From the NCBI GenBank assembly GCA_037445555.1, contig JBBIKG010000009.1:8894-72893 (forward strand): DNA of 64,000 nt, read 5' to 3'. Positions within the stretch are counted from its first letter, which is position 1; every line of letters starts with the position of its first letter. Of this stretch, positions 1-64,000 are shown piece by piece. A model generated the notes under the pieces. That model worked only from the letters and a program-made list of their open reading frames with translations. It ran no database searches and was not told where the DNA came from. Both the position numbers and the translations under genes were made by a program. The DNA comes from Lentimicrobiaceae bacterium (GTDB lineage: Bacteria > Bacteroidota > Bacteroidia > Bacteroidales > JAAYJT01).

Positions 1-1853
1 CAAATACCATCATGCAGGCCGCATTCTTCAAGATTGCCAATGTCATTCCTTACGAGCTGGCTGTAAAGGAAATGAAGAAAGCTGTTCTCAAATCGTTTGG
101 CAATAAGGGCGAAGACGTGGTCAACATGAACTTTGCAGCTATTGATCGCGGTGGTGAGCCTGAAAAAGTTGACATACCTGCAGAATGGGCAACCATCGAA
201 GTCAAGCCAAAGGAAGATGATCGCGATATCCCCGATTTCATCCGCGATGTGATGGAACCGATGACCTACCAAAAAGGCGACGATCTGCCCGTGAGTGCCT
301 TTATCGGACGCGAAGACGGTACCTTTCCGGCTGGAACAACAGCCTACGAAAAACGCGGTATCGCAGTAGAAGTTCCGCAATGGATCGCGAAAAACTGTAT
401 CCAGTGTAACCAGTGCGCTTATGTATGCCCCCATGCCTGTATCCGGCCGTTCCTGATCAATACGGAAGAAATGAAGCAACTGCCCGAAGACACCGAAACG
501 ATCAACGCCATTCCAAAAACCTTTGATGGACTTCAATACCGTATCCAGCTAAGCCCGCTCGATTGTACCGGCTGCGGAAACTGCATCGATACCTGTCCCG
601 CCAAGGAAAAGGCACTGGTATATAAACCCCTTGAAGAAATGATGGCCGAGGATGAACGCTATAACATCATTTCAAAAACAGTTACCTACAAGGATTCACT
701 GGTTGAAAAGACAAAAACTGTCAAGAACAGCCAGTTTTCACAGCCTTTGTTTGAATTCTCAGGTGCGTGCACAGGTTGCGGCGAAACACCATATATCAAG
801 CTCATTACGCAGCTCTACGGCGACAGGATGATGGTTGCCAATGCCACGGGGTGCTCGTCCATCTATGGAGGGTCAGCACCTTCAACACCCTATACTGTAA
901 ATTCAAAAGGACATGGACCTGCATGGGCCAACTCCCTATTTGAAGACAACGCTGAATATGGTTTTGGGATGGCTCTTGCCATTCGCCAGCTACGTGAAAG
1001 GATGGCTCAGATCATGCAGGCTGTCATGAACGATGGCATTGCCGACGAAACCCGACAAGCGTTTACTGAATGGGTCGAAAACATGAATGATGCCGAGAAA
1101 AGTAAGACAGCATCAGCCAGAGTTAAAGCAGCCCTTGTAAACGAAAAACACCCGGTTGCCCATGAGATTCTGAGTCTTAAACAATACCTCGTTAAGAAAT
1201 CGGTGTGGGTATTCGGTGGCGATGGCTGGGCCTATGATATTGGTTTTGGCGGTCTCGACCACGTCATTGCTTCAGGCGAAGACATCAACCTGTTGGTGAT
1301 GGATACGGAAGTTTATTCAAACACCGGTGGTCAGTCATCAAAGGCTACGCCTATCGGCGCAGTTGCAAAATTTGCCGCTTCGGGCAAGCGCATACGTAAG
1401 AAAGACCTCGGGATGATGGCCATGAGTTATGGATATGTTTATGTGGCTCAGATTGCCATGGGAGCCAGCCATAGCCAGACACTGAGGGCAATCCGCGAAG
1501 CCGAAGCATATCCTGGGCCTTCACTGGTTATCGCCTATTCGCCTTGCATCGCCCATGGTATTGTTAACGGCATGGGTATGTCGCAAAACGAATCCGACCG
1601 CGCTGTTGAATCCGGCTACTGGATCAATTACCGCTACAACCCAATGCTCGAGCATGAAGGCAGGAATCCACTTGAACTCGACTCAAAAGAACCCGATTGG
1701 AACAAATTCCAGGAGTTCCTGAATGGCGAAGTGCGTTACTCGTCGCTCAGGAAGGCATTTCCGATAGAAGCGGCCGAATTGTTCAAGGCTGCCGAAGAGA
1801 ATGCCCGCTGGCGCTACAACACCTATAAACGTCTGGCCTCTATGCAGTATTAG
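1..1853 (+). CDS. nifJ: pyruvate:ferredoxin (flavodoxin) oxidoreductase, C-terminal part (5' end lies left of the window)
   Basis: The frame is open to the window edge. Two ferredoxin-type CxxCxxCxxxCP motifs (CIQCNQCAYVCPHAC, CTGCGNCIDTCPA) are followed by the TPP-binding block GGDGWAYDIGFGGLDH...VYSNTGGQ. The stop is followed by a hairpin terminator. Confidence 0.93.
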   Translation, partial: NTIMQAAFFKIANVIPYELAVKEMKKAVLKSFGNKGEDVVNMNFAAIDRGGEPEKVDIPAEWATIEVKPKEDDRDIPDFIRDVMEPMTYQKGDDLPVSAFIGREDGTFPAGTTAYEKRGIAVEVPQWIAKNCIQCNQCAYVCPHACIRPFLINTEEMKQLPEDTETINAIPKTFDGLQYRIQLSPLDCTGCGNCIDTCPAKEKALVYKPLEEMMAEDERYNIISKTVTYKDSLVEKTKTVKNSQFSQPLFEFSGACTGCGETPYIKLITQLYGDRMMVANATGCSSIYGGSAPSTPYTVNSKGHGPAWANSLFEDNAEYGFGMALAIRQLRERMAQIMQAVMNDGIADETRQAFTEWVENMNDAEKSKTASARVKAALVNEKHPVAHEILSLKQYLVKKSVWVFGGDGWAYDIGFGGLDHVIASGEDINLLVMDTEVYSNTGGQSSKATPIGAVAKFAASGKRIRKKDLGMMAMSYGYVYVAQIAMGASHSQTLRAIREAEAYPGPSLVIAYSPCIAHGIVNGMGMSQNESDRAVESGYWINYRYNPMLEHEGRNPLELDSKEPDWNKFQEFLNGEVRYSSLRKAFPIEAAELFKAAEENARWRYNTYKRLASMQY

Positions 1854-1876
1854 ACCAGACCGACTTTGAAATTTTG

Positions 1877-1915
1877 CGAAAGGCTGCCCCAAATGGCAGC
1901 CTTTCGGTATTTTTG
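1877..1915 (+). terminator. rho-independent terminator after nifJ
   Basis: 12-bp stem CGAAAGGCTGCC / GGCAGCCTTTCG around a 6-nt loop, followed by GTATTTTTG. Confidence 0.7.
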
Positions 1916-1930
1916 CATCATCAAAATCCT

Positions 1931-2827
1931 ATGCTTATGAAAAAGATTTTATGGATACTGGTTGTCTTTCTGTCGGCACAGGCAATAGTTTTCGGTTGGT
2001 GGTTGTATAAACTGCAGGCCCGCAACGGACAGGAGGCGTTTTCGGGAGCAATAATACCTGCGAGTCACATCACACTGGTTGACTCTATACAACCTCCGGC
2101 TACCAGCTATAAGATGCAACTTAGTGAACAGGCCATGCTGGCCGCCTTGTTTCACCAACGTGCAGCCGAGTACAGGGCGTTGTGTCACCAGGCCTTTATG
2201 GCAGCCCGCCTGATGCTTGAAATCGATCTGCTGGATAAATCTGTGAAATCGCCCAGGGCAATTATCGTTGATATCGATGAGACCCTTATCGACAACAGCC
2301 CTCATCAGGCCAAATGCATTGAAGAAGCCACTTCGTATCCCGATTTCTGGGACGAATGGTGCAACTTGGCTCAGGCCAAAGCCGTGCCGGGCGCGGTTGA
2401 ATTTCTTATCCATGCACGTAAGTTTGGGGTTTCGGTGTTTTACATAACCAACCGCAGAGATCATCTCAAGGAGGTAACAATGAAAAACCTCAGGGATCTG
2501 GGTTTTCCGCAGGTGGAAGAGAAAAATATGTATTTCCGCACCACCGAATCAAGCAAGGAAGGCCGCAGGCAAGAGGTAGCAAAAATCTATCATATAAGCA
2601 TGTTCATCGGCGACAACCTTGCCGATTTTTCCTACCTGTTTGACAATAAAACCATTGAGCAACGTGCCGCCGTGGTTGACAGCCTGAGCTCAGCTTTCGG
2701 CCGTCGCTATATCGTTCTGCCCAATACCATGTATGGCGATTGGGAATCGGCGTTATACAACTATGATTTTTCGCTAAGCGATTCAGCCAAATTGGCTGTG
2801 CGTTACATGATGCTCCAGTCCTTTTAG
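1931..2827 (+). CDS. HAD-superfamily class B acid phosphatase / 5'-nucleotidase, e(P4)-like, membrane anchored
   Basis: Contains the DIDETLIDNS nucleophile motif, YITNR, GDNLADF and YGDWE blocks, as in the lipoprotein e(P4) family. N-terminal hydrophobic anchor KKILWILVVFLSAQAIVFGWW. The track ORF starts at TTG 1874 inside the nifJ terminator, so ATG 1931 (or 1937) is preferred. Confidence 0.8.
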   Translation: MLMKKILWILVVFLSAQAIVFGWWLYKLQARNGQEAFSGAIIPASHITLVDSIQPPATSYKMQLSEQAMLAALFHQRAAEYRALCHQAFMAARLMLEIDLLDKSVKSPRAIIVDIDETLIDNSPHQAKCIEEATSYPDFWDEWCNLAQAKAVPGAVEFLIHARKFGVSVFYITNRRDHLKEVTMKNLRDLGFPQVEEKNMYFRTTESSKEGRRQEVAKIYHISMFIGDNLADFSYLFDNKTIEQRAAVVDSLSSAFGRRYIVLPNTMYGDWESALYNYDFSLSDSAKLAVRYMMLQSF

Positions 2828-2860
2828 TTAGAGGCCTGGGTAAGGTTTCTCAAAACAGTT

Positions 2861-4624
2861 TTAGTACACTTCCATGATAAACGGCAGACGTGCCTGTATG
2901 CCGTAAAACCCGGATGCTTCCTTCATGTACTGAAAATACTTAAAATCGGCCCCAAGTTCATGACTGATTGCCCTGCGTATGGCAGCACCCTGCAGGTCAA
3001 ACATGAGTTGGGAAATTAGGTCTTTCTGTTCCGGGAGTTCAGTGATGCGGTAATCGTCAAGTTGCGCGAGTTCGGCAGCTACTTTGATGGCCTGCTCCAG
3101 CCCCCCGAAATCATCAATCAGACCGTTAGTCTTGGCATCTACACCACTCCAGATGCGACCCTGGCCCAGCTCATCTACTTTTTCCACACTCAGCCCGCGA
3201 CCATTTGATACATGGGTGATGAACGATTTGTAAATGCGGTCAATCATCTGCTGCATAATCTTTTCCTCATCCGGGCGCATGGGTCTGTTGAAAGGAATAA
3301 AATCGCTGTAGGTGTTGGTTTTGACCTCGTCAAAAGTAATGCCGAGTTTGTTGTTGAAAAAACTCTTCATATTGGGAATGACACCGATTACACCGATCGA
3401 CCCGGTAAGCGTCGACGGACTGGCAATGATTTTCGAGGCTCCGCAGGAAATATAATAACCACCTGATGCAGCCACGTCGCCCATATTGGCAACCACCGGC
3501 TTTTGTTCTTTGGCAAGCAATACCTCACGCAGTATCACCTCTGAGGCCAGCGCACTGCCTCCGCCTGAGTTGACACGCAACACGATGGCTTTCACATTCT
3601 TATCCTCCCGTGCTTTGCGAATGGCTTTCGAAATTCCCTCAGACCCAATAGTATAGTCATCGCCAGCTCCCATCACAATGCTTCCCTGGGCAAAGATTAC
3701 CGCGATTTTGTTGCGCGAAAATTTACTTTCTCCAGCCTTGCTCGCCGCATTGGCATACTTGTCGAGGCTGATGGTCTCGATCTTGGCATCTGGTTCCAAG
3801 CCAATCCGCTCGCGCAGATCAGCCAACACCTGGTCTTTATACCAAAGGGCATCGATCAGCTTGAGCTCAACGGCATCGACAGGTTTTTTAAGGCTAAAGT
3901 TATCTGCAATGGCATTAAGCTGCTCTGCACTTACCTGCCTTGATGAGGCAATCGCGTCGAGCATTTCTTTCCAAAGGGTAGAAACATAGGCATTGATCTG
4001 AAGGCGGTTTTCGTTGCTTAATTTATCGAGCATAAGTGGCTCTGCCGCACTCTTATATTTGCCGTATTTAACAAGCTGGGGCTCTATCTCTAGCTTTCTC
4101 AGCAACCCCTTTAAGAACACTTGCTGGCTTGCCAGCCCTTTGATTTCAAGGTCGCCCTCGGGATTCATATACACCTTGTCGGCAACTGTTACCAGATAAT
4201 ACTGTGATTGCGAGTAATAATCCCCGTAGCTGATGATAAACTTTCCGCCCGATTTAAAAGATTCCAGTGCTTTTCTGATCTCACCCATGGTGGCGATACC
4301 TGCCGATACTATGCCCGGCTCAAGGAGAATGCCACTTATGTTAGGGTCATCGGCTGCTTTTTTAATGTTTTTCAGGATCTCGTTCAGTCCGGGGCTTGGT
4401 TTAAGCCCGCTGAAGCCTGAGGCGGAAAAAGGGTTTTTCGAAGCCCGATCATTGATGGGTTTGTCGAGCGTCACATGAAGCACCGTATTGGGTTTCACCA
4501 GCACAGTTTCCTGCGAGAGCGAAACGATGGAAGCAATGATTCCGAGGGCAAGAAATAAGAGGAGAATCGTTCCGACCAGGAAACCTAAGAGGGAAGCGAA
4601 AAAGAATTTAAAAAACTGTTTCAT
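2861..4624 (-). CDS. sppA: signal peptide peptidase SppA, 67K type
   Basis: 587 aa with an N-terminal TM helix and two tandem S49/ClpP-fold halves. The second half carries GDVAASGGYYISCGA. Confidence 0.88.
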   Translation of the reverse strand: MKQFFKFFFASLLGFLVGTILLLFLALGIIASIVSLSQETVLVKPNTVLHVTLDKPINDRASKNPFSASGFSGLKPSPGLNEILKNIKKAADDPNISGILLEPGIVSAGIATMGEIRKALESFKSGGKFIISYGDYYSQSQYYLVTVADKVYMNPEGDLEIKGLASQQVFLKGLLRKLEIEPQLVKYGKYKSAAEPLMLDKLSNENRLQINAYVSTLWKEMLDAIASSRQVSAEQLNAIADNFSLKKPVDAVELKLIDALWYKDQVLADLRERIGLEPDAKIETISLDKYANAASKAGESKFSRNKIAVIFAQGSIVMGAGDDYTIGSEGISKAIRKAREDKNVKAIVLRVNSGGGSALASEVILREVLLAKEQKPVVANMGDVAASGGYYISCGASKIIASPSTLTGSIGVIGVIPNMKSFFNNKLGITFDEVKTNTYSDFIPFNRPMRPDEEKIMQQMIDRIYKSFITHVSNGRGLSVEKVDELGQGRIWSGVDAKTNGLIDDFGGLEQAIKVAAELAQLDDYRITELPEQKDLISQLMFDLQGAAIRRAISHELGADFKYFQYMKEASGFYGIQARLPFIMEVY

Positions 4625-4776
4625 AATACGCTGAAGATTAAAAGTATATGTTATGAGTGACCTTAAATAAACGATTTTGTTAAAACTATTCCGAAAGTAT
4701 AAAAAAAATTAACCTCAGCTATTGAAATAAAACCACAGGATAAATTAACAATTGTAAATTTGCTTTCCACTCACGC

Positions 4777-5286
4777 ATGAACTCTGCTGTTTATCTGATC
4801 ACCGGAAGCAATCGCGGATCCCGCCTGCAGAACCTGCAGGAAGCTGCAATGCACCTTGGCCGGTGCTGTGGAACCATCGTTCGGCAATCAGGAATTTACG
4901 AAACGCAACCCTGGGGCTTCCGCGACGAAAAATGGTTTCTTAACCAGGTATTACAGTTGAGCACAGAATTACTGCCTGATGAGTTAATGAAAAAAATACT
5001 CGAAACAGAAGCAGGAATGGGTCGTCGCAGGCGAGGAACACGGTACATAGGCCGGAACATCGATATAGATGTTCTTTTTTATGACGACCTGGTTCTTGTA
5101 AATGACATCATTACCCTTCCGCATCCCCGTATTGCATCGAGACGTTTCGTGCTGGTGCCACTGGCTGAAATTGCTCCCCGGCTGGTTCACCCTGTACTAG
5201 GCAAGCAAATACAGCAATTGCTTCATGAGTGCTCCGACACCCTTCAGGTCAACTCCTATATGTTTGAAAGGAACTTAACTCATTGA
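4777..5286 (+). CDS. folK: 2-amino-4-hydroxy-6-hydroxymethyldihydropteridine diphosphokinase (HPPK)
   Basis: 169 aa with YETQPWGF, IDIDVLFYDD and LPHPRIASRRFVLVPLAEIAP, which are hallmark HPPK blocks. Confidence 0.9.
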   Translation: MNSAVYLITGSNRGSRLQNLQEAAMHLGRCCGTIVRQSGIYETQPWGFRDEKWFLNQVLQLSTELLPDELMKKILETEAGMGRRRRGTRYIGRNIDIDVLFYDDLVLVNDIITLPHPRIASRRFVLVPLAEIAPRLVHPVLGKQIQQLLHECSDTLQVNSYMFERNLTH

Positions 5287-5290
5287 CTAC

Positions 5291-5938
5291 ATGACGAAAT
5301 GCCGGATGAGATATAAATACATTGTGGTTGAGGGCAACATTGGCGCCGGTAAAACTTCTTTGGCTACTATTCTCTCGGAGCGATACAATGGCAAGCTCAT
5401 CCTCGAACAGTTTGAAGACAATCCGTTTTTGCCCAAGTTTTATGACGATCAGGTTAAATATGCCTTTCCACTCGAATTATCCTTCCTGGCCTCCCGCTAC
5501 CACCAGCTGAAGGACCAGATCGCCAGCCTCGACCTCTTTAAGTCCTTTGTGGTAGCTGATTATTTTATAAACAAGTCGTTGATCTTTGCCCGCAAGACAC
5601 TGCAGGATGATGAGTTTGCCCTGTTCAACCGGCTTTTCCAGATCATTATAAGCACCATGCCAAAGCCCGATTTGCTGGTCTATCTGCATGTAAATATCGA
5701 CAGGCTTCAGCATAACATCCGGAACCGTGGCCGGGCTTATGAGCAAACCATCGAAAACAGCTATCTCGAAAAAATCCAGCGGGGATACCTGGAGTACATT
5801 AAGCAGATACCCGACACCCGTGTGCTACTGCTCGACACCAACTCTATCGATTTTGTCAACCATCCCCACGATTTGGAAGCACTGGTGCAGGTGATAAATG
5901 CCGAATACAGCCCGGCAGTCCATTGCATCACTCTATAG
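5291..5938 (+). CDS. deoxynucleoside kinase
   Basis: P-loop VEGNIGAGKTSLA, ERS-like and RxRGRxYE-like (IRNRGRAYE) blocks, about 215 aa. It starts 4 nt after folK. Confidence 0.82.
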   Translation: MTKCRMRYKYIVVEGNIGAGKTSLATILSERYNGKLILEQFEDNPFLPKFYDDQVKYAFPLELSFLASRYHQLKDQIASLDLFKSFVVADYFINKSLIFARKTLQDDEFALFNRLFQIIISTMPKPDLLVYLHVNIDRLQHNIRNRGRAYEQTIENSYLEKIQRGYLEYIKQIPDTRVLLLDTNSIDFVNHPHDLEALVQVINAEYSPAVHCITL

Positions 5939-6005
5939 ATAGAAAACATCATCAATCCGTAGTGTAAAGACAAATAATTATTATTTTTGCACGTCGGAAG
6001 ACAAT

Positions 6006-6079
6006 CGGGGTGTGGCGCAGTTGGCTAGCGTGCTTGCATGGGGTGCAAGAGGTCGTGAGTTCGAGTCTCACCACTCCGA
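6006..6079 (+). tRNA. tRNA-Pro (anticodon GGG)
   Basis: Hand-folded cloverleaf. Acceptor CGGGGTG/CACTCCG (one G-U pair), anticodon stem CTTGC/GCAAG with loop ATGGGGT, T arm GTGAG-TTCGAGT-CTCAC. No encoded CCA. Confidence 0.88.
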
Positions 6080-6084
6080 CAAAC

Positions 6085-6110
6085 AGAGAGGGAAACCTCT
6101 CTTTTTTTTT
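6085..6110 (+). terminator. rho-independent terminator after tRNA-Pro
   Basis: Stem AGAGAGG / CCTCTCT with a GAAA tetraloop, followed by a run of about 9 T. Confidence 0.8.
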
Positions 6111-6196
6111 CATTCCGGGTCGTTTTAATTTCAATGTTTCTTACTTTGCAGGTCTTAATATCCGGATCTGACCCATTATTCAGGTAAGAAATATTT

Positions 6197-8740
<2,544 letters not shown>

Positions 8741-8836
8741 GTAAGTGTCATAATACCAGCGCAATAACTTGGCAGAAAATATTTTTTCTAAAAATGTTGC
8801 AACCACGTTTTTCTGTTGTACATTTGTGATATCAAA

Positions 8837-9709
8837 ATGATATTAAAACAAATTACCATGGAAAAAGAAAAAGTCTTATCACCGTCAATGGGATACCTCG
8901 GTTTGTTGGTATCCATCGTGCTACTTGTAGGCCCCATTTATTTGGGTATTACCGTATCACCATTCTTTTTTATACTTCTTATCATAGACCTGTTTTGCTG
9001 GATAGGCCTGGAGATCGTGAATCCCAACGAATCCTGCGTGCTGGTGCTTTTCGGAAAGTACAACGGCACGCTGAAACGAAACGGGTTTTACTGGATTAAC
9101 CCTTTTTATATCCGTAAAAAAATCTCGCTACGGGCTCGCAACCTCAACAGCGACCCAATCAAGGTTAATGACAAAATCGGGAATCCCATCATGATAGGTA
9201 TTGTTCTGGTGTGGAAGGTCGAAAACACATTTAAAGCGGCATTCGAGGTGGACGACTACATCCGTTTTGTTGACATTCAGAGCGAGGCTGCCATACGTAA
9301 GCTTGCCGGGGCTTACCCGTACGATAATTTTGATGACGAGGAAGCTGAAATTTCTTTGCGTTCGGGAGGCGAAGAGGTGAATGGCCAGCTTGAAACCGAA
9401 CTGCGCGAGCGGCTTGAGATTGCTGGCATCCATGTGATGGAAGCGCGCATCGCTTACTTGGCCTATGCCTCGGAAATTGCCGGAGCCATGCTTCGCAGGC
9501 AGCAGGCAACGGCCATTGTGGCGGCCCGCCAGAAGATAGTGGAAGGTGCCGTGAGCATGGTCGAAATGGCCCTGGATCAGCTTTCGAAAAAACAGATCAT
9601 TGAGCTTGATGAGGAAAAAAAGGCAGCTATGGTCAGCAATCTGATGGTGGTGTTGTGCAGCGATAAGGATGCGAGTCCCGTAATCAACACAGGCACGCTA
9701 CACCAATAA
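8837..9709 (+). CDS. SPFH (band 7/stomatin-prohibitin) domain membrane protein
   Basis: Two N-terminal TM helices are followed by an SPFH-like core (NPNESCVLVLFGKYNGTLKRNGFYWINPF...) and an Ala/Glu-rich coiled C-terminus. The track start is TTG 8816. ATG 8837 or 8858 is more likely. Confidence 0.7.
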   Translation: MILKQITMEKEKVLSPSMGYLGLLVSIVLLVGPIYLGITVSPFFFILLIIDLFCWIGLEIVNPNESCVLVLFGKYNGTLKRNGFYWINPFYIRKKISLRARNLNSDPIKVNDKIGNPIMIGIVLVWKVENTFKAAFEVDDYIRFVDIQSEAAIRKLAGAYPYDNFDDEEAEISLRSGGEEVNGQLETELRERLEIAGIHVMEARIAYLAYASEIAGAMLRRQQATAIVAARQKIVEGAVSMVEMALDQLSKKQIIELDEEKKAAMVSNLMVVLCSDKDASPVINTGTLHQ

Positions 9710-9720
9710 ATTGTGCAGGT

Positions 9721-9936
9721 ATGTCCAAAAAGAAACCTTTTGTCCTCAGGCTGAGCCCCGTTATGATGGAGCAGCTCGAACGTTGGTCTGCCGATGAATT
9801 CCGCAGTGTAAACGGGCAGATAGAATGGATCATTCAGCAGGCTTTGGTAAAAGCCGGCAGGGCAAAGGTTTCGGTATCTGCAGTGAAAAATACAAACCAA
9901 CTCAGGAATCAACGCCATGAACCTGATCAAGGATGA
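9721..9936 (+). CDS. Arc/MetJ-type ribbon-helix-helix DNA-binding protein
   Basis: 71 aa. FVLRLSPVMMEQLERWSADEFRSVNGQIEWIIQQAL fits the Arc-like strand-helix-helix pattern, including the RSxNxxI signature. It lies 12 nt after the SPFH gene and overlaps the next ORF by 20 nt. Confidence 0.65.
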   Translation: MSKKKPFVLRLSPVMMEQLERWSADEFRSVNGQIEWIIQQALVKAGRAKVSVSAVKNTNQLRNQRHEPDQG

Positions 9937-10570
9937 CCTTGTGCTGCTGGCCATCCATCCCGAACGCGGATGGGTACGCCGTCAGAACGACCTCCGCTAC
10001 GTCCTTGTAGCGGCGACGCTATGCGACCTGACCCTGATGGATGCATTTGAACTGGTTGAAGGAAAAATCAGTGCCAGCCCGGTATCCTGCGGAGATGAGT
10101 TGCTGGATACTCTGGCGAATAGCCTGATTAACTCAAATGGCAGGAAATTTTGGCATACCAGCAGCCGTCGCCGGCTCGAAGCGACAAAATACTTAAAACG
10201 GCAGATGCGCTCTCTTGAGCATCGGGGGATGATTCACAGCCGAACCATCACCTGGCTCGGAATACCTTTGGCAAAACGTTATTCCCTGCAACATTCCTGC
10301 TCGATTAAGACACTGATCAACACCTTGGAGCGGGTGCTCATTTACGGACGCACGCCCGACCTGCGCACAAGCGTACTCATACGCCTACTGAAGATGCTGC
10401 GGGTGACAGGGTATGTTTTCAGGGGGCATGAATATCGCGCGATCGCCCGGAAACGGGCCAGAGTCGTTTCGAAAATGCCTTTTGATGCCTATGAACATAC
10501 ATTGGAAACTATTTTCAAAGAGTTGCGCACTACACTGCAGATGTCCGATTCGCGCCGCAACCTTGGTTGA
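9917..10570 (+). CDS. GPP34/GOLPH3-family protein (function unknown in bacteria)
   Basis: 217 aa. The N-terminus LIKDDLVLLAIHPERGW and the all-helical remainder resemble bacterial GPP34-family members. The family call is from memory of the family consensus only. Confidence 0.5.
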   Translation: MNLIKDDLVLLAIHPERGWVRRQNDLRYVLVAATLCDLTLMDAFELVEGKISASPVSCGDELLDTLANSLINSNGRKFWHTSSRRRLEATKYLKRQMRSLEHRGMIHSRTITWLGIPLAKRYSLQHSCSIKTLINTLERVLIYGRTPDLRTSVLIRLLKMLRVTGYVFRGHEYRAIARKRARVVSKMPFDAYEHTLETIFKELRTTLQMSDSRRNLG

Positions 10571-10682
10571 TGACTAATTGTCAGGTTTTGCGTATCTTTA
10601 CAGCAACTTGTCGGGATAATGACCTTTGGCATCTTTTATGATCGGGGACAGGCAATTCAATCACATATAAAAATATATACAT

Positions 10683-11615
10683 ATGGTGGAAAAGATAAAA
10701 TGCCTGATTATTGGTTCAGGCCCTGCGGGATACACGGCTGCCATCTACGCCGCTCGTGCCGATCTTAAACCTGTGGTTTACACCGGCCTGCAGCCCGGTG
10801 GCCAGCTTACCATCACCACTGAGGTGGAAAATTTTCCGGGCTATCCCGATGGCCGGACAGGTCCGGAGATGATGGACGACTTCCGCAGGCAGGCCGAAAA
10901 GTTTGGCACCGACATCCGCTTCGGAATTATAGACCGGGTCGATTTTTCGCAGCGTCCCTTTAAGGCTGTAACCGACGACGGCAAGGAGCTGGAAGCAGAC
11001 ACTATAATCCTTTCTACCGGGGCTTCGGCCCGGTGGCTGGGCTTGGAGTCGGAAAAGAAATACAACGGCTACGGCGTATCGGCCTGTGCCACATGCGACG
11101 GGTTTTTCTACCGCGGCAAGGTGGTTGCAGTCATCGGAGGAGGCGATACCGCTGCCGAGGAGGCCAGTTACCTGTCGAAACTTTGCCAGAAAGTGTATCT
11201 CGTACATCGCCGCGATGAGCTGCGTGCCTCAAAAGCCATGCAGACCCGCGTGCTGAAAACACCGAATATTGAACCTGTTTGGAACCATACTGTGAAGGAG
11301 GTGCTGGGCGATGGCAAAGTGGTGAACGGTATCTTGCTCGAAAATACCAAAGACGGCTCACAAAAACAGCTTGAGGTGGACGGTGTTTTTATAGCCATTG
11401 GCCATACTCCAAATTCAGACATTTTCAAAGGCCAGATAGAAATGCATGAAAACGGGTACATCAAGACCGTGCCTGGCAGCACGCGCACCAATATCGAAGG
11501 GGTGTTCGCCGCCGGCGACTTACAGGACCACGTGTTCAGGCAGGCCGTAACAGCAGCGGGCACCGGCTGTATGGCTGCCATCGAAGCCGAACGTTGGCTT
11601 TCGGCACAGGAGTAG
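10683..11615 (+). CDS. trxB: thioredoxin-disulfide reductase
   Basis: GSGPAGYTAAIYAARA FAD motif, redox-active CATCDG, and the second dinucleotide motif GGGDTAAEEA. 310 aa. Confidence 0.95.
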   Translation: MVEKIKCLIIGSGPAGYTAAIYAARADLKPVVYTGLQPGGQLTITTEVENFPGYPDGRTGPEMMDDFRRQAEKFGTDIRFGIIDRVDFSQRPFKAVTDDGKELEADTIILSTGASARWLGLESEKKYNGYGVSACATCDGFFYRGKVVAVIGGGDTAAEEASYLSKLCQKVYLVHRRDELRASKAMQTRVLKTPNIEPVWNHTVKEVLGDGKVVNGILLENTKDGSQKQLEVDGVFIAIGHTPNSDIFKGQIEMHENGYIKTVPGSTRTNIEGVFAAGDLQDHVFRQAVTAAGTGCMAAIEAERWLSAQE

Positions 11616-11816
11616 TTGCCATTTATCCTAGATGAGGCTGCCTCATTTGGTTCAACTGATCGTTGAACTAATATCTGCTGCCAGGAATAATATAACAATG
11701 ATTTTTGATTACCAATCTATTATGCCCTTCTACCCACGTCAGTAAGGCTAGGCGTCCGATTGATTTCCGGATTTCTAGACAGCATCAAAATGATTGCATA
11801 AGCATCCAGAAATAGT

Positions 11817-13550
11817 TTACCGAGGCTTTTTCCGTTTCCCAGTAGCATCCTTTGGCTTAGACATCTTCTCAGGCTTCTTTTCTTCTTGCCGGCCATGAGG
11901 TCTGACGCCCTTGCGGTGGTCTAATTTGGTAGTCTGCCTGTATTCATGCTCAGAAATTCGCTCACTGGCCATTTCAATTCGGATCTTTTGCGGGTTCAGT
12001 TTTTCGTCGGCAAAGCAACGCTTCAGGGTTTCAACAGCCTGGCTGTCCACATCCAGAAATGAAAAGGCATGTTTGATGTCGATCCGGCCGATCTTAATCT
12101 GGTTGGACCGGGTGATCTCATTTACAATACGGATGATGTGCTCCGGAGAGATACGGTCTTTCCTCCCTACACTGATAAACATACGCTGGTAACGTCGGAC
12201 AGATGAGGGAGTATTATGACTGTCCTCGATGTTGAGGTCGGGGGCGTTCCGGTAGTAATCCAGAAACCGGTTGAACTCCAGTGCCACGAATCGTTTAATC
12301 AGTTCTTCTCTGTCTATCCATTCCAGTTTGCGGTAGATTACAGGGAGGTAGGAGTCGATCTCGCCGTGGTTCAATTCCACATTTTCCATTCGATCAATGT
12401 GATGAAAGAGCTGCTTTTCGCATACCTGCACACCTGTAGGTACTTTGGCGCGGGCAAATTCGCGCCCTACCTTTTTTTCAATTTCCCGGATCCGGTGTTT
12501 TTCCTTCAAATGGATAAGGGAGATACTGATGCCCGTTTTGTCGGCGCGGCCTGTTCTCCCGCTGCGATGAATATATATGTCGGGATCGTCGGGTAGATTG
12601 TAGTTGACAACATGGGTGAGATCGCTCACATCCAGGCCGCGTGCTGCCACATCAGTGGCTACCAGCATCTGAAGGCGGCCATCGCGGAAGCGTTTCATCA
12701 CATGGTCGCGTTGCGCCTGGCTGAGGTCGCCGTGCAACGAATCGGCGTTATATCCGTCCCTGATCAGGGAGTCGGCAATTTCCTGAGTTTCGGCTCGTGT
12801 GCGGCAAAAAATGATGGCATAGATGCGTGGATGAAAATCGGCTATGCGTTTCAAGGCAAGATACCTTTCTTTGGCATGAACCATGTAATAGATGTGTTTA
12901 ACATTGGCAGTTCCTGTATTGCGCTGGCCAATGGTTTTAATAACGGGATTGTTCATGTACCTTGCCAGGATACGTTCGACCTCCTCTGGCAGCGTAGCTG
13001 AAAACAGGAGGGTGTTTTTTGAACTGGGAGTTTCTTCAAGTATAGTATCTACTTCTTCCTGAAAACCCATGTCGAGCATTTCGTCGGCCTCGTCAAGAAC
13101 CACCCATTTCACATGACTCAGGTCGGCCTTCTTCCGGCGTATCATATCGTTGAGTCTTCCGGGAGTCGCTACTACCACCTGAGGATGATCAGCGAGCTGC
13201 CTGAGCTGGGAGTCGAAACTGGCACCACCATAAACCGGTACTATTTTTACAGCGTTCATGAAACGGGAAAACCCCTGAAGGTCGCGTGTTATCTGCAGGC
13301 AAAGTTCCCGGGTAGGGCATAGAATCAATGCCTGGATATGCCGGTCTGCCAAGTCGAGATGTTGCAGTATCGGCAGGCCAAACGCTGCGGTTTTTCCTGT
13401 TCCGGTTTGTGCCAGTCCAACCAGATCGCAAGGCTGGCTGAGCAGGATGGGTATAACCGTTTCCTGCACTGGCATAGGGGTGTGGTAACCAAGGGCATCA
13501 ACTGCTTTCAGTAGAGAAGGAATGAGGCCAAGTTCCTGAAAATTAAGCAT
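11817..13550 (-). CDS. DEAD-box ATP-dependent RNA helicase with DbpA-type C-terminal RNA-binding domain and Lys-rich tail
   Basis: Contains motifs AQTGTGKTAAF (I), PTRELC (Ia), VLDEADEML (II), FSATLP (III) and HRSGRTGRA (VI). Confidence 0.9.
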   Translation of the reverse strand: MLNFQELGLIPSLLKAVDALGYHTPMPVQETVIPILLSQPCDLVGLAQTGTGKTAAFGLPILQHLDLADRHIQALILCPTRELCLQITRDLQGFSRFMNAVKIVPVYGGASFDSQLRQLADHPQVVVATPGRLNDMIRRKKADLSHVKWVVLDEADEMLDMGFQEEVDTILEETPSSKNTLLFSATLPEEVERILARYMNNPVIKTIGQRNTGTANVKHIYYMVHAKERYLALKRIADFHPRIYAIIFCRTRAETQEIADSLIRDGYNADSLHGDLSQAQRDHVMKRFRDGRLQMLVATDVAARGLDVSDLTHVVNYNLPDDPDIYIHRSGRTGRADKTGISISLIHLKEKHRIREIEKKVGREFARAKVPTGVQVCEKQLFHHIDRMENVELNHGEIDSYLPVIYRKLEWIDREELIKRFVALEFNRFLDYYRNAPDLNIEDSHNTPSSVRRYQRMFISVGRKDRISPEHIIRIVNEITRSNQIKIGRIDIKHAFSFLDVDSQAVETLKRCFADEKLNPQKIRIEMASERISEHEYRQTTKLDHRKGVRPHGRQEEKKPEKMSKPKDATGKRKKPR

Positions 13551-13674
13551 GGAATAAAGATGAAAATTGAGCCGGCAAAGGTAGTCTTTATTATTGCACC
13601 TCGAACATAAGCCATCAGAAATACCCGTTATCCATTTTCAGAACGGATTACTGATGCCCCCGAAGTGACAGCAA

Positions 13675-15315
13675 TCATTTTTTCCGGCCATGGTAGTTCA
13701 CACCCCGATAGTCGAGCCGTAGTTTATGAGACTCGAGCCGAATGAGAAAATCGTCGTAATTGCGCTTATCCGTTGGAGACCAAACTACTTCGGCCAGGGC
13801 AATGGCACGGGGGTAGGCCATATATTCCGCATGTTCCGGTGTTTTTATGTATTCGGTCCACAAATTTCCCTGGGCACCTATGATATATGTTGCTTCTTCG
13901 GGGGTCAGCTCTTGGGGTGTGGGTTCGAAAGCGTACACCTTCTCGAGTGGGTTAAAGCAGCAGATAGCCAACGGTTCCAGGCTCGGGTCGGCCTGGTAGT
14001 GGTCGAAATAACACGGCGATCCGGGGGTCATGATTACCGGATGTTTGAGTCGGGCAGTTTCGATGCCTCCCTGAGTGCCACGCCACGACATGACGGTGGC
14101 ATTGGGGGCAAGTCCGCCTTCAAGTATCTCGTCCCATCCAATTATATTGCGCCCTTGACTGTTCAGAAACTTTTCAATCCTGGTGACAAAATACGATTGT
14201 AGCTGGTGTTCATCGGCCAGTTTTTCGCTGCGTATGCGGCGCTGACATTTCGGGCATGCTTTCCATCGTGTCTTGGGTGCTTCGTCGCCGCCAATATGAA
14301 TGTACGGCGAAGGGAACAGGTGCATCACTTCGGTCAGCACCCCTTCCAGAAACTCAAATACCTGTTCGTTTCCGGCGCAATATATATTCTCGCTCACGCC
14401 CCACCATGTCCAAACTTCGAACGGTCCACCAGTGCACGACAGGTGAGGATAAGACGCCAACGCGGCCTGTGCATGCCCGGGCAACTCTATTTCAGGTATC
14501 ACCGTTATAAAACGTTTTCTGGCATACTCAACAATATCGCGCACTTCATCCTGGGTGTAAAATCCTCCGTAAGGGATGCTATCCTGGCCTTCGTTGCGGC
14601 CAACAGGCGAGCTTTTTCGCCACGCGCCCACACTCGTCAGCAGTGGATATTTCTTTATTTCTATTCGCCACCCCTGATCCTCAGTGAGATGCCAGTGAAA
14701 GGAATTCATCTTATGCATGGCCATCAGGTCGATATATTTCTTAATGAAACCAACCGGAAACATATGGCGGCATACATCAAGATGTAATCCCCGGTACGAA
14801 TAGCGCGGATAATCGGTGATTTTGCACCTGGGCAGGGGTATTACCGGTTTAGAAAATCCGATGTTCTTCTCAATTTCTGCAGGCATGAGCTGGAAGAGGG
14901 TCTGCAGTCCGTTAAATAATCCATGACTTTGGTTGGCCAGGATGCGTACACTTTTTTTATCCACTTCAAGCTCATACCCTTCGGCGCCCAGCAGGGGGTT
15001 GTCAGCAGAGGTTATCAACAAAATGGTATTTTTCATTCCTGAATCACCGGTGGTAATAACCTCAGGCGATACGCCAGTGGCCAGTTCAATTCTTTCGGAA
15101 AGAAAGCCGGCCAGCTCAACCAGCGAAACTTCATCGGACTCAGTCACTATCTTTGTTTTGGACGTGATGGTAAAGGTACCGGGACGCATCTCAGCAAATA
15201 CCGGTTCAGGAATGACTGACGGTTTGGGTTGGATATTGCTGCATGAAGCAAAGAAAAGTACCAAATACCCGCTGACCAGGATGAATAGAAGCTTAAAACA
15301 GGGTTTGTTTTTCAT
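13675..15315 (-). CDS. GH20 beta-N-acetylhexosaminidase (exported)
   Basis: Signal peptide ending in Cys, followed by HWHLTEDQGWRIE and IHIGGDE catalytic blocks. 546 aa. Confidence 0.88.
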   Translation of the reverse strand: MKNKPCFKLLFILVSGYLVLFFASCSNIQPKPSVIPEPVFAEMRPGTFTITSKTKIVTESDEVSLVELAGFLSERIELATGVSPEVITTGDSGMKNTILLITSADNPLLGAEGYELEVDKKSVRILANQSHGLFNGLQTLFQLMPAEIEKNIGFSKPVIPLPRCKITDYPRYSYRGLHLDVCRHMFPVGFIKKYIDLMAMHKMNSFHWHLTEDQGWRIEIKKYPLLTSVGAWRKSSPVGRNEGQDSIPYGGFYTQDEVRDIVEYARKRFITVIPEIELPGHAQAALASYPHLSCTGGPFEVWTWWGVSENIYCAGNEQVFEFLEGVLTEVMHLFPSPYIHIGGDEAPKTRWKACPKCQRRIRSEKLADEHQLQSYFVTRIEKFLNSQGRNIIGWDEILEGGLAPNATVMSWRGTQGGIETARLKHPVIMTPGSPCYFDHYQADPSLEPLAICCFNPLEKVYAFEPTPQELTPEEATYIIGAQGNLWTEYIKTPEHAEYMAYPRAIALAEVVWSPTDKRNYDDFLIRLESHKLRLDYRGVNYHGRKK

Positions 15316-15334
15316 GTCGAGTTTTAGTTACAGA

Positions 15335-15361
15335 AATGGCCTTCTGCGACAGAAGGCCATT
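15335..15361 (-). terminator. intercistronic stem-loop (possible terminator/processing site) between the YeiH-like and GH20 genes
   Basis: 11-bp perfect stem AATGGCCTTCT / AGAAGGCCATT with a 5-nt loop. No clear T tract on either strand, so function is uncertain. Confidence 0.4.
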
Positions 15362-15413
15362 GATTTATGAAACAGCCCGTCTGGCTGCAGTGATAGGTAT
15401 AAGAATTTGCCCT

Positions 15414-16685
15414 CTACTGGTATAACATTCCAAAAAGGATATAGGCCACCACCAGCGTGAGAAGGATATTGAAGGTTTGTGCGATGAGGAATGCCCATAA
15501 CGGCCGGCCTTTTTCCATACTCACGAGGTCTTTGAAACGAGTTTCAAGCCCAATACACACAAAGGCAAGGTTGAACCAAAGCGACTGATAGCTCTTAATG
15601 ACGGGCTGGCTGGCCTTCACCGTGTCGGGGTTGATAAAGAAGGAGAACAGGAGGGAGGCGAAGATAAAGCCAAGCACAAACTTTGGAAAACGTTCCCAGA
15701 TGACTCTGGCAGTGGGTTTTTCGGCATTGGTTGTATTGGCGGCCTGGCGGAATGTCCAGAGAATGGCAATGAGGAAGGCGGCGACGCCAAGCAGGATGTT
15801 CTGCGAAAATTTTACAATTGTCGCTATATCGAGAGCTTCTTTGCCAGCGATAGTACCTGCGGCCGCTACGGCTGCCGTGGTATCGACGGATCCGCCCAGC
15901 CATGCACCTGTGACTGCCGGAGTCAGGCCAATCCATTTGGCAAGCAGGGGCATGAAAATCATCATCGGAATAGCTACTACAAGGACAAGCGAAATAGTGT
16001 AACTGAGTTTCTTGCTGTCGCCTTTGATGGCGCCTGCCGTAGCAATAGCCGCCGAAACCCCGCAAATGCTCACAGCACTGGCGAGTATAGCACTCAGCTC
16101 ATCATCCACCTTAAACTTCCTGGCAATCCAGAAAGCAAAATACCATACGGCCAAAACAACAATGATTGCCTGCACAAGGCCGTATACGCCTGCCTTCATG
16201 ATTTCAGCAAAAAGAATGGTGGCCCCCAGGAGTACCAGACCTGCCTTAATGTAAAACTCACTCTGGATGCCTTCTTTCAGCCATTTAGGTGTTTTGAGCA
16301 CGTTGCTGATAAACAGGCCTATGAGCAAGGAAAACAGCACCGTTTCGAAGCCAAGGTTTTTCATTGAACCGCTTGAAGCAATGAACTGGGCAAGCATAGA
16401 AAGGATGAATACCAAAGGAAAGGCAATCAGCAGGGATTTGATGTTCTTTCGCATCAGAAATGCGCCTGCAACGGCAAATAGAAAGAAATAGAAAAACGTG
16501 GCTACCAGACGCATGGTGTTGCCGGTGGTGAATACGTCCTTGCTTAAGACAGTCCATCCGCTCCAGCCTTCCTTAGGCCCAAATTTTGGCATTTCAGGAA
16601 AAAAATTGGCGGCTGCCACAAGCAACAGCATGATCAATCCGATCACAACTGCGGTCCAGTCTTCGGTGAGTTTAAGTTTTTTCAT
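15414..16685 (-). CDS. YeiH/UPF0324-family membrane protein (putative sulfate exporter family)
   Basis: 423 aa with about 10-11 predicted TM helices. The overall sequence pattern fits the YeiH family. The call is from family resemblance only. Confidence 0.65.
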   Translation of the reverse strand: MKKLKLTEDWTAVVIGLIMLLLVAAANFFPEMPKFGPKEGWSGWTVLSKDVFTTGNTMRLVATFFYFFLFAVAGAFLMRKNIKSLLIAFPLVFILSMLAQFIASSGSMKNLGFETVLFSLLIGLFISNVLKTPKWLKEGIQSEFYIKAGLVLLGATILFAEIMKAGVYGLVQAIIVVLAVWYFAFWIARKFKVDDELSAILASAVSICGVSAAIATAGAIKGDSKKLSYTISLVLVVAIPMMIFMPLLAKWIGLTPAVTGAWLGGSVDTTAAVAAAGTIAGKEALDIATIVKFSQNILLGVAAFLIAILWTFRQAANTTNAEKPTARVIWERFPKFVLGFIFASLLFSFFINPDTVKASQPVIKSYQSLWFNLAFVCIGLETRFKDLVSMEKGRPLWAFLIAQTFNILLTLVVAYILFGMLYQ

Positions 16686-16776
16686 GGCGGAAAAGGTCTT
16701 GGTTTGTGCAAATATAAATAAGTATGGAAATTTCCAATGCTTTCGGAATAATATTGTAGGTCGTGGTCACAAAATG

Positions 16777-16822
16777 AAAAAACTGTTTCAATGCATCCCG
16801 GGTGGGTGTTTGAAACAGTTTT
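16777..16822 (-). terminator. rho-independent terminator downstream of tRNA-Met
   Basis: 13-bp stem AAAACTGTTTCAA / TTGAAACAGTTTT with a 17-18 nt loop. On the minus strand the stem runs into TTTTTTCATTTTG. Confidence 0.65.
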
Positions 16823-16828
16823 ATGCAG

Positions 16829-16902
16829 TAGCGGGGACGAGAGTTGAACTCGTGACCTTCGGGTTATGAATCCGACGCTCTAACCTCCTGAGCTACCCCG
16901 CC
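16829..16902 (-). tRNA. tRNA with CAT anticodon (elongator Met; lysidine-modified Ile2 cannot be excluded)
   Basis: The reverse complement folds as a cloverleaf: GGCGGGG-TA-GCTCAGGAGGTTAGAGC-G-TCGGA-TTCATAA-CCCGA-AGGTC-ACGAG-TTCAACT-CTCGT-CCCCGCT-A. It lacks the three G-C pairs of an initiator anticodon stem. Confidence 0.82.
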
Positions 16903-16960
16903 GTCTTTTTTGAGGATGCAAATGTAAAAAAAAAATTACTTGCCCTGAGTGCCCGTTTTC

Positions 16961-18085
16961 TTATAGTTGTGAAATGTGTTTATGGTACCGAACCCCTCTT
17001 GCTGCCTGTTCGGTAAGTAAAAATTCAACAAGTGCCCCATGGCGGGTGATATGCTCAGGTACAAATATCCCAGAATCCGTAAACTTGCGGCTCGCAAGCA
17101 TCCTCAGTGCAGCAGTGGCGGCATAGCCGGTGGTGCGCGCCATACTGTGGATGCCCTGGTCATATTCGTCGTACAGGCTCCAGGTTACTGAAGTCCTGAT
17201 CCCGTTAAGAGTGCCGGTCACCACGATCTTCATTACCGTGATGTCTTGTTCACCGGGAGTCAGTTGCCATTGTGAGAACAACAACCTTGAAGTAAGCTGC
17301 CTGGGGATAACCTGCTGATGACCGATATCGACCGGTTGGGTATCAAAGAATCCCGCGTGCGCCAGTACCTGCATCAGCTCACGATGGCCGGGATAGCGCA
17401 GGGTCTTTTCAACCATATCGGGCATAGGAAACGTATGAATGAGAGAGCGCAGGCCATCGCTGTTGAAGGCCTCTAGTGTGCCAACGCCTTCGACCTCGAT
17501 CAACTCGGGCTCTGACAGGGCGGGTAATTCAATCACTTTGCCATGGCGGACCAGCCGGGCGGGGCGTGTGTATTCTTCTATTACGTCGGCAGGCGAAAAG
17601 ACCGCCTTATATTGCCAGGGCCATGTTCGAACCCTGGGAAGACCTCCCACAAAAATTTCCAGCTTTTCGCACGTGTCGAGCATTGCGGCCGAAAATGCTG
17701 CTAGCACATTACTCATGCCGGGTGCAACACCCATGTCGCTTATTAGGGTACACCCGTTGTCTTGGGCCACAGGATTGAGCAACAAAGCATCTTCAGGCAT
17801 AAAAGTGATGTCCACACCATTTTTCCCACACCGGGCGAGAGTTTCGAGTGTGCTGAAACCCAGACGACCGGGAACGGCACTTACAACAAAATCGGCAGGT
17901 TGAACAAGCTTAGCTACTGTATCTTTGTCTGAGAGATCGGCTTGCACTGTCTCTACGTTCGCTGTCTTTTTTATGCGCACCAGAGCATCCGTACTGATAT
18001 CGGCCACTGTTACCCTGAAATCAGCGGAAAGATCGACTGCAATAGGTCCTCCGACTAGTCCGCATCCTAAAACTATTACATGCAT
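16961..18085 (-). CDS. saccharopine dehydrogenase-family NAD(P) oxidoreductase
   Basis: N-terminal Rossmann motif VIVLGCGLVGGPIAVDL and a 374-aa two-domain layout typical of the saccharopine/carboxynorspermidine dehydrogenase family. The substrate is not assignable. Confidence 0.7.
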   Translation of the reverse strand: MHVIVLGCGLVGGPIAVDLSADFRVTVADISTDALVRIKKTANVETVQADLSDKDTVAKLVQPADFVVSAVPGRLGFSTLETLARCGKNGVDITFMPEDALLLNPVAQDNGCTLISDMGVAPGMSNVLAAFSAAMLDTCEKLEIFVGGLPRVRTWPWQYKAVFSPADVIEEYTRPARLVRHGKVIELPALSEPELIEVEGVGTLEAFNSDGLRSLIHTFPMPDMVEKTLRYPGHRELMQVLAHAGFFDTQPVDIGHQQVIPRQLTSRLLFSQWQLTPGEQDITVMKIVVTGTLNGIRTSVTWSLYDEYDQGIHSMARTTGYAATAALRMLASRKFTDSGIFVPEHITRHGALVEFLLTEQAARGVRYHKHISQL

Positions 18086-18088
18086 ATA

Positions 18089-19021
18089 CTAGGTTTTAGA
18101 AGTGTTTTTTGATTGATTTATTTTTAGCCATCTCCAGCCGCCAAAAACACCGGATTGCGATAGCACCACGCCTGTCACCACCAGTATGATGCCTGTAATC
18201 TTATTTACACCGATGGTTTCAGATATCAGGAAATATGATGTGATGGCTGTAAAGACCGGTATCAGGTTGGAAAAAATGTTTGTACGGCTTATGCCGAGAT
18301 GTTTGGTTACAATTGTGTAAAGCACAAATGCCAGCGATGATGCAAAAAAGGCCAGCTGGAGAAGTGCCGAAATCAGCCGCATATCCGGAGTGACCTGTAA
18401 AAAGTATTTAGATTCGAAAATCAGAAAGAACGGAAGAAAATACACGACACCTATCATGTTCTGTACCTTGATGATAGTAAGGGCTGAATACAGGCCTGCC
18501 AGCCTTTTGAGCAATACACTGTAAACCACAGCTACCAGCACGGCCATCACCAGGAAGGCTACTCCCACGACCGGGGCTGCCAGCGAAAAATCTGACCTGA
18601 ACAACATAATTAAGATGCCTACAAAAGAAATGATCATTCCAAGGTAATTCATCCAAGTGAGCTTTTCTTTGAGCAAAAGCACACCCATCACCGGGGTAAG
18701 CAGGGGTATGGTGGCGATGATCACGGCCGATACAGTAGGTGAGGTCATGAGCAATCCGTAATTTTCGCCCAAAAAATACAGGAAAGGATTCAATAGTGCC
18801 GACAGGGCGAAAAGCCGGTAGTGTTCGCGATGTATTTTCTCCCCTGGGGTAAAAATATGTGCCATGGCCAGCAAGATTACCGACGACAGGACAAGTCGGA
18901 GAAAGACCGTAGTAATCGGGCGGTAATATTCAAAAACGATGGTGGACCAAACAAAACTCAGGCCCCAAAAAATCATGGCAAGTAGGGCAAGAATGTAGAT
19001 GTAGGCTTTTTGGTATCTCAT
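18089..19021 (-). CDS. DMT-superfamily (EamA-type) transporter
   Basis: About 10 TM helices in two EamA-like halves. The track start is TTG 19039. ATG 19021 is preferred. Confidence 0.78.
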   Translation of the reverse strand: MRYQKAYIYILALLAMIFWGLSFVWSTIVFEYYRPITTVFLRLVLSSVILLAMAHIFTPGEKIHREHYRLFALSALLNPFLYFLGENYGLLMTSPTVSAVIIATIPLLTPVMGVLLLKEKLTWMNYLGMIISFVGILIMLFRSDFSLAAPVVGVAFLVMAVLVAVVYSVLLKRLAGLYSALTIIKVQNMIGVVYFLPFFLIFESKYFLQVTPDMRLISALLQLAFFASSLAFVLYTIVTKHLGISRTNIFSNLIPVFTAITSYFLISETIGVNKITGIILVVTGVVLSQSGVFGGWRWLKINQSKNTSKT

Positions 19022-19167
19022 CTGCAGGTGAACGGGCAAAGATATTCAGAAACATTATCCGTGCAGGCGCATTTTATGGCAATATCAGAGCGTTTTTTGG
19101 AACATTTTTTGTCAGTTGTAACAAATAGGTGAAGTTTTGCGTCATATACTATCAAAAATACCAAACC

Positions 19168-19875
19168 ATGAAAAAACTGATTACCAAGGTAATGCTCATT
19201 ATGTCTGCCATGCTGCTGGCCTCGTGCGAGAATGTGCTGGTTGGAAGCGGAAATATCGTCAAAAAGACATTCGATGTTGGTTCGTTCAGCGCCATTAAAG
19301 TCAGCGGCGTATTCAAGGTGGTTCTTACCCAGGGGGCTTCGGAGCAGGTGGTGATTGAAGCCGACGATAACCTGATGCGCCTCGTGAATGTGGATGTGAG
19401 AGGCGGAACACTGGAGATTGGCACCTCAAATTATACCTTCAGCAACCCTACGCTCCGCGCCTTCATCACAATACGCACCCTGGAACAGATGACCATCAAC
19501 GGAGCGGCAACTGTTAAGTGTGAAAACGTGTTGAAATTGGATAACCTTTCCATCAATAGCAACGGAGCTTCAAAAATCGATCTGGAGGTGTCATGCAGGC
19601 ATCTTGCCGTTGAGGTGGATGGTGCTGCCATGCTCGACGTGGAAGGCGAAGCTGATAGGATAGACGTTGAGATATCGGGAGCCGGCAAACTGAGTGCCCG
19701 CGACTGTAAAACCCAGACCGCTTCCTTGCGGATCAGCGGAGCAGGCATGGCCACTGTAAATGTAGAGGACGAGCTGAAAGTAAAAATTACCGGTGCAGGC
19801 AGTGTTAAATATTACGGCGATCCCAGGCTGTATACGGATGTCTCGGTCGCGGCCTCAATCAGGAAAATGGACTAA
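19168..19875 (+). CDS. exported DUF2807 / head GIN-domain (beta-helix) protein
   Basis: Signal peptide with lipobox-like LLASC. Repeated ...G.G.L.V...A...V.ISGAG... strands are typical of the putative auto-transporter adhesin head GIN domain. Confidence 0.6.
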   Translation: MKKLITKVMLIMSAMLLASCENVLVGSGNIVKKTFDVGSFSAIKVSGVFKVVLTQGASEQVVIEADDNLMRLVNVDVRGGTLEIGTSNYTFSNPTLRAFITIRTLEQMTINGAATVKCENVLKLDNLSINSNGASKIDLEVSCRHLAVEVDGAAMLDVEGEADRIDVEISGAGKLSARDCKTQTASLRISGAGMATVNVEDELKVKITGAGSVKYYGDPRLYTDVSVAASIRKMD

Positions 19876-19889
19876 TTCGTTATGCAGTT

Positions 19890-21959
<2,070 letters not shown>

Positions 21960-21970
21960 TTAGGAAGATT

Positions 21971-22558
21971 CTAGGAGCAGGCAGCTAACAGCTTCTCGAC
22001 CTGCATCAAGTTTTGCCGCTTTACTTCGTTACGAAGCTTCTGGGCCGAAAGGGTAAAATACTCATGCCTCCGTAGAAAATCATATTGAATATTATACCAT
22101 TCGGTCAAATCGGTTATGTGGCCTTTATAGCCCCATTCGCAGCGCAGTTTGTCAGCAATCGTAAAAAAATCGGTCCTGCCCAGATAGTCCATATCTGCAT
22201 CGCACAGTACCTTTCCTATCAGACCGCAGGCTTTTTGCGGCAGTTCGGTGCAACGTATCATCCGGCAAATTTTTTCAATTTGTTCATCATTGTACCCAAA
22301 GCCGGGTAACACTTCCCTGACTATCACAATGGATGCCTGTTCATGGTTTTCATACGCAACTAGCATTCCTGAGTCGTGATAGAGGGCTGCTGTCTCAGCC
22401 AGAATGCAATCGTCGGGTTCCACACCTTCGAGTGCAAGCAGCCTGACACAGGCACTGTGCACATCAAGGGTATGATCCACACTGTGATAGAGCAAACGCG
22501 GGTCGAGATCATTTTTCAGCTTCCGGATAATGTATTCTTTTGCTTTTTCCAGGTCCAT
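21971..22558 (-). CDS. HD-domain phosphohydrolase-family protein
   Basis: H...HD signature (YHSVDHTLDV ... AALYHDSGM) in a 195-aa all-helical protein. Confidence 0.7.
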   Translation of the reverse strand: MDLEKAKEYIIRKLKNDLDPRLLYHSVDHTLDVHSACVRLLALEGVEPDDCILAETAALYHDSGMLVAYENHEQASIVIVREVLPGFGYNDEQIEKICRMIRCTELPQKACGLIGKVLCDADMDYLGRTDFFTIADKLRCEWGYKGHITDLTEWYNIQYDFLRRHEYFTLSAQKLRNEVKRQNLMQVEKLLAACS

Positions 22559-22715
22559 GAGTGGTGCAAATGTTTCGTAAAATTAAGGTTTTATAGCATA
22601 CATTGCGACATCGTGGCGACACAGGATTTACGGTTGAAAAGAACAATGCCTGCTGTAGGGCAGGCACTGAACCGGAGAGGCAGAAATATTTAATGCCGGC
22701 GAAATCAATATAGCA

Positions 22716-23555
22716 TCAGAGCCCAAGAATCTCGTAGTTGAACTTACGGGGATTGATGCACATGACAGGGATTTGTGATGAGTTGAAGATGATTTCTTCA
22801 TCGTAGCTGCCCAGCAGGAATGAGGTAAACCCTTTGTCGGGGTTGGTCATGATCATGATCAGGTCGGCGTTGGTTGATGTGGCTTCATCGATAACAATTT
22901 TGGAGAAATTGCCTTTTGGGGCACTCTTGAGGCTGTGGGCCACTCCGTTCTTTTCAAAGTAGGCGGCGATGGTTCTGGCGGTAGATTTAACTACTTCAGG
23001 CGCATCATGTTCGAGCAAAACATGAATTGTTGATCCAAACTGCTTGGCAAGAAAGACCGCCCAGGTTGTTTTTTCCCATGGCCCTGCTTCGCTTGTGATG
23101 GGAAGCACCACATTTTTATAACCCCTGTCGAAGGTCCGTTTGTGAACCACAATCACCGGGCAGGGTGAGGCAACGATTACCTTGAGTGCGAAACTACCGG
23201 TAAGATGCTGGATGCCAACCTTCCCATGTGTTCCTAGAAACATCAGGGTTGCACCCAGGTCGCGAGCCACTTCTGGGATGACATCGAAAATATTGCCTTC
23301 AACAGCCTTGGTTTCCACAATGACTGAAAATTGGGCTTTCAATTCATCAGCTAACGCACCAAGTTTATTATTGATGGCTGCTTGCTCGAGGTTCTCTTCT
23401 TTCAGGTATGCTTTGGTTTCTTTGGTAATGACATGCAGCAAAACAAGGTTAAATCCCAGCGACCTAGCAGCAGCGGCAGCCTGGTTAGCTGCATTGGCGC
23501 ATACTTCAGAAAAATCGGTTGGCACAAGGATGATGTTTTTCATTTTAGAATCCAT
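22716..23555 (-). CDS. tandem universal stress protein (UspA family)
   Basis: Two UspA halves (KNIILVPTDFSE... and YKNVVLPITSEA...), each ending in a G-x2-G-x9-G(S/T)-like block (GTHGKVGIQHLTGSFA). The first 40 codons of the track ORF look non-coding, so ATG 23555 or 23543 is preferred. Confidence 0.78.
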   Translation of the reverse strand: MDSKMKNIILVPTDFSEVCANAANQAAAAARSLGFNLVLLHVITKETKAYLKEENLEQAAINNKLGALADELKAQFSVIVETKAVEGNIFDVIPEVARDLGATLMFLGTHGKVGIQHLTGSFALKVIVASPCPVIVVHKRTFDRGYKNVVLPITSEAGPWEKTTWAVFLAKQFGSTIHVLLEHDAPEVVKSTARTIAAYFEKNGVAHSLKSAPKGNFSKIVIDEATSTNADLIMIMTNPDKGFTSFLLGSYDEEIIFNSSQIPVMCINPRKFNYEILGL

Positions 23556-23787
23556 AGTGTAAAGATTTTGGTGTGATATGTCTTTATTTGCTTTATTATC
23601 AGCAGACCTACAAAAATACAATAAAACTGATGTGGGAGCAAGAAGTTCAATAAAATAACGACGGTTTATCACCACTGTTCGATTTGCCTTACTTTTGCCG
23701 AAGTTGTTAAATCTGTTATGGGAAGGGAAACTTATTAACTCACCCGGATACTTATTCCTATTTCACAAAAATTAAAATCATGGATGT

Positions 23788-24744
23788 ATGTTAAAAAAAC
23801 GGTCATTTATACTGGGGAAGGCGTTCTTACTGTCTGCTTCGCTTTTTGGGCAGATCGATGACAAACAGTTGAACTCGGCAGAGATCACTACCGATGTTGC
23901 TGCAGGCAAACTCTATGGGACACTACTGCTCCCTGAGGCTGCCCCCCCGTATGCCCTGGCGATTTTTATTTCAGGTTCGGGTCCTACCGATCGTGACGGC
24001 AACCAACCCGGCATGAAAAACAACAGCCTGCGTATGTTAGCCGAACAGCTAGCCCGGCAGGGTATTGCTTCGCTGAGGTACGATAAACGAATGATTGGTC
24101 AGAGTAAGGTATCGATGACCGAAAGCGAGATACGCTTCGACCATTACATTGACGATGTCTGCCAATGGGTGGAGATGATGAGAAAAGATGTGCGTTTTTC
24201 GAAAGTGTATATCGTTGGCCACAGCGAAGGCTCTCTGCTTGGGATGATTGCGGCGCAGCGTACCCACACGGATGGGTTTATATCGCTTGCCGGTGTGGGG
24301 TACCCGGCCGATCAGATTATTCTGGAACAAACCAGAGAGCTGCCTGCTCCGATTTACAGCGAGGTCAAATCAACCCTCGACAGCTTAAAGACAGGAAAAA
24401 CCGTGGCAAACACAAATCCTGGTCTGGCAGCCCTATTCAGACCTTCGGTGCAACCCTACCTGATTAGCTGGATTAAATACAATCCTTCACTGGAAATCAG
24501 CAAGCTGCATATACCAGTGCTCATTGTACAGGGTACCACCGATATTCAAGTAGGAGTGGACAACGCCCGCAGACTTAAAGAATACTGCCCTGGTGCCGAA
24601 TTATTTATAGTAGAGGACATGAATCATTTGCTGAAAACCGCTGAAGCCGACAGGACAAAAAACATTGCCACCTACTTCAATCCCGACTTGCCTCTGGCGC
24701 CCGGTGTGGCGGCCTACATTGCCGGGTTCATTCAAATGCACTAA
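23788..24744 (+). CDS. exported alpha/beta-hydrolase
   Basis: Signal peptide, nucleophile elbow VGHSEGS, late Asp (QGTTD) and His (MNHLL). Confidence 0.72.
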   Translation: MLKKRSFILGKAFLLSASLFGQIDDKQLNSAEITTDVAAGKLYGTLLLPEAAPPYALAIFISGSGPTDRDGNQPGMKNNSLRMLAEQLARQGIASLRYDKRMIGQSKVSMTESEIRFDHYIDDVCQWVEMMRKDVRFSKVYIVGHSEGSLLGMIAAQRTHTDGFISLAGVGYPADQIILEQTRELPAPIYSEVKSTLDSLKTGKTVANTNPGLAALFRPSVQPYLISWIKYNPSLEISKLHIPVLIVQGTTDIQVGVDNARRLKEYCPGAELFIVEDMNHLLKTAEADRTKNIATYFNPDLPLAPGVAAYIAGFIQMH

Positions 24745-25022
24745 CAAGTTCAGGATTGTTTTTTCTGCCGTTGTCTAGGCACTTGTTTCGGCTGCCTTAT
24801 ATGCACTCTCAGGAGATCCCCGGCAGCGTGACAGGATTTTATGTAAATTTTAAGTTCGTACTGAAATTCCGGCTTTTCAGGTCGAAAGCCTGTGTATATT
24901 TGTGCTGTGATGAATATGCTTCATTTGTCAGTATGGCCATTGAACCCGATTGATTACTCGAAACTAAGACAGCCTCCGGTATGAAAAACGGTGCGAACCG
25001 ATTACAGCAAACCTTTCCCTTG

Positions 25023-26177
25023 ATGGACAAACTCTTTACATCCACATTAAAACTTGGAATCATCGCCGGGGGGCAGCTAGGCAAAATGCTCATTCAGGAG
25101 GCCAGCAAATGGGATATTGCGACCTATGTGCTCGATGAGGATCCGCAATGCCCGGCTGCAAGTATTGCCACAGGGCATGTGAATGGAAGCCTCAGCGATT
25201 ACCGGGCCGTGTATGAGTTTGGTAAAATGGTCGATATCCTGACTTATGAAATCGAGAGCATTAATATCGATGCGTTGTTTGCCCTTAAAAAAGAAGGGCT
25301 GCACATAATGCCCGACCCTTCTATTCTGGAGCTGATACAGGATAAAGGCCTACAAAAGGAGTTTTACGCAGGCCACCAGATACCTACTGCTTCCTTTACC
25401 CTTTTCGAAACCCGCCAGCAAATCATCGAGGCTACTCAGCAGGGCAGGCTGGCATTTCCCTTTGTGCAGAAACTTCGGAAGGGTGGCTACGATGGCCGCG
25501 GAGTGTGTGTGATCAATACGGCCGATGATCTGGACGAACTGCTTAAAGGGCCATCTGTTATTGAGGAGAAGATTGCCATAGACAAAGAAATCGCTGTGAT
25601 TGCCGCCCGCAATAATTCTGGCGAAATCAAATGTTTTCCGGTGGTTGAGATGGTGTTTGACGCCAGGGCCAACCTAGTCGAAGAGCTTATCTGCCCCTCG
25701 GTAATTAGCGAACCGCTTGCACGCGAAGCACAACAAGTAGCTGCCAGCCTGATAGGTGCCTTAGGCTTGTGCGGACTCCTGGCGGTAGAGTTTTTTGTTG
25801 ATATCAACGGAAAACTGCTCGTAAACGAGTCGGCTCCGCGCCCGCACAACAGTGGGCACCATACAATCGAAAGCGTCATCACCTCTCAGTTCGAACAACA
25901 CCTCAGGGCTATCCTGAATCTGCCTTTAGGCAGCATACACATGAAAATGCCTGCAGTGATGATTAATCTGCTGGGCGAGGAGGGAAATTCAGGTCCTGTG
26001 GTCTATCACGGACTGGCCGAAGCAATGGCTATCGAGGGAGTTAATGTGCATCTTTACGGAAAAAAAATCACCCGCCCCTTCCGGAAAATGGGGCATGTAA
26101 CCATAATTGCCCCCAATATGCGCGAAGCGCTTGAAAGGGCGGATAGAGTCAAAAACCTAATCAAAGTCAGGTCATGA
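25023..26177 (+). CDS. purK: 5-(carboxyamino)imidazole ribonucleotide synthase
   Basis: ATP-grasp layout with LGIIAGGQLGKML at the N-terminus and ESAPRPHNSGHHT near the C-terminus. It overlaps purE by 4 nt. The track start is 24981. Confidence 0.9.
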   Translation: MDKLFTSTLKLGIIAGGQLGKMLIQEASKWDIATYVLDEDPQCPAASIATGHVNGSLSDYRAVYEFGKMVDILTYEIESINIDALFALKKEGLHIMPDPSILELIQDKGLQKEFYAGHQIPTASFTLFETRQQIIEATQQGRLAFPFVQKLRKGGYDGRGVCVINTADDLDELLKGPSVIEEKIAIDKEIAVIAARNNSGEIKCFPVVEMVFDARANLVEELICPSVISEPLAREAQQVAASLIGALGLCGLLAVEFFVDINGKLLVNESAPRPHNSGHHTIESVITSQFEQHLRAILNLPLGSIHMKMPAVMINLLGEEGNSGPVVYHGLAEAMAIEGVNVHLYGKKITRPFRKMGHVTIIAPNMREALERADRVKNLIKVRS

Positions 26178-26665
26178 AAAAACCATTGGTCAGTATCGTG
26201 ATGGGATCGGACTCCGACCTACTGGTGATGCAGCAAGCGGCGGATATGTTAAAGGAATTTGATGTGGATTATGAGATGGATATTGTATCAGCACATCGTA
26301 CACCCGAAAAAATGATGCAGTTCGCCTCGATGGCCCACCAGCGTGGCATTCGCGTAATCATTGCCGGAGCGGGAGGCGCCGCACACCTGCCCGGTATGAT
26401 TGCCTCAGTGTCGCCGCTGCCTGTGATCGGGGTACCCATCAAGTCATCCAACTCTATCGACGGGTGGGACTCGGTACTTTCCATCCTGCAAATGCCCGGC
26501 GGTGTGCCTGTGGCCACCGTAGCGCTTAACGGCGCCAAAAATGCCGGCATTCTGGCTGTGCAAATTCTTGGATCAGCCGATGAATCGATCCGGAACAAAA
26601 TCATCGATTACAAACACCGACTGCGCGACCAGGTGATGAAGAAGTCGGAAACGATGCAGAAGTAA
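26174..26665 (+). CDS. purE: 5-(carboxyamino)imidazole ribonucleotide mutase
   Basis: IVMGSDSDL, SAHRTP and AGGAAHLPGM blocks. 163 aa. Confidence 0.95.
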   Translation: MKKPLVSIVMGSDSDLLVMQQAADMLKEFDVDYEMDIVSAHRTPEKMMQFASMAHQRGIRVIIAGAGGAAHLPGMIASVSPLPVIGVPIKSSNSIDGWDSVLSILQMPGGVPVATVALNGAKNAGILAVQILGSADESIRNKIIDYKHRLRDQVMKKSETMQK

Positions 26666-26675
26666 AGTCAGACCA

Positions 26676-27641
26676 TCACAACTCCCCGCCTACCAGATAC
26701 CAAAGGTAACCGCTGTAAGCCAGAAGCAGTAAAAGAGCTTCCCACCGGTCGAGCTTGTGGCGTTTACCGGTAAACATGGCTGCGAAAACGAAAAGTGTCC
26801 CTGTCATCAGCACGATCAGATCGGTATTAAACGCGGTATTATAGGAAACAGGCCGGATAAAGGTGCTTGCAGAAAGTATCAGAAAAAGGTTGAAGATGTT
26901 AGACCCCACAATATTACCAATGGCGATATCGGCATTACGCCGGTAGGCCGCCACCACCGAGGTTGCCAGCTCGGGAAGGGAGGTGCCTGCTGCCACAATG
27001 GTGAGACCGATAATTTTTTCGCTCACACCCAGGGCATGTGCGATATCCACGGCGCTGTCCACTACCAGGCGGCCTCCGCCTATCAGTGCCAGCAACCCTG
27101 CGATGATCAGGACCAGAATTTTCAGCCTGCTGTACCGCACGCGAAAATCTCCTTTGATATGTACGTCGGTCTTGAGTTGTTTATATACATAAAAAAGAAA
27201 AGCAGTGAAGAACACCAAGAGTAAAAGACCATCCAGTCGTGAAATCACCTTGTTCTGAGCCCCTGTAAAAAACTCATTTCCAAGCAAGAACACCAGTCCG
27301 GCCGCCACAAACGACAGAGGTACTTCTCGCCATACCGTTCTGGAGTGAACCTTGAGCGGAATGACCAACCCCGACAGGCCAAGGATGATGAACAGGTTGA
27401 AATTATTGCTTCCGATCACATTGCCCAATGCAACATCGGCAAACCCATCGTGGGCCGCAATGATATTTACCACCAGCTCGGGAGCCGAGGTGCCAAAAGC
27501 AACGATGGTGAGCCCTACAGCAAGATCACTGACCTTATATTTTTTCGCCAGCGCCGAGGCTCCCGAAACCAGCCAATCGGCACCTTTGACCAGCAATATC
27601 AGGCCAACTGCAAGCAAACCCAATTCTGTTATCATATGCAA
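26676..27641 (-). CDS. Ca2+/Na+ antiporter, CaCA (YrbG-like) family, copy 1
   Basis: Two alpha-repeat motifs GTSAPELVV and GTSLPELATS, each followed by GNV/IVGSN. About 10 TM helices. Confidence 0.85.
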   Translation of the reverse strand: MHMITELGLLAVGLILLVKGADWLVSGASALAKKYKVSDLAVGLTIVAFGTSAPELVVNIIAAHDGFADVALGNVIGSNNFNLFIILGLSGLVIPLKVHSRTVWREVPLSFVAAGLVFLLGNEFFTGAQNKVISRLDGLLLLVFFTAFLFYVYKQLKTDVHIKGDFRVRYSRLKILVLIIAGLLALIGGGRLVVDSAVDIAHALGVSEKIIGLTIVAAGTSLPELATSVVAAYRRNADIAIGNIVGSNIFNLFLILSASTFIRPVSYNTAFNTDLIVLMTGTLFVFAAMFTGKRHKLDRWEALLLLLAYSGYLWYLVGGEL

Positions 27642-27723
27642 ATATTATTAGGGTCATAAAAACCTGACCTTACCGGTTTCAGCCAGGCCTGTTTTTAGGT
27701 GTCTTACATTGTCTTTCAGCGAA

Positions 27724-29670
27724 CTAATCTAAAAGGTATTTTTCAAAGAAAAGCACCGTTGCCCATTGCTGAAATGAAGAGTTTTCCTTTTTTCTGAATC
27801 CATGTCCTTCGTCCTTTGCGAGCAGGTACCACACCTCCTGACCAGCCTGCTGCAACTGCCGTTTCATTTGTTCCGACTCAGATGCCGGCACACGCGGATC
27901 ATTCAAACCCTGCACAATGAATAAGGGTTTGGTGATTTTATCCACATGGTTAAGCGGTGAAATTTTCTCAAGGAATGCCCGCATGGCAGGATCGCGCTCA
28001 TCGCCGTATTCCACCCTCCTAAGGTCTTTGCGGTAATCTTCGGTGTTCTGAAGAAAGGTGACAAAGTTGCTGATGCCCACCACATCCACGCCGCACCGCA
28101 ACCTGTCGCTGTAATGTACCATGGAGGCGAGCACCATGTATCCTCCATAGGATCCTCCCATCACAGCTACCCTGCTGGCATCCAGCTCTGGCTGCCTGGC
28201 AATCCAGTCAAGCAAAGCACCGATGTCCATCACCGACTCCTCTCGCAGGTACCCATTGTCGAGCTTTACGAAGGTTTTACCGTATCCGGTGGATCCGCGA
28301 ACGTTCGGATCGATGACCGCAATTCCCATCTCATTAGTCAGGTAACTGCGAAAGGCGCTGAACGAGGGCACCGACTGTCCTTCGGGTCCTCCGTGAATAT
28401 TGATTACCACCGGGAATTTTTTCCCTTTTGCAGCCGGCTTATAGTAAAAAGCAGGAATCAATCTTGGCTTGCCATCAACCTTGTCGAAAGTTTCATATTG
28501 TATCAGCTCAGATGCGACAAATTTGGTGTTGTCAAGACCACCCACTTCACTGTATGTCCACTGTGTGAGAGTGTGCTTTTTTAAATCATATGTATAGATA
28601 TCGCTTGGAGAGGAAGGGGAGTTTATGACGAGCGAAAAACTATTGCCGTCGGGATGAAAATCAGCCAACGAAATAAGACTTGTCGGCAATCCGGGCAGGG
28701 CGGCATATCTACGAGTAGCCATGTTAAGCTTGTAAAGTCGGGTGATACCGTTCTCGTTGGTGGCGAAAATCATGGTTTTCCGCTTTTTATCGACTATCAA
28801 ACCATTCACGTCCCAGGGGATGCCGGCAGAGATTGAACTAGATTTTTTTGAGGCCAGGTCATAGTATCTTAGTGTGCTATATTCAGTACCCTCATCCGAT
28901 GAATAGAAGATTCCCTTGCCATCTGCCGACCACACTCCGGCTCCATAGGCGATATCTTCATCCGAAGGGTTAACCTGACTGAGTTCTAATGTTTCGAGGT
29001 TGAGTATGTGCACAAATGATTTATTCGCGGATATGTAATTCATCACCACTATAAATTTTCCATCCGGACTCCAGTCGCCCGGCGCCCATGAGCCCCCTTT
29101 GGCCAGGATCAGCTTTGCCTCCTTGGGCTTTTCCATGGTTGAGAGATACAGGTCATAGTCGCGGCCGTTACGGCGGGTACTTACGTAAACAAATCTATTT
29201 CCGTCTTCTGACCATGAAGGGCCGGAGTTTTGTGTTCGCCCCCCGTCAGATAGCATTTCGTTGCTGCCTTTGCCCAGGTCGAACCAATAAAGCTGTCGGA
29301 ATTCATTGCCACCCACATCTTTGGTAAACATGAACCCCTTGTAGTCCGGATTAGGACAGTAGGAAGCCCCACCCACAGGCTCCTTAAAAAAAGTGAGCTG
29401 TGTGCGGGCCCCGCCTGGCTTTTCGATAAAGTGAATCTGTGCCGTCTCGGCAAACCGGGTTGCCATCAGCATGCCTTTGCCGTCTGGCTTCCAGCTCAGG
29501 GCACCAGCGCCCCTAGCATTCTGATACTGATTCATCCGGTCTTTGAGTGCTTCCGGTATTTCGGGGATATTTTCCATCACCAGGTTGCCGATCTCTCTGC
29601 GCCCAGATTGAGCGGAAAGAAGAAAGGGGGTGAAAAAAATAAATACAAATGCTACTGTTAATTTTTTCAT
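27724..29670 (-). CDS. exported S9-family serine peptidase with N-terminal beta-propeller
   Basis: Signal peptide MKKLTVAFVFIFFTPFLLSAQ, WSPDG/WSADG propeller repeats, GGSYGG nucleophile, and a late DEGHGF His block. The track start is ATG 29694. Confidence 0.85.
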   Translation of the reverse strand: MKKLTVAFVFIFFTPFLLSAQSGRREIGNLVMENIPEIPEALKDRMNQYQNARGAGALSWKPDGKGMLMATRFAETAQIHFIEKPGGARTQLTFFKEPVGGASYCPNPDYKGFMFTKDVGGNEFRQLYWFDLGKGSNEMLSDGGRTQNSGPSWSEDGNRFVYVSTRRNGRDYDLYLSTMEKPKEAKLILAKGGSWAPGDWSPDGKFIVVMNYISANKSFVHILNLETLELSQVNPSDEDIAYGAGVWSADGKGIFYSSDEGTEYSTLRYYDLASKKSSSISAGIPWDVNGLIVDKKRKTMIFATNENGITRLYKLNMATRRYAALPGLPTSLISLADFHPDGNSFSLVINSPSSPSDIYTYDLKKHTLTQWTYSEVGGLDNTKFVASELIQYETFDKVDGKPRLIPAFYYKPAAKGKKFPVVINIHGGPEGQSVPSFSAFRSYLTNEMGIAVIDPNVRGSTGYGKTFVKLDNGYLREESVMDIGALLDWIARQPELDASRVAVMGGSYGGYMVLASMVHYSDRLRCGVDVVGISNFVTFLQNTEDYRKDLRRVEYGDERDPAMRAFLEKISPLNHVDKITKPLFIVQGLNDPRVPASESEQMKRQLQQAGQEVWYLLAKDEGHGFRKKENSSFQQWATVLFFEKYLLD

Positions 29671-30196
29671 AATGAATGCTTTATGGTTCGACATAGAATT
29701 ATATTGATCGTCTTGACGCTATCCGCAGAGAGGGACTTCTGAGCTGAGTTTATATCCCCCAGCAAAATCTCGATGATTGACTATACCTTGATGTATGGCA
29801 AACCTCGTGATTGCTTTTTAACGATTATCCGTAGCTGTTGTTTTAAGTTCCCATTTTTCAATATTAAATATAAAGGTAATTCTCTTGCTGATCAGAAAGC
29901 TCTTTTCCGTCTGATCTTCTTAGAATCTTATTGTATAATTTTTCCGTGTTTGAACTGACAGCTATCTCCAATTTACTGATTGTTCCACTTGCTACCTGAT
30001 CAAAATCGTCAATATTATGGATTTTCGGTCACACTATTCCTTTCTCAGAATAAACAGTCAGGCAATTAACTGAAAACAAGTCAACATATGTTATTTCATC
30101 TGTCTTGTTCTAATTTTTAATAATCCGGATCAAATCTTTAACATTTGAAATTCCTGCCGCTCAAAAATATTCAAATCGCTCATGCAATTTGCATTG

Positions 30197-30274
30197 CCGA
30201 ATCATTATTCCTGCAATAGACGGGCAGATTTCAATTATCCCTGAAAATCATTAATAGATTTTTCCGAATCATTA
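30197..30274. repeat. 11-nt direct repeat CCGAATCATTA (x2) plus one degenerate copy AAAATCATTAATA, in a gene-free gap
   Basis: Exact copies lie at about 30197-30207 and 30264-30274, with the degenerate copy at about 30245-30257. A 6-1-6 palindrome ATGCAA-T-TTGCAT lies just upstream, at about 30183-30195. Confidence 0.6.
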
Positions 30275-30347
30275 ATGGAGTCCATTTAACAATCAATCGT
30301 GCGATAATTTTTGTGTTCGTCGGCATCCTTCACTTACTGCCACCTTC

Positions 30348-33215
30348 CTAATCTGAATTCCTGGTTCTGCGGTTACAAAGGCAGGCGTAGGAGCAATACC
30401 TGCAAAGGTCCGTATCGGTGGTTTGATTAAAAGACACTGCAGGGTCATAAATCTGACTGAGTATTGTCGTGATTACCTCCTGCGTCTTACTGAGAGGGTC
30501 TTCTGCAGGTGCATTCACTTTAAGGGTCTGTAGCCCGCGGTTCAGCTTCCTGAAAGAGATGATTCCCGCATTGGGCATAGGGGCGTTTTTTTCGCGGGCA
30601 TAAAGCCAGCTGTAGACAAGCAGTTGCAGTGCCTTGTCTTTTTTGGGATCAGAGATAAGCCTTTCCCATTCGGTGATGGATAATGCCCCCTGAGCAACAT
30701 CCCCGGTTTTGTAATCAATAATCCTGATTTCGTTGTTCAGGCTGTCAATGCGGTCGGCCTGGCCTTTAATCCGCACCCCGACAGGTGGTTTTCCTGTTTG
30801 ATTGACAGGGATTTGTAACGCCGGTATATTCGGGAAGAAATACTCCAATTCATGTATGATCAGGTGTTGATTCTTCAGTGATAATTCGTTAATTTGTTGC
30901 TTTTCGAGAGCAATGAACCGCCGTATAAATCCCTGTGCTACCTTGAACATGAGATGATTTTTCCCAAACTCAAGATCGCCACCCTCATATGTGCTGACGA
31001 ATGCCTCCTTTAACACGTCACGATATCTTGATTCCATGTCGGTGAACATCTCAGTAGTTAGGGGCTTGCCCTTGTATGGTTCATGGAGGGTTTTCAACGC
31101 ATGATGTAGTGCTGTGCCAAACGTGGCAGCGTCCATCTCGTCGTTGGTTTCTGTCTCTTCTTCCACTCGCAGCAGATATGAGAAATAGAATTTCAAGGGG
31201 CACTGTACCCATGTACTCAGCGCACTTGGCGAGAAGCCTGAAGCAGCCATACGGACCAGCTGTTCTAAAATCCTGTCATTCTTGGTGATACAGATCACCT
31301 CCGGTGACTGGTTCAGTTCTATGCCCGGGTTAGCTACAGATGCATGAAAACGCATGGTTTTGTTTTCTGGCACGAGTTCATGTTCAATCTGCATCAAGTA
31401 CCGGCTGCGTTCTCCTCCGCCCAGTTCACCGGCCAGGTTATTGTACAGAAAATGAATTGTGTCGGCACGGTGCAGCAGGCGGTAGAAATGGTATGCGCTC
31501 ACTGATTCCTTGTCAAAATAGGTGGCAATGCCAAAGGCCTTACGGAATTCGTGGGTGATGAATGAGATTTCGTGCCTAGATTTGGGCAGAATCCCTTCAT
31601 TCACACTCAGCATAATGATATTGGCGAAATCGAGCGTACGTGTTTCCAGCATACCCATAATCTGCAATCCCGCAAGCGGCTCCCCGGTAAAAGGTAACCT
31701 GACTGAACCTGCCAAGTTGCTTAAGATCAACTGAACGCTTCTCAGATTGAGCTGGTTACCTGCTTTCTTAACAAGTGCTTGCAGTCGATTATTGATGAGC
31801 CAGAACTGATAGATATATTCAATGTCGGTTGTTGACTGGCTTTCTGAGAGTGCTTTTCTTAACATTGAAAGCAGGCGATCGGTCTGTCTGCATACATCAG
31901 CCGGTGTTGTCCAACCGGATAACAGTAACCTCAGTATTTCGATTGCGGCGGGATGCCCGGTCATCTGTTCCAGTTGTTCCAGACTTAGGAATACCCTGCC
32001 TGAAGCCATGATTTTTTGGTCGATCCCTTCGAATGAAGGGGCATAGTGTTTGGCTGCCCGGATCACGTAAGGATGCCTGATCACCTGCAGCAGTTCCCTG
32101 AAGTAAAAATGGATGCCAGATATTTCATCCGTCGGCCTGTTCAGGGTTTTATTCCGTTCGGAGGCATGCAGATGCAGGATCAGCAAATGTTCGATCAAGG
32201 TGTATGCGGGCGTGAGAGAAAGTGGGTACCCCATGGTGATATTGAAAAGCTTTACATTGCCGGGTATGGCTTGCAGCATGGGTATCAACAGCCCTTCGTC
32301 GCATAGGATAAGAGCGGTTTGCTCAAGTTGCTCGTCGGTCATACCGGCAAGCAACCTGCCGGCAAGTCTAGTCTGTCCTATGTTTCCTGATATGCCTGTA
32401 TGATGGATTTCCTTGGCTGATCCCCTGAGGTAATCCCCTGTCCACGGCAAGGGGTTTATGGATAGGCGATGTTTCAGGCTTCTCAGGTTATGACCTGCCT
32501 CGTATGCGGGATTGTCAAGATACCAGGAATCGGCATCAAAAAGCATCTCGACCTGACTGACAGACCGCATTCCGGTTATTATCATATTTTCGGTGGGCGA
32601 GAGAGCGTTAAATCCGGCAAAGACATACTTCTTCCAGTGCCTGATGTGAATAAGGGAAGAAATATTTGATGCGCAATACCTGAATGCCAGCCCGTTATAT
32701 GCCTGATATGTTGACAGGAGGTTGTTAGTGAACCGCTCGTAGATATCAGAGAGCGACTGGTAAAAAGCAAGGTATTGTTTTTGTCTTTCACTGAGTTGTG
32801 CCCCAAGGTTCCAGCTGTCGATGGCCTTGGTCTCGGACAGATTGGCAAACAGCGCACGGGCATCCACCAGGTGCATATCAACCTCTTCGAAATCATTTAA
32901 TAAAATCTGCCCCCATTTGATAAACTCTTCGAACGGGCGGGCCTCAGCCACATGCACATGGCAATATTCTTCGTAGAGTTGCCAGATCAGCCACAGTGGG
33001 TCAGCATTTCTTAACCCCGTTATCTCAAACACAAAATCTTCAATTGAAAAAATGCCAGGCATGATGACAGGTTTCTGGAGATACCGGGCGAGATATTTCT
33101 TAAAAAAAGTACCTGAACGCCTGCTTGGGAAAATGAGGCAGACGTCGTGAAGTCGTTCGTGATGGCGCTCAAGCAAATGACTTGCTACCCGGTCGAGAAA
33201 CGGAAGATGGGTCAT
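30348..33215 (-). CDS. AddB-like PD-(D/E)XK nuclease with Fe-S cluster Cys ligands (inactive helicase-like N-terminus)
   Basis: C-terminal RecB-type nuclease motifs GQADRID ... IRIIDYKTG ... QLLVYSWLY are bracketed by Cys residues (QCPLKFYF upstream, CRYCSYACLC downstream). No Walker A motif is visible in the N-terminal 700 aa. The track start is TTG 33239 (4-nt overlap with murU). ATG 33215 is also possible. Confidence 0.72.
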   Translation of the reverse strand: MTHLPFLDRVASHLLERHHERLHDVCLIFPSRRSGTFFKKYLARYLQKPVIMPGIFSIEDFVFEITGLRNADPLWLIWQLYEEYCHVHVAEARPFEEFIKWGQILLNDFEEVDMHLVDARALFANLSETKAIDSWNLGAQLSERQKQYLAFYQSLSDIYERFTNNLLSTYQAYNGLAFRYCASNISSLIHIRHWKKYVFAGFNALSPTENMIITGMRSVSQVEMLFDADSWYLDNPAYEAGHNLRSLKHRLSINPLPWTGDYLRGSAKEIHHTGISGNIGQTRLAGRLLAGMTDEQLEQTALILCDEGLLIPMLQAIPGNVKLFNITMGYPLSLTPAYTLIEHLLILHLHASERNKTLNRPTDEISGIHFYFRELLQVIRHPYVIRAAKHYAPSFEGIDQKIMASGRVFLSLEQLEQMTGHPAAIEILRLLLSGWTTPADVCRQTDRLLSMLRKALSESQSTTDIEYIYQFWLINNRLQALVKKAGNQLNLRSVQLILSNLAGSVRLPFTGEPLAGLQIMGMLETRTLDFANIIMLSVNEGILPKSRHEISFITHEFRKAFGIATYFDKESVSAYHFYRLLHRADTIHFLYNNLAGELGGGERSRYLMQIEHELVPENKTMRFHASVANPGIELNQSPEVICITKNDRILEQLVRMAASGFSPSALSTWVQCPLKFYFSYLLRVEEETETNDEMDAATFGTALHHALKTLHEPYKGKPLTTEMFTDMESRYRDVLKEAFVSTYEGGDLEFGKNHLMFKVAQGFIRRFIALEKQQINELSLKNQHLIIHELEYFFPNIPALQIPVNQTGKPPVGVRIKGQADRIDSLNNEIRIIDYKTGDVAQGALSITEWERLISDPKKDKALQLLVYSWLYAREKNAPMPNAGIISFRKLNRGLQTLKVNAPAEDPLSKTQEVITTILSQIYDPAVSFNQTTDTDLCRYCSYACLCNRRTRNSD

Positions 33216-33235
33216 ATAGGACAAATATCGGCAAA

Positions 33236-33937
33236 TCAATGAAAATCCGAAGCTTTTTTCAAACTTTCGGGCTTCCCGGCATCAATCCAATCGGCTGCGG
33301 GGTGTTCATATGCCAGGATTTTGCTGCTGGCACAGGCAGCCACAAGCACATCCACAATTGAGAATGTTTGCGCAGGCGGCATGTATTCAAATATGTGTGG
33401 ACTCAGGGCGTACACCCCACTAAATGCAAAGGAAGTGACCTCCTGCTTTTGGTCTATGATTTCAGGTGTATACCGGCCAAGGAGTTTGCGCTCCCAGTCA
33501 AATGCCAATGGCCGTGACGTTTGCCGCCGGCTAACCGCAACCGTGGCCAGTGCACCTGACTGAACGTGCTGAGCATACAATTTATCGAGCGGGATTCGGG
33601 ATAGCACATCGCAATTATGCACCATGAATGATTCACCTCTGTCAAGAAACCACCTTGCATGCCTGATGGCTCCTCCGCTGTCGAGCAGGAGTTCTGTTTC
33701 GTCCGAAAAAGTTATTTGCCCAGGGAATTTCAGCGAGGATTGAAGGTATTGGCGAAGCATTTCCGCCTTGTGATGCAGGTTTACTATCACTTCATCAAAC
33801 CCGGAAAGACGCAGTCGTTCTATTACATGATCAATCAGTGGACGCCCGTTTACCTCCACAAGTGCTTTGGGCACAACGTCGGTCAGCGGCCTAAGGCGGG
33901 TTCCCAGCCCTGCCGCCAAAATCATTGCTCTGGGCAT
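33236..33937 (-). CDS. murU: MurU-type sugar-1-phosphate nucleotidyltransferase (N-acetylmuramate alpha-1-phosphate uridylyltransferase-like)
   Basis: N-terminal MILAAGLGTRLRPLT signature, about 233 aa, encoded in one string with the AmgK-type kinase. The N-terminal 29 codons of the track ORF overlap the upstream gene, so ATG 33937 is preferred. Confidence 0.75.
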   Translation of the reverse strand: MPRAMILAAGLGTRLRPLTDVVPKALVEVNGRPLIDHVIERLRLSGFDEVIVNLHHKAEMLRQYLQSSLKFPGQITFSDETELLLDSGGAIRHARWFLDRGESFMVHNCDVLSRIPLDKLYAQHVQSGALATVAVSRRQTSRPLAFDWERKLLGRYTPEIIDQKQEVTSFAFSGVYALSPHIFEYMPPAQTFSIVDVLVAACASSKILAYEHPAADWIDAGKPESLKKASDFH

Positions 33938-33939
33938 GA

Positions 33940-34308
33940 TCAGGACTTGTTTTTCAGTTGTTTGAAATATCTGGCTGTCAATACTTTCAACATTTCGCGG
34001 CGGATGACAAGATCCGCCAGACACAGGTGAGGGTCAGGGCTGTGCCTTAAACATTCATCCACCATTCCGGGCTTGAGATCGATCTGATAGAACAATGAAA
34101 ACAACGTGCCGGAGTTGTTCTGCAACAGAAGTTTGACGGCATCGCCGAGCTGAACCATTAGCTCATGATACGCCCCGGATGTATGTCCCGAAAAAGTTAT
34201 TTCAATACCAAACATGGCGAAATCCTTCGCGATCTGCTTTGCAGTGAGGTGAACCACTTCGGTGTTGTCCTGGTATTTCTCGACCGACAGATCCGGGAGC
34301 TCTTTCAT
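33940..34308 (-). CDS. hypothetical protein, 122 aa
   Basis: Clean ORF fitted exactly between neighbours. Its ATG directly abuts the upstream TAA, and its stop is 2 nt before the murU ATG. No recognisable motif. Confidence 0.55.
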   Translation of the reverse strand: MKELPDLSVEKYQDNTEVVHLTAKQIAKDFAMFGIEITFSGHTSGAYHELMVQLGDAVKLLLQNNSGTLFSLFYQIDLKPGMVDECLRHSPDPHLCLADLVIRREMLKVLTARYFKQLKNKS

Positions 34309-34440
34309 TTAACTCTTTTTCGTTTTTTCGGGTTTGCAGAGTACGTCCGCCTTTGGGGCTGTCAGGCTGCATTTGGCGCAGGTAAACTTACCTTTCTTCG
34401 GCGTGGCGTACTTTTTCTTTTCACATGCTTTCTTACTCAC
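34309..34440 (-). CDS. unannotated 43-codon Lys-rich Cys4 small ORF (VSKKACEKKKYATPKKGKFTCAKCSLTAPKADVLCKPEKTKKS)
   Basis: The GTG start overlaps the kinase stop (GTGA) and the TAA stop abuts the next ATG (TAAATG). The ORF therefore fills the whole 128-nt spacer in frame. It is below the 60-aa cut-off of the track. Confidence 0.4.
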   Translation of the reverse strand: MSKKACEKKKYATPKKGKFTCAKCSLTAPKADVLCKPEKTKKS

Positions 34441-35873
34441 TGTCCCTTACTTAACTCCTGGTGTTTCACAACAACACGAACCCCCGGCTGGTTGTTCAGC
34501 CACATCGCTATAGCTTCGGCACAATACACCGAACGATGTCTACCTCCTGTGCATCCGAAATTTAGCTGCAAATGCGAATAGCCCTTTTGGTGATAACTTT
34601 TTAAAGCCTGAAGCAAGATCAATTTCACAGAATCTAAAAATGAGCTGGTTTCGGGTTGGGTTTCAAGGTAGTCCGCCACATCCGTATCCCGGCCTGTCAG
34701 AGCTTTATATTCTTCAAGAAGGCCAGGATTGGGCAACAGACGGCAGTCGAAAACAAAACCGCCTCCGTTGCCACTAGCATCATAGGGAATACCACGCCGA
34801 TACGAAAAGCTATTCAGTTCGATAGTCAATCCCTGAACTTCAGTTTGGGTTCCGCTCATATCTTGATAGGTTATATCAGTTATAATACGTTTAATTTCAG
34901 GAAGTTGGCTCATAAGCCTCTTTTGAGCGAGCAGCCAACTGATGTTAGGCTTGAGATTATTGATGCTCTCAAGAAAATGGGGTTTGCGCTCAAACCAACC
35001 CCTGTAACCATAGGCTCCCATCACCTGAAGTTGCCTGAGCAGAACAAACACCGGCAACTGGCTGTGGAGTTTGTTTTTATCGTAACCCAGTTTTTCTTCA
35101 ATGATTGCGGCATAATTGTCAAAGAGTTCAGCCCGCAGGTTTTGACTGAGCTGAGCACTCACTTGGTAGAGTAGCGAAACGATATCATAAAGCAACGGGC
35201 CACGACGCCCTCCCTGGTAATCAATAAAAAGGAACTGACCGGCTTGTATCATGACATTTCTTGCCTGAAAATCCCGGTACATAAAACCTACCGGAGTGTC
35301 CTGTGTGGCGAATTTTATGAGGGTTTCAAAGTCGTTTTCAAGGGCGCCTTCTTCGAAATAGATGGATGAGGGCTTTAGAAAGCAATACTTAAAATAATTC
35401 ATATCCCACATCATGCCATGCCGGTCGAACTCGGGAATGGGAAGCTTGTTAAAGTCAAGGCCAATGGCTCCATCAATCTGAAAGCGGGATAATTGCCTGA
35501 TCGCTTCGTAATACTGTGCAGCGATATCGCTTTCACTGCGATTATTTGGTTTTGATGTGAGCGAGCTGAATAACGATTGGTCTCCGGCATCCTGTAGCAG
35601 GCATACTCCGTGTTGGGGATCATTGGCTATGAGAGCTGGAACCGGTAAACGCCTGTCCATAAAATGCCTGGTCAGAAATATAAAAGCCTGGTGGTCCCGG
35701 TGGTCGGGGTTTATGGAGCCGATCACGGATTGCCCTTGCCCCAACATCCGGTAATACCTCCGCTGCGAACCCGATTGTGCCAATGGGCTGACCGCACTGG
35801 GTTCATATCCGAAAGTTCGGGTAAATAACAGGAGTAAATGGTTACTGTAGGTATGAGCGTCTTTGGGAGGCAT
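34437..35873 (-). CDS. fusion protein: AmgK-type (APH-fold) amino-sugar anomeric kinase + RapZ C-terminal domain
   Basis: The N-terminal ~340 aa carry YRDFQARNVM and FIDYQGG kinase blocks. The C-terminal ~130 aa match RapZ C-domain blocks: LTIELNSFSYRRGIP, FVFDCRLLPNPG and FGCTGGRHRSVYCAE. The track start is TTG 35888. Confidence 0.8.
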   Translation of the reverse strand: MPPKDAHTYSNHLLLLFTRTFGYEPSAVSPLAQSGSQRRYYRMLGQGQSVIGSINPDHRDHQAFIFLTRHFMDRRLPVPALIANDPQHGVCLLQDAGDQSLFSSLTSKPNNRSESDIAAQYYEAIRQLSRFQIDGAIGLDFNKLPIPEFDRHGMMWDMNYFKYCFLKPSSIYFEEGALENDFETLIKFATQDTPVGFMYRDFQARNVMIQAGQFLFIDYQGGRRGPLLYDIVSLLYQVSAQLSQNLRAELFDNYAAIIEEKLGYDKNKLHSQLPVFVLLRQLQVMGAYGYRGWFERKPHFLESINNLKPNISWLLAQKRLMSQLPEIKRIITDITYQDMSGTQTEVQGLTIELNSFSYRRGIPYDASGNGGGFVFDCRLLPNPGLLEEYKALTGRDTDVADYLETQPETSSFLDSVKLILLQALKSYHQKGYSHLQLNFGCTGGRHRSVYCAEAIAMWLNNQPGVRVVVKHQELSKGQ

Positions 35874-36056
35874 CTTGCAAGCATACAATTATATTCTTCA
35901 AAGGTAGAAAATCAGCCCGTGACATCTGATTTATTTGCCGTGGTGTCAAATAAATTTTAGAAATGAGCCACATTTTCGAAAAAAACGTTGTAAGTGTTAG
36001 GTAATGTAGAGAAATGCACTACCTTTACGCCGTTTTTAATTTAATTTTTTCCGTTT

Positions 36057-36359
36057 ATGAACATTTATGTAGGAAACGTTGATTTCAAAGCATCAGAAGA
36101 TCAACTTTCAAAATTGTTCGCCGAGTATGGCGAAGTGACCTCAGTTAAAATCATCAGCGACAAGCTTACGGGCAGAAGCAAAGGATATGCTTTTGTCGAA
36201 ATGGCTAACGATGATGAAGGTAATGCAGCCGTCAAGGCTTTAAATGGTTATGCGCTGAACAATCGCCCCATGGCAGTTTCGGTTGCCAGGCCACGCGAAG
36301 AAAATCGTACCTTCAACAAGGGTAGGGAAGAGAACAGGGGATTTAACAGAAGATACTAA
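36057..36359 (+). CDS. RRM-type RNA-binding protein
   Basis: RNP2 IYVGNV and RNP1 KGYAFVEM, with an Arg/Asn/Gly-rich tail. 100 aa. Confidence 0.9.
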   Translation: MNIYVGNVDFKASEDQLSKLFAEYGEVTSVKIISDKLTGRSKGYAFVEMANDDEGNAAVKALNGYALNNRPMAVSVARPREENRTFNKGREENRGFNRRY

Positions 36360-36404
36360 TCACCGGCACAGTACGGTAAAGTTTCCAGCCAATCCTAACC
36401 ACAT

Positions 36405-36434
36405 AAGCCGGCCTCTCAGCCGGCTTGTTTTTTT
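36405..36434 (+). terminator. rho-independent terminator after the RRM gene
   Basis: Stem AAGCCGGC / GCCGGCTT, 6-nt loop, then GTTTTTTT. Confidence 0.8.
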
Positions 36435-36480
36435 GTATCTTCGTTATCTCTAACAATGAACAGATTTAATTCTTTATACC

Positions 36481-36984
36481 ATGGAAACACAATCAGCACT
36501 CGATATTCTTAAAACAGCCATTCTGCTCGAAAAGCGGGGAAAATCATTCTACGAAACTGTTGCCGGCACAACACCCGATGCGGATGTGAAGCGTATCTTT
36601 GAAATCATGGCAGGCGAGGAACAGTCGCATATCGACTTTTTATCTCTTCACTATTTGTCGTTCGAAAGAACTGGCGGTTTCGACAAGTCTGCAGGCATTC
36701 CGAAAGCCGACGAAAGCATCGCCAACCTGGTACTGAACCCGGAGATCAGCAAACGCGTTTCTGCGGCAGGCTTTGAGGCGGCAGCCATCTCGGCGGCCAT
36801 CGACATGGAAAACCGTGCCATTGCAGTATATTCAAAACGGGCTCTCGATTCAACAGACGTAGCCGAAAGCAAGCTATATTCCTTTCTTGCCGACTGGGAA
36901 AAGGATCATCTCAGGATTCTGCACAAACTCAACGAAGAGCTTAAGGAAAAAATCTGGAACGAGAACCAGTTCTGGCCGTTCTAA
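36481..36984 (+). CDS. ferritin-like (rubrerythrin-family) diiron protein without rubredoxin domain
   Basis: Two E...EExxH-type half sites (LEKRGKSFY...GEEQSHIDFL and MENRAIAVY...WEKDHLRIL). 167 aa. Confidence 0.65.
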   Translation: METQSALDILKTAILLEKRGKSFYETVAGTTPDADVKRIFEIMAGEEQSHIDFLSLHYLSFERTGGFDKSAGIPKADESIANLVLNPEISKRVSAAGFEAAAISAAIDMENRAIAVYSKRALDSTDVAESKLYSFLADWEKDHLRILHKLNEELKEKIWNENQFWPF

Positions 36985-37541
36985 GCCGACTCTATCGTTT
37001 CAAATTCCTCTTTCAGAATTCCGTACCCCACCAAATCATGGTACATACCCCAGTGGTACAGGTGGCGGTGCATATACGATTCCTGTCGCATTCCAAGTTT
37101 TTGCATCACCCTGCCCGAAGCCTTGTTGCTGGCAAAGTAGGTGGCGAAAATCTTGTTTAATCCGATTTTGTGAAACCCGTACCCCATTATGGCCCGGCAG
37201 GCCTCGGTGCAATATCCGTTGTTCCAGAATTCAACGCCTACCCAGTAGCCAAGCTCGCCCAGCGAATAGTTCATCTTCAGTGTAAGTCCGGTACAGCCAA
37301 TAATATCTACTGAAGTTTTCAGGCAGATTCCAAGCACCAGGGCATCACGCTTCAGAAAATCGCTTTCATGAGTAGCAATCCATTCCTCGGCAGCTCCATC
37401 GGGATAGGGATGTGGTAGATTAAGGGTGGTGGCTGCAACGAGTCGGTCGCCAGCAAGCAGCTGTACCCTTGTAGCATCTGATGCTTGGAATGGACGAAGC
37501 CGGAGTCGGGCGGTTTCCAGAACAGGTAACAACGCTGACAT
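36981..37541 (-). CDS. GNAT-family N-acetyltransferase (RimJ/RimL-like)
   Basis: 186 aa. ETARLRLRPF N-terminus and LGYWVGVEFWNNGYCTEA...NKASGRVMQKLGM blocks typical of RimJ-like GNATs. Confidence 0.8.
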   Translation of the reverse strand: MSALLPVLETARLRLRPFQASDATRVQLLAGDRLVAATTLNLPHPYPDGAAEEWIATHESDFLKRDALVLGICLKTSVDIIGCTGLTLKMNYSLGELGYWVGVEFWNNGYCTEACRAIMGYGFHKIGLNKIFATYFASNKASGRVMQKLGMRQESYMHRHLYHWGMYHDLVGYGILKEEFETIESA

Positions 37542-37552
37542 GGGAAATATTC

Positions 37553-37996
37553 CTAAAAGGTGATGGTGTACCCGTAGGTTTCTTTTGATGTTTTTTCGGC
37601 TGTTTTTGGCTGCTTTGGGCTTGTGCTAGAGTTTATAGTGTAATGAATAGAGGCTGTTGGTGCCGGAAGCCTGAATTGAATGGCCGTCTTTGTCGAGATC
37701 ATCACCCTCACACCCTGATTCCTGACCTTCTCAAATCTAAGCAACGACACCACACGCACGGCTTCCTCATCACAGCCATAACCTAAACCTTTCACAATAT
37801 GAGGATTGTGTACATATCCGTTGTCATCAATATCATAGGCAACAATCACTTTTCCTTCCACCCGGGCCTCAAGCGCTTCAGCAGGATACCTGAGATTTTC
37901 GCCGACGAACTTTCGAAAGGCCTGTGATCCGCCTATATATTTAGGCAAGCTTAGAAATTTTTTTTTCTTCGGATATTCTGACATTGATTCTTTCAC
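37553..37996 (-). CDS. TonB C-terminal-domain protein
   Basis: YPAEALEARVEGKVIVAYDIDDNGYV...IVKGLGYGCDEEAVRVV matches the TonB_C fold consensus. 147 aa. Confidence 0.7.
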   Translation of the reverse strand: MKESMSEYPKKKKFLSLPKYIGGSQAFRKFVGENLRYPAEALEARVEGKVIVAYDIDDNGYVHNPHIVKGLGYGCDEEAVRVVSLLRFEKVRNQGVRVMISTKTAIQFRLPAPTASIHYTINSSTSPKQPKTAEKTSKETYGYTITF

Positions 37997-38025
37997 TTTG
38001 GTGCAAAGGTATCAAGATATAGTCG

Positions 38026-38060
38026 AAAACCCACCCGAAAGGTAAAGGATTCGGGTGGGC
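38026..38060 (-). terminator. hairpin terminator downstream of the T9SS-CTD remnant
   Basis: About 10-bp stem CCCACCCGAA / TTCGGGTGGG with a 10-nt loop. On the minus strand it is followed by TTTTCG. Confidence 0.55.
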
Positions 38061-38101
38061 TTGCATACTGGTGAACACAGAGATGGGTGGGGCCGGAGGG
38101 C

Positions 38102-38456
38102 TTAGCGCAGTATAATGAGCTTATGATTCCGGTTTTCCATCTTTTTTGTTAGTTTGTCTATCACCTCCATCCGTATGAAGTAGATACCTGCATCCAGGTT
38201 GTTGCCCGTCCAGCTTAACCGCTGGCGGCCTATGGGCAATTCTTCCATGGCACACCTTTTTGGGCGGACAAATACTAACAGCATCTTTTAATATAAACTG
38301 ATGGCAGCAGGCCGATGCGGAAGTTTGTGCCCTCAACGTAGTAGTGACAGTTGATATTAAAATGGGTAGAAGAGATAGCATCAGATGATTTATTTGCAAA
38401 AAGTTTCGTAGCCCAAATGCGTTTTCGAGGAATAATTTCATATTACCTCCGATCAA
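38102..38456 (-). pseudogene. decayed small T9SS cargo gene (signal peptide + type A C-terminal sorting domain, frames disrupted)
   Basis: The 111-aa frame supplies a signal-peptide-like start (MLSLLPILISTVTTTLRAQ). An overlapping 60-aa frame supplies a T9SS CTD end (GRQRLSWTGNNLDAGIYFIRMEV...KLIILR). The two cannot be joined without a frameshift, and there is almost no mature domain between them. Confidence 0.35.
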
Positions 38457-38594
38457 AATTTGAATTGAATACTTAAAAACACCATTAATGTTTTTCTTAG
38501 TTTGGGCTTTAGTATTTTTACCACAGCCTTCTTAAAGAGATTAATTGTCAAAGATATAGCTGGTTAGGTTTTATGTAAACTTTGCTTTGTGCGT

Positions 38595-38703
38595 CTAAAT
38601 AAGGATTACGGGGGTAATTTTCCCTTTTTAATAAGGAAATATATCCCTGCGAAAGCGTTTGCCGATGAACAGTGTCTTGGCTGAGGTGTTTAATAAGGAA
38701 TGA
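38595..38703 (+). repeat. three direct copies of TAA(A/T)TAAGGA(A/T), two sharing the 12-mer TTTAATAAGGAA
   Basis: Copies lie at about 38595-38608, 38627-38638 and 38689-38700. The last contains the probable ancestral ATG (38700) of the Crp/Fnr gene. Confidence 0.55.
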
Positions 38704-39414
38704 ATTTTGAAAATGATCGGCACTTCTGCCTGGAGTCTGGGCATGACTGCAGAAAATGTGGCCTCACTGCTCTTTGTTTCATCTGCTGTCGGAGGATGAG
38801 ATGCAGGCCATCCGGCGGCACCGGTTCTCGGTAGTTTTTCGCAATGACGAAATAAAAAAAAACAGGGCACCTTTCTCTCGCATGTCATTTCCGTCACTTC
38901 GGGGCTGGTAAAAATCTACCTTGAAGGGTACAACCAGCAAAACGCTATTCTCCGAATCGCTAAACCACTTGATTTTGTGGGAGGACCGGGCTTGTATTAC
39001 GATCAAATGCACCACTTTACAGTTAAGGCGCTCACCGATACTACAATTTGTTTTATCGACACCACCCTGTTTAAAGAATTTATAAGCAACAACAAGGCAT
39101 TTGCTAATGAATTTCTCAAAGATTTCAGCCGCAACACCCTCTCGGTATATAATCGTCTGATCAACCTCACCCAGAAACAGATGCCAGGCCGAATGGCTGA
39201 CACTATGTTGTATCTTTCCACAGATATCTATGCGTCCGATAAATTTAGACTGCATCTCTCAAAACAGGATCTTTCCGACCTCTCTGCCATGTCAAAAGAG
39301 AGCGCGATAAAAGTCCTGCGCGATTTTCAGCATGAAGGACTCATTCGATTCTCTGACCATGAACTGGAAATTTTGAATAAGGCTTCCCTTATGAAGATCA
39401 GCCGCTTTGGGTAA
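38700..39414 (+). pseudogene. Crp/Fnr-family transcriptional regulator, frameshifted (A9 tract at 38854-38862; probably a second 1-nt deficit near 38757-38760)
   Basis: The intact C-terminal part (...SGLVKIYLEG..ILRIAKPLDFVGGPGLY...GRMADTMLYL...ESAIKVLRDFQHEGLI) is in frame 1. The cNMP-domain start (SLFHLLSEDEMQAIRRHRFSVVFRNDEIKK) is in frame 2 and runs into the A9 tract. A tenth A would give ...DEIKKKQGTFLSH.... A Cys-rich N-terminus (MNFENDRHFCLESGHDCRKC) sits in a third frame. Confidence 0.75.
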
Positions 39415-39489
39415 CTTTGCACCTCACAACATCAGGTGATTACTGTGACTGGTTCCGCCTCCTTCATACCCAAACCTTATTTGCGAACA

Positions 39490-40725
39490 ATGCCTGCCGT
39501 CCACATCGCCTTGCCTGTGCTTAACGAATTTGAAAACATTCCTGCCTTCTTAAGCGATTTGCAGGCTCAGGATTATAAGGGTTTGATATACCTGTGGGTA
39601 TGCGTCAACCAGCTCGATGAATGGTGGGATGACCCTGCCAAAGTCCATATTTGTCATAACAACAACCAAAGCATTGCCTATCTGGGGCAGGTTGCGAATG
39701 AAAATATAAGAAGCATCGATCGCAGCTCTCCTGGCTTGGGCTGGAAGGGTAAGCAACACGGTGTGGGCTTTGCCCGCCGTGAATTGATGGAGACCATAGC
39801 TGCAGAGGCGGATGATCGGGATATATTAATCTCCCTGGATGCTGACACGCGATTTCAGCCCGGGTATGTTCGCAGTGTGGTCGAAAACCTGAGCCGCCAC
39901 CCACATGTAACAGCCTTGTCTGTACCTTATTATCATCGTCTCACAGGCGATGAACGTACAGATAGAGCCATGCTCAGATACGAGGTGTATATGCGCTGCT
40001 ATAGCCTTAACCTGTGGCGTATCGAATCTCCCTATAGCTTTACGGCCTTGGGATCAGCCATCGCATTGACAGTCAAGACCTATAAAAGTGTTGGAGGTAT
40101 CACACCCAAGATGAGCGGAGAAGATTTCTATTTTCTCCAAAAACTCAGAAAAAAAGGAAACCTGCTCCACTGGAACCTTGAAAAGGTGTTTCCGGCGGCC
40201 AGATTTTCGGACAGGGTATATTTTGGCACAGGTCCTGCTATGATTCGGGGCGATGCAGGCGATTGGAGCAGTTATCCGGTGTATGATTTCCATATATTTG
40301 ACGATATTGCTGCAACATACAATCTTTTTGCCGATCTCTATACCCGGGACGTGACCACCCCAATGGATGCATTCCTTGCTGAAATATTTCCTAACGAAAT
40401 CATCTGGGGTAAACTTCGATCAAACTCGGCATCGTTGAAGCGGTTCGTTCAGGCATGCCACCAAAAAATTGACGGGTTGAGAATACTGCAGTATGTAAAA
40501 TGGCGTCACAGGCAGGCCTCACAACCGGATGAAACAAGCCTGAGTGCATTTATCAGGGCGTTATATCCGGATAGCATTTGGAGAGAGATAACCGCTCAAA
40601 ATAACTTTTCATTTGCGACAAGCCCGGTAGCATTACTTAATGACCTCAGAGATTTTCTGGCTGCCGAGGAAGAAAATTTTCAGGTAACACATGCAACTTA
40701 CATGCAATCGGCCATGACTGAATAA
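39490..40725 (+). CDS. GT2-like glycosyltransferase with long C-terminal extension
   Basis: GT-A signature: the N-terminal strand VHIALPVLNE, the DxD-like LISLDADT, and SGEDFYF downstream. The track start is 39436. ATG 39490 is preferred. It lies 22-75 nt after the broken Crp/Fnr gene. Confidence 0.6.
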   Translation: MPAVHIALPVLNEFENIPAFLSDLQAQDYKGLIYLWVCVNQLDEWWDDPAKVHICHNNNQSIAYLGQVANENIRSIDRSSPGLGWKGKQHGVGFARRELMETIAAEADDRDILISLDADTRFQPGYVRSVVENLSRHPHVTALSVPYYHRLTGDERTDRAMLRYEVYMRCYSLNLWRIESPYSFTALGSAIALTVKTYKSVGGITPKMSGEDFYFLQKLRKKGNLLHWNLEKVFPAARFSDRVYFGTGPAMIRGDAGDWSSYPVYDFHIFDDIAATYNLFADLYTRDVTTPMDAFLAEIFPNEIIWGKLRSNSASLKRFVQACHQKIDGLRILQYVKWRHRQASQPDETSLSAFIRALYPDSIWREITAQNNFSFATSPVALLNDLRDFLAAEEENFQVTHATYMQSAMTE

Positions 40726-40773
40726 ATCAGCCCGATTTCATTGCTAAGAGCTACGGGGCAGATTTTGTTCGCT

Positions 40774-42090
40774 CTATTTCTGTTTGGCCCTAAGCGTTAA
40801 ACAGGTAACCTCAGGTTTCATTCCGATTCTTGCTGGAAACGAAATGTGCCCCAGGCCGGCATTCACATATAAGGATAACTCAACGCCCTCCGAGCGGATT
40901 TTGTGGTAGATCCCTTTCCAGTAATGCTTGATAAGTGAGGCAGGAGAGTAGGAGGCCCTCCCCAGCTTCATGCCCAACTGGAAAGCATGAGTATGCCCCG
41001 ACAGAGTTAGCTGTGGGTGGTAATCCGACACAAGAACTTTCTTTTCCCAGAATACCGGATCGTGGGCTAAAAGGATTGTGAAATTAGAGGGCGCAATACC
41101 TTCCATCGCCTTTGGAAAATCCACCCTGTCCGGAAACCGCTTATGAGGACTCCAATGGTCAATACCTGCCACAAAGATTCTTCCGCTTCCCCGATAAATT
41201 GCTACATTGCTGTTACGGAGCAGAGTCCAACCGGCCCCGGTAATCAATTGCTCCATGAGTTTGATGTCGGCTTCTTTATATTCTGGAGCAAACCACTCCA
41301 AATAATCGCCAAAGTCGTGATTTCCAAGCACGGCAAAAACCCCGTCTTTTGCTTTTAGCGATTCCAGAAACCATGTAAACGGGATGGCTTCTTTGGCGCT
41401 GTAATTCACCAGATCGCCTGTGAAGACAACCATGTCGGGTCCGCATTGGTTGATACATTCTATGGTTCGCATCAATGCCTTTCTGGAGTGAAACCTGCCC
41501 AGATGTATGTCAGACAATTGTACGATCTTGTATCCATCAAATGGCTCGGGTAAGTCATTGAATACGAGTTCATGACTTTCAACCTGCACATCATATACCC
41601 AAACAGTTGTACCTAAAGTCAGTAAAAGTGCGAAAACGAGGTCAAGAGTTATGATGACTGACAAAAATAACTTGGCGTTTCTTTTAAGAGGTTGATTGAT
41701 TGGTTTATACGACTTGATGTAAAAGACGACATCAAGAATCAGAAATGAAATCAGTGGCAATACTTTGAGCAAGCTAAGCATCATTGCAGCCCCCAGCCAG
41801 TAAGTTCGCAGTACTCCACCCCACTGCAGGGGATCCATGAAGGCCATTGAAGTGAAAAAAAAGAGAGCAAGCGCGGTTGGGGTAAAGATTAGCCATTGCC
41901 AGACTTGGCGGGTGTGCCGTAACCCTCTTATTCTGTGTAAAAACCAGAGCATATAATGATCGGCAACGGGCAGTATCAATAGCATGGGAAGGCGGTCAGC
42001 GTACGCCGGAAGTCTCCATGCCCCCAAAACAATGGCTGCCAAAGTGAGTATTAGCCACAGAAATAGCGATATGACCTGTCTATTCTTCAT
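40774..42090 (-). CDS. membrane-anchored calcineurin-like metallophosphoesterase
   Basis: Five or six N-terminal TM helices, then VQLSDIHLG, VVFTGDLVN, VLGNHD and LSGHTHAFQ. The track start is TTG 42099, directly after an in-frame TGA. ATG 42090 is preferred. Confidence 0.82.
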   Translation of the reverse strand: MKNRQVISLFLWLILTLAAIVLGAWRLPAYADRLPMLLILPVADHYMLWFLHRIRGLRHTRQVWQWLIFTPTALALFFFTSMAFMDPLQWGGVLRTYWLGAAMMLSLLKVLPLISFLILDVVFYIKSYKPINQPLKRNAKLFLSVIITLDLVFALLLTLGTTVWVYDVQVESHELVFNDLPEPFDGYKIVQLSDIHLGRFHSRKALMRTIECINQCGPDMVVFTGDLVNYSAKEAIPFTWFLESLKAKDGVFAVLGNHDFGDYLEWFAPEYKEADIKLMEQLITGAGWTLLRNSNVAIYRGSGRIFVAGIDHWSPHKRFPDRVDFPKAMEGIAPSNFTILLAHDPVFWEKKVLVSDYHPQLTLSGHTHAFQLGMKLGRASYSPASLIKHYWKGIYHKIRSEGVELSLYVNAGLGHISFPARIGMKPEVTCLTLRAKQK

Positions 42091-42330
42091 GTATGCCAAT
42101 CAGCAAAAATAGTATTTACTTCCAGGCTTTTTGAGTGCTGAGGCAGATAATGCACCCAGTAAGGTTAAAAGGCAAAATTTGGCAGTTTGGGTCATTGTTT
42201 TTGAAAACATTTGCGGCTCTGCCTGTCGGCATTCCAACTGAAACATTGGCACCTGCGATCCCCTTTATCCGGATTAGGTGGCGCCAGTCAGCCTGGCTGC
42301 CTAGAATCGAATTACCTGGTTTGGGTGTAT

Positions 42331-42368
42331 AAAAAAGTAGAAGGCAGACCTGTGAAGATCTGCCTTCT
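42331..42368 (-). terminator. rho-independent terminator after the tRNA-Ser/tRNA-Pro pair
   Basis: 10-bp stem AGAAGGCAGA / TCTGCCTTCT with a 10-nt loop. On the minus strand it is followed by ACTTTTTT. Confidence 0.72.
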
Positions 42369-42371
42369 TAG

Positions 42372-42446
42372 TCGGGGTAGTAGGATTCGAACCTACGACC
42401 CCCTGGTCCCAAACCAGGTGCGCTAGCCGGGCTGCGCTATACCCCG
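42372..42446 (-). tRNA. tRNA-Pro (anticodon TGG)
   Basis: The reverse complement is CGGGGTA-TA-GCGCAGCCCGGCTAGCGC-A-CCTGG-TTTGGGA-CCAGG-GGGTC-GTAGG-TTCGAAT-CCTAC-TACCCCG-A. Confidence 0.9.
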
Positions 42447-42455
42447 AAAAACCTG

Positions 42456-42542
42456 CGGTGAAGGGGGGATTCGAACCCCCGGTACCGTTTCCAGTACGAC
42501 AGTTTAGCAAACTGTTGGTTTAAGCCACTCACCCACCTCACC
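42456..42542 (-). tRNA. tRNA-Ser (anticodon GCT), class II with long variable arm
   Basis: The reverse complement is GGTGAGG...ACAGT-TTGCTAA-ACTGT, with variable arm CGTACTGGAAACGGTAC, T arm GGGGG-TTCGAAT-CCCCC and acceptor CTTCACC-G. Confidence 0.9.
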
Positions 42543-42709
42543 ATTTCGATAAAAGAACGTACCCAACTAATTAACAACGTGATTGAGCGTGTCAGGGATC
42601 GACGTTTTTAGGGGTTGCAAAATTACAAAAAACCTTCATTTATGCAAATGGGCAGTAATATTTATATCAACACATATCCATCCACGGTAAAATTGGCGCC
42701 ATCTCAAGC

Positions 42710-42740
42710 AAAAAGGGCTGCTTTCTGTCGAAAGCAACCC
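42710..42740 (-). terminator. rho-independent terminator after the FadL-family gene
   Basis: 11-bp stem GGGTTGCTTTC / GAAAGCAGCCC (one G-U pair), 4-nt loop, then TTTTT on the minus strand. Confidence 0.75.
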
Positions 42741-42762
42741 TTCTTGACTTAAGACTTATAAT

Positions 42763-44382
42763 TTAGAAGCTATACTCAATGCCGAGGGCAATCACAGAAG
42801 CCGAGCGATTGTATGTTTCCTGATAGTATTCCTTACTGGTGCCAAATGGGACGGCAGCGGTCTTGAAATCCTGAATGTACCAGGTGTTCATACCACCCAG
42901 ATTGATGCTAAGCTTATCATTGTGTATATACTTGATACCGCCTCCAAGGCTGTTGGTCGAAAGGCTGTGACTCTGATCGCTCTGATACATTGAATTCACT
43001 CCCGTCTGGGTTCTCAGGTATCCGAGGCTGAGAACGAACTTGTCGAAGAGGGTATATTCAAGCCCGCCAGCCGCTTCCCAGAGGTTTTTATCAATCACCA
43101 CTTTGTTTTCAACAAAACTTCCACCCACTTTTTTGCCATAATCGGCCTGCCGATCGAGATACATGTGGTATCCGCCATGCAGCTTCAGGTTATCAGTAGC
43201 CTGAACCGATATGCCGGCAGCTAGCATTGAAGGCATATCGTTCGGAGTTTCGGCGCCATCGGGGAACAGATTCACATCATCCTTGGTAGTTTTGTTTACC
43301 ACGTTCATGCTGGCACGATGCTCATACTTAAGACCAATATTCACTTGGTCTGATACTTTGAAATTCACGCCTATGATGGGAACAAAACCTGAACCTGTCT
43401 GTTTGGCATCCAGCTCTTTGTCCTTGGTGCCGTTTGCGTTGTTAGTCATGGCTGTGGCATTGGCTGCATAGGATGCCGATGCTCCGTCAAAAAAGGCTTT
43501 GGCCTGTGCAATGGTCATATTTGCAGGGCTTCCTCCAAGTGAGGTAATGGTGCCCTGAAGCTGTGAAATCTGAGCGGCCGTCAGCCCGGCAGCCGTGCCA
43601 TTGGACAGAAGCACTCCACCACCGCCCGCATTGATAATCGGCTGAAGCGAAGTACCCGTACCAGCCAATACGGTAGAGAGGTTTGAAAGGTAAGCCGAAA
43701 AAGCAGTGAAGAAGTCCGTCGCCTTGACCATGTTGCCTGTAAAGCCGGCAGCCGGGAAGTTCGGATTGATCTGAATGTTCTTCAAATACCCATTATACGA
43801 ATTTGAGATACTCAGGTAGCGCAGGCCTACGGCAACCGAAAGCTGATCGTTTACTTGGTAAGCGGCTGTTCCCTGTACACCCCAGATAATAGATTTAGCT
43901 TGAAAATCAACATCCATTGAGTATTTTGTGGTGGTAACTCCGGCGGCTGTCAGCGATCTCGGTAATGTGGCAGGCTGGTTTTCGAGTGAGGGCAGCCCGT
44001 CCTCGAAGGCTGCACTGCCGCCACCTCCAATCGGGTTTACCGAAAGGGCGAAAGCCAGTTTGTTTTTCTTGTATACTCCGTACAGTGAAGGGAAAAGGGG
44101 TGCAGTAACTCCACCCACAAACTCTTTGGTATTGGCGGGTAGATAGGAGTTGCCGATGGTGCGGGTTTGCTTGATATACTGATTGTTTACCGACAGATGG
44201 AATCCATCTCTGAGAAACGAAATTCCTGCCGGATTATAATACACGGCCTCGATACCGAGGGTGGCATCCTGAGCTGGCATGCGAATAAACGATGCGCTCT
44301 GGTTGGTGTTGGTGACAATGCCACCGGCTAGAACGATGGCGGAAATTGCTGCGAAACCTAGGGTGAATAATGCTTTTTTCAT
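42763..44382 (-). CDS. outer-membrane transport protein, OMPP1/FadL/TodX family
   Basis: Signal peptide, N-terminal hatch consensus NTNQSASFIRMPAQDATLGIEAVYYNPAGISFL, beta-strand periodicity and the C-terminal ...GIEYSF. Contains a Gly/Ala/Thr/Ser-rich insert of about 120 aa. The track start is 44418. Confidence 0.72.
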   Translation of the reverse strand: MKKALFTLGFAAISAIVLAGGIVTNTNQSASFIRMPAQDATLGIEAVYYNPAGISFLRDGFHLSVNNQYIKQTRTIGNSYLPANTKEFVGGVTAPLFPSLYGVYKKNKLAFALSVNPIGGGGSAAFEDGLPSLENQPATLPRSLTAAGVTTTKYSMDVDFQAKSIIWGVQGTAAYQVNDQLSVAVGLRYLSISNSYNGYLKNIQINPNFPAAGFTGNMVKATDFFTAFSAYLSNLSTVLAGTGTSLQPIINAGGGGVLLSNGTAAGLTAAQISQLQGTITSLGGSPANMTIAQAKAFFDGASASYAANATAMTNNANGTKDKELDAKQTGSGFVPIIGVNFKVSDQVNIGLKYEHRASMNVVNKTTKDDVNLFPDGAETPNDMPSMLAAGISVQATDNLKLHGGYHMYLDRQADYGKKVGGSFVENKVVIDKNLWEAAGGLEYTLFDKFVLSLGYLRTQTGVNSMYQSDQSHSLSTNSLGGGIKYIHNDKLSINLGGMNTWYIQDFKTAAVPFGTSKEYYQETYNRSASVIALGIEYSF

Positions 44383-44596
44383 GTTTTCTGTTTTGGTTAG
44401 CAGGGCAAATTTAGACAACTTTGTGAAATTTCCAAATCAATAAGTAATTTTTACAATCTCATTGTCTTGTATGTGAGATAATTATTTCCGGAGAGGCTTT
44501 TCTTGAGTTCTTGAAACTGATCCCCTTAATACTGGCAGACTATTTGTGTACATTAGGCGTTTATAGATATGGACTGATAAAAACCCATTACTACTT

Positions 44597-45307
44597 ATGA
44601 TACTCAGATGCTTTCATTGTCTGTTGCTAACTGTCCTTTTTGTTCAAGGTGCGTTTACCCAGCCACATGGCGGACAAAATCAGACTGATTCTAAAGGCTT
44701 GAAACAAGGATTTTGGAGAAAAGTAAACCCTGACGGATCAGTAATCTACGAAGGGACATTTGTTGACGACAAACCTTCCGGTGAATTCATCTATTATTAT
44801 CCTGGCGGAAAAGTGAAAACACGTATGCAGTTTGACGCAAACGGAAATAAAGCTGAGACAAGGTTCTTTTATCAAAGCGGGGCATTGCAGGCGCAAGGCA
44901 TGTATGCGAATCAGAAAAAAGAAGGGGAGTGGATATTTTTTAATGAAAAAGGTGAGAAACTGTCCGAAGAAAATTACCTGCATGACTTGAAACATGGTAT
45001 TTGTCGCGATTTTTATCCAGGCGGAACTTTGGTAGAGGAATGCAACTACCACCATGGCCTGAAACATGGCTTATGGAAGCAGTTCAATGAGGATGGCAAG
45101 ATGAAAGCTCAGGTGAATTACGAAAAAGGATTGCAACAGGGCCAGGCTTATTATTATTACCCCAATGGTGAAATTTATATCACAGGGCTATATACCGAAG
45201 GCCTCAAACATGGCACCTGGACTTATTACTCTTTTGATGGAGAAGTTGAAAGAATAGAAAAATGGGTTGCAGGGCAATTTGTTGAACCACAACCTCAGCC
45301 CGAGTGA
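44597..45307 (+). CDS. exported MORN-repeat (YwqK-like) protein
   Basis: Signal peptide followed by about 8 repeats of G.W..YY..G.....G.Y..G.K.G. Confidence 0.65.
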   Translation: MILRCFHCLLLTVLFVQGAFTQPHGGQNQTDSKGLKQGFWRKVNPDGSVIYEGTFVDDKPSGEFIYYYPGGKVKTRMQFDANGNKAETRFFYQSGALQAQGMYANQKKEGEWIFFNEKGEKLSEENYLHDLKHGICRDFYPGGTLVEECNYHHGLKHGLWKQFNEDGKMKAQVNYEKGLQQGQAYYYYPNGEIYITGLYTEGLKHGTWTYYSFDGEVERIEKWVAGQFVEPQPQPE

Positions 45308-45960
45308 TGATTGAGCAGATTACCCAACTCCTCCATTTTATCAACCACCGTACAACCCAGCGAACTGAGCCTGTCGGCAATCTGGTGCCCGTTTGTAACC
45401 AGTACACACTGCCAGCCCTGTCCTTTAGCAACCTCAAAATCATGCACAGTATCCCCTATCAGAAGTACTGAGTACGGATGCCCGTTCAGATGACCTGCCA
45501 GCCATTGTGCGGCATCATCTTTCCCGTGGGCAAAATGGTCGCCCGTACCGGCAACCATCTCAAAATAATGCCGGATTCCTTTTTGCACCAGCGACGACTC
45601 AAGCATCTGCTGTTCCATAGCCGAGAGTACGAACTGCCGGTATTCCTTTTTATGCAAATGCTCAAGCGTATCCCTGACTTCGGGGAAAAGCCTGCTGAAG
45701 GGTAGTTTCTGACGGTAAAGGTCAATGAATTCGACGGCCATCACATCGAAAGGCTCAGCCGAAAAATCGAACCCGACCTTTTCATAGTAATCTTTTACCG
45801 GAAACCCGAAAACTGACCTGTACCTGTCGGTACTCAGCTCTTCGAGATTTCGCCTCCTGAGCATCTGGTTAATTGAATCTACGCAGGTTTGAACGTCATC
45901 GAGCAAAGTGCCGTTCCAGTCCCACACCAGGGTTTTTATGGTTGAAATATCGAGTTTCAC
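45295..45960 (-). CDS. HAD-superfamily hydrolase (phosphoglycolate phosphatase-like subfamily IA)
   Basis: Motif I VWDWNGTLLDD (Asn at Asp+2), motif II VLSAM, and motif IV IGDTVHD. 221 aa. Confidence 0.75.
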   Translation of the reverse strand: MKLDISTIKTLVWDWNGTLLDDVQTCVDSINQMLRRRNLEELSTDRYRSVFGFPVKDYYEKVGFDFSAEPFDVMAVEFIDLYRQKLPFSRLFPEVRDTLEHLHKKEYRQFVLSAMEQQMLESSLVQKGIRHYFEMVAGTGDHFAHGKDDAAQWLAGHLNGHPYSVLLIGDTVHDFEVAKGQGWQCVLVTNGHQIADRLSSLGCTVVDKMEELGNLLNHHSG

Positions 45961-46056
45961 ATGGCAAAACTAACAAATATCCCCTTCTCGACATAGGGCG
46001 ATGATGCCCCGTTGATTCAAGCATTGTATATTTGCAGCAATTTATCCGCCAAACGT

Positions 46057-46509
46057 ATGATTCAGAGAATTCAATCCATTTTACTGCTTCTGGCAGGTGT
46101 TGCCGTTGCGCTGATGTTTTTTTTTCCGGTAGCCAGTTTTTATGGCAATGAGTCTTATTTCAGTTTTGGGATTACAGGCGTATCAGATGCCGCGCTGGTA
46201 GCCATCACCACCTGGCCATTACAAGCAACTGCCATCCTACTCACGGTGTTGTCGTTGCTGAGCATTTTCCTATTTAAAAACCGTATGGCTCAGTACCGTG
46301 TTGTGCGATTTGCGTTGCTGGTTGACCTGGGATTCATCATCATGATGTATTTTGGATATATCGACGTGATCGTGAAAAAAGCCAACGTCAGCGCCCAGTT
46401 TGAGGCGGGCACTTATTTTCCGCTTGTTGCCATTGTGCTGTTGCTTCTGGCGGCACGCGCCATTCTTAGTGACGAAAAGAAGGTAAAAGCCGCCGACCGT
46501 TTGAGGTAG
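46057..46509 (+). CDS. small integral membrane protein (DUF4293-like)
   Basis: Four TM helices in about 150 aa. The family call is from overall resemblance only. The track start is TTG 46012. Confidence 0.5.
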   Translation: MIQRIQSILLLLAGVAVALMFFFPVASFYGNESYFSFGITGVSDAALVAITTWPLQATAILLTVLSLLSIFLFKNRMAQYRVVRFALLVDLGFIIMMYFGYIDVIVKKANVSAQFEAGTYFPLVAIVLLLLAARAILSDEKKVKAADRLR

Positions 46510-46515
46510 AAACAG

Positions 46516-47019
46516 TTATTGTTTGCGAGGCAAATCGAACACCTCCAGGTTTTGAGCCCTTCTTTTGATAATTTCCAACCTAATCATCGTGATGTGGGTG
46601 TGAAAACCTGATTTTCCGGCCGCACCCGGGTTGATGTGCAGCAGGGAGTGACCTGGATCAAATTGTACTTTAAGGATATGGGAATGCCCGCAGGCAAAGA
46701 TTTCCGGCTGGTGTGCCCTTATGAGTTTGAGGGCTTGCGGATCATACCTGCCCGGATACCCTCCTATATGTGTGAGCAATATGCGAGCCCCGGCGCAGTC
46801 GAACACCTGAAATGAAGGATAATTTAATCTTATTATCTGGTCGTCAATATTTCCGTGCACTGCACGGAGTGGCTTAAACGCACGCAGGGTTTCGGCGACG
46901 CCGATGCTGCCGATATCACCGCAATGCCAGATTTCATCGATTCCTGCAAAAAAGCTGTACAGCTGTTCAGGAAAACTTCCGTGAGTATCAGACAACACCC
47001 CGACCTTTATTACATCCAT
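46516..47019 (-). CDS. YfcE/MJ0936-type metallophosphoesterase
   Basis: GVLSDTHG, WHCGDIG, AVHGNID and ACGHSH motifs. ATG 47019 overlaps the corA stop by 10 nt. The track start is 47100. Confidence 0.82.
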   Translation of the reverse strand: MDVIKVGVLSDTHGSFPEQLYSFFAGIDEIWHCGDIGSIGVAETLRAFKPLRAVHGNIDDQIIRLNYPSFQVFDCAGARILLTHIGGYPGRYDPQALKLIRAHQPEIFACGHSHILKVQFDPGHSLLHINPGAAGKSGFHTHITMIRLEIIKRRAQNLEVFDLPRKQ

Positions 47020-48074
47020 CGCTTTCGTCTTATATACCAGATCAAACCTAATGCCACCAATGACATTAACCCCAGGGCAAAAGCATACCCGTAACGCCAT
47101 TCCAGCTCAGGCATAAAACGGAAATTCATTCCGTAGATGCCTGCAATAAATGTAAGAGGCATAAAAATGGTGGCGAAGATGGTAAGTGTCTTCATTACGT
47201 TGTTCATGCGGTTTGAAGTTACAGCCATATGCAGCTCCATGAGGCTGGTAATACCTTCCCGCTGCGAATCAAGCCCTTGTGCGAGATAGTTCAGATGGTC
47301 GAGGACGTCGTCAAAATAATTGTAGGTGGCTTCCTCGATAAGGCCGATGTTCTTAAGTTTGATTTTCCGAAGTTCTTCGCGAAGCGGAAGCACACAGCGC
47401 TTCATCTGCATCAGGTCTTTTTTGCAGGTAAGCATGGTCTGCGATATACCGGTGGTTTGGTTGGCAAGTAACGATTCCTCTACCAGGTCAATGTTTTCGT
47501 CGAGGTGATCAAGGATGAGATAATAATTATCCACTATAGTATCGGCCAGTCGGTAGAACAGGTAATCACAGCCACGTTTGCGTATCAGTCCTTTGTCGGA
47601 GCGTATGTTTTCGCGAATGCTTTCAAAAACATCCCCGTCCTTTTCCTGGAAGGTGAGCAAATAATTGCGCCCCAGAATCATGCTGACATGTTCCTGATCG
47701 ATTGCCCCGTCAACCATGCGAAGCATTTTCAGAGTCATAAAAAGATAATCGCCAAAGTCTTCGATCTTTGGCATATGATCGGTGTGCAGAATGTCTTCGA
47801 GCACCAGGGGGTGTATCCCGAACTGGACACCTATGGATTCAATGATCGACGTGTCATGAAGCCCGTTAATATTGATCCAGTTTACTTTTCCCTGAGCGAG
47901 ATTCTCTTTCAGATGATATGCGTCGGCATATATTTTCGAAGAATACGAGTTAGCATCATATTGGTAAAACTCGATAGTTACTTTATCCTGCCTCTTTTCG
48001 GCAGTATACACGAGTGTTCCCGGCATGAGGCCTGGTTTCTTGCTCATTGAGCGTTTCTTTCGTTTTGTTTTCAT
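47010..48074 (-). CDS. corA: Mg2+/Co2+ transporter CorA
   Basis: 354 aa with a cytoplasmic alpha/beta domain and two C-terminal TM helices carrying the YGMNF signature. Confidence 0.92.
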   Translation of the reverse strand: MKTKRKKRSMSKKPGLMPGTLVYTAEKRQDKVTIEFYQYDANSYSSKIYADAYHLKENLAQGKVNWININGLHDTSIIESIGVQFGIHPLVLEDILHTDHMPKIEDFGDYLFMTLKMLRMVDGAIDQEHVSMILGRNYLLTFQEKDGDVFESIRENIRSDKGLIRKRGCDYLFYRLADTIVDNYYLILDHLDENIDLVEESLLANQTTGISQTMLTCKKDLMQMKRCVLPLREELRKIKLKNIGLIEEATYNYFDDVLDHLNYLAQGLDSQREGITSLMELHMAVTSNRMNNVMKTLTIFATIFMPLTFIAGIYGMNFRFMPELEWRYGYAFALGLMSLVALGLIWYIRRKRWM

Positions 48075-48176
48075 GACCGAATTTTCACTAAGCTAAATAT
48101 CCATCCTTTCTCTTTGGTACCCGTTGCAGGAAATCAACGTAGAAGATCAGCAATAAACCTACCGTGGTCTAGAAAA

Positions 48177-49604
48177 TCATTCCTTTTGCCTGAGTTCAAA
48201 TTTTATTTCGCTGATTATTTCCGGGATAGATTCTTCTAGGTAGTCCAACAATTCGAGTATTTTTCCTGCTTTGTATTTGTTTTGCATAACCCGACGAGCT
48301 GACTCAACAATCTTGTTTTTAAGCTGTTCGCGTGGTTGCTTGTCTTCCATGAACTGGGCAACCTCCGTGAACCAAAACAGAATAGGCATGTATACTGAGG
48401 TGCCGATGATTTTTTTCTCTTTTTCGGTCAGATTGTATCGTTTTGCCAGCCAAAGCAACTTAGCGTATTTAGATGCGCTTATCAACGCTTGGGCATAAGC
48501 CGAGAAAAACAGATGCCACCGGGTTTCAAATATTTCTTTCTTATAAGCCTCAAAAAATGTAGTGGCATAGCTGACGGCGTTTTTTGCCTTTCCGTTGTAA
48601 ATGAGCGTACGAATATAGAAACTTACGAAACCGATCTTATTGTAGTAGCTGCTGGTTTTTTTTAGTTCCGGCATCGACTCATTCATGAGCGTTAAGGCTT
48701 TGGCGTATTTTTTACTGCGCAGCAATACTCCACACAGGTTGGCAAGGTAAAAAAGGTAGTCGCTGTTTTTCTGCCGTATGGAAAGATATCCGTAATGTTC
48801 GGCCAGGCTCAGTTCGTTCAGCTTGCTGTGCATCATGGCGCGGTTTGAGTAATAGTTGGCCAAAACCCTTTTTGAGTAGAATGCACCGTTCGTAAATTCC
48901 TTATCAAGCGCATTATACAGCGATCTGAGGTTCTCAAATTCCCGGTAGTTGTAAAACAAAAAAGTGAGCCTTACTGCTGCCCGGTAGCGGGTGTACCCGT
49001 CAAGGGTATTGTCATTAAAAGTGTCGAGCAGGAATGCGCTGAAATGGATAGGTTCGGCATCTAGAGTTTCATGTTGCCGGATGATTTCCTCGGCTGCCCT
49101 GTCGAGCTGGTTGTTTATGGCTATGCTGCGCTGGTATGAGCCTTGATGCGCCTGAAGATAGTTACTGGTAATTTTATGATATCTGGTACGGACCCGAATC
49201 AGCAGGAAATCTCTGAAATACTGAAGTAATTCATAAAACTTAAGAAAATAATAATGCGATGGGGTAATCATACGTACGAACGAAATGATCTGTTTTTCTT
49301 CCTCGGGCAGTATCGAATCAGTCATCACCTGCTTTTCGGTAGCCAGCAGCCATTCATAAAATTTATCTACCTCTTCATGGTCCAGGGTTTCAGTAATCCA
49401 ACCTTTTATATATGAATACACGCGCTTATCGATTCCCTGATCGAATGGCAACTGATTTTCAGGATGATGGGAGTTGTGGTGTATGATTTGGAGGATGGCT
49501 CGGTTATTTTCCTTAACAAATCTGCTGCGGCCAAGCAGCAGGTCGGTTTCATGGGGATACAACTTACCTGCAAAATCAACAAAAGCTGTAAGCTTATGTT
49601 TCAT
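48177..49604 (-). CDS. hypothetical all-helical (TPR-like) protein, about 475 aa
   Basis: Long intact ORF, visibly more AT-rich and richer in Lys/Tyr/Phe/Asn than its neighbours, with no catalytic or binding motif recognised. ATG 49628 lies inside the upstream terminator, so ATG 49604 is preferred. Confidence 0.5.
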   Translation of the reverse strand: MKHKLTAFVDFAGKLYPHETDLLLGRSRFVKENNRAILQIIHHNSHHPENQLPFDQGIDKRVYSYIKGWITETLDHEEVDKFYEWLLATEKQVMTDSILPEEEKQIISFVRMITPSHYYFLKFYELLQYFRDFLLIRVRTRYHKITSNYLQAHQGSYQRSIAINNQLDRAAEEIIRQHETLDAEPIHFSAFLLDTFNDNTLDGYTRYRAAVRLTFLFYNYREFENLRSLYNALDKEFTNGAFYSKRVLANYYSNRAMMHSKLNELSLAEHYGYLSIRQKNSDYLFYLANLCGVLLRSKKYAKALTLMNESMPELKKTSSYYNKIGFVSFYIRTLIYNGKAKNAVSYATTFFEAYKKEIFETRWHLFFSAYAQALISASKYAKLLWLAKRYNLTEKEKKIIGTSVYMPILFWFTEVAQFMEDKQPREQLKNKIVESARRVMQNKYKAGKILELLDYLEESIPEIISEIKFELRQKE

Positions 49605-49626
49605 ATTTTTTTGCCATGAAAATAAC

Positions 49627-49654
49627 AAAAAAGGAGGCGTGTCGCAGCCTCCTT
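49627..49654 (-). terminator. rho-independent terminator after the exported hydrolase
   Basis: 8-bp stem AAGGAGGC / GCCTCCTT with an 8-nt loop. On the minus strand it runs into TTTTTTGTTATTTT. Confidence 0.72.
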
Positions 49655-49678
49655 TTCAAAAGAATTATAAGTTTATGG

Positions 49679-50644
49679 CTACTCGAGAAATGTTTTCACT
49701 TCGCTGTTAAACACCTCGGGTTTTTCGAACATCATAAAATGCCCGCACTTGGGCACCATAATCAGCTTGCTCCCTCTAATGAGCGATGCTCCATGCTCCG
49801 CCACCTTACGGGTGGTGCCCGGATTAAGATATCTATTGGGGATTAGCATATCGTTTTCGCCAAAAAAGATCAAGGTTGGCTTATCGAGGCCGGGCAGTTT
49901 TTCGAGTACAGGCTCATCCACCATGCCGGCTACTGATCTCGATACAGTAAGGCAATACGCATCAAAATCGCTGGCAGTGCGCATAGCGATGCGATCTTCA
50001 ATCATGAATGCTGCGTCTTTCGGCATGCGGAAAAAATTGCTGGCCAGATTGGTTTCGATGGCATCCACCGGTGTAAGGCGCACCATGTTTGGAAACATCA
50101 CCTCCTTGAACCAGTTTTTTTGGCCGGGATGAAAAGCCTCAAATCCTGCCGGATCCACAAGTATCAGTCGTTTGACCAAGTCGGGTTTTTCGAGGGCGAG
50201 CACCAATGCAATCTGCCCGCCCATTGAGTGGCCGGCCAGGTTGACCTGACCAAGGTTTAACTGAGCTATTAGCTCGGAAATAACCGAAGCATAAAACGAC
50301 ATCAACCCGCTATGCGGATTTTTTGATGATTTTCCGTATCCCGGCAAATCAACAGCAATCACCCTGTACGCTTTGCTCAGTTCGCTGATGTTTTTCTTCC
50401 AGGCAGGCATGTAACTTCCCAAACCATGTATCATTATAATGGTTTCATCTCCTTTTCCCTGGTCAGTGTAGGCCAGTGTGATGTCGTTGCCAAGCCGGGC
50501 ATATTTTACCGGGAATCCGTAATCCATCTCGTTCATCGACGTCAGCTTCGGGAGGTTTTTGTATGGGGTGCATGCCATTGCTGACAGCAGAATTATGAGT
50601 GCTGTTATTTTAATAGATTGAATTGTTTTCATGGTTCGTTGCAT
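49679..50644 (-). CDS. exported (probably lipidated) alpha/beta-hydrolase
   Basis: Signal peptide ...ALIILLSAMAC, oxyanion-hole IMIHGLGS, nucleophile elbow GHSMGG and a late His (CGHFMMFE). 321 aa. Confidence 0.8.
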   Translation of the reverse strand: MQRTMKTIQSIKITALIILLSAMACTPYKNLPKLTSMNEMDYGFPVKYARLGNDITLAYTDQGKGDETIIMIHGLGSYMPAWKKNISELSKAYRVIAVDLPGYGKSSKNPHSGLMSFYASVISELIAQLNLGQVNLAGHSMGGQIALVLALEKPDLVKRLILVDPAGFEAFHPGQKNWFKEVMFPNMVRLTPVDAIETNLASNFFRMPKDAAFMIEDRIAMRTASDFDAYCLTVSRSVAGMVDEPVLEKLPGLDKPTLIFFGENDMLIPNRYLNPGTTRKVAEHGASLIRGSKLIMVPKCGHFMMFEKPEVFNSEVKTFLE

Positions 50645-50653
50645 TTCAGGTCA

Positions 50654-52270
50654 TTAAAACATCAGCCATTTGTATACGAGAAAAGTCGTGTAGGGATACA
50701 CAGGGCGTTCCATCATGTTTCCGTTCACCGGATATCCTCTGCTGTTATCCCTGCTGTCGTAGAATTTTCCAAGCCAAAGGTAGGCTCCGTGAAGTTCGAG
50801 ACTCATAAAAGGACCGAAATTATAGCTAAGCGCGGCATTAAGCTCGGCACCCATGAAACGCCCTCCGCCATTGGGCGCCAGTGGACTGGAGGCAACTGCC
50901 AGGCCTGTTTTTGCGTTGATCCTGTGAGGAATAATATCGTAAGCTAAATTGGCAGTACCACCCAACAGGCCATAGCCCATATTTGACAGGTCCGAAATGG
51001 CCGGAGTATAGCGATTGACTACGTTTGCATGCGGAAATAGCAGATAACCGCCGGTTCCGACGAAAATGGTCGTAGGCATGCCCCAGTAATTACCGGTCAC
51101 AACGCCGGTATATTTGTTGTCGTCAAGACCATATTTGTCAGGCGAGGCAAAAATGAAATCCGCTGAAAAATAGTCGTTCAGCGTACGTCCATAACGATAG
51201 GCAGCCCTGATGTTGGCTCCCACTCCTGCTATATCAGCAGCTTTCTCGTAAGTGCCTTTCACATTTTTTCGTGCAGAACCGAGATTAACATTCACGAAAC
51301 CGGTAAGCTGAAAGGGGTCCAGCCAGAAGTCGGGATTGCGGCTGACAGTAGCTCCCAACCAAACAATATCGGCCCGATATTCACGCTGAAGCGGAAACAC
51401 ATATGCTCCGTTGTAAGTGGCTAGCAAACTTGTCAGCCCCTGACTGAAAACAGATACACCACCCTGGCCTTTGCCGCGGTCACGCACATAATACAACGAG
51501 GCTCCGGCATTCCAAAGCATACTGAGTTTTCTGTGATACACAAGTTCGGCCAGTGTCACATCATCATCAATCTCGGTATTGTTCTCATACAGGATGTAAT
51601 ACCCAGCCTTTGCTTTTTGCACATCGCCATCATAGCGGGCAGTGATGCCCACGGCGTCCGTGCCCCAATAGGCCAGCCTGTAGCCTGTAGTAGTCATCTT
51701 GTCGAACATGGTGCGATAGGGATTGTAAGGAGTGTCGAACAGTCGCTGTAACCCCAAATTAATGGCAAAATCCTTGGCAGGTATCAGTTCCAGTTCTATG
51801 TTCTGGGTCTGGATGTTCACGTTATCGGCATTGATGGCAGCTCCTTTGTTTCCGCCTATACCATAGTTTTGATCGCCCCAGGTCCAGTCAATTTCAAATG
51901 AAGCTCTGAGTAACGCCTTACCATTGAATAATTTTGGCTGGTAAATGAAAAAAGGGATGATCCGCTGTTCCACATAATTTGATACCATGGTGTCGGATGT
52001 GGCAGATGAGTTTCCTCCAAACAACCTCCCTACCAACTGCCCGTTGAAAAGGCTGGCTGAGGGGTATACATTCGTTCTCACCCCCTGGTTAATGAAGAAC
52101 GCCAGAAACTGGAACTCACGGTTCGCTCTGACATTGTATGGCAGGTCATGCGAAAATAACGTAAACCTGTTTCCGGCAGAGTACCCTTTATCCTCTCCGG
52201 TTTGGGCAATGACCGAAAGACCCACCATGCTCATCAGGAGGACAGCCGATAGATACAGTATTTTTTTCAT
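50654..52270 (-). CDS. outer-membrane beta-barrel protein, family not assigned
   Basis: Signal peptide ...LSVIAQ, pervasive alternating hydrophobic/aromatic beta-strand pattern, and the C-terminal ...LVYKWLMF (terminal Phe, an OMP signature). 538 aa. Confidence 0.55.
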   Translation of the reverse strand: MKKILYLSAVLLMSMVGLSVIAQTGEDKGYSAGNRFTLFSHDLPYNVRANREFQFLAFFINQGVRTNVYPSASLFNGQLVGRLFGGNSSATSDTMVSNYVEQRIIPFFIYQPKLFNGKALLRASFEIDWTWGDQNYGIGGNKGAAINADNVNIQTQNIELELIPAKDFAINLGLQRLFDTPYNPYRTMFDKMTTTGYRLAYWGTDAVGITARYDGDVQKAKAGYYILYENNTEIDDDVTLAELVYHRKLSMLWNAGASLYYVRDRGKGQGGVSVFSQGLTSLLATYNGAYVFPLQREYRADIVWLGATVSRNPDFWLDPFQLTGFVNVNLGSARKNVKGTYEKAADIAGVGANIRAAYRYGRTLNDYFSADFIFASPDKYGLDDNKYTGVVTGNYWGMPTTIFVGTGGYLLFPHANVVNRYTPAISDLSNMGYGLLGGTANLAYDIIPHRINAKTGLAVASSPLAPNGGGRFMGAELNAALSYNFGPFMSLELHGAYLWLGKFYDSRDNSRGYPVNGNMMERPVYPYTTFLVYKWLMF

Positions 52271-52287
52271 ATTCTATTGAGTTTAAT

Positions 52288-52329
52288 TGAAAAGGCAGAG
52301 CCATTCTTTCAACTGAATCGGCTCTGCCT
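52288..52329 (-). terminator. intercistronic hairpin (partial terminator/attenuator?) between the lipoprotein and barrel genes
   Basis: 10-bp stem AGGCAGAGCC / GGCTCTGCCT with a 17-nt loop. On the minus strand it is followed by TTTTCAATT. Confidence 0.45.
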
Positions 52330-52367
52330 CATTACATCTCTGATGAATTTTATTGCTAACGTAATTC

Positions 52368-53195
52368 TTAGTTGGTGCGTACAAATTTCTGGATATTGAT
52401 GGTGCCCAGTGTCCCCCCGTTTGAACTGCCAAAGCCTCCGGCTGGTGTTGGAGGAGTATTTTGAGTACCGGAAGTTTGAACTATTTCGTACCACAATACT
52501 TCCGGATTGGTCTTAATTTCAAAGATGCCCGCAGCCGTAGCTACATAGGGTTCGGCCTGGTTGATATCAATGGTCCATATATTTCCGACCACAGATTTAT
52601 TGATCTGATAGGTGCCTCTAAAGATCAGGTTCGGTGTGGTAGTTGTGTTACCAATGTTGAATTGGTTCACGATGTAGGTGTAGTCCGTTTTGAATTCGGC
52701 GGTGACTTTTGCCACGTTGAAATAGGTAACAAGAAGAGGAGCCACATTGGTTCCTTCACTGAGCCATTTACCCATGATGGCAAGTTCTTTGGTCGCTACG
52801 TTTGATTCAATGGACTGAGCTGCATCCATGGCCGCTCCGTCGGCATCATAAACCGATGTAGCCGAAGCAGGTTTAACCAAAAACTTGCTGTTTTCAGGAA
52901 CCACTGAAGTAATGGTAAGGGTGATTAGTGCTGTGTTGGTTCCGGCAGTATGTGTTACAATATAGGTAAACACTACGCCGGCAGGTGCTGTAACAGTAAG
53001 ATTGGAAGCCGATAACCCGCCGGTTTTGTTGGCACTGGCGTACACGTCCTCGGTAAAGAGTACTGTAAGGGTTTTGTTGTCTGCCGACAATGTAGCTGAC
53101 TTGAATTTCGGTGACTGATTTTCTTCAGTGCATGAAGAAAACCCAAGAACAAGAGCCATTAGAATGAAAAGTGGAAATAAAGGAATACGTTTCAT
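52368..53195 (-). CDS. lipoprotein with Ig-like N-domain and lipocalin-like C-domain
   Basis: Lipobox LGFSSC followed by acidic TEEN. The N-terminal half is Thr/Ala-rich beta strands. The C-terminal half has a GKWLSEG...GTYQI...WTIDI...GIFEI...LWYEIV pattern typical of lipocalin-like domains. Confidence 0.6.
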   Translation of the reverse strand: MKRIPLFPLFILMALVLGFSSCTEENQSPKFKSATLSADNKTLTVLFTEDVYASANKTGGLSASNLTVTAPAGVVFTYIVTHTAGTNTALITLTITSVVPENSKFLVKPASATSVYDADGAAMDAAQSIESNVATKELAIMGKWLSEGTNVAPLLVTYFNVAKVTAEFKTDYTYIVNQFNIGNTTTTPNLIFRGTYQINKSVVGNIWTIDINQAEPYVATAAGIFEIKTNPEVLWYEIVQTSGTQNTPPTPAGGFGSSNGGTLGTINIQKFVRTN

Positions 53196-53372
53196 AAAGT
53201 TAAGGGTTTAAGTGATTATCGTTTAAAGAATTAAAGATACATAACAATTACTGGATAGTGGCCTATGGGCAGCAATATTTTCAGGATTGACTTAATTGAT
53301 TTTTACAATAAGATAAATCTGTAACTAATTGATAATGAATTCTTAGGGTTGTGTATAAATACTATTGACTTG

Positions 53373-54407
53373 CTATCCTCCCCATCTTATTACATTTGCA
53401 CCCCAGGCGTATCCTATGCCGGCAGCCACCATCGATACCACCGTGCCTTCGGCCACCAACTTCTGTTGCACTGCCAGGTGAAGTGAAAGAATGGGGTCAA
53501 TCTGACCCAGGTGCCCATAGTGTTCAAGATAGATGGATTGATCTGCGCTAAGGCCTAGCTCGGTGACAAAACTTTGATACATCGAACGTTTAAAGTGGAG
53601 AGCAGCCAGGTATCCCAGCCTGTCTCTCGATATCCCTGATTTGATGAATGCCTTTTCAATACAGGTCATCCAGTTGTTCATCGAGACAAGGTTCAGGCGG
53701 CTTTTCATGTGTTTCTCATCAAATAATCGCAAAGACTTATATGCCAGGTGAACATTTTCAGCGTTGATAGGTTTCTCTGTACCGCCGTACTCTACCCCGG
53801 CATCGCGGGCCATCGTTCCATCTGTGATAATATGTGTGCCAAATAAAAGGTTCTTACCATGGTCTCTTTTAAGCAGGATGGCGCCTCCCCCTGCACCTAG
53901 GTTATACATAAAAGAAATGGAACTGTCGGTATAGTCGATAAAATCACCGTTACGATACCCCCCGGCAATCATTACTGTCTTGATTTCAGGGTCGGACAAC
54001 ATCATGTCTTTGGCTATTTTCATAGCGGCAACGGCAGAGCAGCAACGCTGCTGCAGGTCAATAGCCCAGGCATTGTCAGCCCCCAACCGCTGTTGGATAT
54101 ATATACCCGAGGTCGTCAGCGGATATTCTTTCCATTCTTCCCCGATGCAAAGTATCAGGTCGATTTCAGAAGGCTTCATGCCGCTGTTGCGCAGGCAATC
54201 AATAGCTGCCAGGGCACCCATTTCCTGCGTGCCGTCACCTGGTCCGGGTATGGCTTTTTCAACGATACCCAGTTTTTGCACAATAGCCTTCTCATCCCAT
54301 TTTCCGTCTGTGGCGTCGGCAATCTGGGCCGCACTCATGCGGGCAGACGGAATATATATTCCCGTAGATATAATCCCTACATTCTGCTGATCATCTGTTG
54401 ATTTCAT
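53373..54407 (-). CDS. KAS III (FabH)-fold protein, non-canonical active site (Cys / His / His)
   Basis: Hand-aligned to E. coli FabH: DLQQRCCSAV at Cys112, AALHFKRSM at His244, and HYGHLGQID at Asn274 (Asn replaced by His). The track start is TTG 54476. ATG 54407 is preferred. Confidence 0.72.
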   Translation of the reverse strand: MKSTDDQQNVGIISTGIYIPSARMSAAQIADATDGKWDEKAIVQKLGIVEKAIPGPGDGTQEMGALAAIDCLRNSGMKPSEIDLILCIGEEWKEYPLTTSGIYIQQRLGADNAWAIDLQQRCCSAVAAMKIAKDMMLSDPEIKTVMIAGGYRNGDFIDYTDSSISFMYNLGAGGGAILLKRDHGKNLLFGTHIITDGTMARDAGVEYGGTEKPINAENVHLAYKSLRLFDEKHMKSRLNLVSMNNWMTCIEKAFIKSGISRDRLGYLAALHFKRSMYQSFVTELGLSADQSIYLEHYGHLGQIDPILSLHLAVQQKLVAEGTVVSMVAAGIGYAWGANVIRWGG

Positions 54408-54423
54408 AACAAAGGATTCAGTA

Positions 54424-55431
54424 TCAGTACACAAATACACTTCCTCCAACGGCCAGCCCTGCCCCTGAAGCCACAAATATCACACGGTCGCCACGTCGTA
54501 TACGGCCTTCGCCCACGGCATGATGAAAGGCCATAGGTACGCATCCCGAACCCGTATAGCCATATTTGTCCATCACAGTAGTGGTTTTGCCCGGATCAGC
54601 GCCTAAAATTTCCATCACCCGTTTGATTACCGAGTGATTAATCTGTGTAAAAATATAGTGGTCAATCTGTTCTTTTTCAAGATGGTACTTCTGAAGAAGC
54701 TTTTCCACTACCATCGGCCAAAGACGTACATTGCGTTCGCCTGGAAGAGGCTTCAGGCTAAGAAGGCCCTGCCTGTTTTCGTCCAGTACCTTGAGGGTTA
54801 CTGGCTCATGTGTGCCTCCGGCGTACACGCCGATAAAGTCATGCTGTGTGCCGTCGGTTAACAATTGACTGCCGATGTAGTAAGAGCCTGAGCCTGTGTT
54901 TCTTTCCAGAACAACGGCTCCTGCGCCATCAGCAAAGATGGAGTAACCAAATGCATCATCTTTCCTCAGATAAGCGGGCATATTATACACACCAACCACC
55001 ACTGCATAGCGAATTGCTTCATCCGTGGCCATTATGCGGGCGACATTATCGAGGGCAATGGTAAAACTGGCACAGGATGCTGACACATCAAACGTCGATG
55101 CCCAGGTTTCCTTTCCCTGAAGCCTGCCCTGCAAAAGGATAGATGTGGCAGGAGTGATGTACTCAGGAGTGTCGGTGGCGACAATGATCAGATTCAGGTC
55201 TTCAGCGTTGATACCTGCATTACGCAAGGCCTGCTCAGCAGCAAAGGTGGCAAAATCTGCTGTGGTTTCATTCAGGTTGCGCAAATGAGCGATGTGCCGC
55301 GAATAGATACCTAGCTTACTTTCGAGTTTGGCGGCATCTATTTCAAGCCCTGTCAGCTGTTGAAGCTCTTTGTTGGGTATAGGGCTTCCTGGAGCGTAAA
55401 TCCCTGATCCTATGATTCTTACTGGTAACAT
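54424..55431 (-). CDS. KAS III (FabH)-fold protein, non-canonical active site (Cys / Thr / Tyr)
   Basis: FDVSASCASF at Cys112, IFADGAGAVVL conserved, IFTQINHSV where FabH has VPHQANLRI, and KYGYTGSGC where FabH has RHGNTSAAS. Confidence 0.75.
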   Translation of the reverse strand: MLPVRIIGSGIYAPGSPIPNKELQQLTGLEIDAAKLESKLGIYSRHIAHLRNLNETTADFATFAAEQALRNAGINAEDLNLIIVATDTPEYITPATSILLQGRLQGKETWASTFDVSASCASFTIALDNVARIMATDEAIRYAVVVGVYNMPAYLRKDDAFGYSIFADGAGAVVLERNTGSGSYYIGSQLLTDGTQHDFIGVYAGGTHEPVTLKVLDENRQGLLSLKPLPGERNVRLWPMVVEKLLQKYHLEKEQIDHYIFTQINHSVIKRVMEILGADPGKTTTVMDKYGYTGSGCVPMAFHHAVGEGRIRRGDRVIFVASGAGLAVGGSVFVY

Positions 55432-55440
55432 ATTTAAATT

Positions 55441-56751
55441 TTACAGATAACCTAGCCTTTGAGCCTGTTCTTTAAGGACATTACGAAAGTCGGGATGAGC
55501 TATGGAGATAAGTGCGAGGGTCCTCTCCTTAATGGTACGTCCTGTAAGGCGAACGCTTCCCCATTCGGTTACAATGTAATCAGTATTGCTGCGGTGCAGG
55601 GTTACGGCGGTTCCCTCAGGCAGCACAGGAACAATTGTCGAGATCTGGCCGTTGCGGGCGGTAGAGCGACAGGCTATAATCGATTTGCCTTGTCCGTCGG
55701 TACCTTCGATGGCACCGGCTGCTGTATCGGTTTGCCCTCCTGTACCCGAGTACTGTTCGGTGCCGATCGATTCGCTGGCTACCTGGCCGGTAAAATCAAT
55801 CATCAGGCAGGTATTGATCGAAACCATTTTCCTGTTTTGTTTGACGACACAGGGGTCATTCACATACTTGCCTCGCAGAAACTCCACCGCCATGTTGTTG
55901 TTGAGCCACTTGTAAAGTTTCTCGCTTCCCATGGCAAACGTACATATGAATTTGTCCTTATGTATAGACTTGTGCTTGTTGGTGATTACACCGGCTTCGT
56001 AAAGCTCCATCATGCTGTCAACAAACATTTCGGTATGTACCCCAAGGTCTTTTTTGTTTTTCAGCGACAGAGCGCAGGCATTCGGTATTTCCCCAATGCC
56101 AAGCTGAATGGTAGATCTGTCTTCCACCAGGTCAGCGATATACTGACCTATGCGCATGGCCGTTTCGTCAGGTGCCGGAGCCGGAAGGGTAGGAGGTGTT
56201 TGCGGGTATTCCACAAAATAATCCACCTCCGAGACATGCACATGGGTGTCGCCAAAGGTGCGCGGCAATTGTTCATTAACCTCCAGAACCACAATGTCTG
56301 CCGCCTCAAGAATGTCTTTTTCATAGGTGATGCCAAGCGAAAGCGAAACATAACCTTTTTCATCCGGAGGGGTACATGTGCCAAAAAACAGGTGGGGATT
56401 GCGTACTTTAAGACGGTCAGTGGCAGCTCGGTGCAACATGTTCGGAACGTATGTCACCGTACCCGTTTTTGCCTTCACAGCCTGACGTGAGCCACCGGCA
56501 TGAAACCAGCTGCACAGCTCGAAATGTCCCCTCATTTCGGGAAGAATGTAGAAATCATAGGGCTTGAGCGTCAGTACCGAGAACACTTTGACATTCTGAA
56601 CTCTTTCTTTAACAATATGAAACCTTGACATGCAACCCTGAGGTTCGCTCGCACATTGGGCTACTATTACATCGCTATCACTTCGTATCAGGCTTATGGC
56701 TTCGTCGATAGTGATAAGTTTACTTTTATAATGCGACTGAAAGGATCTCAT
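55441..56751 (-). CDS. acetyl-CoA hydrolase/transferase-family enzyme (4-hydroxybutyrate / butyryl-CoA:acetate CoA-transferase type)
   Basis: 436 aa with IQLGIGEIPNA, VHTEMF, SINTCLMIDFTGQVASESIG and GTGGQTD blocks. The start overlaps the symporter stop (TAATG). Confidence 0.85.
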   Translation of the reverse strand: MRSFQSHYKSKLITIDEAISLIRSDSDVIVAQCASEPQGCMSRFHIVKERVQNVKVFSVLTLKPYDFYILPEMRGHFELCSWFHAGGSRQAVKAKTGTVTYVPNMLHRAATDRLKVRNPHLFFGTCTPPDEKGYVSLSLGITYEKDILEAADIVVLEVNEQLPRTFGDTHVHVSEVDYFVEYPQTPPTLPAPAPDETAMRIGQYIADLVEDRSTIQLGIGEIPNACALSLKNKKDLGVHTEMFVDSMMELYEAGVITNKHKSIHKDKFICTFAMGSEKLYKWLNNNMAVEFLRGKYVNDPCVVKQNRKMVSINTCLMIDFTGQVASESIGTEQYSGTGGQTDTAAGAIEGTDGQGKSIIACRSTARNGQISTIVPVLPEGTAVTLHRSNTDYIVTEWGSVRLTGRTIKERTLALISIAHPDFRNVLKEQAQRLGYL

Positions 56752-58313
56752 TAGGTTTGATTTTGTTTGTAAGCGGAAATTCGGGTGGTTATCAGATGGA
56801 TAGTCAGGCTTACGGCTACAGAGATGACTATAGCCATCGCTGCTGCCATAGCCGGATTTTGGGTTGATCCTGAAAAATACCTGTCAGCACTGCCCAGACT
56901 TATGGTATTGCCTTTAATCAGCACCGGAAGAATGTAGTAAATGGTAAAATATACTGTCATGGCAGTCAGTGATCCTGCTACCGCTGTAATAATCCTTACA
57001 CTTCTGATGAAGATCCCGAATACGATAGGAATGAAACATATAGAGAAAAATGAATACACTCCGTTTTGAGCAAAAATGGCAACACTTAGATTAGGGCGCA
57101 GCAGCTGCTCGCGCGAAGCCAAAAATGCTGCCAGTGCCATACCCGCTATTACGATTCTGTTGATGAGGATATATTTATTTTCATTGTGGATATGGGCACC
57201 AAATAAAGGCCTGATGATATCGGAGGTTACGGTAGTGCTCAGGCTTTGTATAAGGCCTTCGATGGTGGATAACCCGGCACTTAAAAGGCCCATAATTACT
57301 ATAAGCCCTATAGCGACCGCCATCCAGCCTTGCGAGAATACTTTGATGACATAGGCTGGGATGATTCCATCTACACCAAGCGCCCTGCCATTGGCCATCA
57401 GACCGGGGAATGTTATGCGGGCGTAGAGGCCTGTAACTACCACCGAATAAAACAATGCCTGGATCAGTACTGCTGCGACAAGAAATTTATTGACATCCGC
57501 TTCGCGCTTAAGCAACAGGGACTTGGTGATAATATGAGGCTGGCAGACAACGGCAGCCCCCACAATCATCTGCACCATAATGATTTCGAAAAAACTCCTG
57601 AACAAAGGACTGTTACCGTTTACTGGCTGTGTAAGCATCGGGTCAATAGTCCTGAGTTTGTCAAAAAAGCTCAGAACACCATCCTTCAGATACTCATAGC
57701 CTGAACATAAAAGGATGATGGCAACAGCTACCATTACAAACGCCTGCACGGTATTGGTATAGACCATGGAATTCGCTCCGCCGAACATCATGTAGCTGAA
57801 AACAAATGTAACGACGGCCAGTAATACCCATATCTCGTTCAGATTCAACGCCTGGCTGAGCACTTTGGTGATTGCAACCAGTATCAGCACTATAAATGTC
57901 AACAGTAAGACAGATAGAAAGGCAATGAACAATTTATAGGATTTGCTGTCGTAGCGGCTGCCTATCCATCCGGCCAACGTCATTGCCTTCACGCTGCTTC
58001 CGAATTTCCTGAAACTTTTTGTCAGTACGATCAGTGAAATCAGAGATGCCAGCGGAAAAAACACGCCGAATGACAGCACGGCGCTAAGGCCGTAGTTTGC
58101 AATCAGTCCGGGGTTAATCACAAAGGTGGCGGCGCTGGTCATGGCGGCTGCCAGCGACAGCCCGACAAACCACGGCGAGAAGTTGATCGAGCCCAAAGCG
58201 TAGTCACTGATACTGCGGGTTCTCAATGCTCCTCTGACAACAAAAAACAAGATGGCCGTGGCATAGGCTATAATTAAAATCCATCCGCCGATGACCTGTT
58301 CAGGGGTTGCCAT
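56751..58313 (-). CDS. sodium:solute symporter (SSS) family transporter
   Basis: 520 aa with about 13 TM helices and an SSS-like pattern. The substrate is not assignable. Confidence 0.78.
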   Translation of the reverse strand: MATPEQVIGGWILIIAYATAILFFVVRGALRTRSISDYALGSINFSPWFVGLSLAAAMTSAATFVINPGLIANYGLSAVLSFGVFFPLASLISLIVLTKSFRKFGSSVKAMTLAGWIGSRYDSKSYKLFIAFLSVLLLTFIVLILVAITKVLSQALNLNEIWVLLAVVTFVFSYMMFGGANSMVYTNTVQAFVMVAVAIILLCSGYEYLKDGVLSFFDKLRTIDPMLTQPVNGNSPLFRSFFEIIMVQMIVGAAVVCQPHIITKSLLLKREADVNKFLVAAVLIQALFYSVVVTGLYARITFPGLMANGRALGVDGIIPAYVIKVFSQGWMAVAIGLIVIMGLLSAGLSTIEGLIQSLSTTVTSDIIRPLFGAHIHNENKYILINRIVIAGMALAAFLASREQLLRPNLSVAIFAQNGVYSFFSICFIPIVFGIFIRSVRIITAVAGSLTAMTVYFTIYYILPVLIKGNTISLGSADRYFSGSTQNPAMAAAMAIVISVAVSLTIHLITTRISAYKQNQT

Positions 58314-58370
58314 GTGATTTAGATTTGGTAGCTACAAAGGTCCGCAAATTCAGTTTAAGAAAAGGAGGCG

Positions 58371-59114
58371 CTAAATCGTTACTCCGCCATCCACACTCAG
58401 CACTGCACCGTTCACAAAAGCTGCTTCGCGGCTGGCCAGGTAAAGGTACGCAGCTGCTATTTCCTCGGGCTTTCCAAGACGCCCTGCCGGTGTTTTGTCT
58501 TTCATCGCTTGCAGAATATTTTCTGGCATCTTTGCCACCATTTCGGTTTCAATAAAACCGGGAGCCACGGCGTTGACGGTGATTCCTTTTCGTCCCAGTT
58601 CCTTTGCCAGGGTTTTGGTCATTCCGATCATTCCAGCCTTGGCAGCTACGTAGTTGGTTTGTCCAAAATTGCCATACAGCGCTACTACAGAAGAGGTATT
58701 GATGATCCTGCCGAAGTTTTTTTCCAACATATATCCTGCCACAACCCGTGTGCAGTTAAACACTCCGGTCAGGTCTACATCGATCACCTGCTGCCATAGG
58801 TCGGGGGTCATTTTTTTCAGAGTGCTGTCGCGGGTGATACCAGCATTGTTGATCAAAATATCGATTCGGCCGTATTTTGCGTAAACCTCAGCCGCAGCTT
58901 TTTCAACCATGTCGTACTTGGCTGTATTTACTCTCATGAATGCTGCTTCCATGCCTTGATGTAACAGTTCAGTGGCCAATGCCTGTCCCTTATCTTCATT
59001 AAGGTCCCAGATGACGACTTTAGCCCCTTCAGAGGCAAATAATTGCACGGCGGCTTTACCTATGCCATCGGCTCCGCCCGTGATGATGGCTACTTGTTCC
59101 AAGAGTTTTTTCAT
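58371..59114 (-). CDS. short-chain dehydrogenase/reductase, FabG / acetoacetyl-CoA reductase type
   Basis: TGGADGIGKA cofactor motif, NNAGI, and catalytic S...YVAAKAG. 247 aa. Confidence 0.88.
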   Translation of the reverse strand: MKKLLEQVAIITGGADGIGKAAVQLFASEGAKVVIWDLNEDKGQALATELLHQGMEAAFMRVNTAKYDMVEKAAAEVYAKYGRIDILINNAGITRDSTLKKMTPDLWQQVIDVDLTGVFNCTRVVAGYMLEKNFGRIINTSSVVALYGNFGQTNYVAAKAGMIGMTKTLAKELGRKGITVNAVAPGFIETEMVAKMPENILQAMKDKTPAGRLGKPEEIAAAYLYLASREAAFVNGAVLSVDGGVTI

Positions 59115-59123
59115 AGCTGTGAT

Positions 59124-60305
59124 TTATATTTGTTTGATTATCATGGATATACCTTGTCCGCCACCTATACAGAGGGTGGCCAGGCCGGTTTTTGCATGCC
59201 GGCGTTTCATTTCATAGAGCAAGGTAGTCAGGATGCGCGCCCCTGAGGCTCCGATAGGATGTCCGAGGGCTATGGCACCACCGTTTACGTTCACAATATC
59301 AGGGTTGATACCGAGGTCTTTTACCACAGCTATTGATTGCGCTGCAAACGCCTCATTAGCTTCAATCAGGTCGAGGTCCTCGATGGTTATTCCGGTTTTC
59401 TTCAACACTTTTCGTGTGGCAGGTACCGGGCCATAGCCCATGATGGCGTGGTTGAGACCCACATAGGCGCCGCCTGCAAATACTGCCATAGGCTCGATGC
59501 CAAGTTGCACGGCCTTCTCCCTGCTCATCACTACCACCATGCTGGCACCATCGTTGATTCCTGAAGCATTGCCTGCAGTCACAGTTCCGTCTTTTTTAAA
59601 AGCGGGTTTAAGTGCTGCCAGCTTGTCAAGGGTGAGTCCGTGACGCGGAAATTCATCGGCGTCCACAACCAAAGGCTCTCCCTTTCGCTGGGGGATCATC
59701 ACAGGTACAATTTCATCTTTGAATTTGCCTTCTTTCTGGGCTTTTTCGGTTTTGTGCTGACTATTCAGGGCAAATTCATCCTGCTCGATCCTTGAAATTC
59801 TCCACCTCTCGGCAATATTTTCGGCTGTGATGCCCATATGTACATTGTCGAAAACATCGGTAAGCCCGTCATAGATCATGCTGTCAATCAGGGTGGCATC
59901 TCCCATTCGATATCCCTGTCTGGCTTTTGTAAGCAGGTAGGGTGAGTTGCTCATGCTTTCGGTACCTCCTGCCAGCATAATTTCTGCCTCACCAAGCTGA
60001 ATGAGGTTAGCCGCCATCAGCACCGAACGCAGGCCCGATCCGCAAAGCTGGTTTATAGTGGTGGCAGGAACTTCTTCAGGGATGCCTGAATATACTGCAA
60101 CCTGCCTGGCAATATTTTGCCCGAGACCCGCAGAAAGGATATTGCCTATGATCACTTCATCAATCTGACCGGGGGCAATAGTTGCCCTGCGCATAGCTTC
60201 TGTTGCAGCAATTTTTCCAAGATCAACGGCACTGAGTGACGCTAATGAGCCGCCAAAGTTGCCGATAGCTGTCCTTACCGCCGATGCAATTACAACCTCT
60301 TTCAT
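59124..60305 (-). CDS. acetyl-CoA C-acetyltransferase (thiolase II)
   Basis: [10 protein letters not shown] (acyl Cys), [24 protein letters not shown] and [11 protein letters not shown]. 393 aa. Confidence 0.95.
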
Positions 60306-60545
60306 ATGTTAATAGGTTAGTGAATGTATTGACCGTAGTTTAAAGCTACAAAATAAAGCCAGGCACCCTCCATATCAAATACTCAGCGATTTAATTATCA
60401 GGTCGACATAAAAAGGAAAGAAGTTTAGCTTATGTTCTAAATATCAGAATATAAGTATATTAAATACATAATTGCCTTGTCAGACCGTAATTTAGAACTG
60501 AATCAAGACATACTTTACTAATTTTGTGGCATGTTTGGTAGTACT

Positions 60546-61217
60546 ATGAACCCCATAGCCAATAACCTCAACGCGCTGCGCATTCATGTACCTGAACGCG
60601 TCAAAATTATTGCGGTCTCAAAAACGCACACAGCAGAGGAGATCATGCAGGCATACAGGGCCGGTCAACGGCAATTTGGCGAAAACCGGGTGCAGGAAAT
60701 ATGTGCCAAGCAACCCTTGTTGCCGGCAGATATTGAATGGCATTTTGTAGGGCACCTTCAAACCAACAAGGTTAAATACATCGCTCCTTTTATTTCTATC
60801 ATTCATAGTGTCGACAGCAGCCGGCTATTAAAGGAAATAAACCGCGAGGCGGCAAAAAATACTCGGATTATCAAATGCCTGCTGCAATTTCACATTGCAG
60901 CCGAAGAAACCAAATACGGGTTTGACCTCGATGAAGCGCTTGCATGTATCAGTTCGGATGAGTGTACCCGGATGAACAATGTGGAAATCATTGGTGTTAT
61001 GGGGATGGCTACATTCACAGATGATATGGATCAGGTACGGAGGGAATTCAGAAATTTGAGACATTATTTCGACCGGTTAAAGGCCGACCGTTTTTCGGGA
61101 ATGGACTCCTTTAATGAGATTTCGATGGGAATGAGCGGGGATTATCCTGTCGCCATCGCGGAAGGAAGCACCATGGTCCGAATCGGGACTGCGGTTTTTG
61201 GAGAAAGAAACTTTTGA
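60546..61217 (+). CDS. yggS: YggS-family pyridoxal-phosphate homeostasis protein
   Basis: AVSKTH (PLP Lys), FGENRVQE, GHLQTNK and SMGMSGDY blocks. The track start is 60531. It overlaps the next gene by 4 nt. Confidence 0.9.
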   Translation: MNPIANNLNALRIHVPERVKIIAVSKTHTAEEIMQAYRAGQRQFGENRVQEICAKQPLLPADIEWHFVGHLQTNKVKYIAPFISIIHSVDSSRLLKEINREAAKNTRIIKCLLQFHIAAEETKYGFDLDEALACISSDECTRMNNVEIIGVMGMATFTDDMDQVRREFRNLRHYFDRLKADRFSGMDSFNEISMGMSGDYPVAIAEGSTMVRIGTAVFGERNF

Positions 61218-62191
61218 TAACTTATATCCTGATGATTTACCTTGCCCTAACTCTGGGATTTGTTTTTTTGACGCTAGGCGCGCACTGGCTCGTGGATGGA
61301 GGCAGTTCGCTGGGGAAGCGTTTCAATATTCCGGATATTGTAATCGGCCTGACCATCGTTTCGATCGGCACATCGGCACCCGAACTGGTTGTAAGCCTCA
61401 TCGCCAGCATAAAAGGAAGTACCGACCTGGCAATAACCAATGTGATAGGAAGCAATATTTTCAACACCCTGCTTATCATCGGGCTTGCCGCTGTATTTTA
61501 TCCAATCGCAGTTAATCGCAACACCCTCCGCTGGGAACTCCCCCTGAGTATGCTTGCTTCAGTTCTGCTGATTCTTTTTGCATGGGATATTATTCCCACC
61601 GGTGGCAGGCCGCAGGCCATTGTACGCCTGGATGGAATGATTTTCCTGGTTTTCTTCTGTGCTTTCCTTTATTACAACTATTTTACCGCCCGCAAAACCA
61701 ACAGAACCGACGGAGATGACATAAAAATTATGGGGCCTGTTAAATCCGTATTATTTATCCTCCTTGGTATCGGTTTTCTTTATGCCGGCGGTCGTGCGGT
61801 GGTGTACGGTGCGGTTGAGGTCGCCCGTCAGCTGGGAGTGAGTGAAAAAACCATCGGGCTCACCATTGTGGCTATCGCCACCTCACTGCCCGAAGTCATC
61901 ACCTCAGCGGTGGCTGCCATAAAGAAAAACAGTGACATTGCCATAGGGAATGCCCTTGGATCAAATATTTTCAATATCTGGTTTGTGCTTGGCATCAGCG
62001 CACTGGTACATCCGCTTCCGGTTAATAACAATCTGCTGCCCGATACTGGTGTATCTGTACTTTCGAATGTGCTGATATTCTTTTTGATAGTGGCCAGCCC
62101 CAGGGGAACCCGCTCTATAGGTCGTTTCCAGGGACTGTTCCTGATACTGGTATACCTGGCCTACATGTATTATGTGCTGGCTAACAGGTAA
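61214..62191 (+). CDS. Ca2+/Na+ antiporter, CaCA (YrbG-like) family, copy 2
   Basis: Alpha-repeats GTSAPELVVS...NVIGSN and ATSLPEVITS...NALGSN. It is a protein-level paralogue of 26676-27641. Confidence 0.85.
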   Translation: MITYILMIYLALTLGFVFLTLGAHWLVDGGSSLGKRFNIPDIVIGLTIVSIGTSAPELVVSLIASIKGSTDLAITNVIGSNIFNTLLIIGLAAVFYPIAVNRNTLRWELPLSMLASVLLILFAWDIIPTGGRPQAIVRLDGMIFLVFFCAFLYYNYFTARKTNRTDGDDIKIMGPVKSVLFILLGIGFLYAGGRAVVYGAVEVARQLGVSEKTIGLTIVAIATSLPEVITSAVAAIKKNSDIAIGNALGSNIFNIWFVLGISALVHPLPVNNNLLPDTGVSVLSNVLIFFLIVASPRGTRSIGRFQGLFLILVYLAYMYYVLANR

Positions 62192-62212
62192 ATAATCAGG
62201 CCTGCCGAACTT

Positions 62213-62626
62213 TTACTCCACCACTATTTCGTGCGTGATCACGGCGGCCATGGCAAGCATTGCCGATACTCCGCAATACTTTTCCTTCGAAAGATTTATA
62301 GCCATTTCGAGTTTGTCCAAAGGCAGGTTCTCTCCTTTAAAACGGTAGATCACGTGCAGATTTTTGTACACCTTAGGGTGTTCGTCGGTGAGCTCGCCAT
62401 CCACATCCACACTAAAATGATCGGGCTTTACACGCAGTTTACCCAGGATTGATATCACATCCATGGCAGTGCAGCCTGCGAGCGCCACCATCAACAGTGG
62501 TTTGGGGCGAGGGCCCTGGTTGGATCCCCCTGCAGACTGGTCGGCGTCAATCACCAGGCGGTGTCCATTCACTTCTGTTTCGAACACCATCTGCCCGTTC
62601 CACTGAAGAGCTATTGAATTTTTCAT
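62213..62626 (-). CDS. OsmC-family peroxiredoxin-like protein
   Basis: 137 aa with the two conserved Cys in ALAGCTAMDV and EKYCGVSAML. Confidence 0.85.
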   Translation of the reverse strand: MKNSIALQWNGQMVFETEVNGHRLVIDADQSAGGSNQGPRPKPLLMVALAGCTAMDVISILGKLRVKPDHFSVDVDGELTDEHPKVYKNLHVIYRFKGENLPLDKLEMAINLSKEKYCGVSAMLAMAAVITHEIVVE

Positions 62627-62803
62627 ATCGAGTATTGATTGAGGTTGATTATTCTTTATTTACAATTATGAACAAGCCAGGCGCAGAGTTGTTTGCTGCA
62701 GCCCGCAGTTTGCCTGTCATTTTATCTGCCAACATCCTTTAGCCAGGGTGCATGGCCATATCGGTCAAAATATTACCTTTGCCTGGCAAAAATAATCCAC
62801 ATC

Positions 62804-64000
62804 ATGAAACAATTAGTATTTATCTTATCAACTGCTGTTATGCTTTTAACTGCTGCCTGTTCAACACAGAAAACAGAGCAAAATCCGCTGCTCAGCGAAT
62901 TCAAAACCCTGTTCGGTGTTCCGCCATTCGAACAAATTAAGCCCGAACATTTCACCCCTGCTTTTGAAGAAGGGATGCGCCAGCACAATGCGGAGATCGA
63001 GGCTATTGTAAACAACAGCGAAGCTCCTACCTTCGAAAATACCCTTCTGGCACTTGAGTATTCAGGAAAACTGCTGGGCGATGTCAGCCGTATTTTCTAC
63101 AATACCAACTCAGCGAACACCAGCGACGAAATTCAGGCCGTAGCCCGCGAGGTAGCGCCCAAACTTTCGCAGCACAGCGACAATATCGCCATGAATGCGT
63201 CACTCTATGCCCGGATAAAGGAAGTATACCTGCAAAAAGAATCTCTGGGCCTCGCAGGCGAAAACCTCAGGCTGCTCGAAGAAACCTACAAACAGTTTGT
63301 TCGCAATGGTGCCGACCTTGATTCGGCAAGCCAAGCCCGGCTCAGGGAAATAAACCAGCAGCTTGCCCTGCTCACCCTCAAATTTGGCGAAAACGTACTG
63401 GCCGAAAACAATACATACCAGCTTGTGGTCGATAATCAGGAAGACCTTGCAGGGCTGCCTGCCTCACTTATCGAAGTAGCTGCCAAAACTGCAAAGGACA
63501 AAGGGCAGGAAGGCAAATGGATATTTACCCTGCACAATCCGAGTGTGATGCCTTTCCTCCAGTACAATGCCAGCCGCGATCTCAGAAAGAAACTGCAGCA
63601 AGCCTATGTGATGCGCTGCAACAACAACGATGAGCGTGACAACAAAGATATCATCAAACAGGTCGTTGATCTCCGCATCGAGCGTGCAGCTCTGCTGGGT
63701 TACCCCGATCACGCTTCGTATGTGTTGACCGAAAACATGGCTAAAACTCCTGCGAGGGTGTTTGAACTCCTCGACCGACTGTGGCCTCCAACCATGAAAG
63801 TGGCAAAAACCGATGCTGCCGACCTGCAACGACTTCTTCAGAAAGATCATCCTGGTGCCAGACTCGAAGCCTGGGACTGGCGCTACTATGCCGAAAAGGT
63901 ACGTGCTGAGCGTTACAACCTCGACGAAGAGCAAACCAGGCCCTATTTCAGGCTGGAAAATGTTCGCGATGGCATTTTTGACCTCTGCAACCGGCTATGG
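62804..64000 (+). CDS. dcp: M3-family peptidyl-dipeptidase (Dcp-like), N-terminal part; runs off the right edge
   Basis: Not in the ORF track because no stop is reached. ATG 62804 gives a lipoprotein-type signal (LLTAAC), then NPLL..F...FGVPPFEQIKPEHFTPAFEEGM..H..EI, and an open frame to the window end, with the pattern of Dcp/oligopeptidase A N-terminal domains. The HExxH motif lies beyond the window. Confidence 0.8.
   Translation, partial: MKQLVFILSTAVMLLTAACSTQKTEQNPLLSEFKTLFGVPPFEQIKPEHFTPAFEEGMRQHNAEIEAIVNNSEAPTFENTLLALEYSGKLLGDVSRIFYNTNSANTSDEIQAVAREVAPKLSQHSDNIAMNASLYARIKEVYLQKESLGLAGENLRLLEETYKQFVRNGADLDSASQARLREINQQLALLTLKFGENVLAENNTYQLVVDNQEDLAGLPASLIEVAAKTAKDKGQEGKWIFTLHNPSVMPFLQYNASRDLRKKLQQAYVMRCNNNDERDNKDIIKQVVDLRIERAALLGYPDHASYVLTENMAKTPARVFELLDRLWPPTMKVAKTDAADLQRLLQKDHPGARLEAWDWRYYAEKVRAERYNLDEEQTRPYFRLENVRDGIFDLCNRLW

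What the first reader, a model, noticed from the sequence alone, without database searches (positions are those of the whole stretch)
53373..60305. Six-gene operon couples a ketone-body-type CoA module to two non-canonical FabH-fold proteins
Seen: thiolase, SDR, Na+/solute symporter, CoA-transferase and two KAS III-like ORFs are all on the minus strand. Spacers are 9, 57, -1 (TAATG overlap), 9 and about 16 nt, so co-transcription is very likely. Established: thiolase + 3-oxoacyl reductase/3-hydroxyacyl dehydrogenase + family-I/4-hydroxybutyrate-type CoA-transferase + a carboxylate symporter is what one expects for import, CoA activation and thiolysis of a short 3-oxo- or 3-hydroxy-acid (acetoacetate / 3-hydroxybutyrate type). 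Run in reverse, it makes 3-hydroxybutyryl-CoA. No pathway of that kind that I know needs FabH-fold enzymes. The window also contains no ACP, malonyl-CoA:ACP transacylase, carboxylase, crotonase, acyl-CoA dehydrogenase or PhaC near the locus. Inference: this is either a catabolic route with a FabH-fold acyl-transfer or retro-Claisen step, or a compact biosynthetic cluster that elaborates acetoacetyl- or 3-hydroxybutyryl-CoA. I cannot map it to an established system.
Basis: partly seen in the sequence, partly recalled or inferred. Interest (0 to 1): 0.65.

Follow-up and report, generated by a model that had tools for sequence, protein, structure and literature searches.

The report
Polyester-breakdown operon with odd FabH pair
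This gene cluster, conserved in many anaerobic bacteria, most likely imports and burns 3-hydroxybutyrate units released from the bacterial storage polyester PHB, and it always carries one or two unstudied relatives of the fatty-acid enzyme FabH whose reaction is still unknown.

Summary
Six tightly spaced minus-strand genes encode a thiolase, an SDR, an SSF symporter, a 4-hydroxybutyrate-type CoA-transferase and two FabH-fold proteins, here called KASA and KASB.

- **KASA** has Cys/Thr/Tyr in place of the Cys/His/Asn triad. **KASB** has Cys/His/His. These residues are invariant in 56 and 82 orthologues.
- **A normal FabH** lies on another contig of the same genome.
- **The conserved unit is larger than reported.** About 50 Bacteroidales genomes keep the same ten-gene array. 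After the six genes come a surface lipoprotein, an AlgE/OprD-like outer-membrane channel, a lipoprotein alpha/beta-hydrolase and a TPR protein.
- **Firmicutes rebuild the core.** They combine KASB, CoA-transferase, SDR and hydrolases with a Liv-type ABC importer and a sigma-54 activator.
- **The substrate clue.** In Firmicutes the hydrolase next to KASB is often a Bacillus-type intracellular short-chain PHA depolymerase, scoring above NCBIfam's cut-off. A PhaJ-like (R)-hydratase is sometimes present.

Best reading: an accessory catabolic locus for (R)-3-hydroxybutyrate and its oligo-esters from PHB.

The KAS step is unassigned. My inference is a covalent Cys acyl transfer, possibly CoA-dependent ester cleavage. 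No database or paper that I searched names this system.

The parts
59124..60305 (-). Acetyl-CoA C-acetyltransferase (thiolase, 393 aa), BktB/PhaA-like. First gene of the operon.
   Evidence: Thiolase_N and Thiolase_C at E 8e-107 and 7e-49. TIGR01930 scores 485 bits against a cut-off of 240. The BktB and PhaA models are the closest but stay below their cut-offs. 67-73% identical and syntenic in Bacteroidales loci.
58371..59114 (-). FabG/PhaB-type SDR (247 aa). Read as an (R)-3-hydroxyacyl-CoA dehydrogenase / acetoacetyl-CoA reductase.
   Evidence: adh_short_C2 at E 2e-66. The FabG equivalog NF004198 scores 300 bits against a cut-off of 296. The acetoacetyl-CoA reductase model TIGR01829 scores 272 against 302. 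Best PDB hits are 4nbu (a Bacillus FabG-type reductase, E 1.5e-85) and the (3R)-hydroxyacyl-CoA dehydrogenase 2et6. Orthologues at 53-59% identity sit in the Firmicute clusters.
56751..58313 (-). Sodium:solute symporter family transporter (520 aa). Presumed inner-membrane importer of the acid.
   Evidence: PF00474 at E 3.6e-30. It is below the cut-offs of all named SSF subfamilies. Its stop overlaps the CoA-transferase start, TAATG. Firmicute versions carry a Liv-type ABC importer instead.
55441..56751 (-). Acetyl-CoA hydrolase/transferase-family CoA-transferase (436 aa), 4-hydroxybutyrate CoA-transferase-like.
   Evidence: PF13336 and PF02550. The best PDB hits are 4-hydroxybutyrate CoA-transferases, E 1e-102. 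The butyryl-CoA:acetate equivalog TIGR03948 scores only 255 bits against a cut-off of 675. It stands next to KASB in 20 of 23 Firmicute loci.
54424..55431 (-). KASA: FabH-fold protein (335 aa) with Cys/Thr/Tyr in place of Cys/His/Asn.
   Evidence: ACP_syn_III and ACP_syn_III_C. The FabH models score below their cut-offs, 188 against 249 and 167 against 292. Cys, Thr and Tyr are invariant in 56 of 56 orthologues. The same type occurs in Brassicibacter and Thermoanaerobacter loci. Public databases name it only 'ketoacyl-ACP synthase III'.
53373..54407 (-). KASB: FabH-fold protein (344 aa) of the PRK06840 family, with Cys/His/His plus an invariant EEWKEY motif. It is the constant, defining gene of the locus type.
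   Evidence: NF005308 scores 438 bits against a cut-off of 315. The residues are invariant in 82 of 82 orthologues. It is 66-74% identical in Bacteroidales and Firmicutes. Only 92 clusters at 50% identity reach E<=1e-30 among 1.84 billion representatives.
52368..53195 (-). Surface-type lipoprotein (275 aa). First gene of the envelope module, 177 nt after KASB.
   Evidence: Signal peptide and lipobox ...GFSSC. No Pfam or NCBIfam hit in this protein. The Paludibacter orthologue hits Big_2. Syntenic in Bacteroidales loci at 36-68% identity.
50654..52270 (-). Outer-membrane beta-barrel channel (538 aa), AlgE/OprD(Occ)-like.
   Evidence: No profile hit. The AlphaFold model has pLDDT 72.7 and pTM 0.72 and is a barrel. 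The best PDB folds are AlgE (E 6e-16), then OprD/Occ channels. Found in 53 loci at 44-76% identity.
49679..50644 (-). Exported (lipoprotein) alpha/beta-hydrolase (321 aa) with a GHSMGG nucleophile elbow. Presumed esterase.
   Evidence: Abhydrolase_1 at E 1.7e-30. Signal peptide and Cys are visible. It is related to, but below the cut-offs of, the PhaZ (97 bits against 300), AcoC, HsaD and PcaD models. PDB hits are MhpC and BphD, plus a PHB depolymerase, 8ynv, at E 2e-16. It follows the barrel by a median of 12 nt in 51 loci.
49628..49657 (-). Intrinsic terminator: 11-bp stem followed by a T run. It ends the nine-gene array.
   Evidence: Strongest terminator-like site in 47800-60700. No comparable site follows KASB.
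48177..49628 (-). All-helical TPR-like cytoplasmic protein (483 aa), linked by synteny. Possibly a sensor or regulator. Function unknown.
   Evidence: No profile hits. AlphaFold pLDDT is 90.7 and the model is all helix. It has only weak fold matches to Rap/NprR-type TPR proteins, E >= 2.7e-3. It is present in 39 loci. It usually lies downstream, and lies upstream on the opposite strand in L007, L029 and L040.
60306..60530 (.). Upstream non-coding region with the presumed promoter of the operon.
   Evidence: 225 nt between the thiolase ATG and the divergent YggS-like gene. A near-match to the Bacteroidetes -7 motif, TAGCTTTA, lies at 60348. A second near-match, TATCTTTA, lies at 53239 ahead of the lipoprotein gene. 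These are pattern matches only.

Best explanation
This is an accessory catabolic locus for short (R)-3-hydroxyalkanoates. The likely substrates are 3-hydroxybutyrate and its oligo-esters released from the storage polyester PHB.

**Proposed route in this Bacteroidales genome**
1. A surface lipoprotein and an AlgE/OprD-like channel capture carboxylate-bearing oligomers or monomers and admit them.
2. The lipoprotein alpha/beta-hydrolase trims esters in the periplasm.
3. The SSF symporter imports the acid.
4. The 4-hydroxybutyrate-type CoA-transferase makes the CoA thioester from acetyl-CoA.
5. The FabG/PhaB-type SDR oxidises (R)-3-hydroxybutyryl-CoA to acetoacetyl-CoA.
6. The thiolase yields two acetyl-CoA.

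**What is shown and what is inferred**
- Shown: the gene families and their conserved linkage.
- Inferred from context: the substrate and the direction of the pathway.

**The FabH-fold proteins**
KASB is the constant member and KASA is an optional partner. They are not fatty-acid initiators. Both keep the acyl-accepting Cys under strict conservation.

My committed guess is that KASB carries a 3-hydroxyacyl group on that Cys and passes it between an oxygen ester and CoA. This would be CoA-dependent ('thiolytic') cleavage of 3-hydroxybutyrate oligomers, alone or in relay with the adjacent hydrolase. It would save the ester-bond energy as a thioester. I put this at about 20% for the specific reaction. 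KASA, where present, probably forms a heterodimer with KASB and reshapes its pocket.
For: **Conserved linkage**
- The same ten-gene array occurs in about 50 Bacteroidales genomes of many families.

**Independent re-assemblies of the same parts in other lineages**
- Tissierellia, Neobacillus and Clostridium: sigma-54 activator, Liv-type ABC importer, alpha/beta-hydrolases, KASB, CoA-transferase and SDR.
- Bacillus infantis: ABC importer, KASB subfamily 2 overlapping a hydrolase, SDR and thiolase.
- Thermoanaerobacter: thiolase, sigma-54 activator, MaoC/PhaJ-like hydratase, ABC importer, a hydrolase overlapping KASB, CoA-transferase, a secreted lipase, a PhaZ-type hydrolase and KASA.

**PHB link**
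- The hydrolase next to KASB reaches NCBIfam's equivalog cut-off (300 bits) for 'intracellular short-chain-length PHA depolymerase'. It scores 418 bits in Tissierellia, 429 in B. infantis and 356 in Thermoanaerobacter.
- That hydrolase family is present in 12 of 23 Firmicute loci.
- A PhaJ-like 138-aa hydratase is present in 6 of those 23 loci and in the Thermoanaerobacter locus L087.

**(R)-specific chemistry**
- The SDR is of the FabG/PhaB type. Its best solved relatives are a Bacillus FabG-type reductase and a (3R)-hydroxyacyl-CoA dehydrogenase.

**Exogenous substrate**
- Importers are present in every version.
- The barrel is like carboxylate- and polyanion-specific channels.
- The genome has no PhaC_N hit.

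**Accessory nature**
- The KASB family is found in 9 of 151 genomes of the order. It is absent from a same-genus genome and from 14 control genomes.

**The KAS proteins are functional and not housekeeping**
- The substituted residues are invariant.
- A canonical Cys/His/Asn FabH lies elsewhere in the genome.

**KASB does not replace the thiolase**
- Both occur together in the Bacteroidales, B. infantis and Thermoanaerobacter versions.

**Precedents and expression**
- CoA-dependent PHB cleavage by PhaZ1 of Ralstonia is cited in PMC3430594.
- Biogas metatranscriptome contigs lie on the genes of a close relative and bridge two junctions.
Against: - No experiment supports any of this.
- The window's own hydrolase reaches only 97 bits on the PhaZ model, against a cut-off of 300. 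It scores about as well on the AcoC, HsaD and PcaD models.
- No recognisable extracellular PHB depolymerase is in the window.
- The textbook PHB route needs no FabH-fold enzyme, so the KAS step is pure inference.
- The SDR also just passes a FabG equivalog cut-off, 300 against 296.
- The CoA-transferase is closest to 4-hydroxybutyrate enzymes.
- Distant KASB relatives (31-33% identity) on haloarchaeal megaplasmids sit beside an ABC importer and an acyl-CoA dehydrogenase, with no hydrolase or SDR. The wider family is therefore not tied to esters.
- The Glu of the EEWKEY motif is not kept in all distant members.
- Metatranscriptome contigs can contain DNA.
Confidence: 0.55

Rival explanations
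1. The locus takes up plain ketone-body-type monomers (acetoacetate, 3-hydroxybutyrate, 3-hydroxyvalerate). KASB/KASA act as a second, thiolase-like C-C enzyme that does non-decarboxylative Claisen or retro-Claisen chemistry on a 3-oxoacyl-CoA the ordinary thiolase handles poorly. The hydrolases are incidental thioesterases or esterases.
For: - Transporter, CoA-transferase, SDR and thiolase are the minimal monomer route.
- KASB has an invariant acidic EEWKEY motif. By eye it sits about 31-32 residues before the Cys, as the catalytic Glu does in HMG-CoA synthases. KASB also hits HMGCS models weakly.
- OleA shows that FabH-fold enzymes with a Glu base can do non-decarboxylative Claisen chemistry (my own knowledge).
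- Most Firmicute clusters have no thiolase gene.
Against: - KASB co-occurs with a bona fide thiolase in three independent architectures.
- Hydrolases are constant partners, often with overlapping reading frames.
- PhaZ-type and secreted esterases make no sense for free monomers.
- The Glu is not conserved in distant family members.
Confidence: 0.15
2. The substrate is not PHB-derived. It is another ester, lactone or cyclic beta-diketone, for example a phloroglucinol-type or lactone compound. The alpha/beta-hydrolases open a ring or cleave a C-C bond as MhpC, BphD and PcaD do. The product is CoA-activated. KASB then cleaves a 3,5-dioxoacyl-CoA-type intermediate.
For: - The window hydrolase and the commonest Firmicute hydrolase are closest to meta-cleavage C-C hydrolases and 3-oxoadipate enol-lactonase.
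- Liv-type binding proteins and PAS/sigma-54 activators also serve aromatic-acid pathways (my own knowledge).
- Carriers include Sedimentibacter hydroxybenzoicus.
Against: - All those hydrolase scores are far below the family cut-offs, whereas the PhaZ equivalog is passed in three lineages.
- No reductase, cyclohydrolase or BKACE genes of the known phloroglucinol route are present in the profiled neighbourhoods of the window and relatives.
- The PhaJ-like hydratase and the PhaB-like SDR point to (R)-3-hydroxyacyl-CoA.
Confidence: 0.1
3. The cluster is biosynthetic. Thiolase and SDR make (R)-3-hydroxybutyryl-CoA. The KAS pair condenses or transfers it, in an Ole-like or type-III-PKS-like way, to build a small lipid or signal that the envelope module exports.
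For: - The KASIII-like + alpha/beta-hydrolase + SDR set resembles OleA/OleB/OleD.
- KASA hits OleA structures at E about 1e-18.
- AlgE, the best fold match of the barrel, is an exporter.
Against: - Every version carries an importer, either an SSF symporter or a binding-protein-dependent ABC system.
- The regulators are sigma-54/PAS or MalT-type catabolic activators.
- No ACP, OleC, carboxylase or malonyl-CoA supply is present.
- The decarboxylation residues are missing in both KAS proteins.
- Depolymerase-type hydrolases are adjacent.
Confidence: 0.07
4. KASA and/or KASB are catalytically dead scaffolds or regulators. Only the transporter, CoA-transferase, SDR and thiolase do chemistry.
For: - The canonical His/Asn dyad is lost in both proteins.
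- PqsB is a precedent for an inactive FabH-fold subunit (my own knowledge).
Against: - The nucleophilic Cys and the replacement residues are invariant in 56 and 82 orthologues across two phyla.
- KASB is the most constant gene of all versions of the locus.
Confidence: 0.03

Closest known systems
Classical PHB mobilisation and utilisation route (PhaZ depolymerase, 3HB-oligomer hydrolase, 3-hydroxybutyrate dehydrogenase or CoA-transferase, beta-ketothiolase), as in Ralstonia, Paracoccus and Bacillus
   Same: Ester hydrolases are present, and in Firmicute relatives they include a true Bacillus-type PhaZ equivalog. The route also shares CoA activation, a PhaB-type (R)-specific dehydrogenase and a BktB/PhaA-like thiolase.
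   Different: The genes are clustered with importers and, in Bacteroidales, with an outer-membrane channel module. The route runs through CoA esters via a 4-hydroxybutyrate-type CoA-transferase rather than Bdh plus SCOT. It contains FabH-fold proteins that have no place in the known route. The carrier here has no PhaC_N hit.
E. coli ato system (AtoSC / atoDAEB) and ketone-body utilisation
   Same: It combines a short-chain acid transporter, an acetate-dependent CoA-transferase and a thiolase. The activator is sigma-54-dependent, as in the Firmicute versions of this locus.
   Different: The CoA-transferase family differs: family I AtoDA against the AcetylCoA_hydro family. The ato system has no SDR, no esterases and no FabH-fold proteins.
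PqsBC of Pseudomonas aeruginosa (heterodimer of two FabH-fold proteins)
   Same: Two adjacent FabH-fold genes lack the full Cys/His/Asn triad, and they act outside fatty-acid synthesis on CoA-linked substrates.
   Different: PqsB has lost the Cys, while both KASA and KASB keep it. Sequence similarity is marginal, at E 6e-9 and 4.5e-4. KASB works without KASA in most Firmicutes. The pathway context is entirely different.
OleABCD olefin / beta-lactone pathway
   Same: It combines a FabH-fold enzyme (OleA), an alpha/beta-hydrolase (OleB) and an SDR (OleD). OleA shows non-decarboxylative chemistry with a Glu base.
   Different: This locus has no OleC. It carries importers and catabolic regulators and acts on short-chain substrates. 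OleA keeps Cys/His/Asn.
HMG-CoA synthase / PhlA branch of the thiolase superfamily
   Same: KASB has weak profile hits to it. It also has an acidic residue at the spacing where HMGCS has its catalytic Glu, and it keeps the Cys and a His.
   Different: The scores are far below the cut-offs, 62 against 244 bits. KASB has His instead of Asn at the third position. No DUF35 or thiolase-complex partners are present.
Thiolytic PHB cleavage by PhaZ1 (PhaZa1) of Ralstonia eutropha
   Same: It is the same net reaction that I propose for KASB: an ester bond of PHB or an oligomer plus CoA gives 3-hydroxybutyryl-CoA.
   Different: PhaZ1 is not a FabH-fold enzyme; to my knowledge it is related to the PhaC synthases. 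For KASB the reaction is only a hypothesis.
Bacteroidetes polysaccharide utilisation loci (SusC/SusD type)
   Same: Both use a surface lipoprotein, an outer-membrane transporter and an exported hydrolase that are co-localised with cytoplasmic catabolic genes.
   Different: No SusC/SusD pair lies between the operon's upstream region and corA. The channel is an AlgE/OprD-like barrel, and the hydrolase is an esterase-type alpha/beta-hydrolase.

Membership tests
FabH / KAS III (beta-ketoacyl-ACP synthase III, TIGR00747) | Cys-His-Asn catalytic triad | tested here: not met
   KASA has Cys/Thr/Tyr. KASB has Cys/His (shifted by one position)/His. Invariant in 56 and 82 orthologues.
FabH / KAS III (beta-ketoacyl-ACP synthase III, TIGR00747) | Score at or above the curated family cut-off | tested here: not met
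   TIGR00747 gives KASA 167 bits and KASB 92 bits against a cut-off of 292.
FabH / KAS III (beta-ketoacyl-ACP synthase III, TIGR00747) | It is the genome's fatty-acid initiator (sole copy, fab context, ACP partner) | tested here: not met
   A canonical FabH with NAGCSGF, PHQAN and GNT motifs lies on another contig. No ACP gene lies in or beside the operon.
NCBIfam NF005308 (PRK06840, named only '3-oxoacyl-ACP synthase') | Full-length match above the curated cut-off | tested here: met
   KASB scores 438.4 bits against a cut-off of 315 and covers 335 of 339 profile positions. The family has no characterised member that I could find.
PqsBC-type FabH-fold heterodimer | One subunit has lost the nucleophilic Cys (PqsB) while the other keeps a Cys-His dyad (PqsC) | tested here: not met
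   Both KASA and KASB keep the Cys in all orthologues.
PqsBC-type FabH-fold heterodimer | The two proteins form an obligate heterodimer | not testable with these tools
   The genes are adjacent, with a median gap of 19 nt in 54 loci. However, KASB occurs without KASA in 20 of 23 Firmicute loci. No multimer prediction tool was available.
HMG-CoA synthase | Glu-Cys-His catalytic set and a family-level profile score | tested here: not met
   NF003274 gives 62-69 bits against a cut-off of 244. The Glu-like position is assigned only by eye and is not conserved in distant KASB relatives.
Thiolase (acetyl-CoA C-acyltransferase, TIGR01930) | Thiolase N and C domains, and a score above the cut-off | tested here: met
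   PF00108 and PF02803 hit. TIGR01930 scores 485 bits against a cut-off of 240. This applies to the first gene only.
Intracellular short-chain-length PHA depolymerase (NF050089) | Full-length match above the 300-bit cut-off | tested here: not met
   The window hydrolase scores 97 bits, on its N-terminal part only. The feature is met in relatives' hydrolases next to KASB, at 418, 429 and 356 bits.
Butyryl-CoA:acetate CoA-transferase (TIGR03948) / 4-hydroxybutyrate CoA-transferase | Equivalog-level score, and substrate specificity | tested here: inconclusive
   The family domains are present. TIGR03948 scores 255 bits against a cut-off of 675. The best PDB relatives are 4-hydroxybutyrate CoA-transferases at E 1e-102. 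Sequence cannot give the substrate.
OleABCD | OleA with Cys/His/Asn, plus OleC (a beta-lactone synthetase of the ANL family) in the cluster | tested here: not met
   The triad is absent. No ANL-family gene is in the window locus or in the loci whose neighbours I profiled.
Bacteroidetes PUL | Adjacent SusC-like TonB-dependent transporter and SusD-like lipoprotein | tested here: not met
   The only outer-membrane protein of the locus is a 538-aa AlgE/OprD-like barrel. The lipoprotein is 275 aa and has no SusD hit.

The most novel reading that the evidence does not exclude
KASB, with KASA as an optional partner, founds a new functional class in the thiolase superfamily. It would be an 'ester thiolase' that uses its active-site Cys to cleave the oxygen-ester bonds of 3-hydroxybutyrate oligomers with CoA. 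It would release 3-hydroxybutyryl-CoA directly, which lets fermenting anaerobes conserve the ester-bond energy of scavenged PHB. By my own count this gives up to about 50% more ATP per monomer than hydrolysis. The Bacteroidales version would then be the first 'polyester utilisation locus' with its own non-Sus outer-membrane uptake module.
Probability: 0.2. Interest if true: 0.8.

Novelty: new variant of a known kind. Interest (0 to 1): 0.6.

Why it matters
PHB and related polyesters are among the most abundant bacterial storage compounds and are a leading biodegradable plastic. How strict anaerobes such as Bacteroidales, Tissierellia and Thermoanaerobacter consume them is poorly known.

This locus gives a concrete, widespread and testable gene set for that process, including its uptake machinery.

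It also exposes two large, strictly conserved FabH-fold families. KASB alone gave more than 4,800 database hits. These proteins are annotated everywhere as 'ketoacyl-ACP synthase III', yet they lack FabH's catalytic triad and sit outside any fatty-acid synthesis context. Correcting that annotation matters for metabolic reconstructions of digesters, sediments and guts. Finding the actual reaction could add a new reaction type to the thiolase superfamily.

Tried and rejected
**Literature.** Eight full-text searches found no paper that describes this cluster or these proteins. The searches covered KAS III-like plus CoA-transferase, Cys-His-His FabH-like enzymes, PRK06840, anaerobic PHB degradation in Bacteroidales, 3HB-oligomer hydrolases and thiolysis.

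**RNA evidence for this genome.** The window comes from a subsurface-metagenome MAG and only DNA runs hold it. I used biogas metatranscriptomes on a relative instead.

**B. infantis paper (PMC10468675).** Its phaZ is a different gene of 1.77 kb. The paper therefore shows only that the species degrades PHB.

**Fold search of the 483-aa protein.** It gave only weak generic TPR matches.

**Readings considered and rejected**
- Lysine, ornithine or aminobutyrate fermentation, the known phloroglucinol route and the mevalonate/HMG-CoA route: their signature enzymes are absent from all the neighbourhoods I profiled.
- KASB as a simple substitute for the thiolase: both co-occur.
- Housekeeping FabH paralogues: the triad is lost, and a true FabH lies elsewhere.
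- PHB mobilisation of the cell's own granules in this genome: there is no PhaC_N hit, and the hydrolase is exported.

**Sigma-70 promoter scan.** It was uninformative. It found 19 sites against 21 expected, and Bacteroidetes use other promoter motifs.

Full report
**1. Observation**

- thiolase, 59124-60305
- SDR, 58371-59114
- SSF symporter, 56751-58313
- CoA-transferase, 55441-56751
- KASA, 54424-55431
- KASB, 53373-54407

The longest frame for KASB begins at a TTG at 54476, inside KASA. The ATG at 54407 lies 16 nt after the KASA stop and matches the N-termini of the homologues. The spacers are 9, 57, -1 (TAATG), 9 and 16 nt.

- Thiolase: TIGR01930 scores 485 bits against a cut-off of 240, and the protein is BktB/PhaA-like.
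- SDR: FabG/PhaB-type.
- Transporter: SSF family.
- CoA-transferase: AcetylCoA_hydro family.
- Two ACP_syn_III proteins.

**2. The two FabH-fold proteins**

I aligned both proteins to a solved FabH by HMMER. I also aligned them, together with their orthologues, to this genome's own FabH.
- KASA keeps the nucleophilic Cys. It has Thr for the catalytic His and Tyr for the Asn, in 56 of 56 orthologues.
- KASB keeps the Cys. It has a His one position after the FabH His, a Lys where the Asn of FabH's HQAN motif stands, and His for the catalytic Asn. It also has an invariant EEWKEY motif. All of this holds in 82 of 82 orthologues.

Both score far below the FabH cut-offs. KASB is a full member of NCBIfam NF005308 (PRK06840), at 438 bits against 315. 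That family carries only the generic name '3-oxoacyl-ACP synthase'. A canonical Cys/His/Asn FabH is encoded on another contig.

So these are conserved, presumably active enzymes, and they are not fatty-acid initiators.

The KASB family is compact. Only 92 clusters at 50% identity reach E<=1e-30 among 1.84 billion representatives. Yet it is populous, with more than 4,800 hits in the 90%-identity clusters. Distant members keep the Cys, an H-[MF]-K-[RK]-S motif and a G-H motif. The Glu is kept in most but not all.

**3. The conserved unit is larger than six genes**

I ran a genome-collection scan with KASB and then a tblastn census of the window's proteins on the 82 loci held at that point. About 50 Bacteroidales loci show the same order. 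They include Paludibacteraceae, Rikenellaceae, Prevotellaceae, Tenuifilaceae, Salinivirgaceae, Lentimicrobiaceae and Williamwhitmania.

The order is thiolase, SDR, SSF, CoA-transferase, KASA, KASB, lipoprotein, 538-aa protein, alpha/beta-hydrolase and 483-aa protein. This matches window 48177-60305, and the Paludibacter locus shows it too.

Median gaps are 19 nt between KASA and KASB, 171 nt between KASB and the lipoprotein, and 12 nt between the barrel and the hydrolase.

In the window the only strong terminator follows the hydrolase, at 49657-49628. Near-matches to the Bacteroidetes -7 promoter motif precede both the thiolase gene and the lipoprotein gene. The locus may therefore be one or two transcription units.

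What the extra genes encode:
- The 538-aa protein models as a beta-barrel (pLDDT 72.7). Its best solved relatives are AlgE and the OprD/Occ channels. Occ channels are specific for carboxylate-bearing solutes (my own knowledge).
- The hydrolase has a lipoprotein signal and a GHSMGG nucleophile elbow.
- The 483-aa protein is a confident all-helical TPR-like fold with only weak Rap/NprR-like matches.

**4. Versions in other lineages**

I clustered the ORFs of 23 non-Bacteroidales loci by family. They come from Tissierellia, Neobacillus/Bacillus, Clostridium bovifaecis and others. The number of loci that hold each family is:

| Family | Loci (of 23) |
|---|---|
| KASB | 23 |
| CoA-transferase | 20 |
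| PAS/sigma-54 activator | 19 |
| PcaD-like cytoplasmic alpha/beta-hydrolase | 19 |
| LivHM-type permeases | 18 |
| ABC ATPases | 17 |
| SDR orthologue | 15 |
| Binding protein | 13 |
| Small MCP-signal-domain protein | 12 |
| Second hydrolase family (PhaZ type) | 12 |
| 138-aa MaoC-type hydratase | 6 |
| KASA-type protein | 3 |

A more distant KASB subfamily, about 35% identical, tells the same story.
- In Bacillus infantis the order is a MalT-like regulator, a Liv-type ABC importer, KASB overlapping a hydrolase, SDR and thiolase. There is no CoA-transferase.
- In Thermoanaerobacter thermohydrosulfuricus the order is thiolase, sigma-54 activator, MaoC hydratase, ABC importer, a hydrolase overlapping KASB, CoA-transferase, a secreted Lipase_2 protein, a second hydrolase, a KASA-type protein with the same Cys/Thr/Tyr, and an MCP-signal protein.

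For the close family they do not.

**5. What the substrate probably is**

The second hydrolase family passes NCBIfam's equivalog cut-off (300 bits) for 'intracellular short-chain-length polyhydroxyalkanoate depolymerase'. It scores 418 bits in Tissierellia, 429 in B. infantis and 356 in Thermoanaerobacter.

Other clues point the same way:
- The MaoC-type hydratase is of the (R)-specific PhaJ kind.
- The SDR is of the FabG/PhaB type, which makes or uses (R)-3-hydroxyacyl thioesters (established knowledge). Its nearest solved relatives are a Bacillus FabG-type reductase, 4nbu, and a (3R)-hydroxyacyl-CoA dehydrogenase. From memory, 4nbu was described as NADH-dependent and active on acetoacetyl-CoA.
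- The thiolase is BktB/PhaA-like.
- B. infantis is a reported PHB degrader.

Together these clues indicate (R)-3-hydroxybutyrate or 3-hydroxyvalerate units delivered as esters, that is, PHB-derived monomers and oligomers.

This genome has no PhaC_N hit, and its hydrolase is exported. Here the substrate would therefore be scavenged from outside the cell.

The locus is accessory. The KASB family occurs in 9 of 151 genomes of the order, is absent from a same-genus genome and is absent from 14 control genomes.

KASB identity between Firmicutes and Bacteroidales is 66-70%, the same as within Bacteroidales. The neighbouring CoA-transferase drops to 43-49% across the phyla. In a quick tree the Firmicute KASBs form one clade on a very short branch among the Bacteroidales sequences. 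This pattern fits lateral transfer, unusually strong constraint, or both.

**6. Mechanism**

*Shown.* The families, their linkage and the conservation of the odd active sites.

*Inferred.* The route runs as follows:
1. Capture and entry through the lipoprotein and channel.
2. Periplasmic ester trimming.
3. SSF uptake.
4. CoA transfer from acetyl-CoA.
5. NAD-linked oxidation to acetoacetyl-CoA.
6. Thiolysis.

*The KAS step.* The textbook route does not require it. Several facts constrain it:
- KASB always accompanies esterases, often with overlapping frames.
- It co-occurs with a true thiolase, so it is not a substitute for one.
- It needs no ACP.
- It keeps an acyl-accepting Cys but not the decarboxylation dyad.
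- It has conserved basic residues (Lys, and Arg or Lys) beside the catalytic His, which could hold a carboxylate.
- In B. infantis it is the only candidate in the cluster for bringing the substrate onto CoA.

My best guess is CoA-dependent cleavage of 3HB-oligomer esters through a 3-hydroxybutyryl-S-Cys intermediate. This reaction is known for PhaZ1 of Ralstonia but not for this fold. It would raise the ATP yield of fermenters.

KASA has a small residue (Thr or Ser) at the position of FabH Phe87. In FabH that residue reaches into the partner's pocket (my own knowledge). KASA may therefore widen KASB's pocket in a heterodimer.

I give the overall catabolic and PHB reading 0.55. I give the specific KAS reaction about 0.2.

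**7. Expression**

No RNA data exist for this MAG. Biogas-fermenter metatranscriptome contigs, 93-99% alike, lie on the thiolase, SDR, SSF, CoA-transferase, KASA, KASB, lipoprotein and barrel genes of the close relative L009.
- One 311-nt contig, seen in two runs, joins the 3' end of KASA to the 5' end of KASB across a shorter spacer.
- Another contig joins the CoA-transferase to KASA.

This is modest support for expression and co-transcription in situ. Contigs from RNA libraries can contain DNA.

**8. Comparison and novelty**

The transporter, CoA-transferase, SDR and thiolase part works like known PHB or ketone-body utilisation routes and like the ato system.

The FabH-fold pair recalls PqsBC and OleA but fails their defining features, as the membership rows show.

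The envelope module is PUL-like in logic but not SusC/SusD.

Neither NCBIfam (June 2026), the names given by source databases nor eight literature searches name the system.

Distant KASB relatives on haloarchaeal megaplasmids sit after a Liv-type importer and before an acyl-CoA dehydrogenase. The wider family may therefore serve other imported acids.

I class the locus as a new variant of a known kind of system, namely short hydroxy-acid or PHB catabolism. It contains two uncharacterised enzyme families.

Earlier scan notes had flagged the same kind of cluster in other genomes. I treated them as leads and re-derived the points that I use here.

Noticed in passing
window 48177-49628 (-): A 483-aa all-helical TPR-like protein (AlphaFold pLDDT 90.7) has no significant fold or profile match. 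It keeps synteny with the locus in 39 genomes. It usually lies downstream, and lies upstream on the opposite strand in L007, L029 and L040. That pattern suggests a dedicated sensor or regulator. It has weak Rap/NprR-like matches only.
   Followed up: partly
L001 6264-7094; L087 14672-15484; 12 of 23 Firmicute loci: A small soluble protein of about 270 aa consists essentially of an MCP signalling domain. It sits between the sigma-54 activator and the PhaZ-type hydrolase, or at the end of the cluster. It may couple chemotaxis or signalling to the substrate.
   Followed up: no
L009 7289 -> 8784 (read laying joints): One low-support RNA contig (21 letters on its shorter side) joins the end of the SSF gene directly to the start of KASA and skips the CoA-transferase. 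This hints at relatives without that gene at this position. An earlier scan note mentions versions with an AMP-ligase instead.
   Followed up: no
L088 (Halobaculum halobium megaplasmid) 3478-11417: A KASB relative of 31% identity overlaps the last permease gene of a Liv-type ABC importer and is followed by an acyl-CoA dehydrogenase. No hydrolase or SDR is present. Similar hits exist on 11 haloarchaeal plasmids.
   Followed up: partly
KASB across L001-L082: KASB identity across phyla (66-70%) equals that within Bacteroidales, while the adjacent CoA-transferase falls to 43-49%. The Firmicute KASBs form one clade on a very short branch, together with the divergent Bacteroidetes MAG L069. This fits lateral transfer or extreme constraint.
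   Followed up: partly
L087 11413-12624: A secreted 403-aa Lipase_2-family protein sits inside the Thermoanaerobacter version of the cluster. It is a candidate extracellular polyester or oligomer esterase of an anaerobic thermophile.
   Followed up: no
window 60531-62191 (+): A YggS-like PLP-binding protein gene (Ala_racemase_N) and a Na+/Ca2+ exchanger gene overlap by 4 nt, divergent from the operon. They are not conserved next to the locus in relatives.
   Followed up: no

Follow-up and report, generated by a model that had tools for sequence, protein, structure and literature searches.

The window, the 64,000-nucleotide stretch of a Lentimicrobiaceae contig that we analysed, contains a ten-gene operon on the minus strand with two adjacent genes for FabH-fold proteins, which we call KSA and KSB. 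The first gene of the operon (THL, 59124–60305) encodes an acetyl-CoA C-acetyltransferase (thiolase) with Thiolase_N and Thiolase_C domains that scores 485 bits against TIGR01930 (cut-off 240), and it keeps the first place across the Bacteroidales loci described below. The second (SDR, 58371–59114) encodes a FabG/PhaB-like 3-oxoacyl reductase, which reaches 300 bits against the FabG model NF004198 (cut-off 296) and 272 bits, below the cut-off of 302, against the acetoacetyl-CoA reductase model TIGR01829. It is a putative (R)-3-hydroxybutyryl-CoA dehydrogenase, with the (R) specificity predicted from its family membership. A sodium:solute symporter (SSF, 56751–58313; PF00474, 3.6e-30) comes next and is the likely importer of an acid substrate, followed by a member of the 4-hydroxybutyrate CoA-transferase family (CoAT, 55441–56751) with AcetylCoA_hydro and AcetylCoA_hyd_C domains. 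Its matches in the PDB, 3eh7 (1e-102) and 3gk7 (5e-99), are both 4-hydroxybutyrate CoA-transferases.

KSA (54424–55431, 335 residues) and KSB (53373–54407, 344 residues) each carry the Pfam domains ACP_syn_III and ACP_syn_III_C. The TGA stop codon of KSA (54424–54426) and the ATG of KSB (54405–54407) enclose a 16-nt spacer (54408–54423, minus strand; TACTGAATCCTTTGTT), so that the initial annotation was right to describe two adjacent FabH-like paralogues encoded 16 nt apart. The open reading frame list starts KSB at a TTG at 54476, which would overlap KSA; the N termini of homologues favor the ATG.

Downstream lie four further genes, three of which encode proteins of no known family and return no match in Pfam or NCBIfam searches. 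These are a lipoprotein, possibly surface-exposed, with a signal peptide and cysteine and C-TEEN at the mature N terminus (LIPO, 52368–53195), a conserved, predicted outer-membrane protein with an N-terminal signal peptide (OMP, 50654–52270) and a conserved protein at the end of the operon (U483, 48177–49628). LIPO also lies 3′ of KSB in relatives, where the Paludibacter orthologue carries a Big_2 domain, and U483 is present in most Bacteroidales loci, in some of them upstream and inverted. The remaining gene (ABH, 49679–50644), which covaries with OMP (r = 0.90), encodes an α/β-hydrolase with an Abhydrolase_1 domain, a GHSMGG serine motif and a lipoprotein signal, and is likely an extracytoplasmic esterase. 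It matches the intracellular scl-PHA depolymerase model (7e-28, below the cut-off) and the PHB depolymerase structure 8ynv (2e-16) in part; because all of its depolymerase matches fall below cut-off, any substrate is putative. Neither an acyl-CoA dehydrogenase nor a hydratase was found in the operon with Pfam and NCBIfam profiles, and the open reading frame list and domain search revealed no ACP gene in the operon and no fab genes nearby.

The AlphaFold model of KSA (pLDDT 85) has its best Foldseek matches among FabH structures, with TM scores of 0.80–0.87. In HMMER alignments to solved FabH structures and in a MAFFT alignment, the FDVSASC motif of KSA falls on the catalytic cysteine of FabH, Thr262 of FTQINH on His244 and Tyr292 of YGYTGS on Asn274, which bears out the earlier Cys/Thr/Tyr assignment for the upstream protein. 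The corresponding codons are at 55072–55074 (Cys120), 54643–54648 (Thr262-Gln263), 54556–54558 (Tyr292) and 54541–54543 (Cys297). Cys120, Gln263 and Tyr292 are present in all 242 KSA-type sequences, Thr262 in 240 and Cys297 in 241. Because these residues are near-invariant, we take the site to be functional and not degenerate. KSA scores below every NCBIfam cut-off, including those of the FabH models TIGR00747 (167 bits, cut-off 292) and NF006829 (188 bits, cut-off 249) and that of NF005308 (141 bits, cut-off 315).

KSB was likewise modeled with a FabH fold (pLDDT 85.7; best Foldseek matches FabH structures, TM 0.77–0.82). It belongs, at 438.8 bits (cut-off 315), to NF005308 (PRK06840, "3-oxoacyl-ACP synthase"), a family in which we found no characterized member and against which a haloarchaeal homologue scores 421 bits; the FabH models give only 93 bits (TIGR00747, cut-off 292) and 108 bits (NF006829, cut-off 249). 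Identity between the Bacteroidales and Tissierellia proteins is about 70%. The alignments place Cys122, the first cysteine of RCC (codon 54042–54044), on FabH Cys112, and His299 of YGHLGQ (53511–53513) on Asn274. The third residue requires a correction. The initial annotation read KSB as Cys/His/His with the FabH histidine kept, and its cysteine and second histidine stand, but His271 of LHFK aligns with Gln245 of FabH, and Leu270 (Leu270-His271, 53595–53600) occupies the position of His244. This register is the same in two phmmer alignments, an hhalign alignment, the hhalign alignment of KSA with KSB and a MAFFT alignment of 75 sequences, and it agrees with where strands and helices begin and end in the two AlphaFold models. 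Distant members of the KSB family have Asn-Gln at these two positions, compared with His-Gln in FabH. The profile alignments that the initial annotation had called for thus show no FabH triad in either protein and shift the KSB histidine by one residue; as these equivalences come from alignments and predicted models, the actual structure may locally differ from this register by one residue.

Among 72 KSB-family representatives, clustered at 50% identity, the nucleophile is cysteine in 63 and serine in 7. His299 is kept in 63 of the 72 and Asp304 (codon 53496–53498) in 64, and the latter is invariant in 33 aligned members of 26–47% identity. The position of His271 is more variable, with histidine in 36 and glutamine in 27.

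Both proteins therefore resemble FabH (KAS III) in their fold (TM 0.77–0.87), in the position of the catalytic cysteine and in the glycine-rich oxyanion loop, and differ from it in having Cys/Thr/Tyr (KSA) or Cys/Leu, with His at +1, /His (KSB) instead of Cys112/His244/Asn274. They also have a serine at the position of the ACP-docking Arg249, score under the family cut-offs and lack a fab context. Since neither has the Cys-His-Asn triad or passes a FabH cut-off, non-FabH chemistry, as proposed initially, is very likely. The premise from which that proposal started, that condensation needs both His and Asn, is too strong, because the Cys-His-His site of KAS I/II is competent for decarboxylative condensation.

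Two other thiolase-fold families were considered and rejected. HMG-CoA synthase models (Glu-Cys-His) yield N-terminal partial matches alone, at 62–69 bits against cut-offs of at least 244, and the candidate glutamate of KSB, Glu90, is a serine in 36 of 72 relatives. OleA, which uses Cys-His-Asn and a glutamate acting in trans from the partner subunit, matches KSA at about 1e-18 over partial stretches only, and head-to-head condensation of the OleA type is at odds with the absence of the His/Asn dyad from both proteins. The gene content does recall OleA–OleBCD and LstAB/NltAB, in that FabH-like proteins co-occur with an α/β-hydrolase, an SDR and, in L082 and haloarchaea, an AMP-dependent ligase, and the Lst and Nlt β-lactone systems use two adjacent OleA paralogues. 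The SDR here is of the FabG type, however, and not of the OleD type, and the importers, CoA-transferase and depolymerases argue for catabolism.

The site of KSB finds a closer counterpart in the acyltransferases CerJ, ChlB3 and DpsC, to two of which, CerJ and DpsC, the initial annotation had rightly pointed. These proteins share the FabH fold, a cysteine or serine nucleophile and an acyl-enzyme intermediate, and carry out acyl transfer instead of, or besides, condensation. In this group the FabH asparagine is replaced by a histidine paired with an aspartate five residues on. From the end coordinates of the HMMER alignments, His299 and Asp304 of KSB correspond to His296 and Asp301 of ChlB3 and, allowing for a three-residue construct offset, to His297 and Asp302 of DpsC; the CerJ equivalents are His295 and its paired aspartate (D300 or D301). 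The His-Asp pair is catalytic in CerJ and ChlB3, and Ser118, His266 and His297 have been described for DpsC (PMC9573744), which like KSB has a second histidine. In searches of the PDB, KSB matches ChlB3 (1e-10), DpsC (5e-10) and CerJ (1.5e-7, with a profile), although FabH is stronger (4e-20), and it is only about 20% identical to the three and closer to FabH by sequence. KSA has no match to any of them at 1e-5 or better and lacks the His-x4-Asp pair, in place of which it has Tyr292-x4-Cys297. The settings differ as well: the known acyltransferases belong to the secondary metabolism of actinomycetes, with ACP- or sugar-bound substrates, whereas KSB is part of a catabolic operon in the primary metabolism of anaerobes and haloarchaea, one that lacks an ACP.

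The ten-gene operon (THL-SDR-SSF-CoAT-KSA-KSB-LIPO-OMP-ABH-U483) is found in 68 Bacteroidales loci, and related clusters occur in Firmicutes, a Treponema and haloarchaea. In haloarchaea, KSB is kept with a hydrolase, a CoA-activating enzyme and an importer as the core of the cluster. A Liv-type ABC importer takes the place of the symporter in the Firmicutes and haloarchaeal clusters, and an acyl-CoA synthetase that of CoAT in L082 and the haloarchaea. Within flanks of at most 10 kb, no thiolase gene was found in the Firmicutes, Tissierellia or haloarchaeal clusters, and no reductase gene in the haloarchaeal ones. A MaoC (R)-hydratase is encoded as well in three of the Firmicutes clusters, and σ54 activators with PAS domains are among the genes of related clusters. 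PHA depolymerase genes are present in several: the α/β-hydrolases of the Soehngenia and Natranaerobius clusters reach 412 and 375 bits with the NCBIfam equivalog of the intracellular scl-PHA depolymerase (cut-off 300), and the Treponema locus encodes an extracellular scl-PHA depolymerase (187 bits, cut-off 150). One carrier, Serpentinicella sp. ANB-PHB4, has a name that hints at an anaerobic PHB isolate. Database searches with either protein return at least about 5,000 relatives at E ≤ 1e-10 among no more than 8,000 scored candidates, a figure that likely includes more distant FabH-like proteins.

An importer, a CoA-transferase, an (R)-type reductase and a thiolase, combined with the absence of a dehydrogenase and hydratase, fit the catabolism of a 3-hydroxy acid. 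PHB as the source is inferred from the clusters of relatives, because the esterase in the window itself falls below the PHA-depolymerase cut-off. Our main reading, to which we assign a probability of roughly 0.6–0.65, is that KSA and KSB are non-condensing enzymes of an operon for PHB or 3-hydroxybutyrate-ester catabolism. Put in full, that both are paralogous thiolase-fold catalysts working through a cysteine acyl-enzyme on PHB-derived (R)-3-hydroxybutyrate esters, the explanation is the best that we can offer at somewhat less than even odds. LIPO, OMP and the esterase lipoprotein ABH would capture and trim the polyester or its oligomers in the cell envelope, the symporter would bring in 3-hydroxybutyrate or short oligomers, and CoAT would form the CoA thioester. 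KSB, through Cys122 and His299-Asp304 (together with His271), would move the 3-hydroxyacyl group between an oxygen ester and CoA by way of an acyl-cysteine; KSA, with Cys120 and Tyr292-x4-Cys297 and neither His nor Asn, may be a second transacylase that serves another substrate or partners KSB. SDR and THL would then convert 3-hydroxybutyryl-CoA to acetyl-CoA.

A more specific and rather doubtful version is that KSB, with or without KSA, is an "ester thiolase" that converts imported 3-hydroxybutyrate oligomers and CoA to 3-hydroxybutyryl-CoA and so conserves the energy of the ester bond. This would be CerJ/ChlB3 chemistry run in the direction of cleavage, and within it KSA, with its cysteine and Tyr-x4-Cys, would be an additional type of catalyst. 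PHA synthase PhaC, with its Cys-His-Asp triad, offers a similar set of residues for ester–thioester exchange. The proposed net reaction also has a parallel in PhaZ1 (PhaZa1) of Ralstonia eutropha, for which CoA-dependent thiolysis of PHB to 3HB-CoA has been reported (PMC3430594). Both of these enzymes have an α/β-hydrolase fold in contrast to the thiolase fold of KSA and KSB, for which the reaction is hypothetical. We estimate that a fermenter using a CoA-transferase would obtain 3 instead of 2 ATP per dimer if thiolysis replaced hydrolysis, a gain that would account for the strong conservation. Against thiolysis, the exchange of an ester for a thioester is uphill by about 10–15 kJ/mol, again by our estimate, and hydrolases of the same clusters would compete. 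The wider explanation also meets objections, in that the importer, CoA-transferase, reductase and thiolase would alone suffice for monomeric 3-hydroxybutyrate, that the Natranaerobius cluster has KSA and no CoA-activating gene, and that the role of the two proteins is proposed by exclusion. Literature searches brought up neither biochemistry nor genetics on any member of either family, and for this reason we infer their reaction, including its substrate, direction and thiolytic character and the part played by KSA.

The non-condensing assignment is challenged by the two histidines of KSB, which resemble the Cys-His-His triad of KAS I/II and the Ser-His-His of DpsC, both condensing. KSB could accordingly be a DpsC-like or KAS I/II-like carbon–carbon enzyme, a specialized thiolase or condensing enzyme catalyzing Claisen or retro-Claisen reactions on acetoacetyl-CoA or longer or branched 3-oxoacyl-CoA. 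Cys122, His271 and His299 would match Ser118, His266 and His297 of DpsC (PMC9573744), in addition to the aspartate correspondence given above. In Bacteroidales and several Firmicutes, the cluster also encodes a reductase that would supply 3-oxoacyl-CoA, and KSB could take over the thiolase step in the Tissierellia and haloarchaeal clusters, which have no gene for a thiolase. We nevertheless regard this as unlikely: His271 stands at the position of Gln245 and not of His244 and is glutamine in 27 of 72 representatives, the serine nucleophile found in 7 of 72 is typical of acyl transfer, the Bacteroidales operon already has a classical thiolase, and there is neither a malonyl source nor an ACP.

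The initial annotation favored a heterodimer like PqsBC, which in its strict form would be obligate, with one subunit mainly structural and the complex performing an atypical condensation or transferring acyl groups. Enzymes of the thiolase fold form dimers, the PqsBC heterodimer provides a precedent, and here too neighboring genes encode two distinct FabH-fold paralogues whose sites are non-canonical. KSA and KSB are adjacent and co-oriented in 68/68 Bacteroidales loci, with a spacer typically of 10–20 nt, and both types also occur together in five Firmicutes clusters. They align with one another better (hhalign 7e-30, with a common GGTxxPxT lid motif) than KSB does with FabH (1.5e-17). Co-occurrence is not obligate, however: judged within flanks of at most 10 kb on each side, and often less, the KSB type occurs without KSA nearby in 11 Tissierellia loci (about 10 genomes) and in haloarchaeal loci, and the KSA type has no KSB nearby in Natranaerobius, Anaerosporomusa and a Treponema. 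In the five Firmicutes, the CoA-transferase gene splits the pair. In a mirror-tree analysis, covariation of KSA with KSB (r = 0.72, partial 0.33) is not above that of KSA with SSF (0.83) or KSB with CoAT (0.79), and so does not go beyond what is common to other operon genes. PqsB has lost its catalytic residues and is inert, with PqsC having a Cys-His dyad, whereas the nucleophile is kept in both proteins here (Cys in 242/242 for KSA, Cys or Ser in 70/72 for KSB); because the cysteine and the other site residues are conserved in both, neither looks like an inert scaffold. PqsC is also a weak match (6e-9 and 1e-6, far weaker than FabH), and the pathway context differs. A KSA–KSB heteromer in Bacteroidales is possible, but an obligate PqsBC-like arrangement is improbable, to about the same degree as the carbon–carbon alternative.

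Less likely still is a biosynthetic operon, in which THL and SDR would make (R)-3-hydroxybutyryl-CoA and the envelope proteins would handle the product. KSA and KSB would then be the thiolase-fold counterpart of a PHA synthase, attaching the acyl group to the oxygen of an acceptor or assembling oligo-3-hydroxybutyrate. THL and SDR do form a PhaA–PhaB pair, envelope genes lie downstream, and the Cys-His-Asp set of KSB parallels both the PhaC triad and the ester-forming triad of CerJ (for CerJ, PMC9573744). The symporter or Liv-type ABC importers with binding protein, the CoA-transferase or acyl-CoA synthetase, the σ54 activators with PAS domains and the depolymerase genes of related clusters all point instead to substrate-induced catabolism, and the absence, within the flanks covered, of thiolase genes from the Firmicutes and haloarchaeal clusters and of reductase genes from the haloarchaeal ones does not fit synthesis. 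That the two are ordinary, redundant FabH paralogues initiating fatty-acid synthesis, as their domains, fold and the database name of their relatives (ketoacyl-ACP synthase III) would suggest, is hardly credible given the missing His-Asn dyad, the FabH model scores of 167 and 93 bits (cut-off 292), the lack of fab and ACP genes nearby, the catabolic gene context and the close homologues in haloarchaea.

Few microbial storage polymers are as abundant as PHB, which is also a commercial bioplastic, and the enzymes of its anaerobic breakdown are poorly described. If acyl transfer in 3-hydroxybutyrate-ester catabolism is the role of these two large families, which are automatically annotated as ketoacyl-ACP synthase III, then many annotations, and metabolic models that count them toward fatty-acid synthesis, would be wrong. 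In digesters, sediments and hypersaline systems the operon would serve to mark anaerobes that degrade PHB, CoA-dependent, energy-conserving depolymerization could serve the recycling of bioplastic into CoA-activated monomers, and the Cys/Thr/Tyr-x4-Cys site of KSA would widen thiolase-fold chemistry. Should KSB prove to be an ester thiolase, it would carry out a widespread but as yet undescribed step in PHB breakdown by anaerobes and haloarchaea and would bring the CerJ/DpsC-like branch of FabH-fold enzymes into primary metabolism for the first time; if the two proteins are instead DpsC-like condensing or thiolase-like enzymes, they would still be a new primary-metabolic branch of the family.

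Two adjacent minus-strand genes of the window encode the FabH-fold proteins KSA (54424-55431, 335 aa) and KSB (53373-54407, 344 aa from an ATG at 54405-54407). Both FabH-specific Pfam domains are present in each protein, the AlphaFold monomer models are confident (pLDDT 85 for KSA and 86 for KSB), and FabH structures are the top structural matches of both models, with TM scores of 0.77-0.87. A TTG at 54476, offered as the KSB start in a mechanical ORF list, would make the two genes overlap, but homologues have N termini that fit the ATG instead, so the 16-nt spacer between the two genes stands, and the ORFs, the start site and the Pfam domains bear out the gene pair described in the initial annotation. 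The database lists one cluster representative (P0001) at 100% identity to KSA, yet it reads GGNVFVY near the C terminus, where the window reads GGSVFVY (54424-54440); this discrepancy is a minor strain difference.

In HMMER alignments to solved FabH proteins, Cys120 of KSA (FDVSASC) falls on the catalytic cysteine, Thr262 (FTQINH) on His244 and Tyr292 (YGYTGS) on Asn274 (Escherichia coli FabH numbering), as had been assigned from the window alone. In KSB, Cys122 falls on the catalytic cysteine and His299 takes the place of the FabH asparagine, again as proposed, but the histidine thought to be kept, His271, aligns with Gln245, leaving Leu270 at the His244 position. This register recurs in every alignment made: two by phmmer, two by hhalign (KSB with FabH, and KSA with KSB) and one of 75 sequences by MAFFT. 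It agrees with where strands and helices begin and end in the AlphaFold models, and at these two positions remoter family members read N-Q, against H-Q in FabH and L-H in KSB. The alignments thus place His271 at the Gln245 position rather than at His244, although the real structure may be shifted locally by one residue. Both proteins carry a serine at the position of Arg249, which docks the acyl carrier protein (ACP) in FabH. Weak matches to HMG-CoA synthase suggested a catalytic glutamate in KSB (Glu90/91, in GEEWKEYP), which we rejected because position 90 is serine in half of the family representatives.

The KSA-type proteins are a subfamily of their own. In 242 sequences (120 from Bacteroidales, 122 from Firmicutes or spirochaetes) with identities down to ~40%, Asp87, Cys120, Gln263 and Tyr292 are invariant, and Thr262 (240/242) and Cys297 (241/242) nearly so. 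KSB scores 439 bits on the NCBIfam model NF005308/PRK06840 (cut-off 315), and a search of 1.8 billion representatives returned 170 family representatives at E ≤ 1e-30. Of the 72 that are full-length, 63 have Cys and 7 have Ser as nucleophile, 63 keep His299, 64 keep Asp304, and at position 271 there are 36 with His and 27 with Gln. Asp304 is also invariant among 33 aligned family members of 26-47% identity. Judged by these sequences, the two sites are conserved rather than products of decay. The observation of two non-FabH sites is real, with the one correction at His271, and the predicted non-FabH chemistry is well supported.

The closest parallels to the KSB site lie among the KSIII-like acyltransferases, the class of ChlB3 and CerJ (PMC9573744). 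ChlB3 uses Cys113, His296 and Asp301, and its His-x4-Asp, in place of the FabH asparagine, forms the catalytic pair, as also in CerJ; DpsC combines Ser118 with His266 and His297 (PMC9573744). By the end coordinates of HMMER alignments, KSB 299/304 fall on ChlB3 296/301 and, given a 3-residue construct offset, on DpsC 297/302. KSB shares the Cys-His-Asp type of set with CerJ and ChlB3, while its second histidine, His271, permits a DpsC-like reading. All three proteins are among the PDB matches of KSB, more weakly than FabH; PDB searches with KSA gave no match to any of them.

KSA and KSB lie inside an operon of ten co-oriented genes. It runs from a thiolase, a FabG/PhaB-like reductase, a sodium:solute symporter and a 4-hydroxybutyrate-type CoA-transferase (PDB 3eh7 match at 1e-102) through KSA and KSB to a lipoprotein, an outer-membrane protein, an alpha/beta-hydrolase with a lipoprotein signal and a protein of unknown family. 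In a scan of one genome per species, the identical gene order was found in 68 Bacteroidales loci, from Lentimicrobiaceae, Paludibacter, Tenuifilaceae, Salinivirgaceae, Rikenellaceae and others, with KSA directly upstream of KSB in all 68 and a gap of typically 10-20 nt. The genes for the outer-membrane protein and the esterase lipoprotein (49679-52270 in the window) co-vary strongly with each other (r=0.90 over 46 complete operons), whereas their correlation with the six genes for cytoplasmic proteins is weak (r 0.26-0.50); identities to the window across loci L002-L081 fall into two classes, ~45-58% and ~62-77%. The operon resembles two modules, each with a history of its own. The lipoprotein (52368-53195), the outer-membrane protein (50654-52270) and a 483-aa protein (48177-49628) are kept in >60 loci, and none has a Pfam or NCBIfam family. 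C-TEEN, the mature N terminus of the lipoprotein, is similar to a surface-export signal of Bacteroidota and suggests PUL-like capture of a polymer other than a carbohydrate.

In one Bacteroidetes MAG the operon takes a variant form (L082:5163-15323), with an acyl-CoA synthetase in place of the CoA-transferase, a KSA-type gene (38% identity) between reductase and symporter, and the thiolase at its far end. In the window, 4 kb separate the end of the operon from a FadL/TodX-like outer-membrane transporter (42763-44418; PF03349, 6.9e-10), with unrelated genes in between that include a predicted HAD hydrolase-like ORF and CorA. The stretch 33236-35888 encodes a 483-aa fusion of an APH-family kinase with a RapZ C-terminal domain, next to an NTP_transferase gene; the two form an AmgK/MurU-like pair in which the fusion is unusual.

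Outside Bacteroidales, the two types occur together or singly. Tissierellia (Soehngenia, Sedimentibacter and related MAGs) have a KSB ~70% identical to that of the window, preceded by a sigma-54 activator and a hydrolase and followed by a CoA-transferase, a hydrolase and a Liv-type ABC importer; no KSA-type gene was found in the surrounding sequence, up to 10 kb per side. Five Firmicutes (Serpentinicella, Proteinivorax, Sporosalibacterium, Anaerobranca and Brassicibacter) have the order KSB, CoA-transferase, KSA, accompanied by hydrolases, an ABC importer and a sigma-54 activator; three of the five add a MaoC (R)-hydratase. Natranaerobius, Anaerosporomusa and a Treponema carry the KSA type without KSB in the cluster. 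Some Firmicutes clusters also hold a ~276-aa protein with an MCPsignal domain alone and no sensor or transmembrane part among its Pfam matches, located between hydrolase and KSB (L001:6264-7094, L166:6772-7602) or, in a KSA-only cluster, between two binding-protein genes (L169:3397-4230). A metagenome scan with a narrow KSB-subfamily alignment recovered a remote subfamily that passes PRK06840 at 421 bits and is haloarchaeal, judging by its HTH_10/HVO_2525 regulator. Its other neighbours are an alpha/beta-hydrolase, an acyl-CoA synthetase and a Liv-type ABC importer (L115:1312-11026 and ~20 similar metagenome loci, L084-L136). To our knowledge, archaea have no FabH-type fatty-acid synthase, so a FabH-like gene in haloarchaea is unexpected. 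Gene content across the lineages defines a conserved core of importer, alpha/beta-hydrolase, CoA-activating enzyme and one or both KS types.

Several lines point to PHB-derived 3-hydroxybutyrate esters as the likely substrate. Because the operon holds a reductase and a thiolase without an acyl-CoA dehydrogenase or hydratase, the acid should already bear its 3-hydroxy group, and the hydroxybutyrate-type CoA-transferase supports such a substrate. Inside or close to KSA- or KSB-type clusters there are also PHA depolymerase genes with scores above curated NCBIfam cut-offs. On the NCBIfam equivalog model for intracellular short-chain-length PHA depolymerase (cut-off 300), the hydrolase adjoining KSB in Soehngenia longivitae (L070:9088-9969) scores 412 bits and one in the Natranaerobius thermophilus cluster (L164:170-1054) 375; the Treponema locus (L167:19411-20358) encodes an extracellular type-1 enzyme (187 bits, cut-off 150). 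The window's own alpha/beta-hydrolase matches these models only in part, and for this genome the PHB-type substrate is inferred from the clusters of relatives. The strain name of one carrier, Serpentinicella sp. ANB-PHB4, is a hint in the same direction, by its name alone. Nothing specific favoured phloroglucinol, 3-oxoadipate, acetoin or lactone catabolism; the PcaD-like matches of the second hydrolase are below cut-off.

The 3-hydroxybutyrate monomer requires just an importer, CoA-transferase, reductase and thiolase, so the strongly conserved KS enzymes must contribute something more. The CerJ/ChlB3-type Cys-His-Asp set of KSB, the serine nucleophile of some relatives and the lack of an ACP lead us to propose that KSB exchanges 3-hydroxyacyl units between oxygen esters and CoA by way of an acyl-Cys122. 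In effect, CoA would cleave the ester bonds of oligomers and so yield 3-hydroxybutyryl-CoA; KSA, with its Cys but neither His nor Asn, may be a second transacylase or a partner to KSB. Acyl transfer in the catabolism of PHB or 3-hydroxybutyrate esters is the best explanation, with a probability of roughly 0.6-0.65 for the pathway assignment. CoA-dependent thiolysis of PHB has been reported for Ralstonia eutropha PhaZ1 (PMC3430594). For KSB this specific thiolytic reaction is less likely than not, and it has weak points: hydrolases of the same clusters would compete, ester-to-thioester exchange is thermodynamically uphill, and with its second histidine KSB could equally catalyse a carbon-carbon reaction of the DpsC or KAS I/II kind. 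The PqsBC-like heterodimer put forward in the initial annotation is not supported. That the genes always adjoin in Bacteroidales and often occur together elsewhere is consistent with partners in function but does not establish an obligate heterodimer. KSA and KSB both retain invariant nucleophiles, each type stands alone in the clusters of some lineages (within the at most 10 kb per side covered), and a CoA-transferase gene separates the pair in Firmicutes. A mirror-tree test of 46 complete operons gave no KSA-KSB-specific co-evolution signal, the pairwise-distance correlation of 0.72 (partial 0.33) being no higher than those of KSA with the symporter (0.83) or KSB with the CoA-transferase (0.79). 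An OleABCD or lipstatin-like beta-lactone/olefin pathway, raised by the AMP-ligase, alpha/beta-hydrolase and SDR neighbours, was rejected because the OleA triad is absent and importers, CoA-transferase and depolymerases are present.

No paper on PRK06840, on a FabH-like or KAS III-like enzyme in PHB metabolism or catabolism, or on strain ANB-PHB4 turned up in our literature searches. FabH-fold enzymes that do not condense are already known. Three things are new here: their setting in primary catabolism, their wide occurrence, from Bacteroidales and Firmicutes to a spirochaete and haloarchaea, and the site of KSA with its Cys, Thr-Gln and Tyr-x4-Cys. By our own estimate, a fermenter to which each CoA transfer costs one acetyl-CoA would obtain 3 rather than 2 ATP per dimer through thiolysis.
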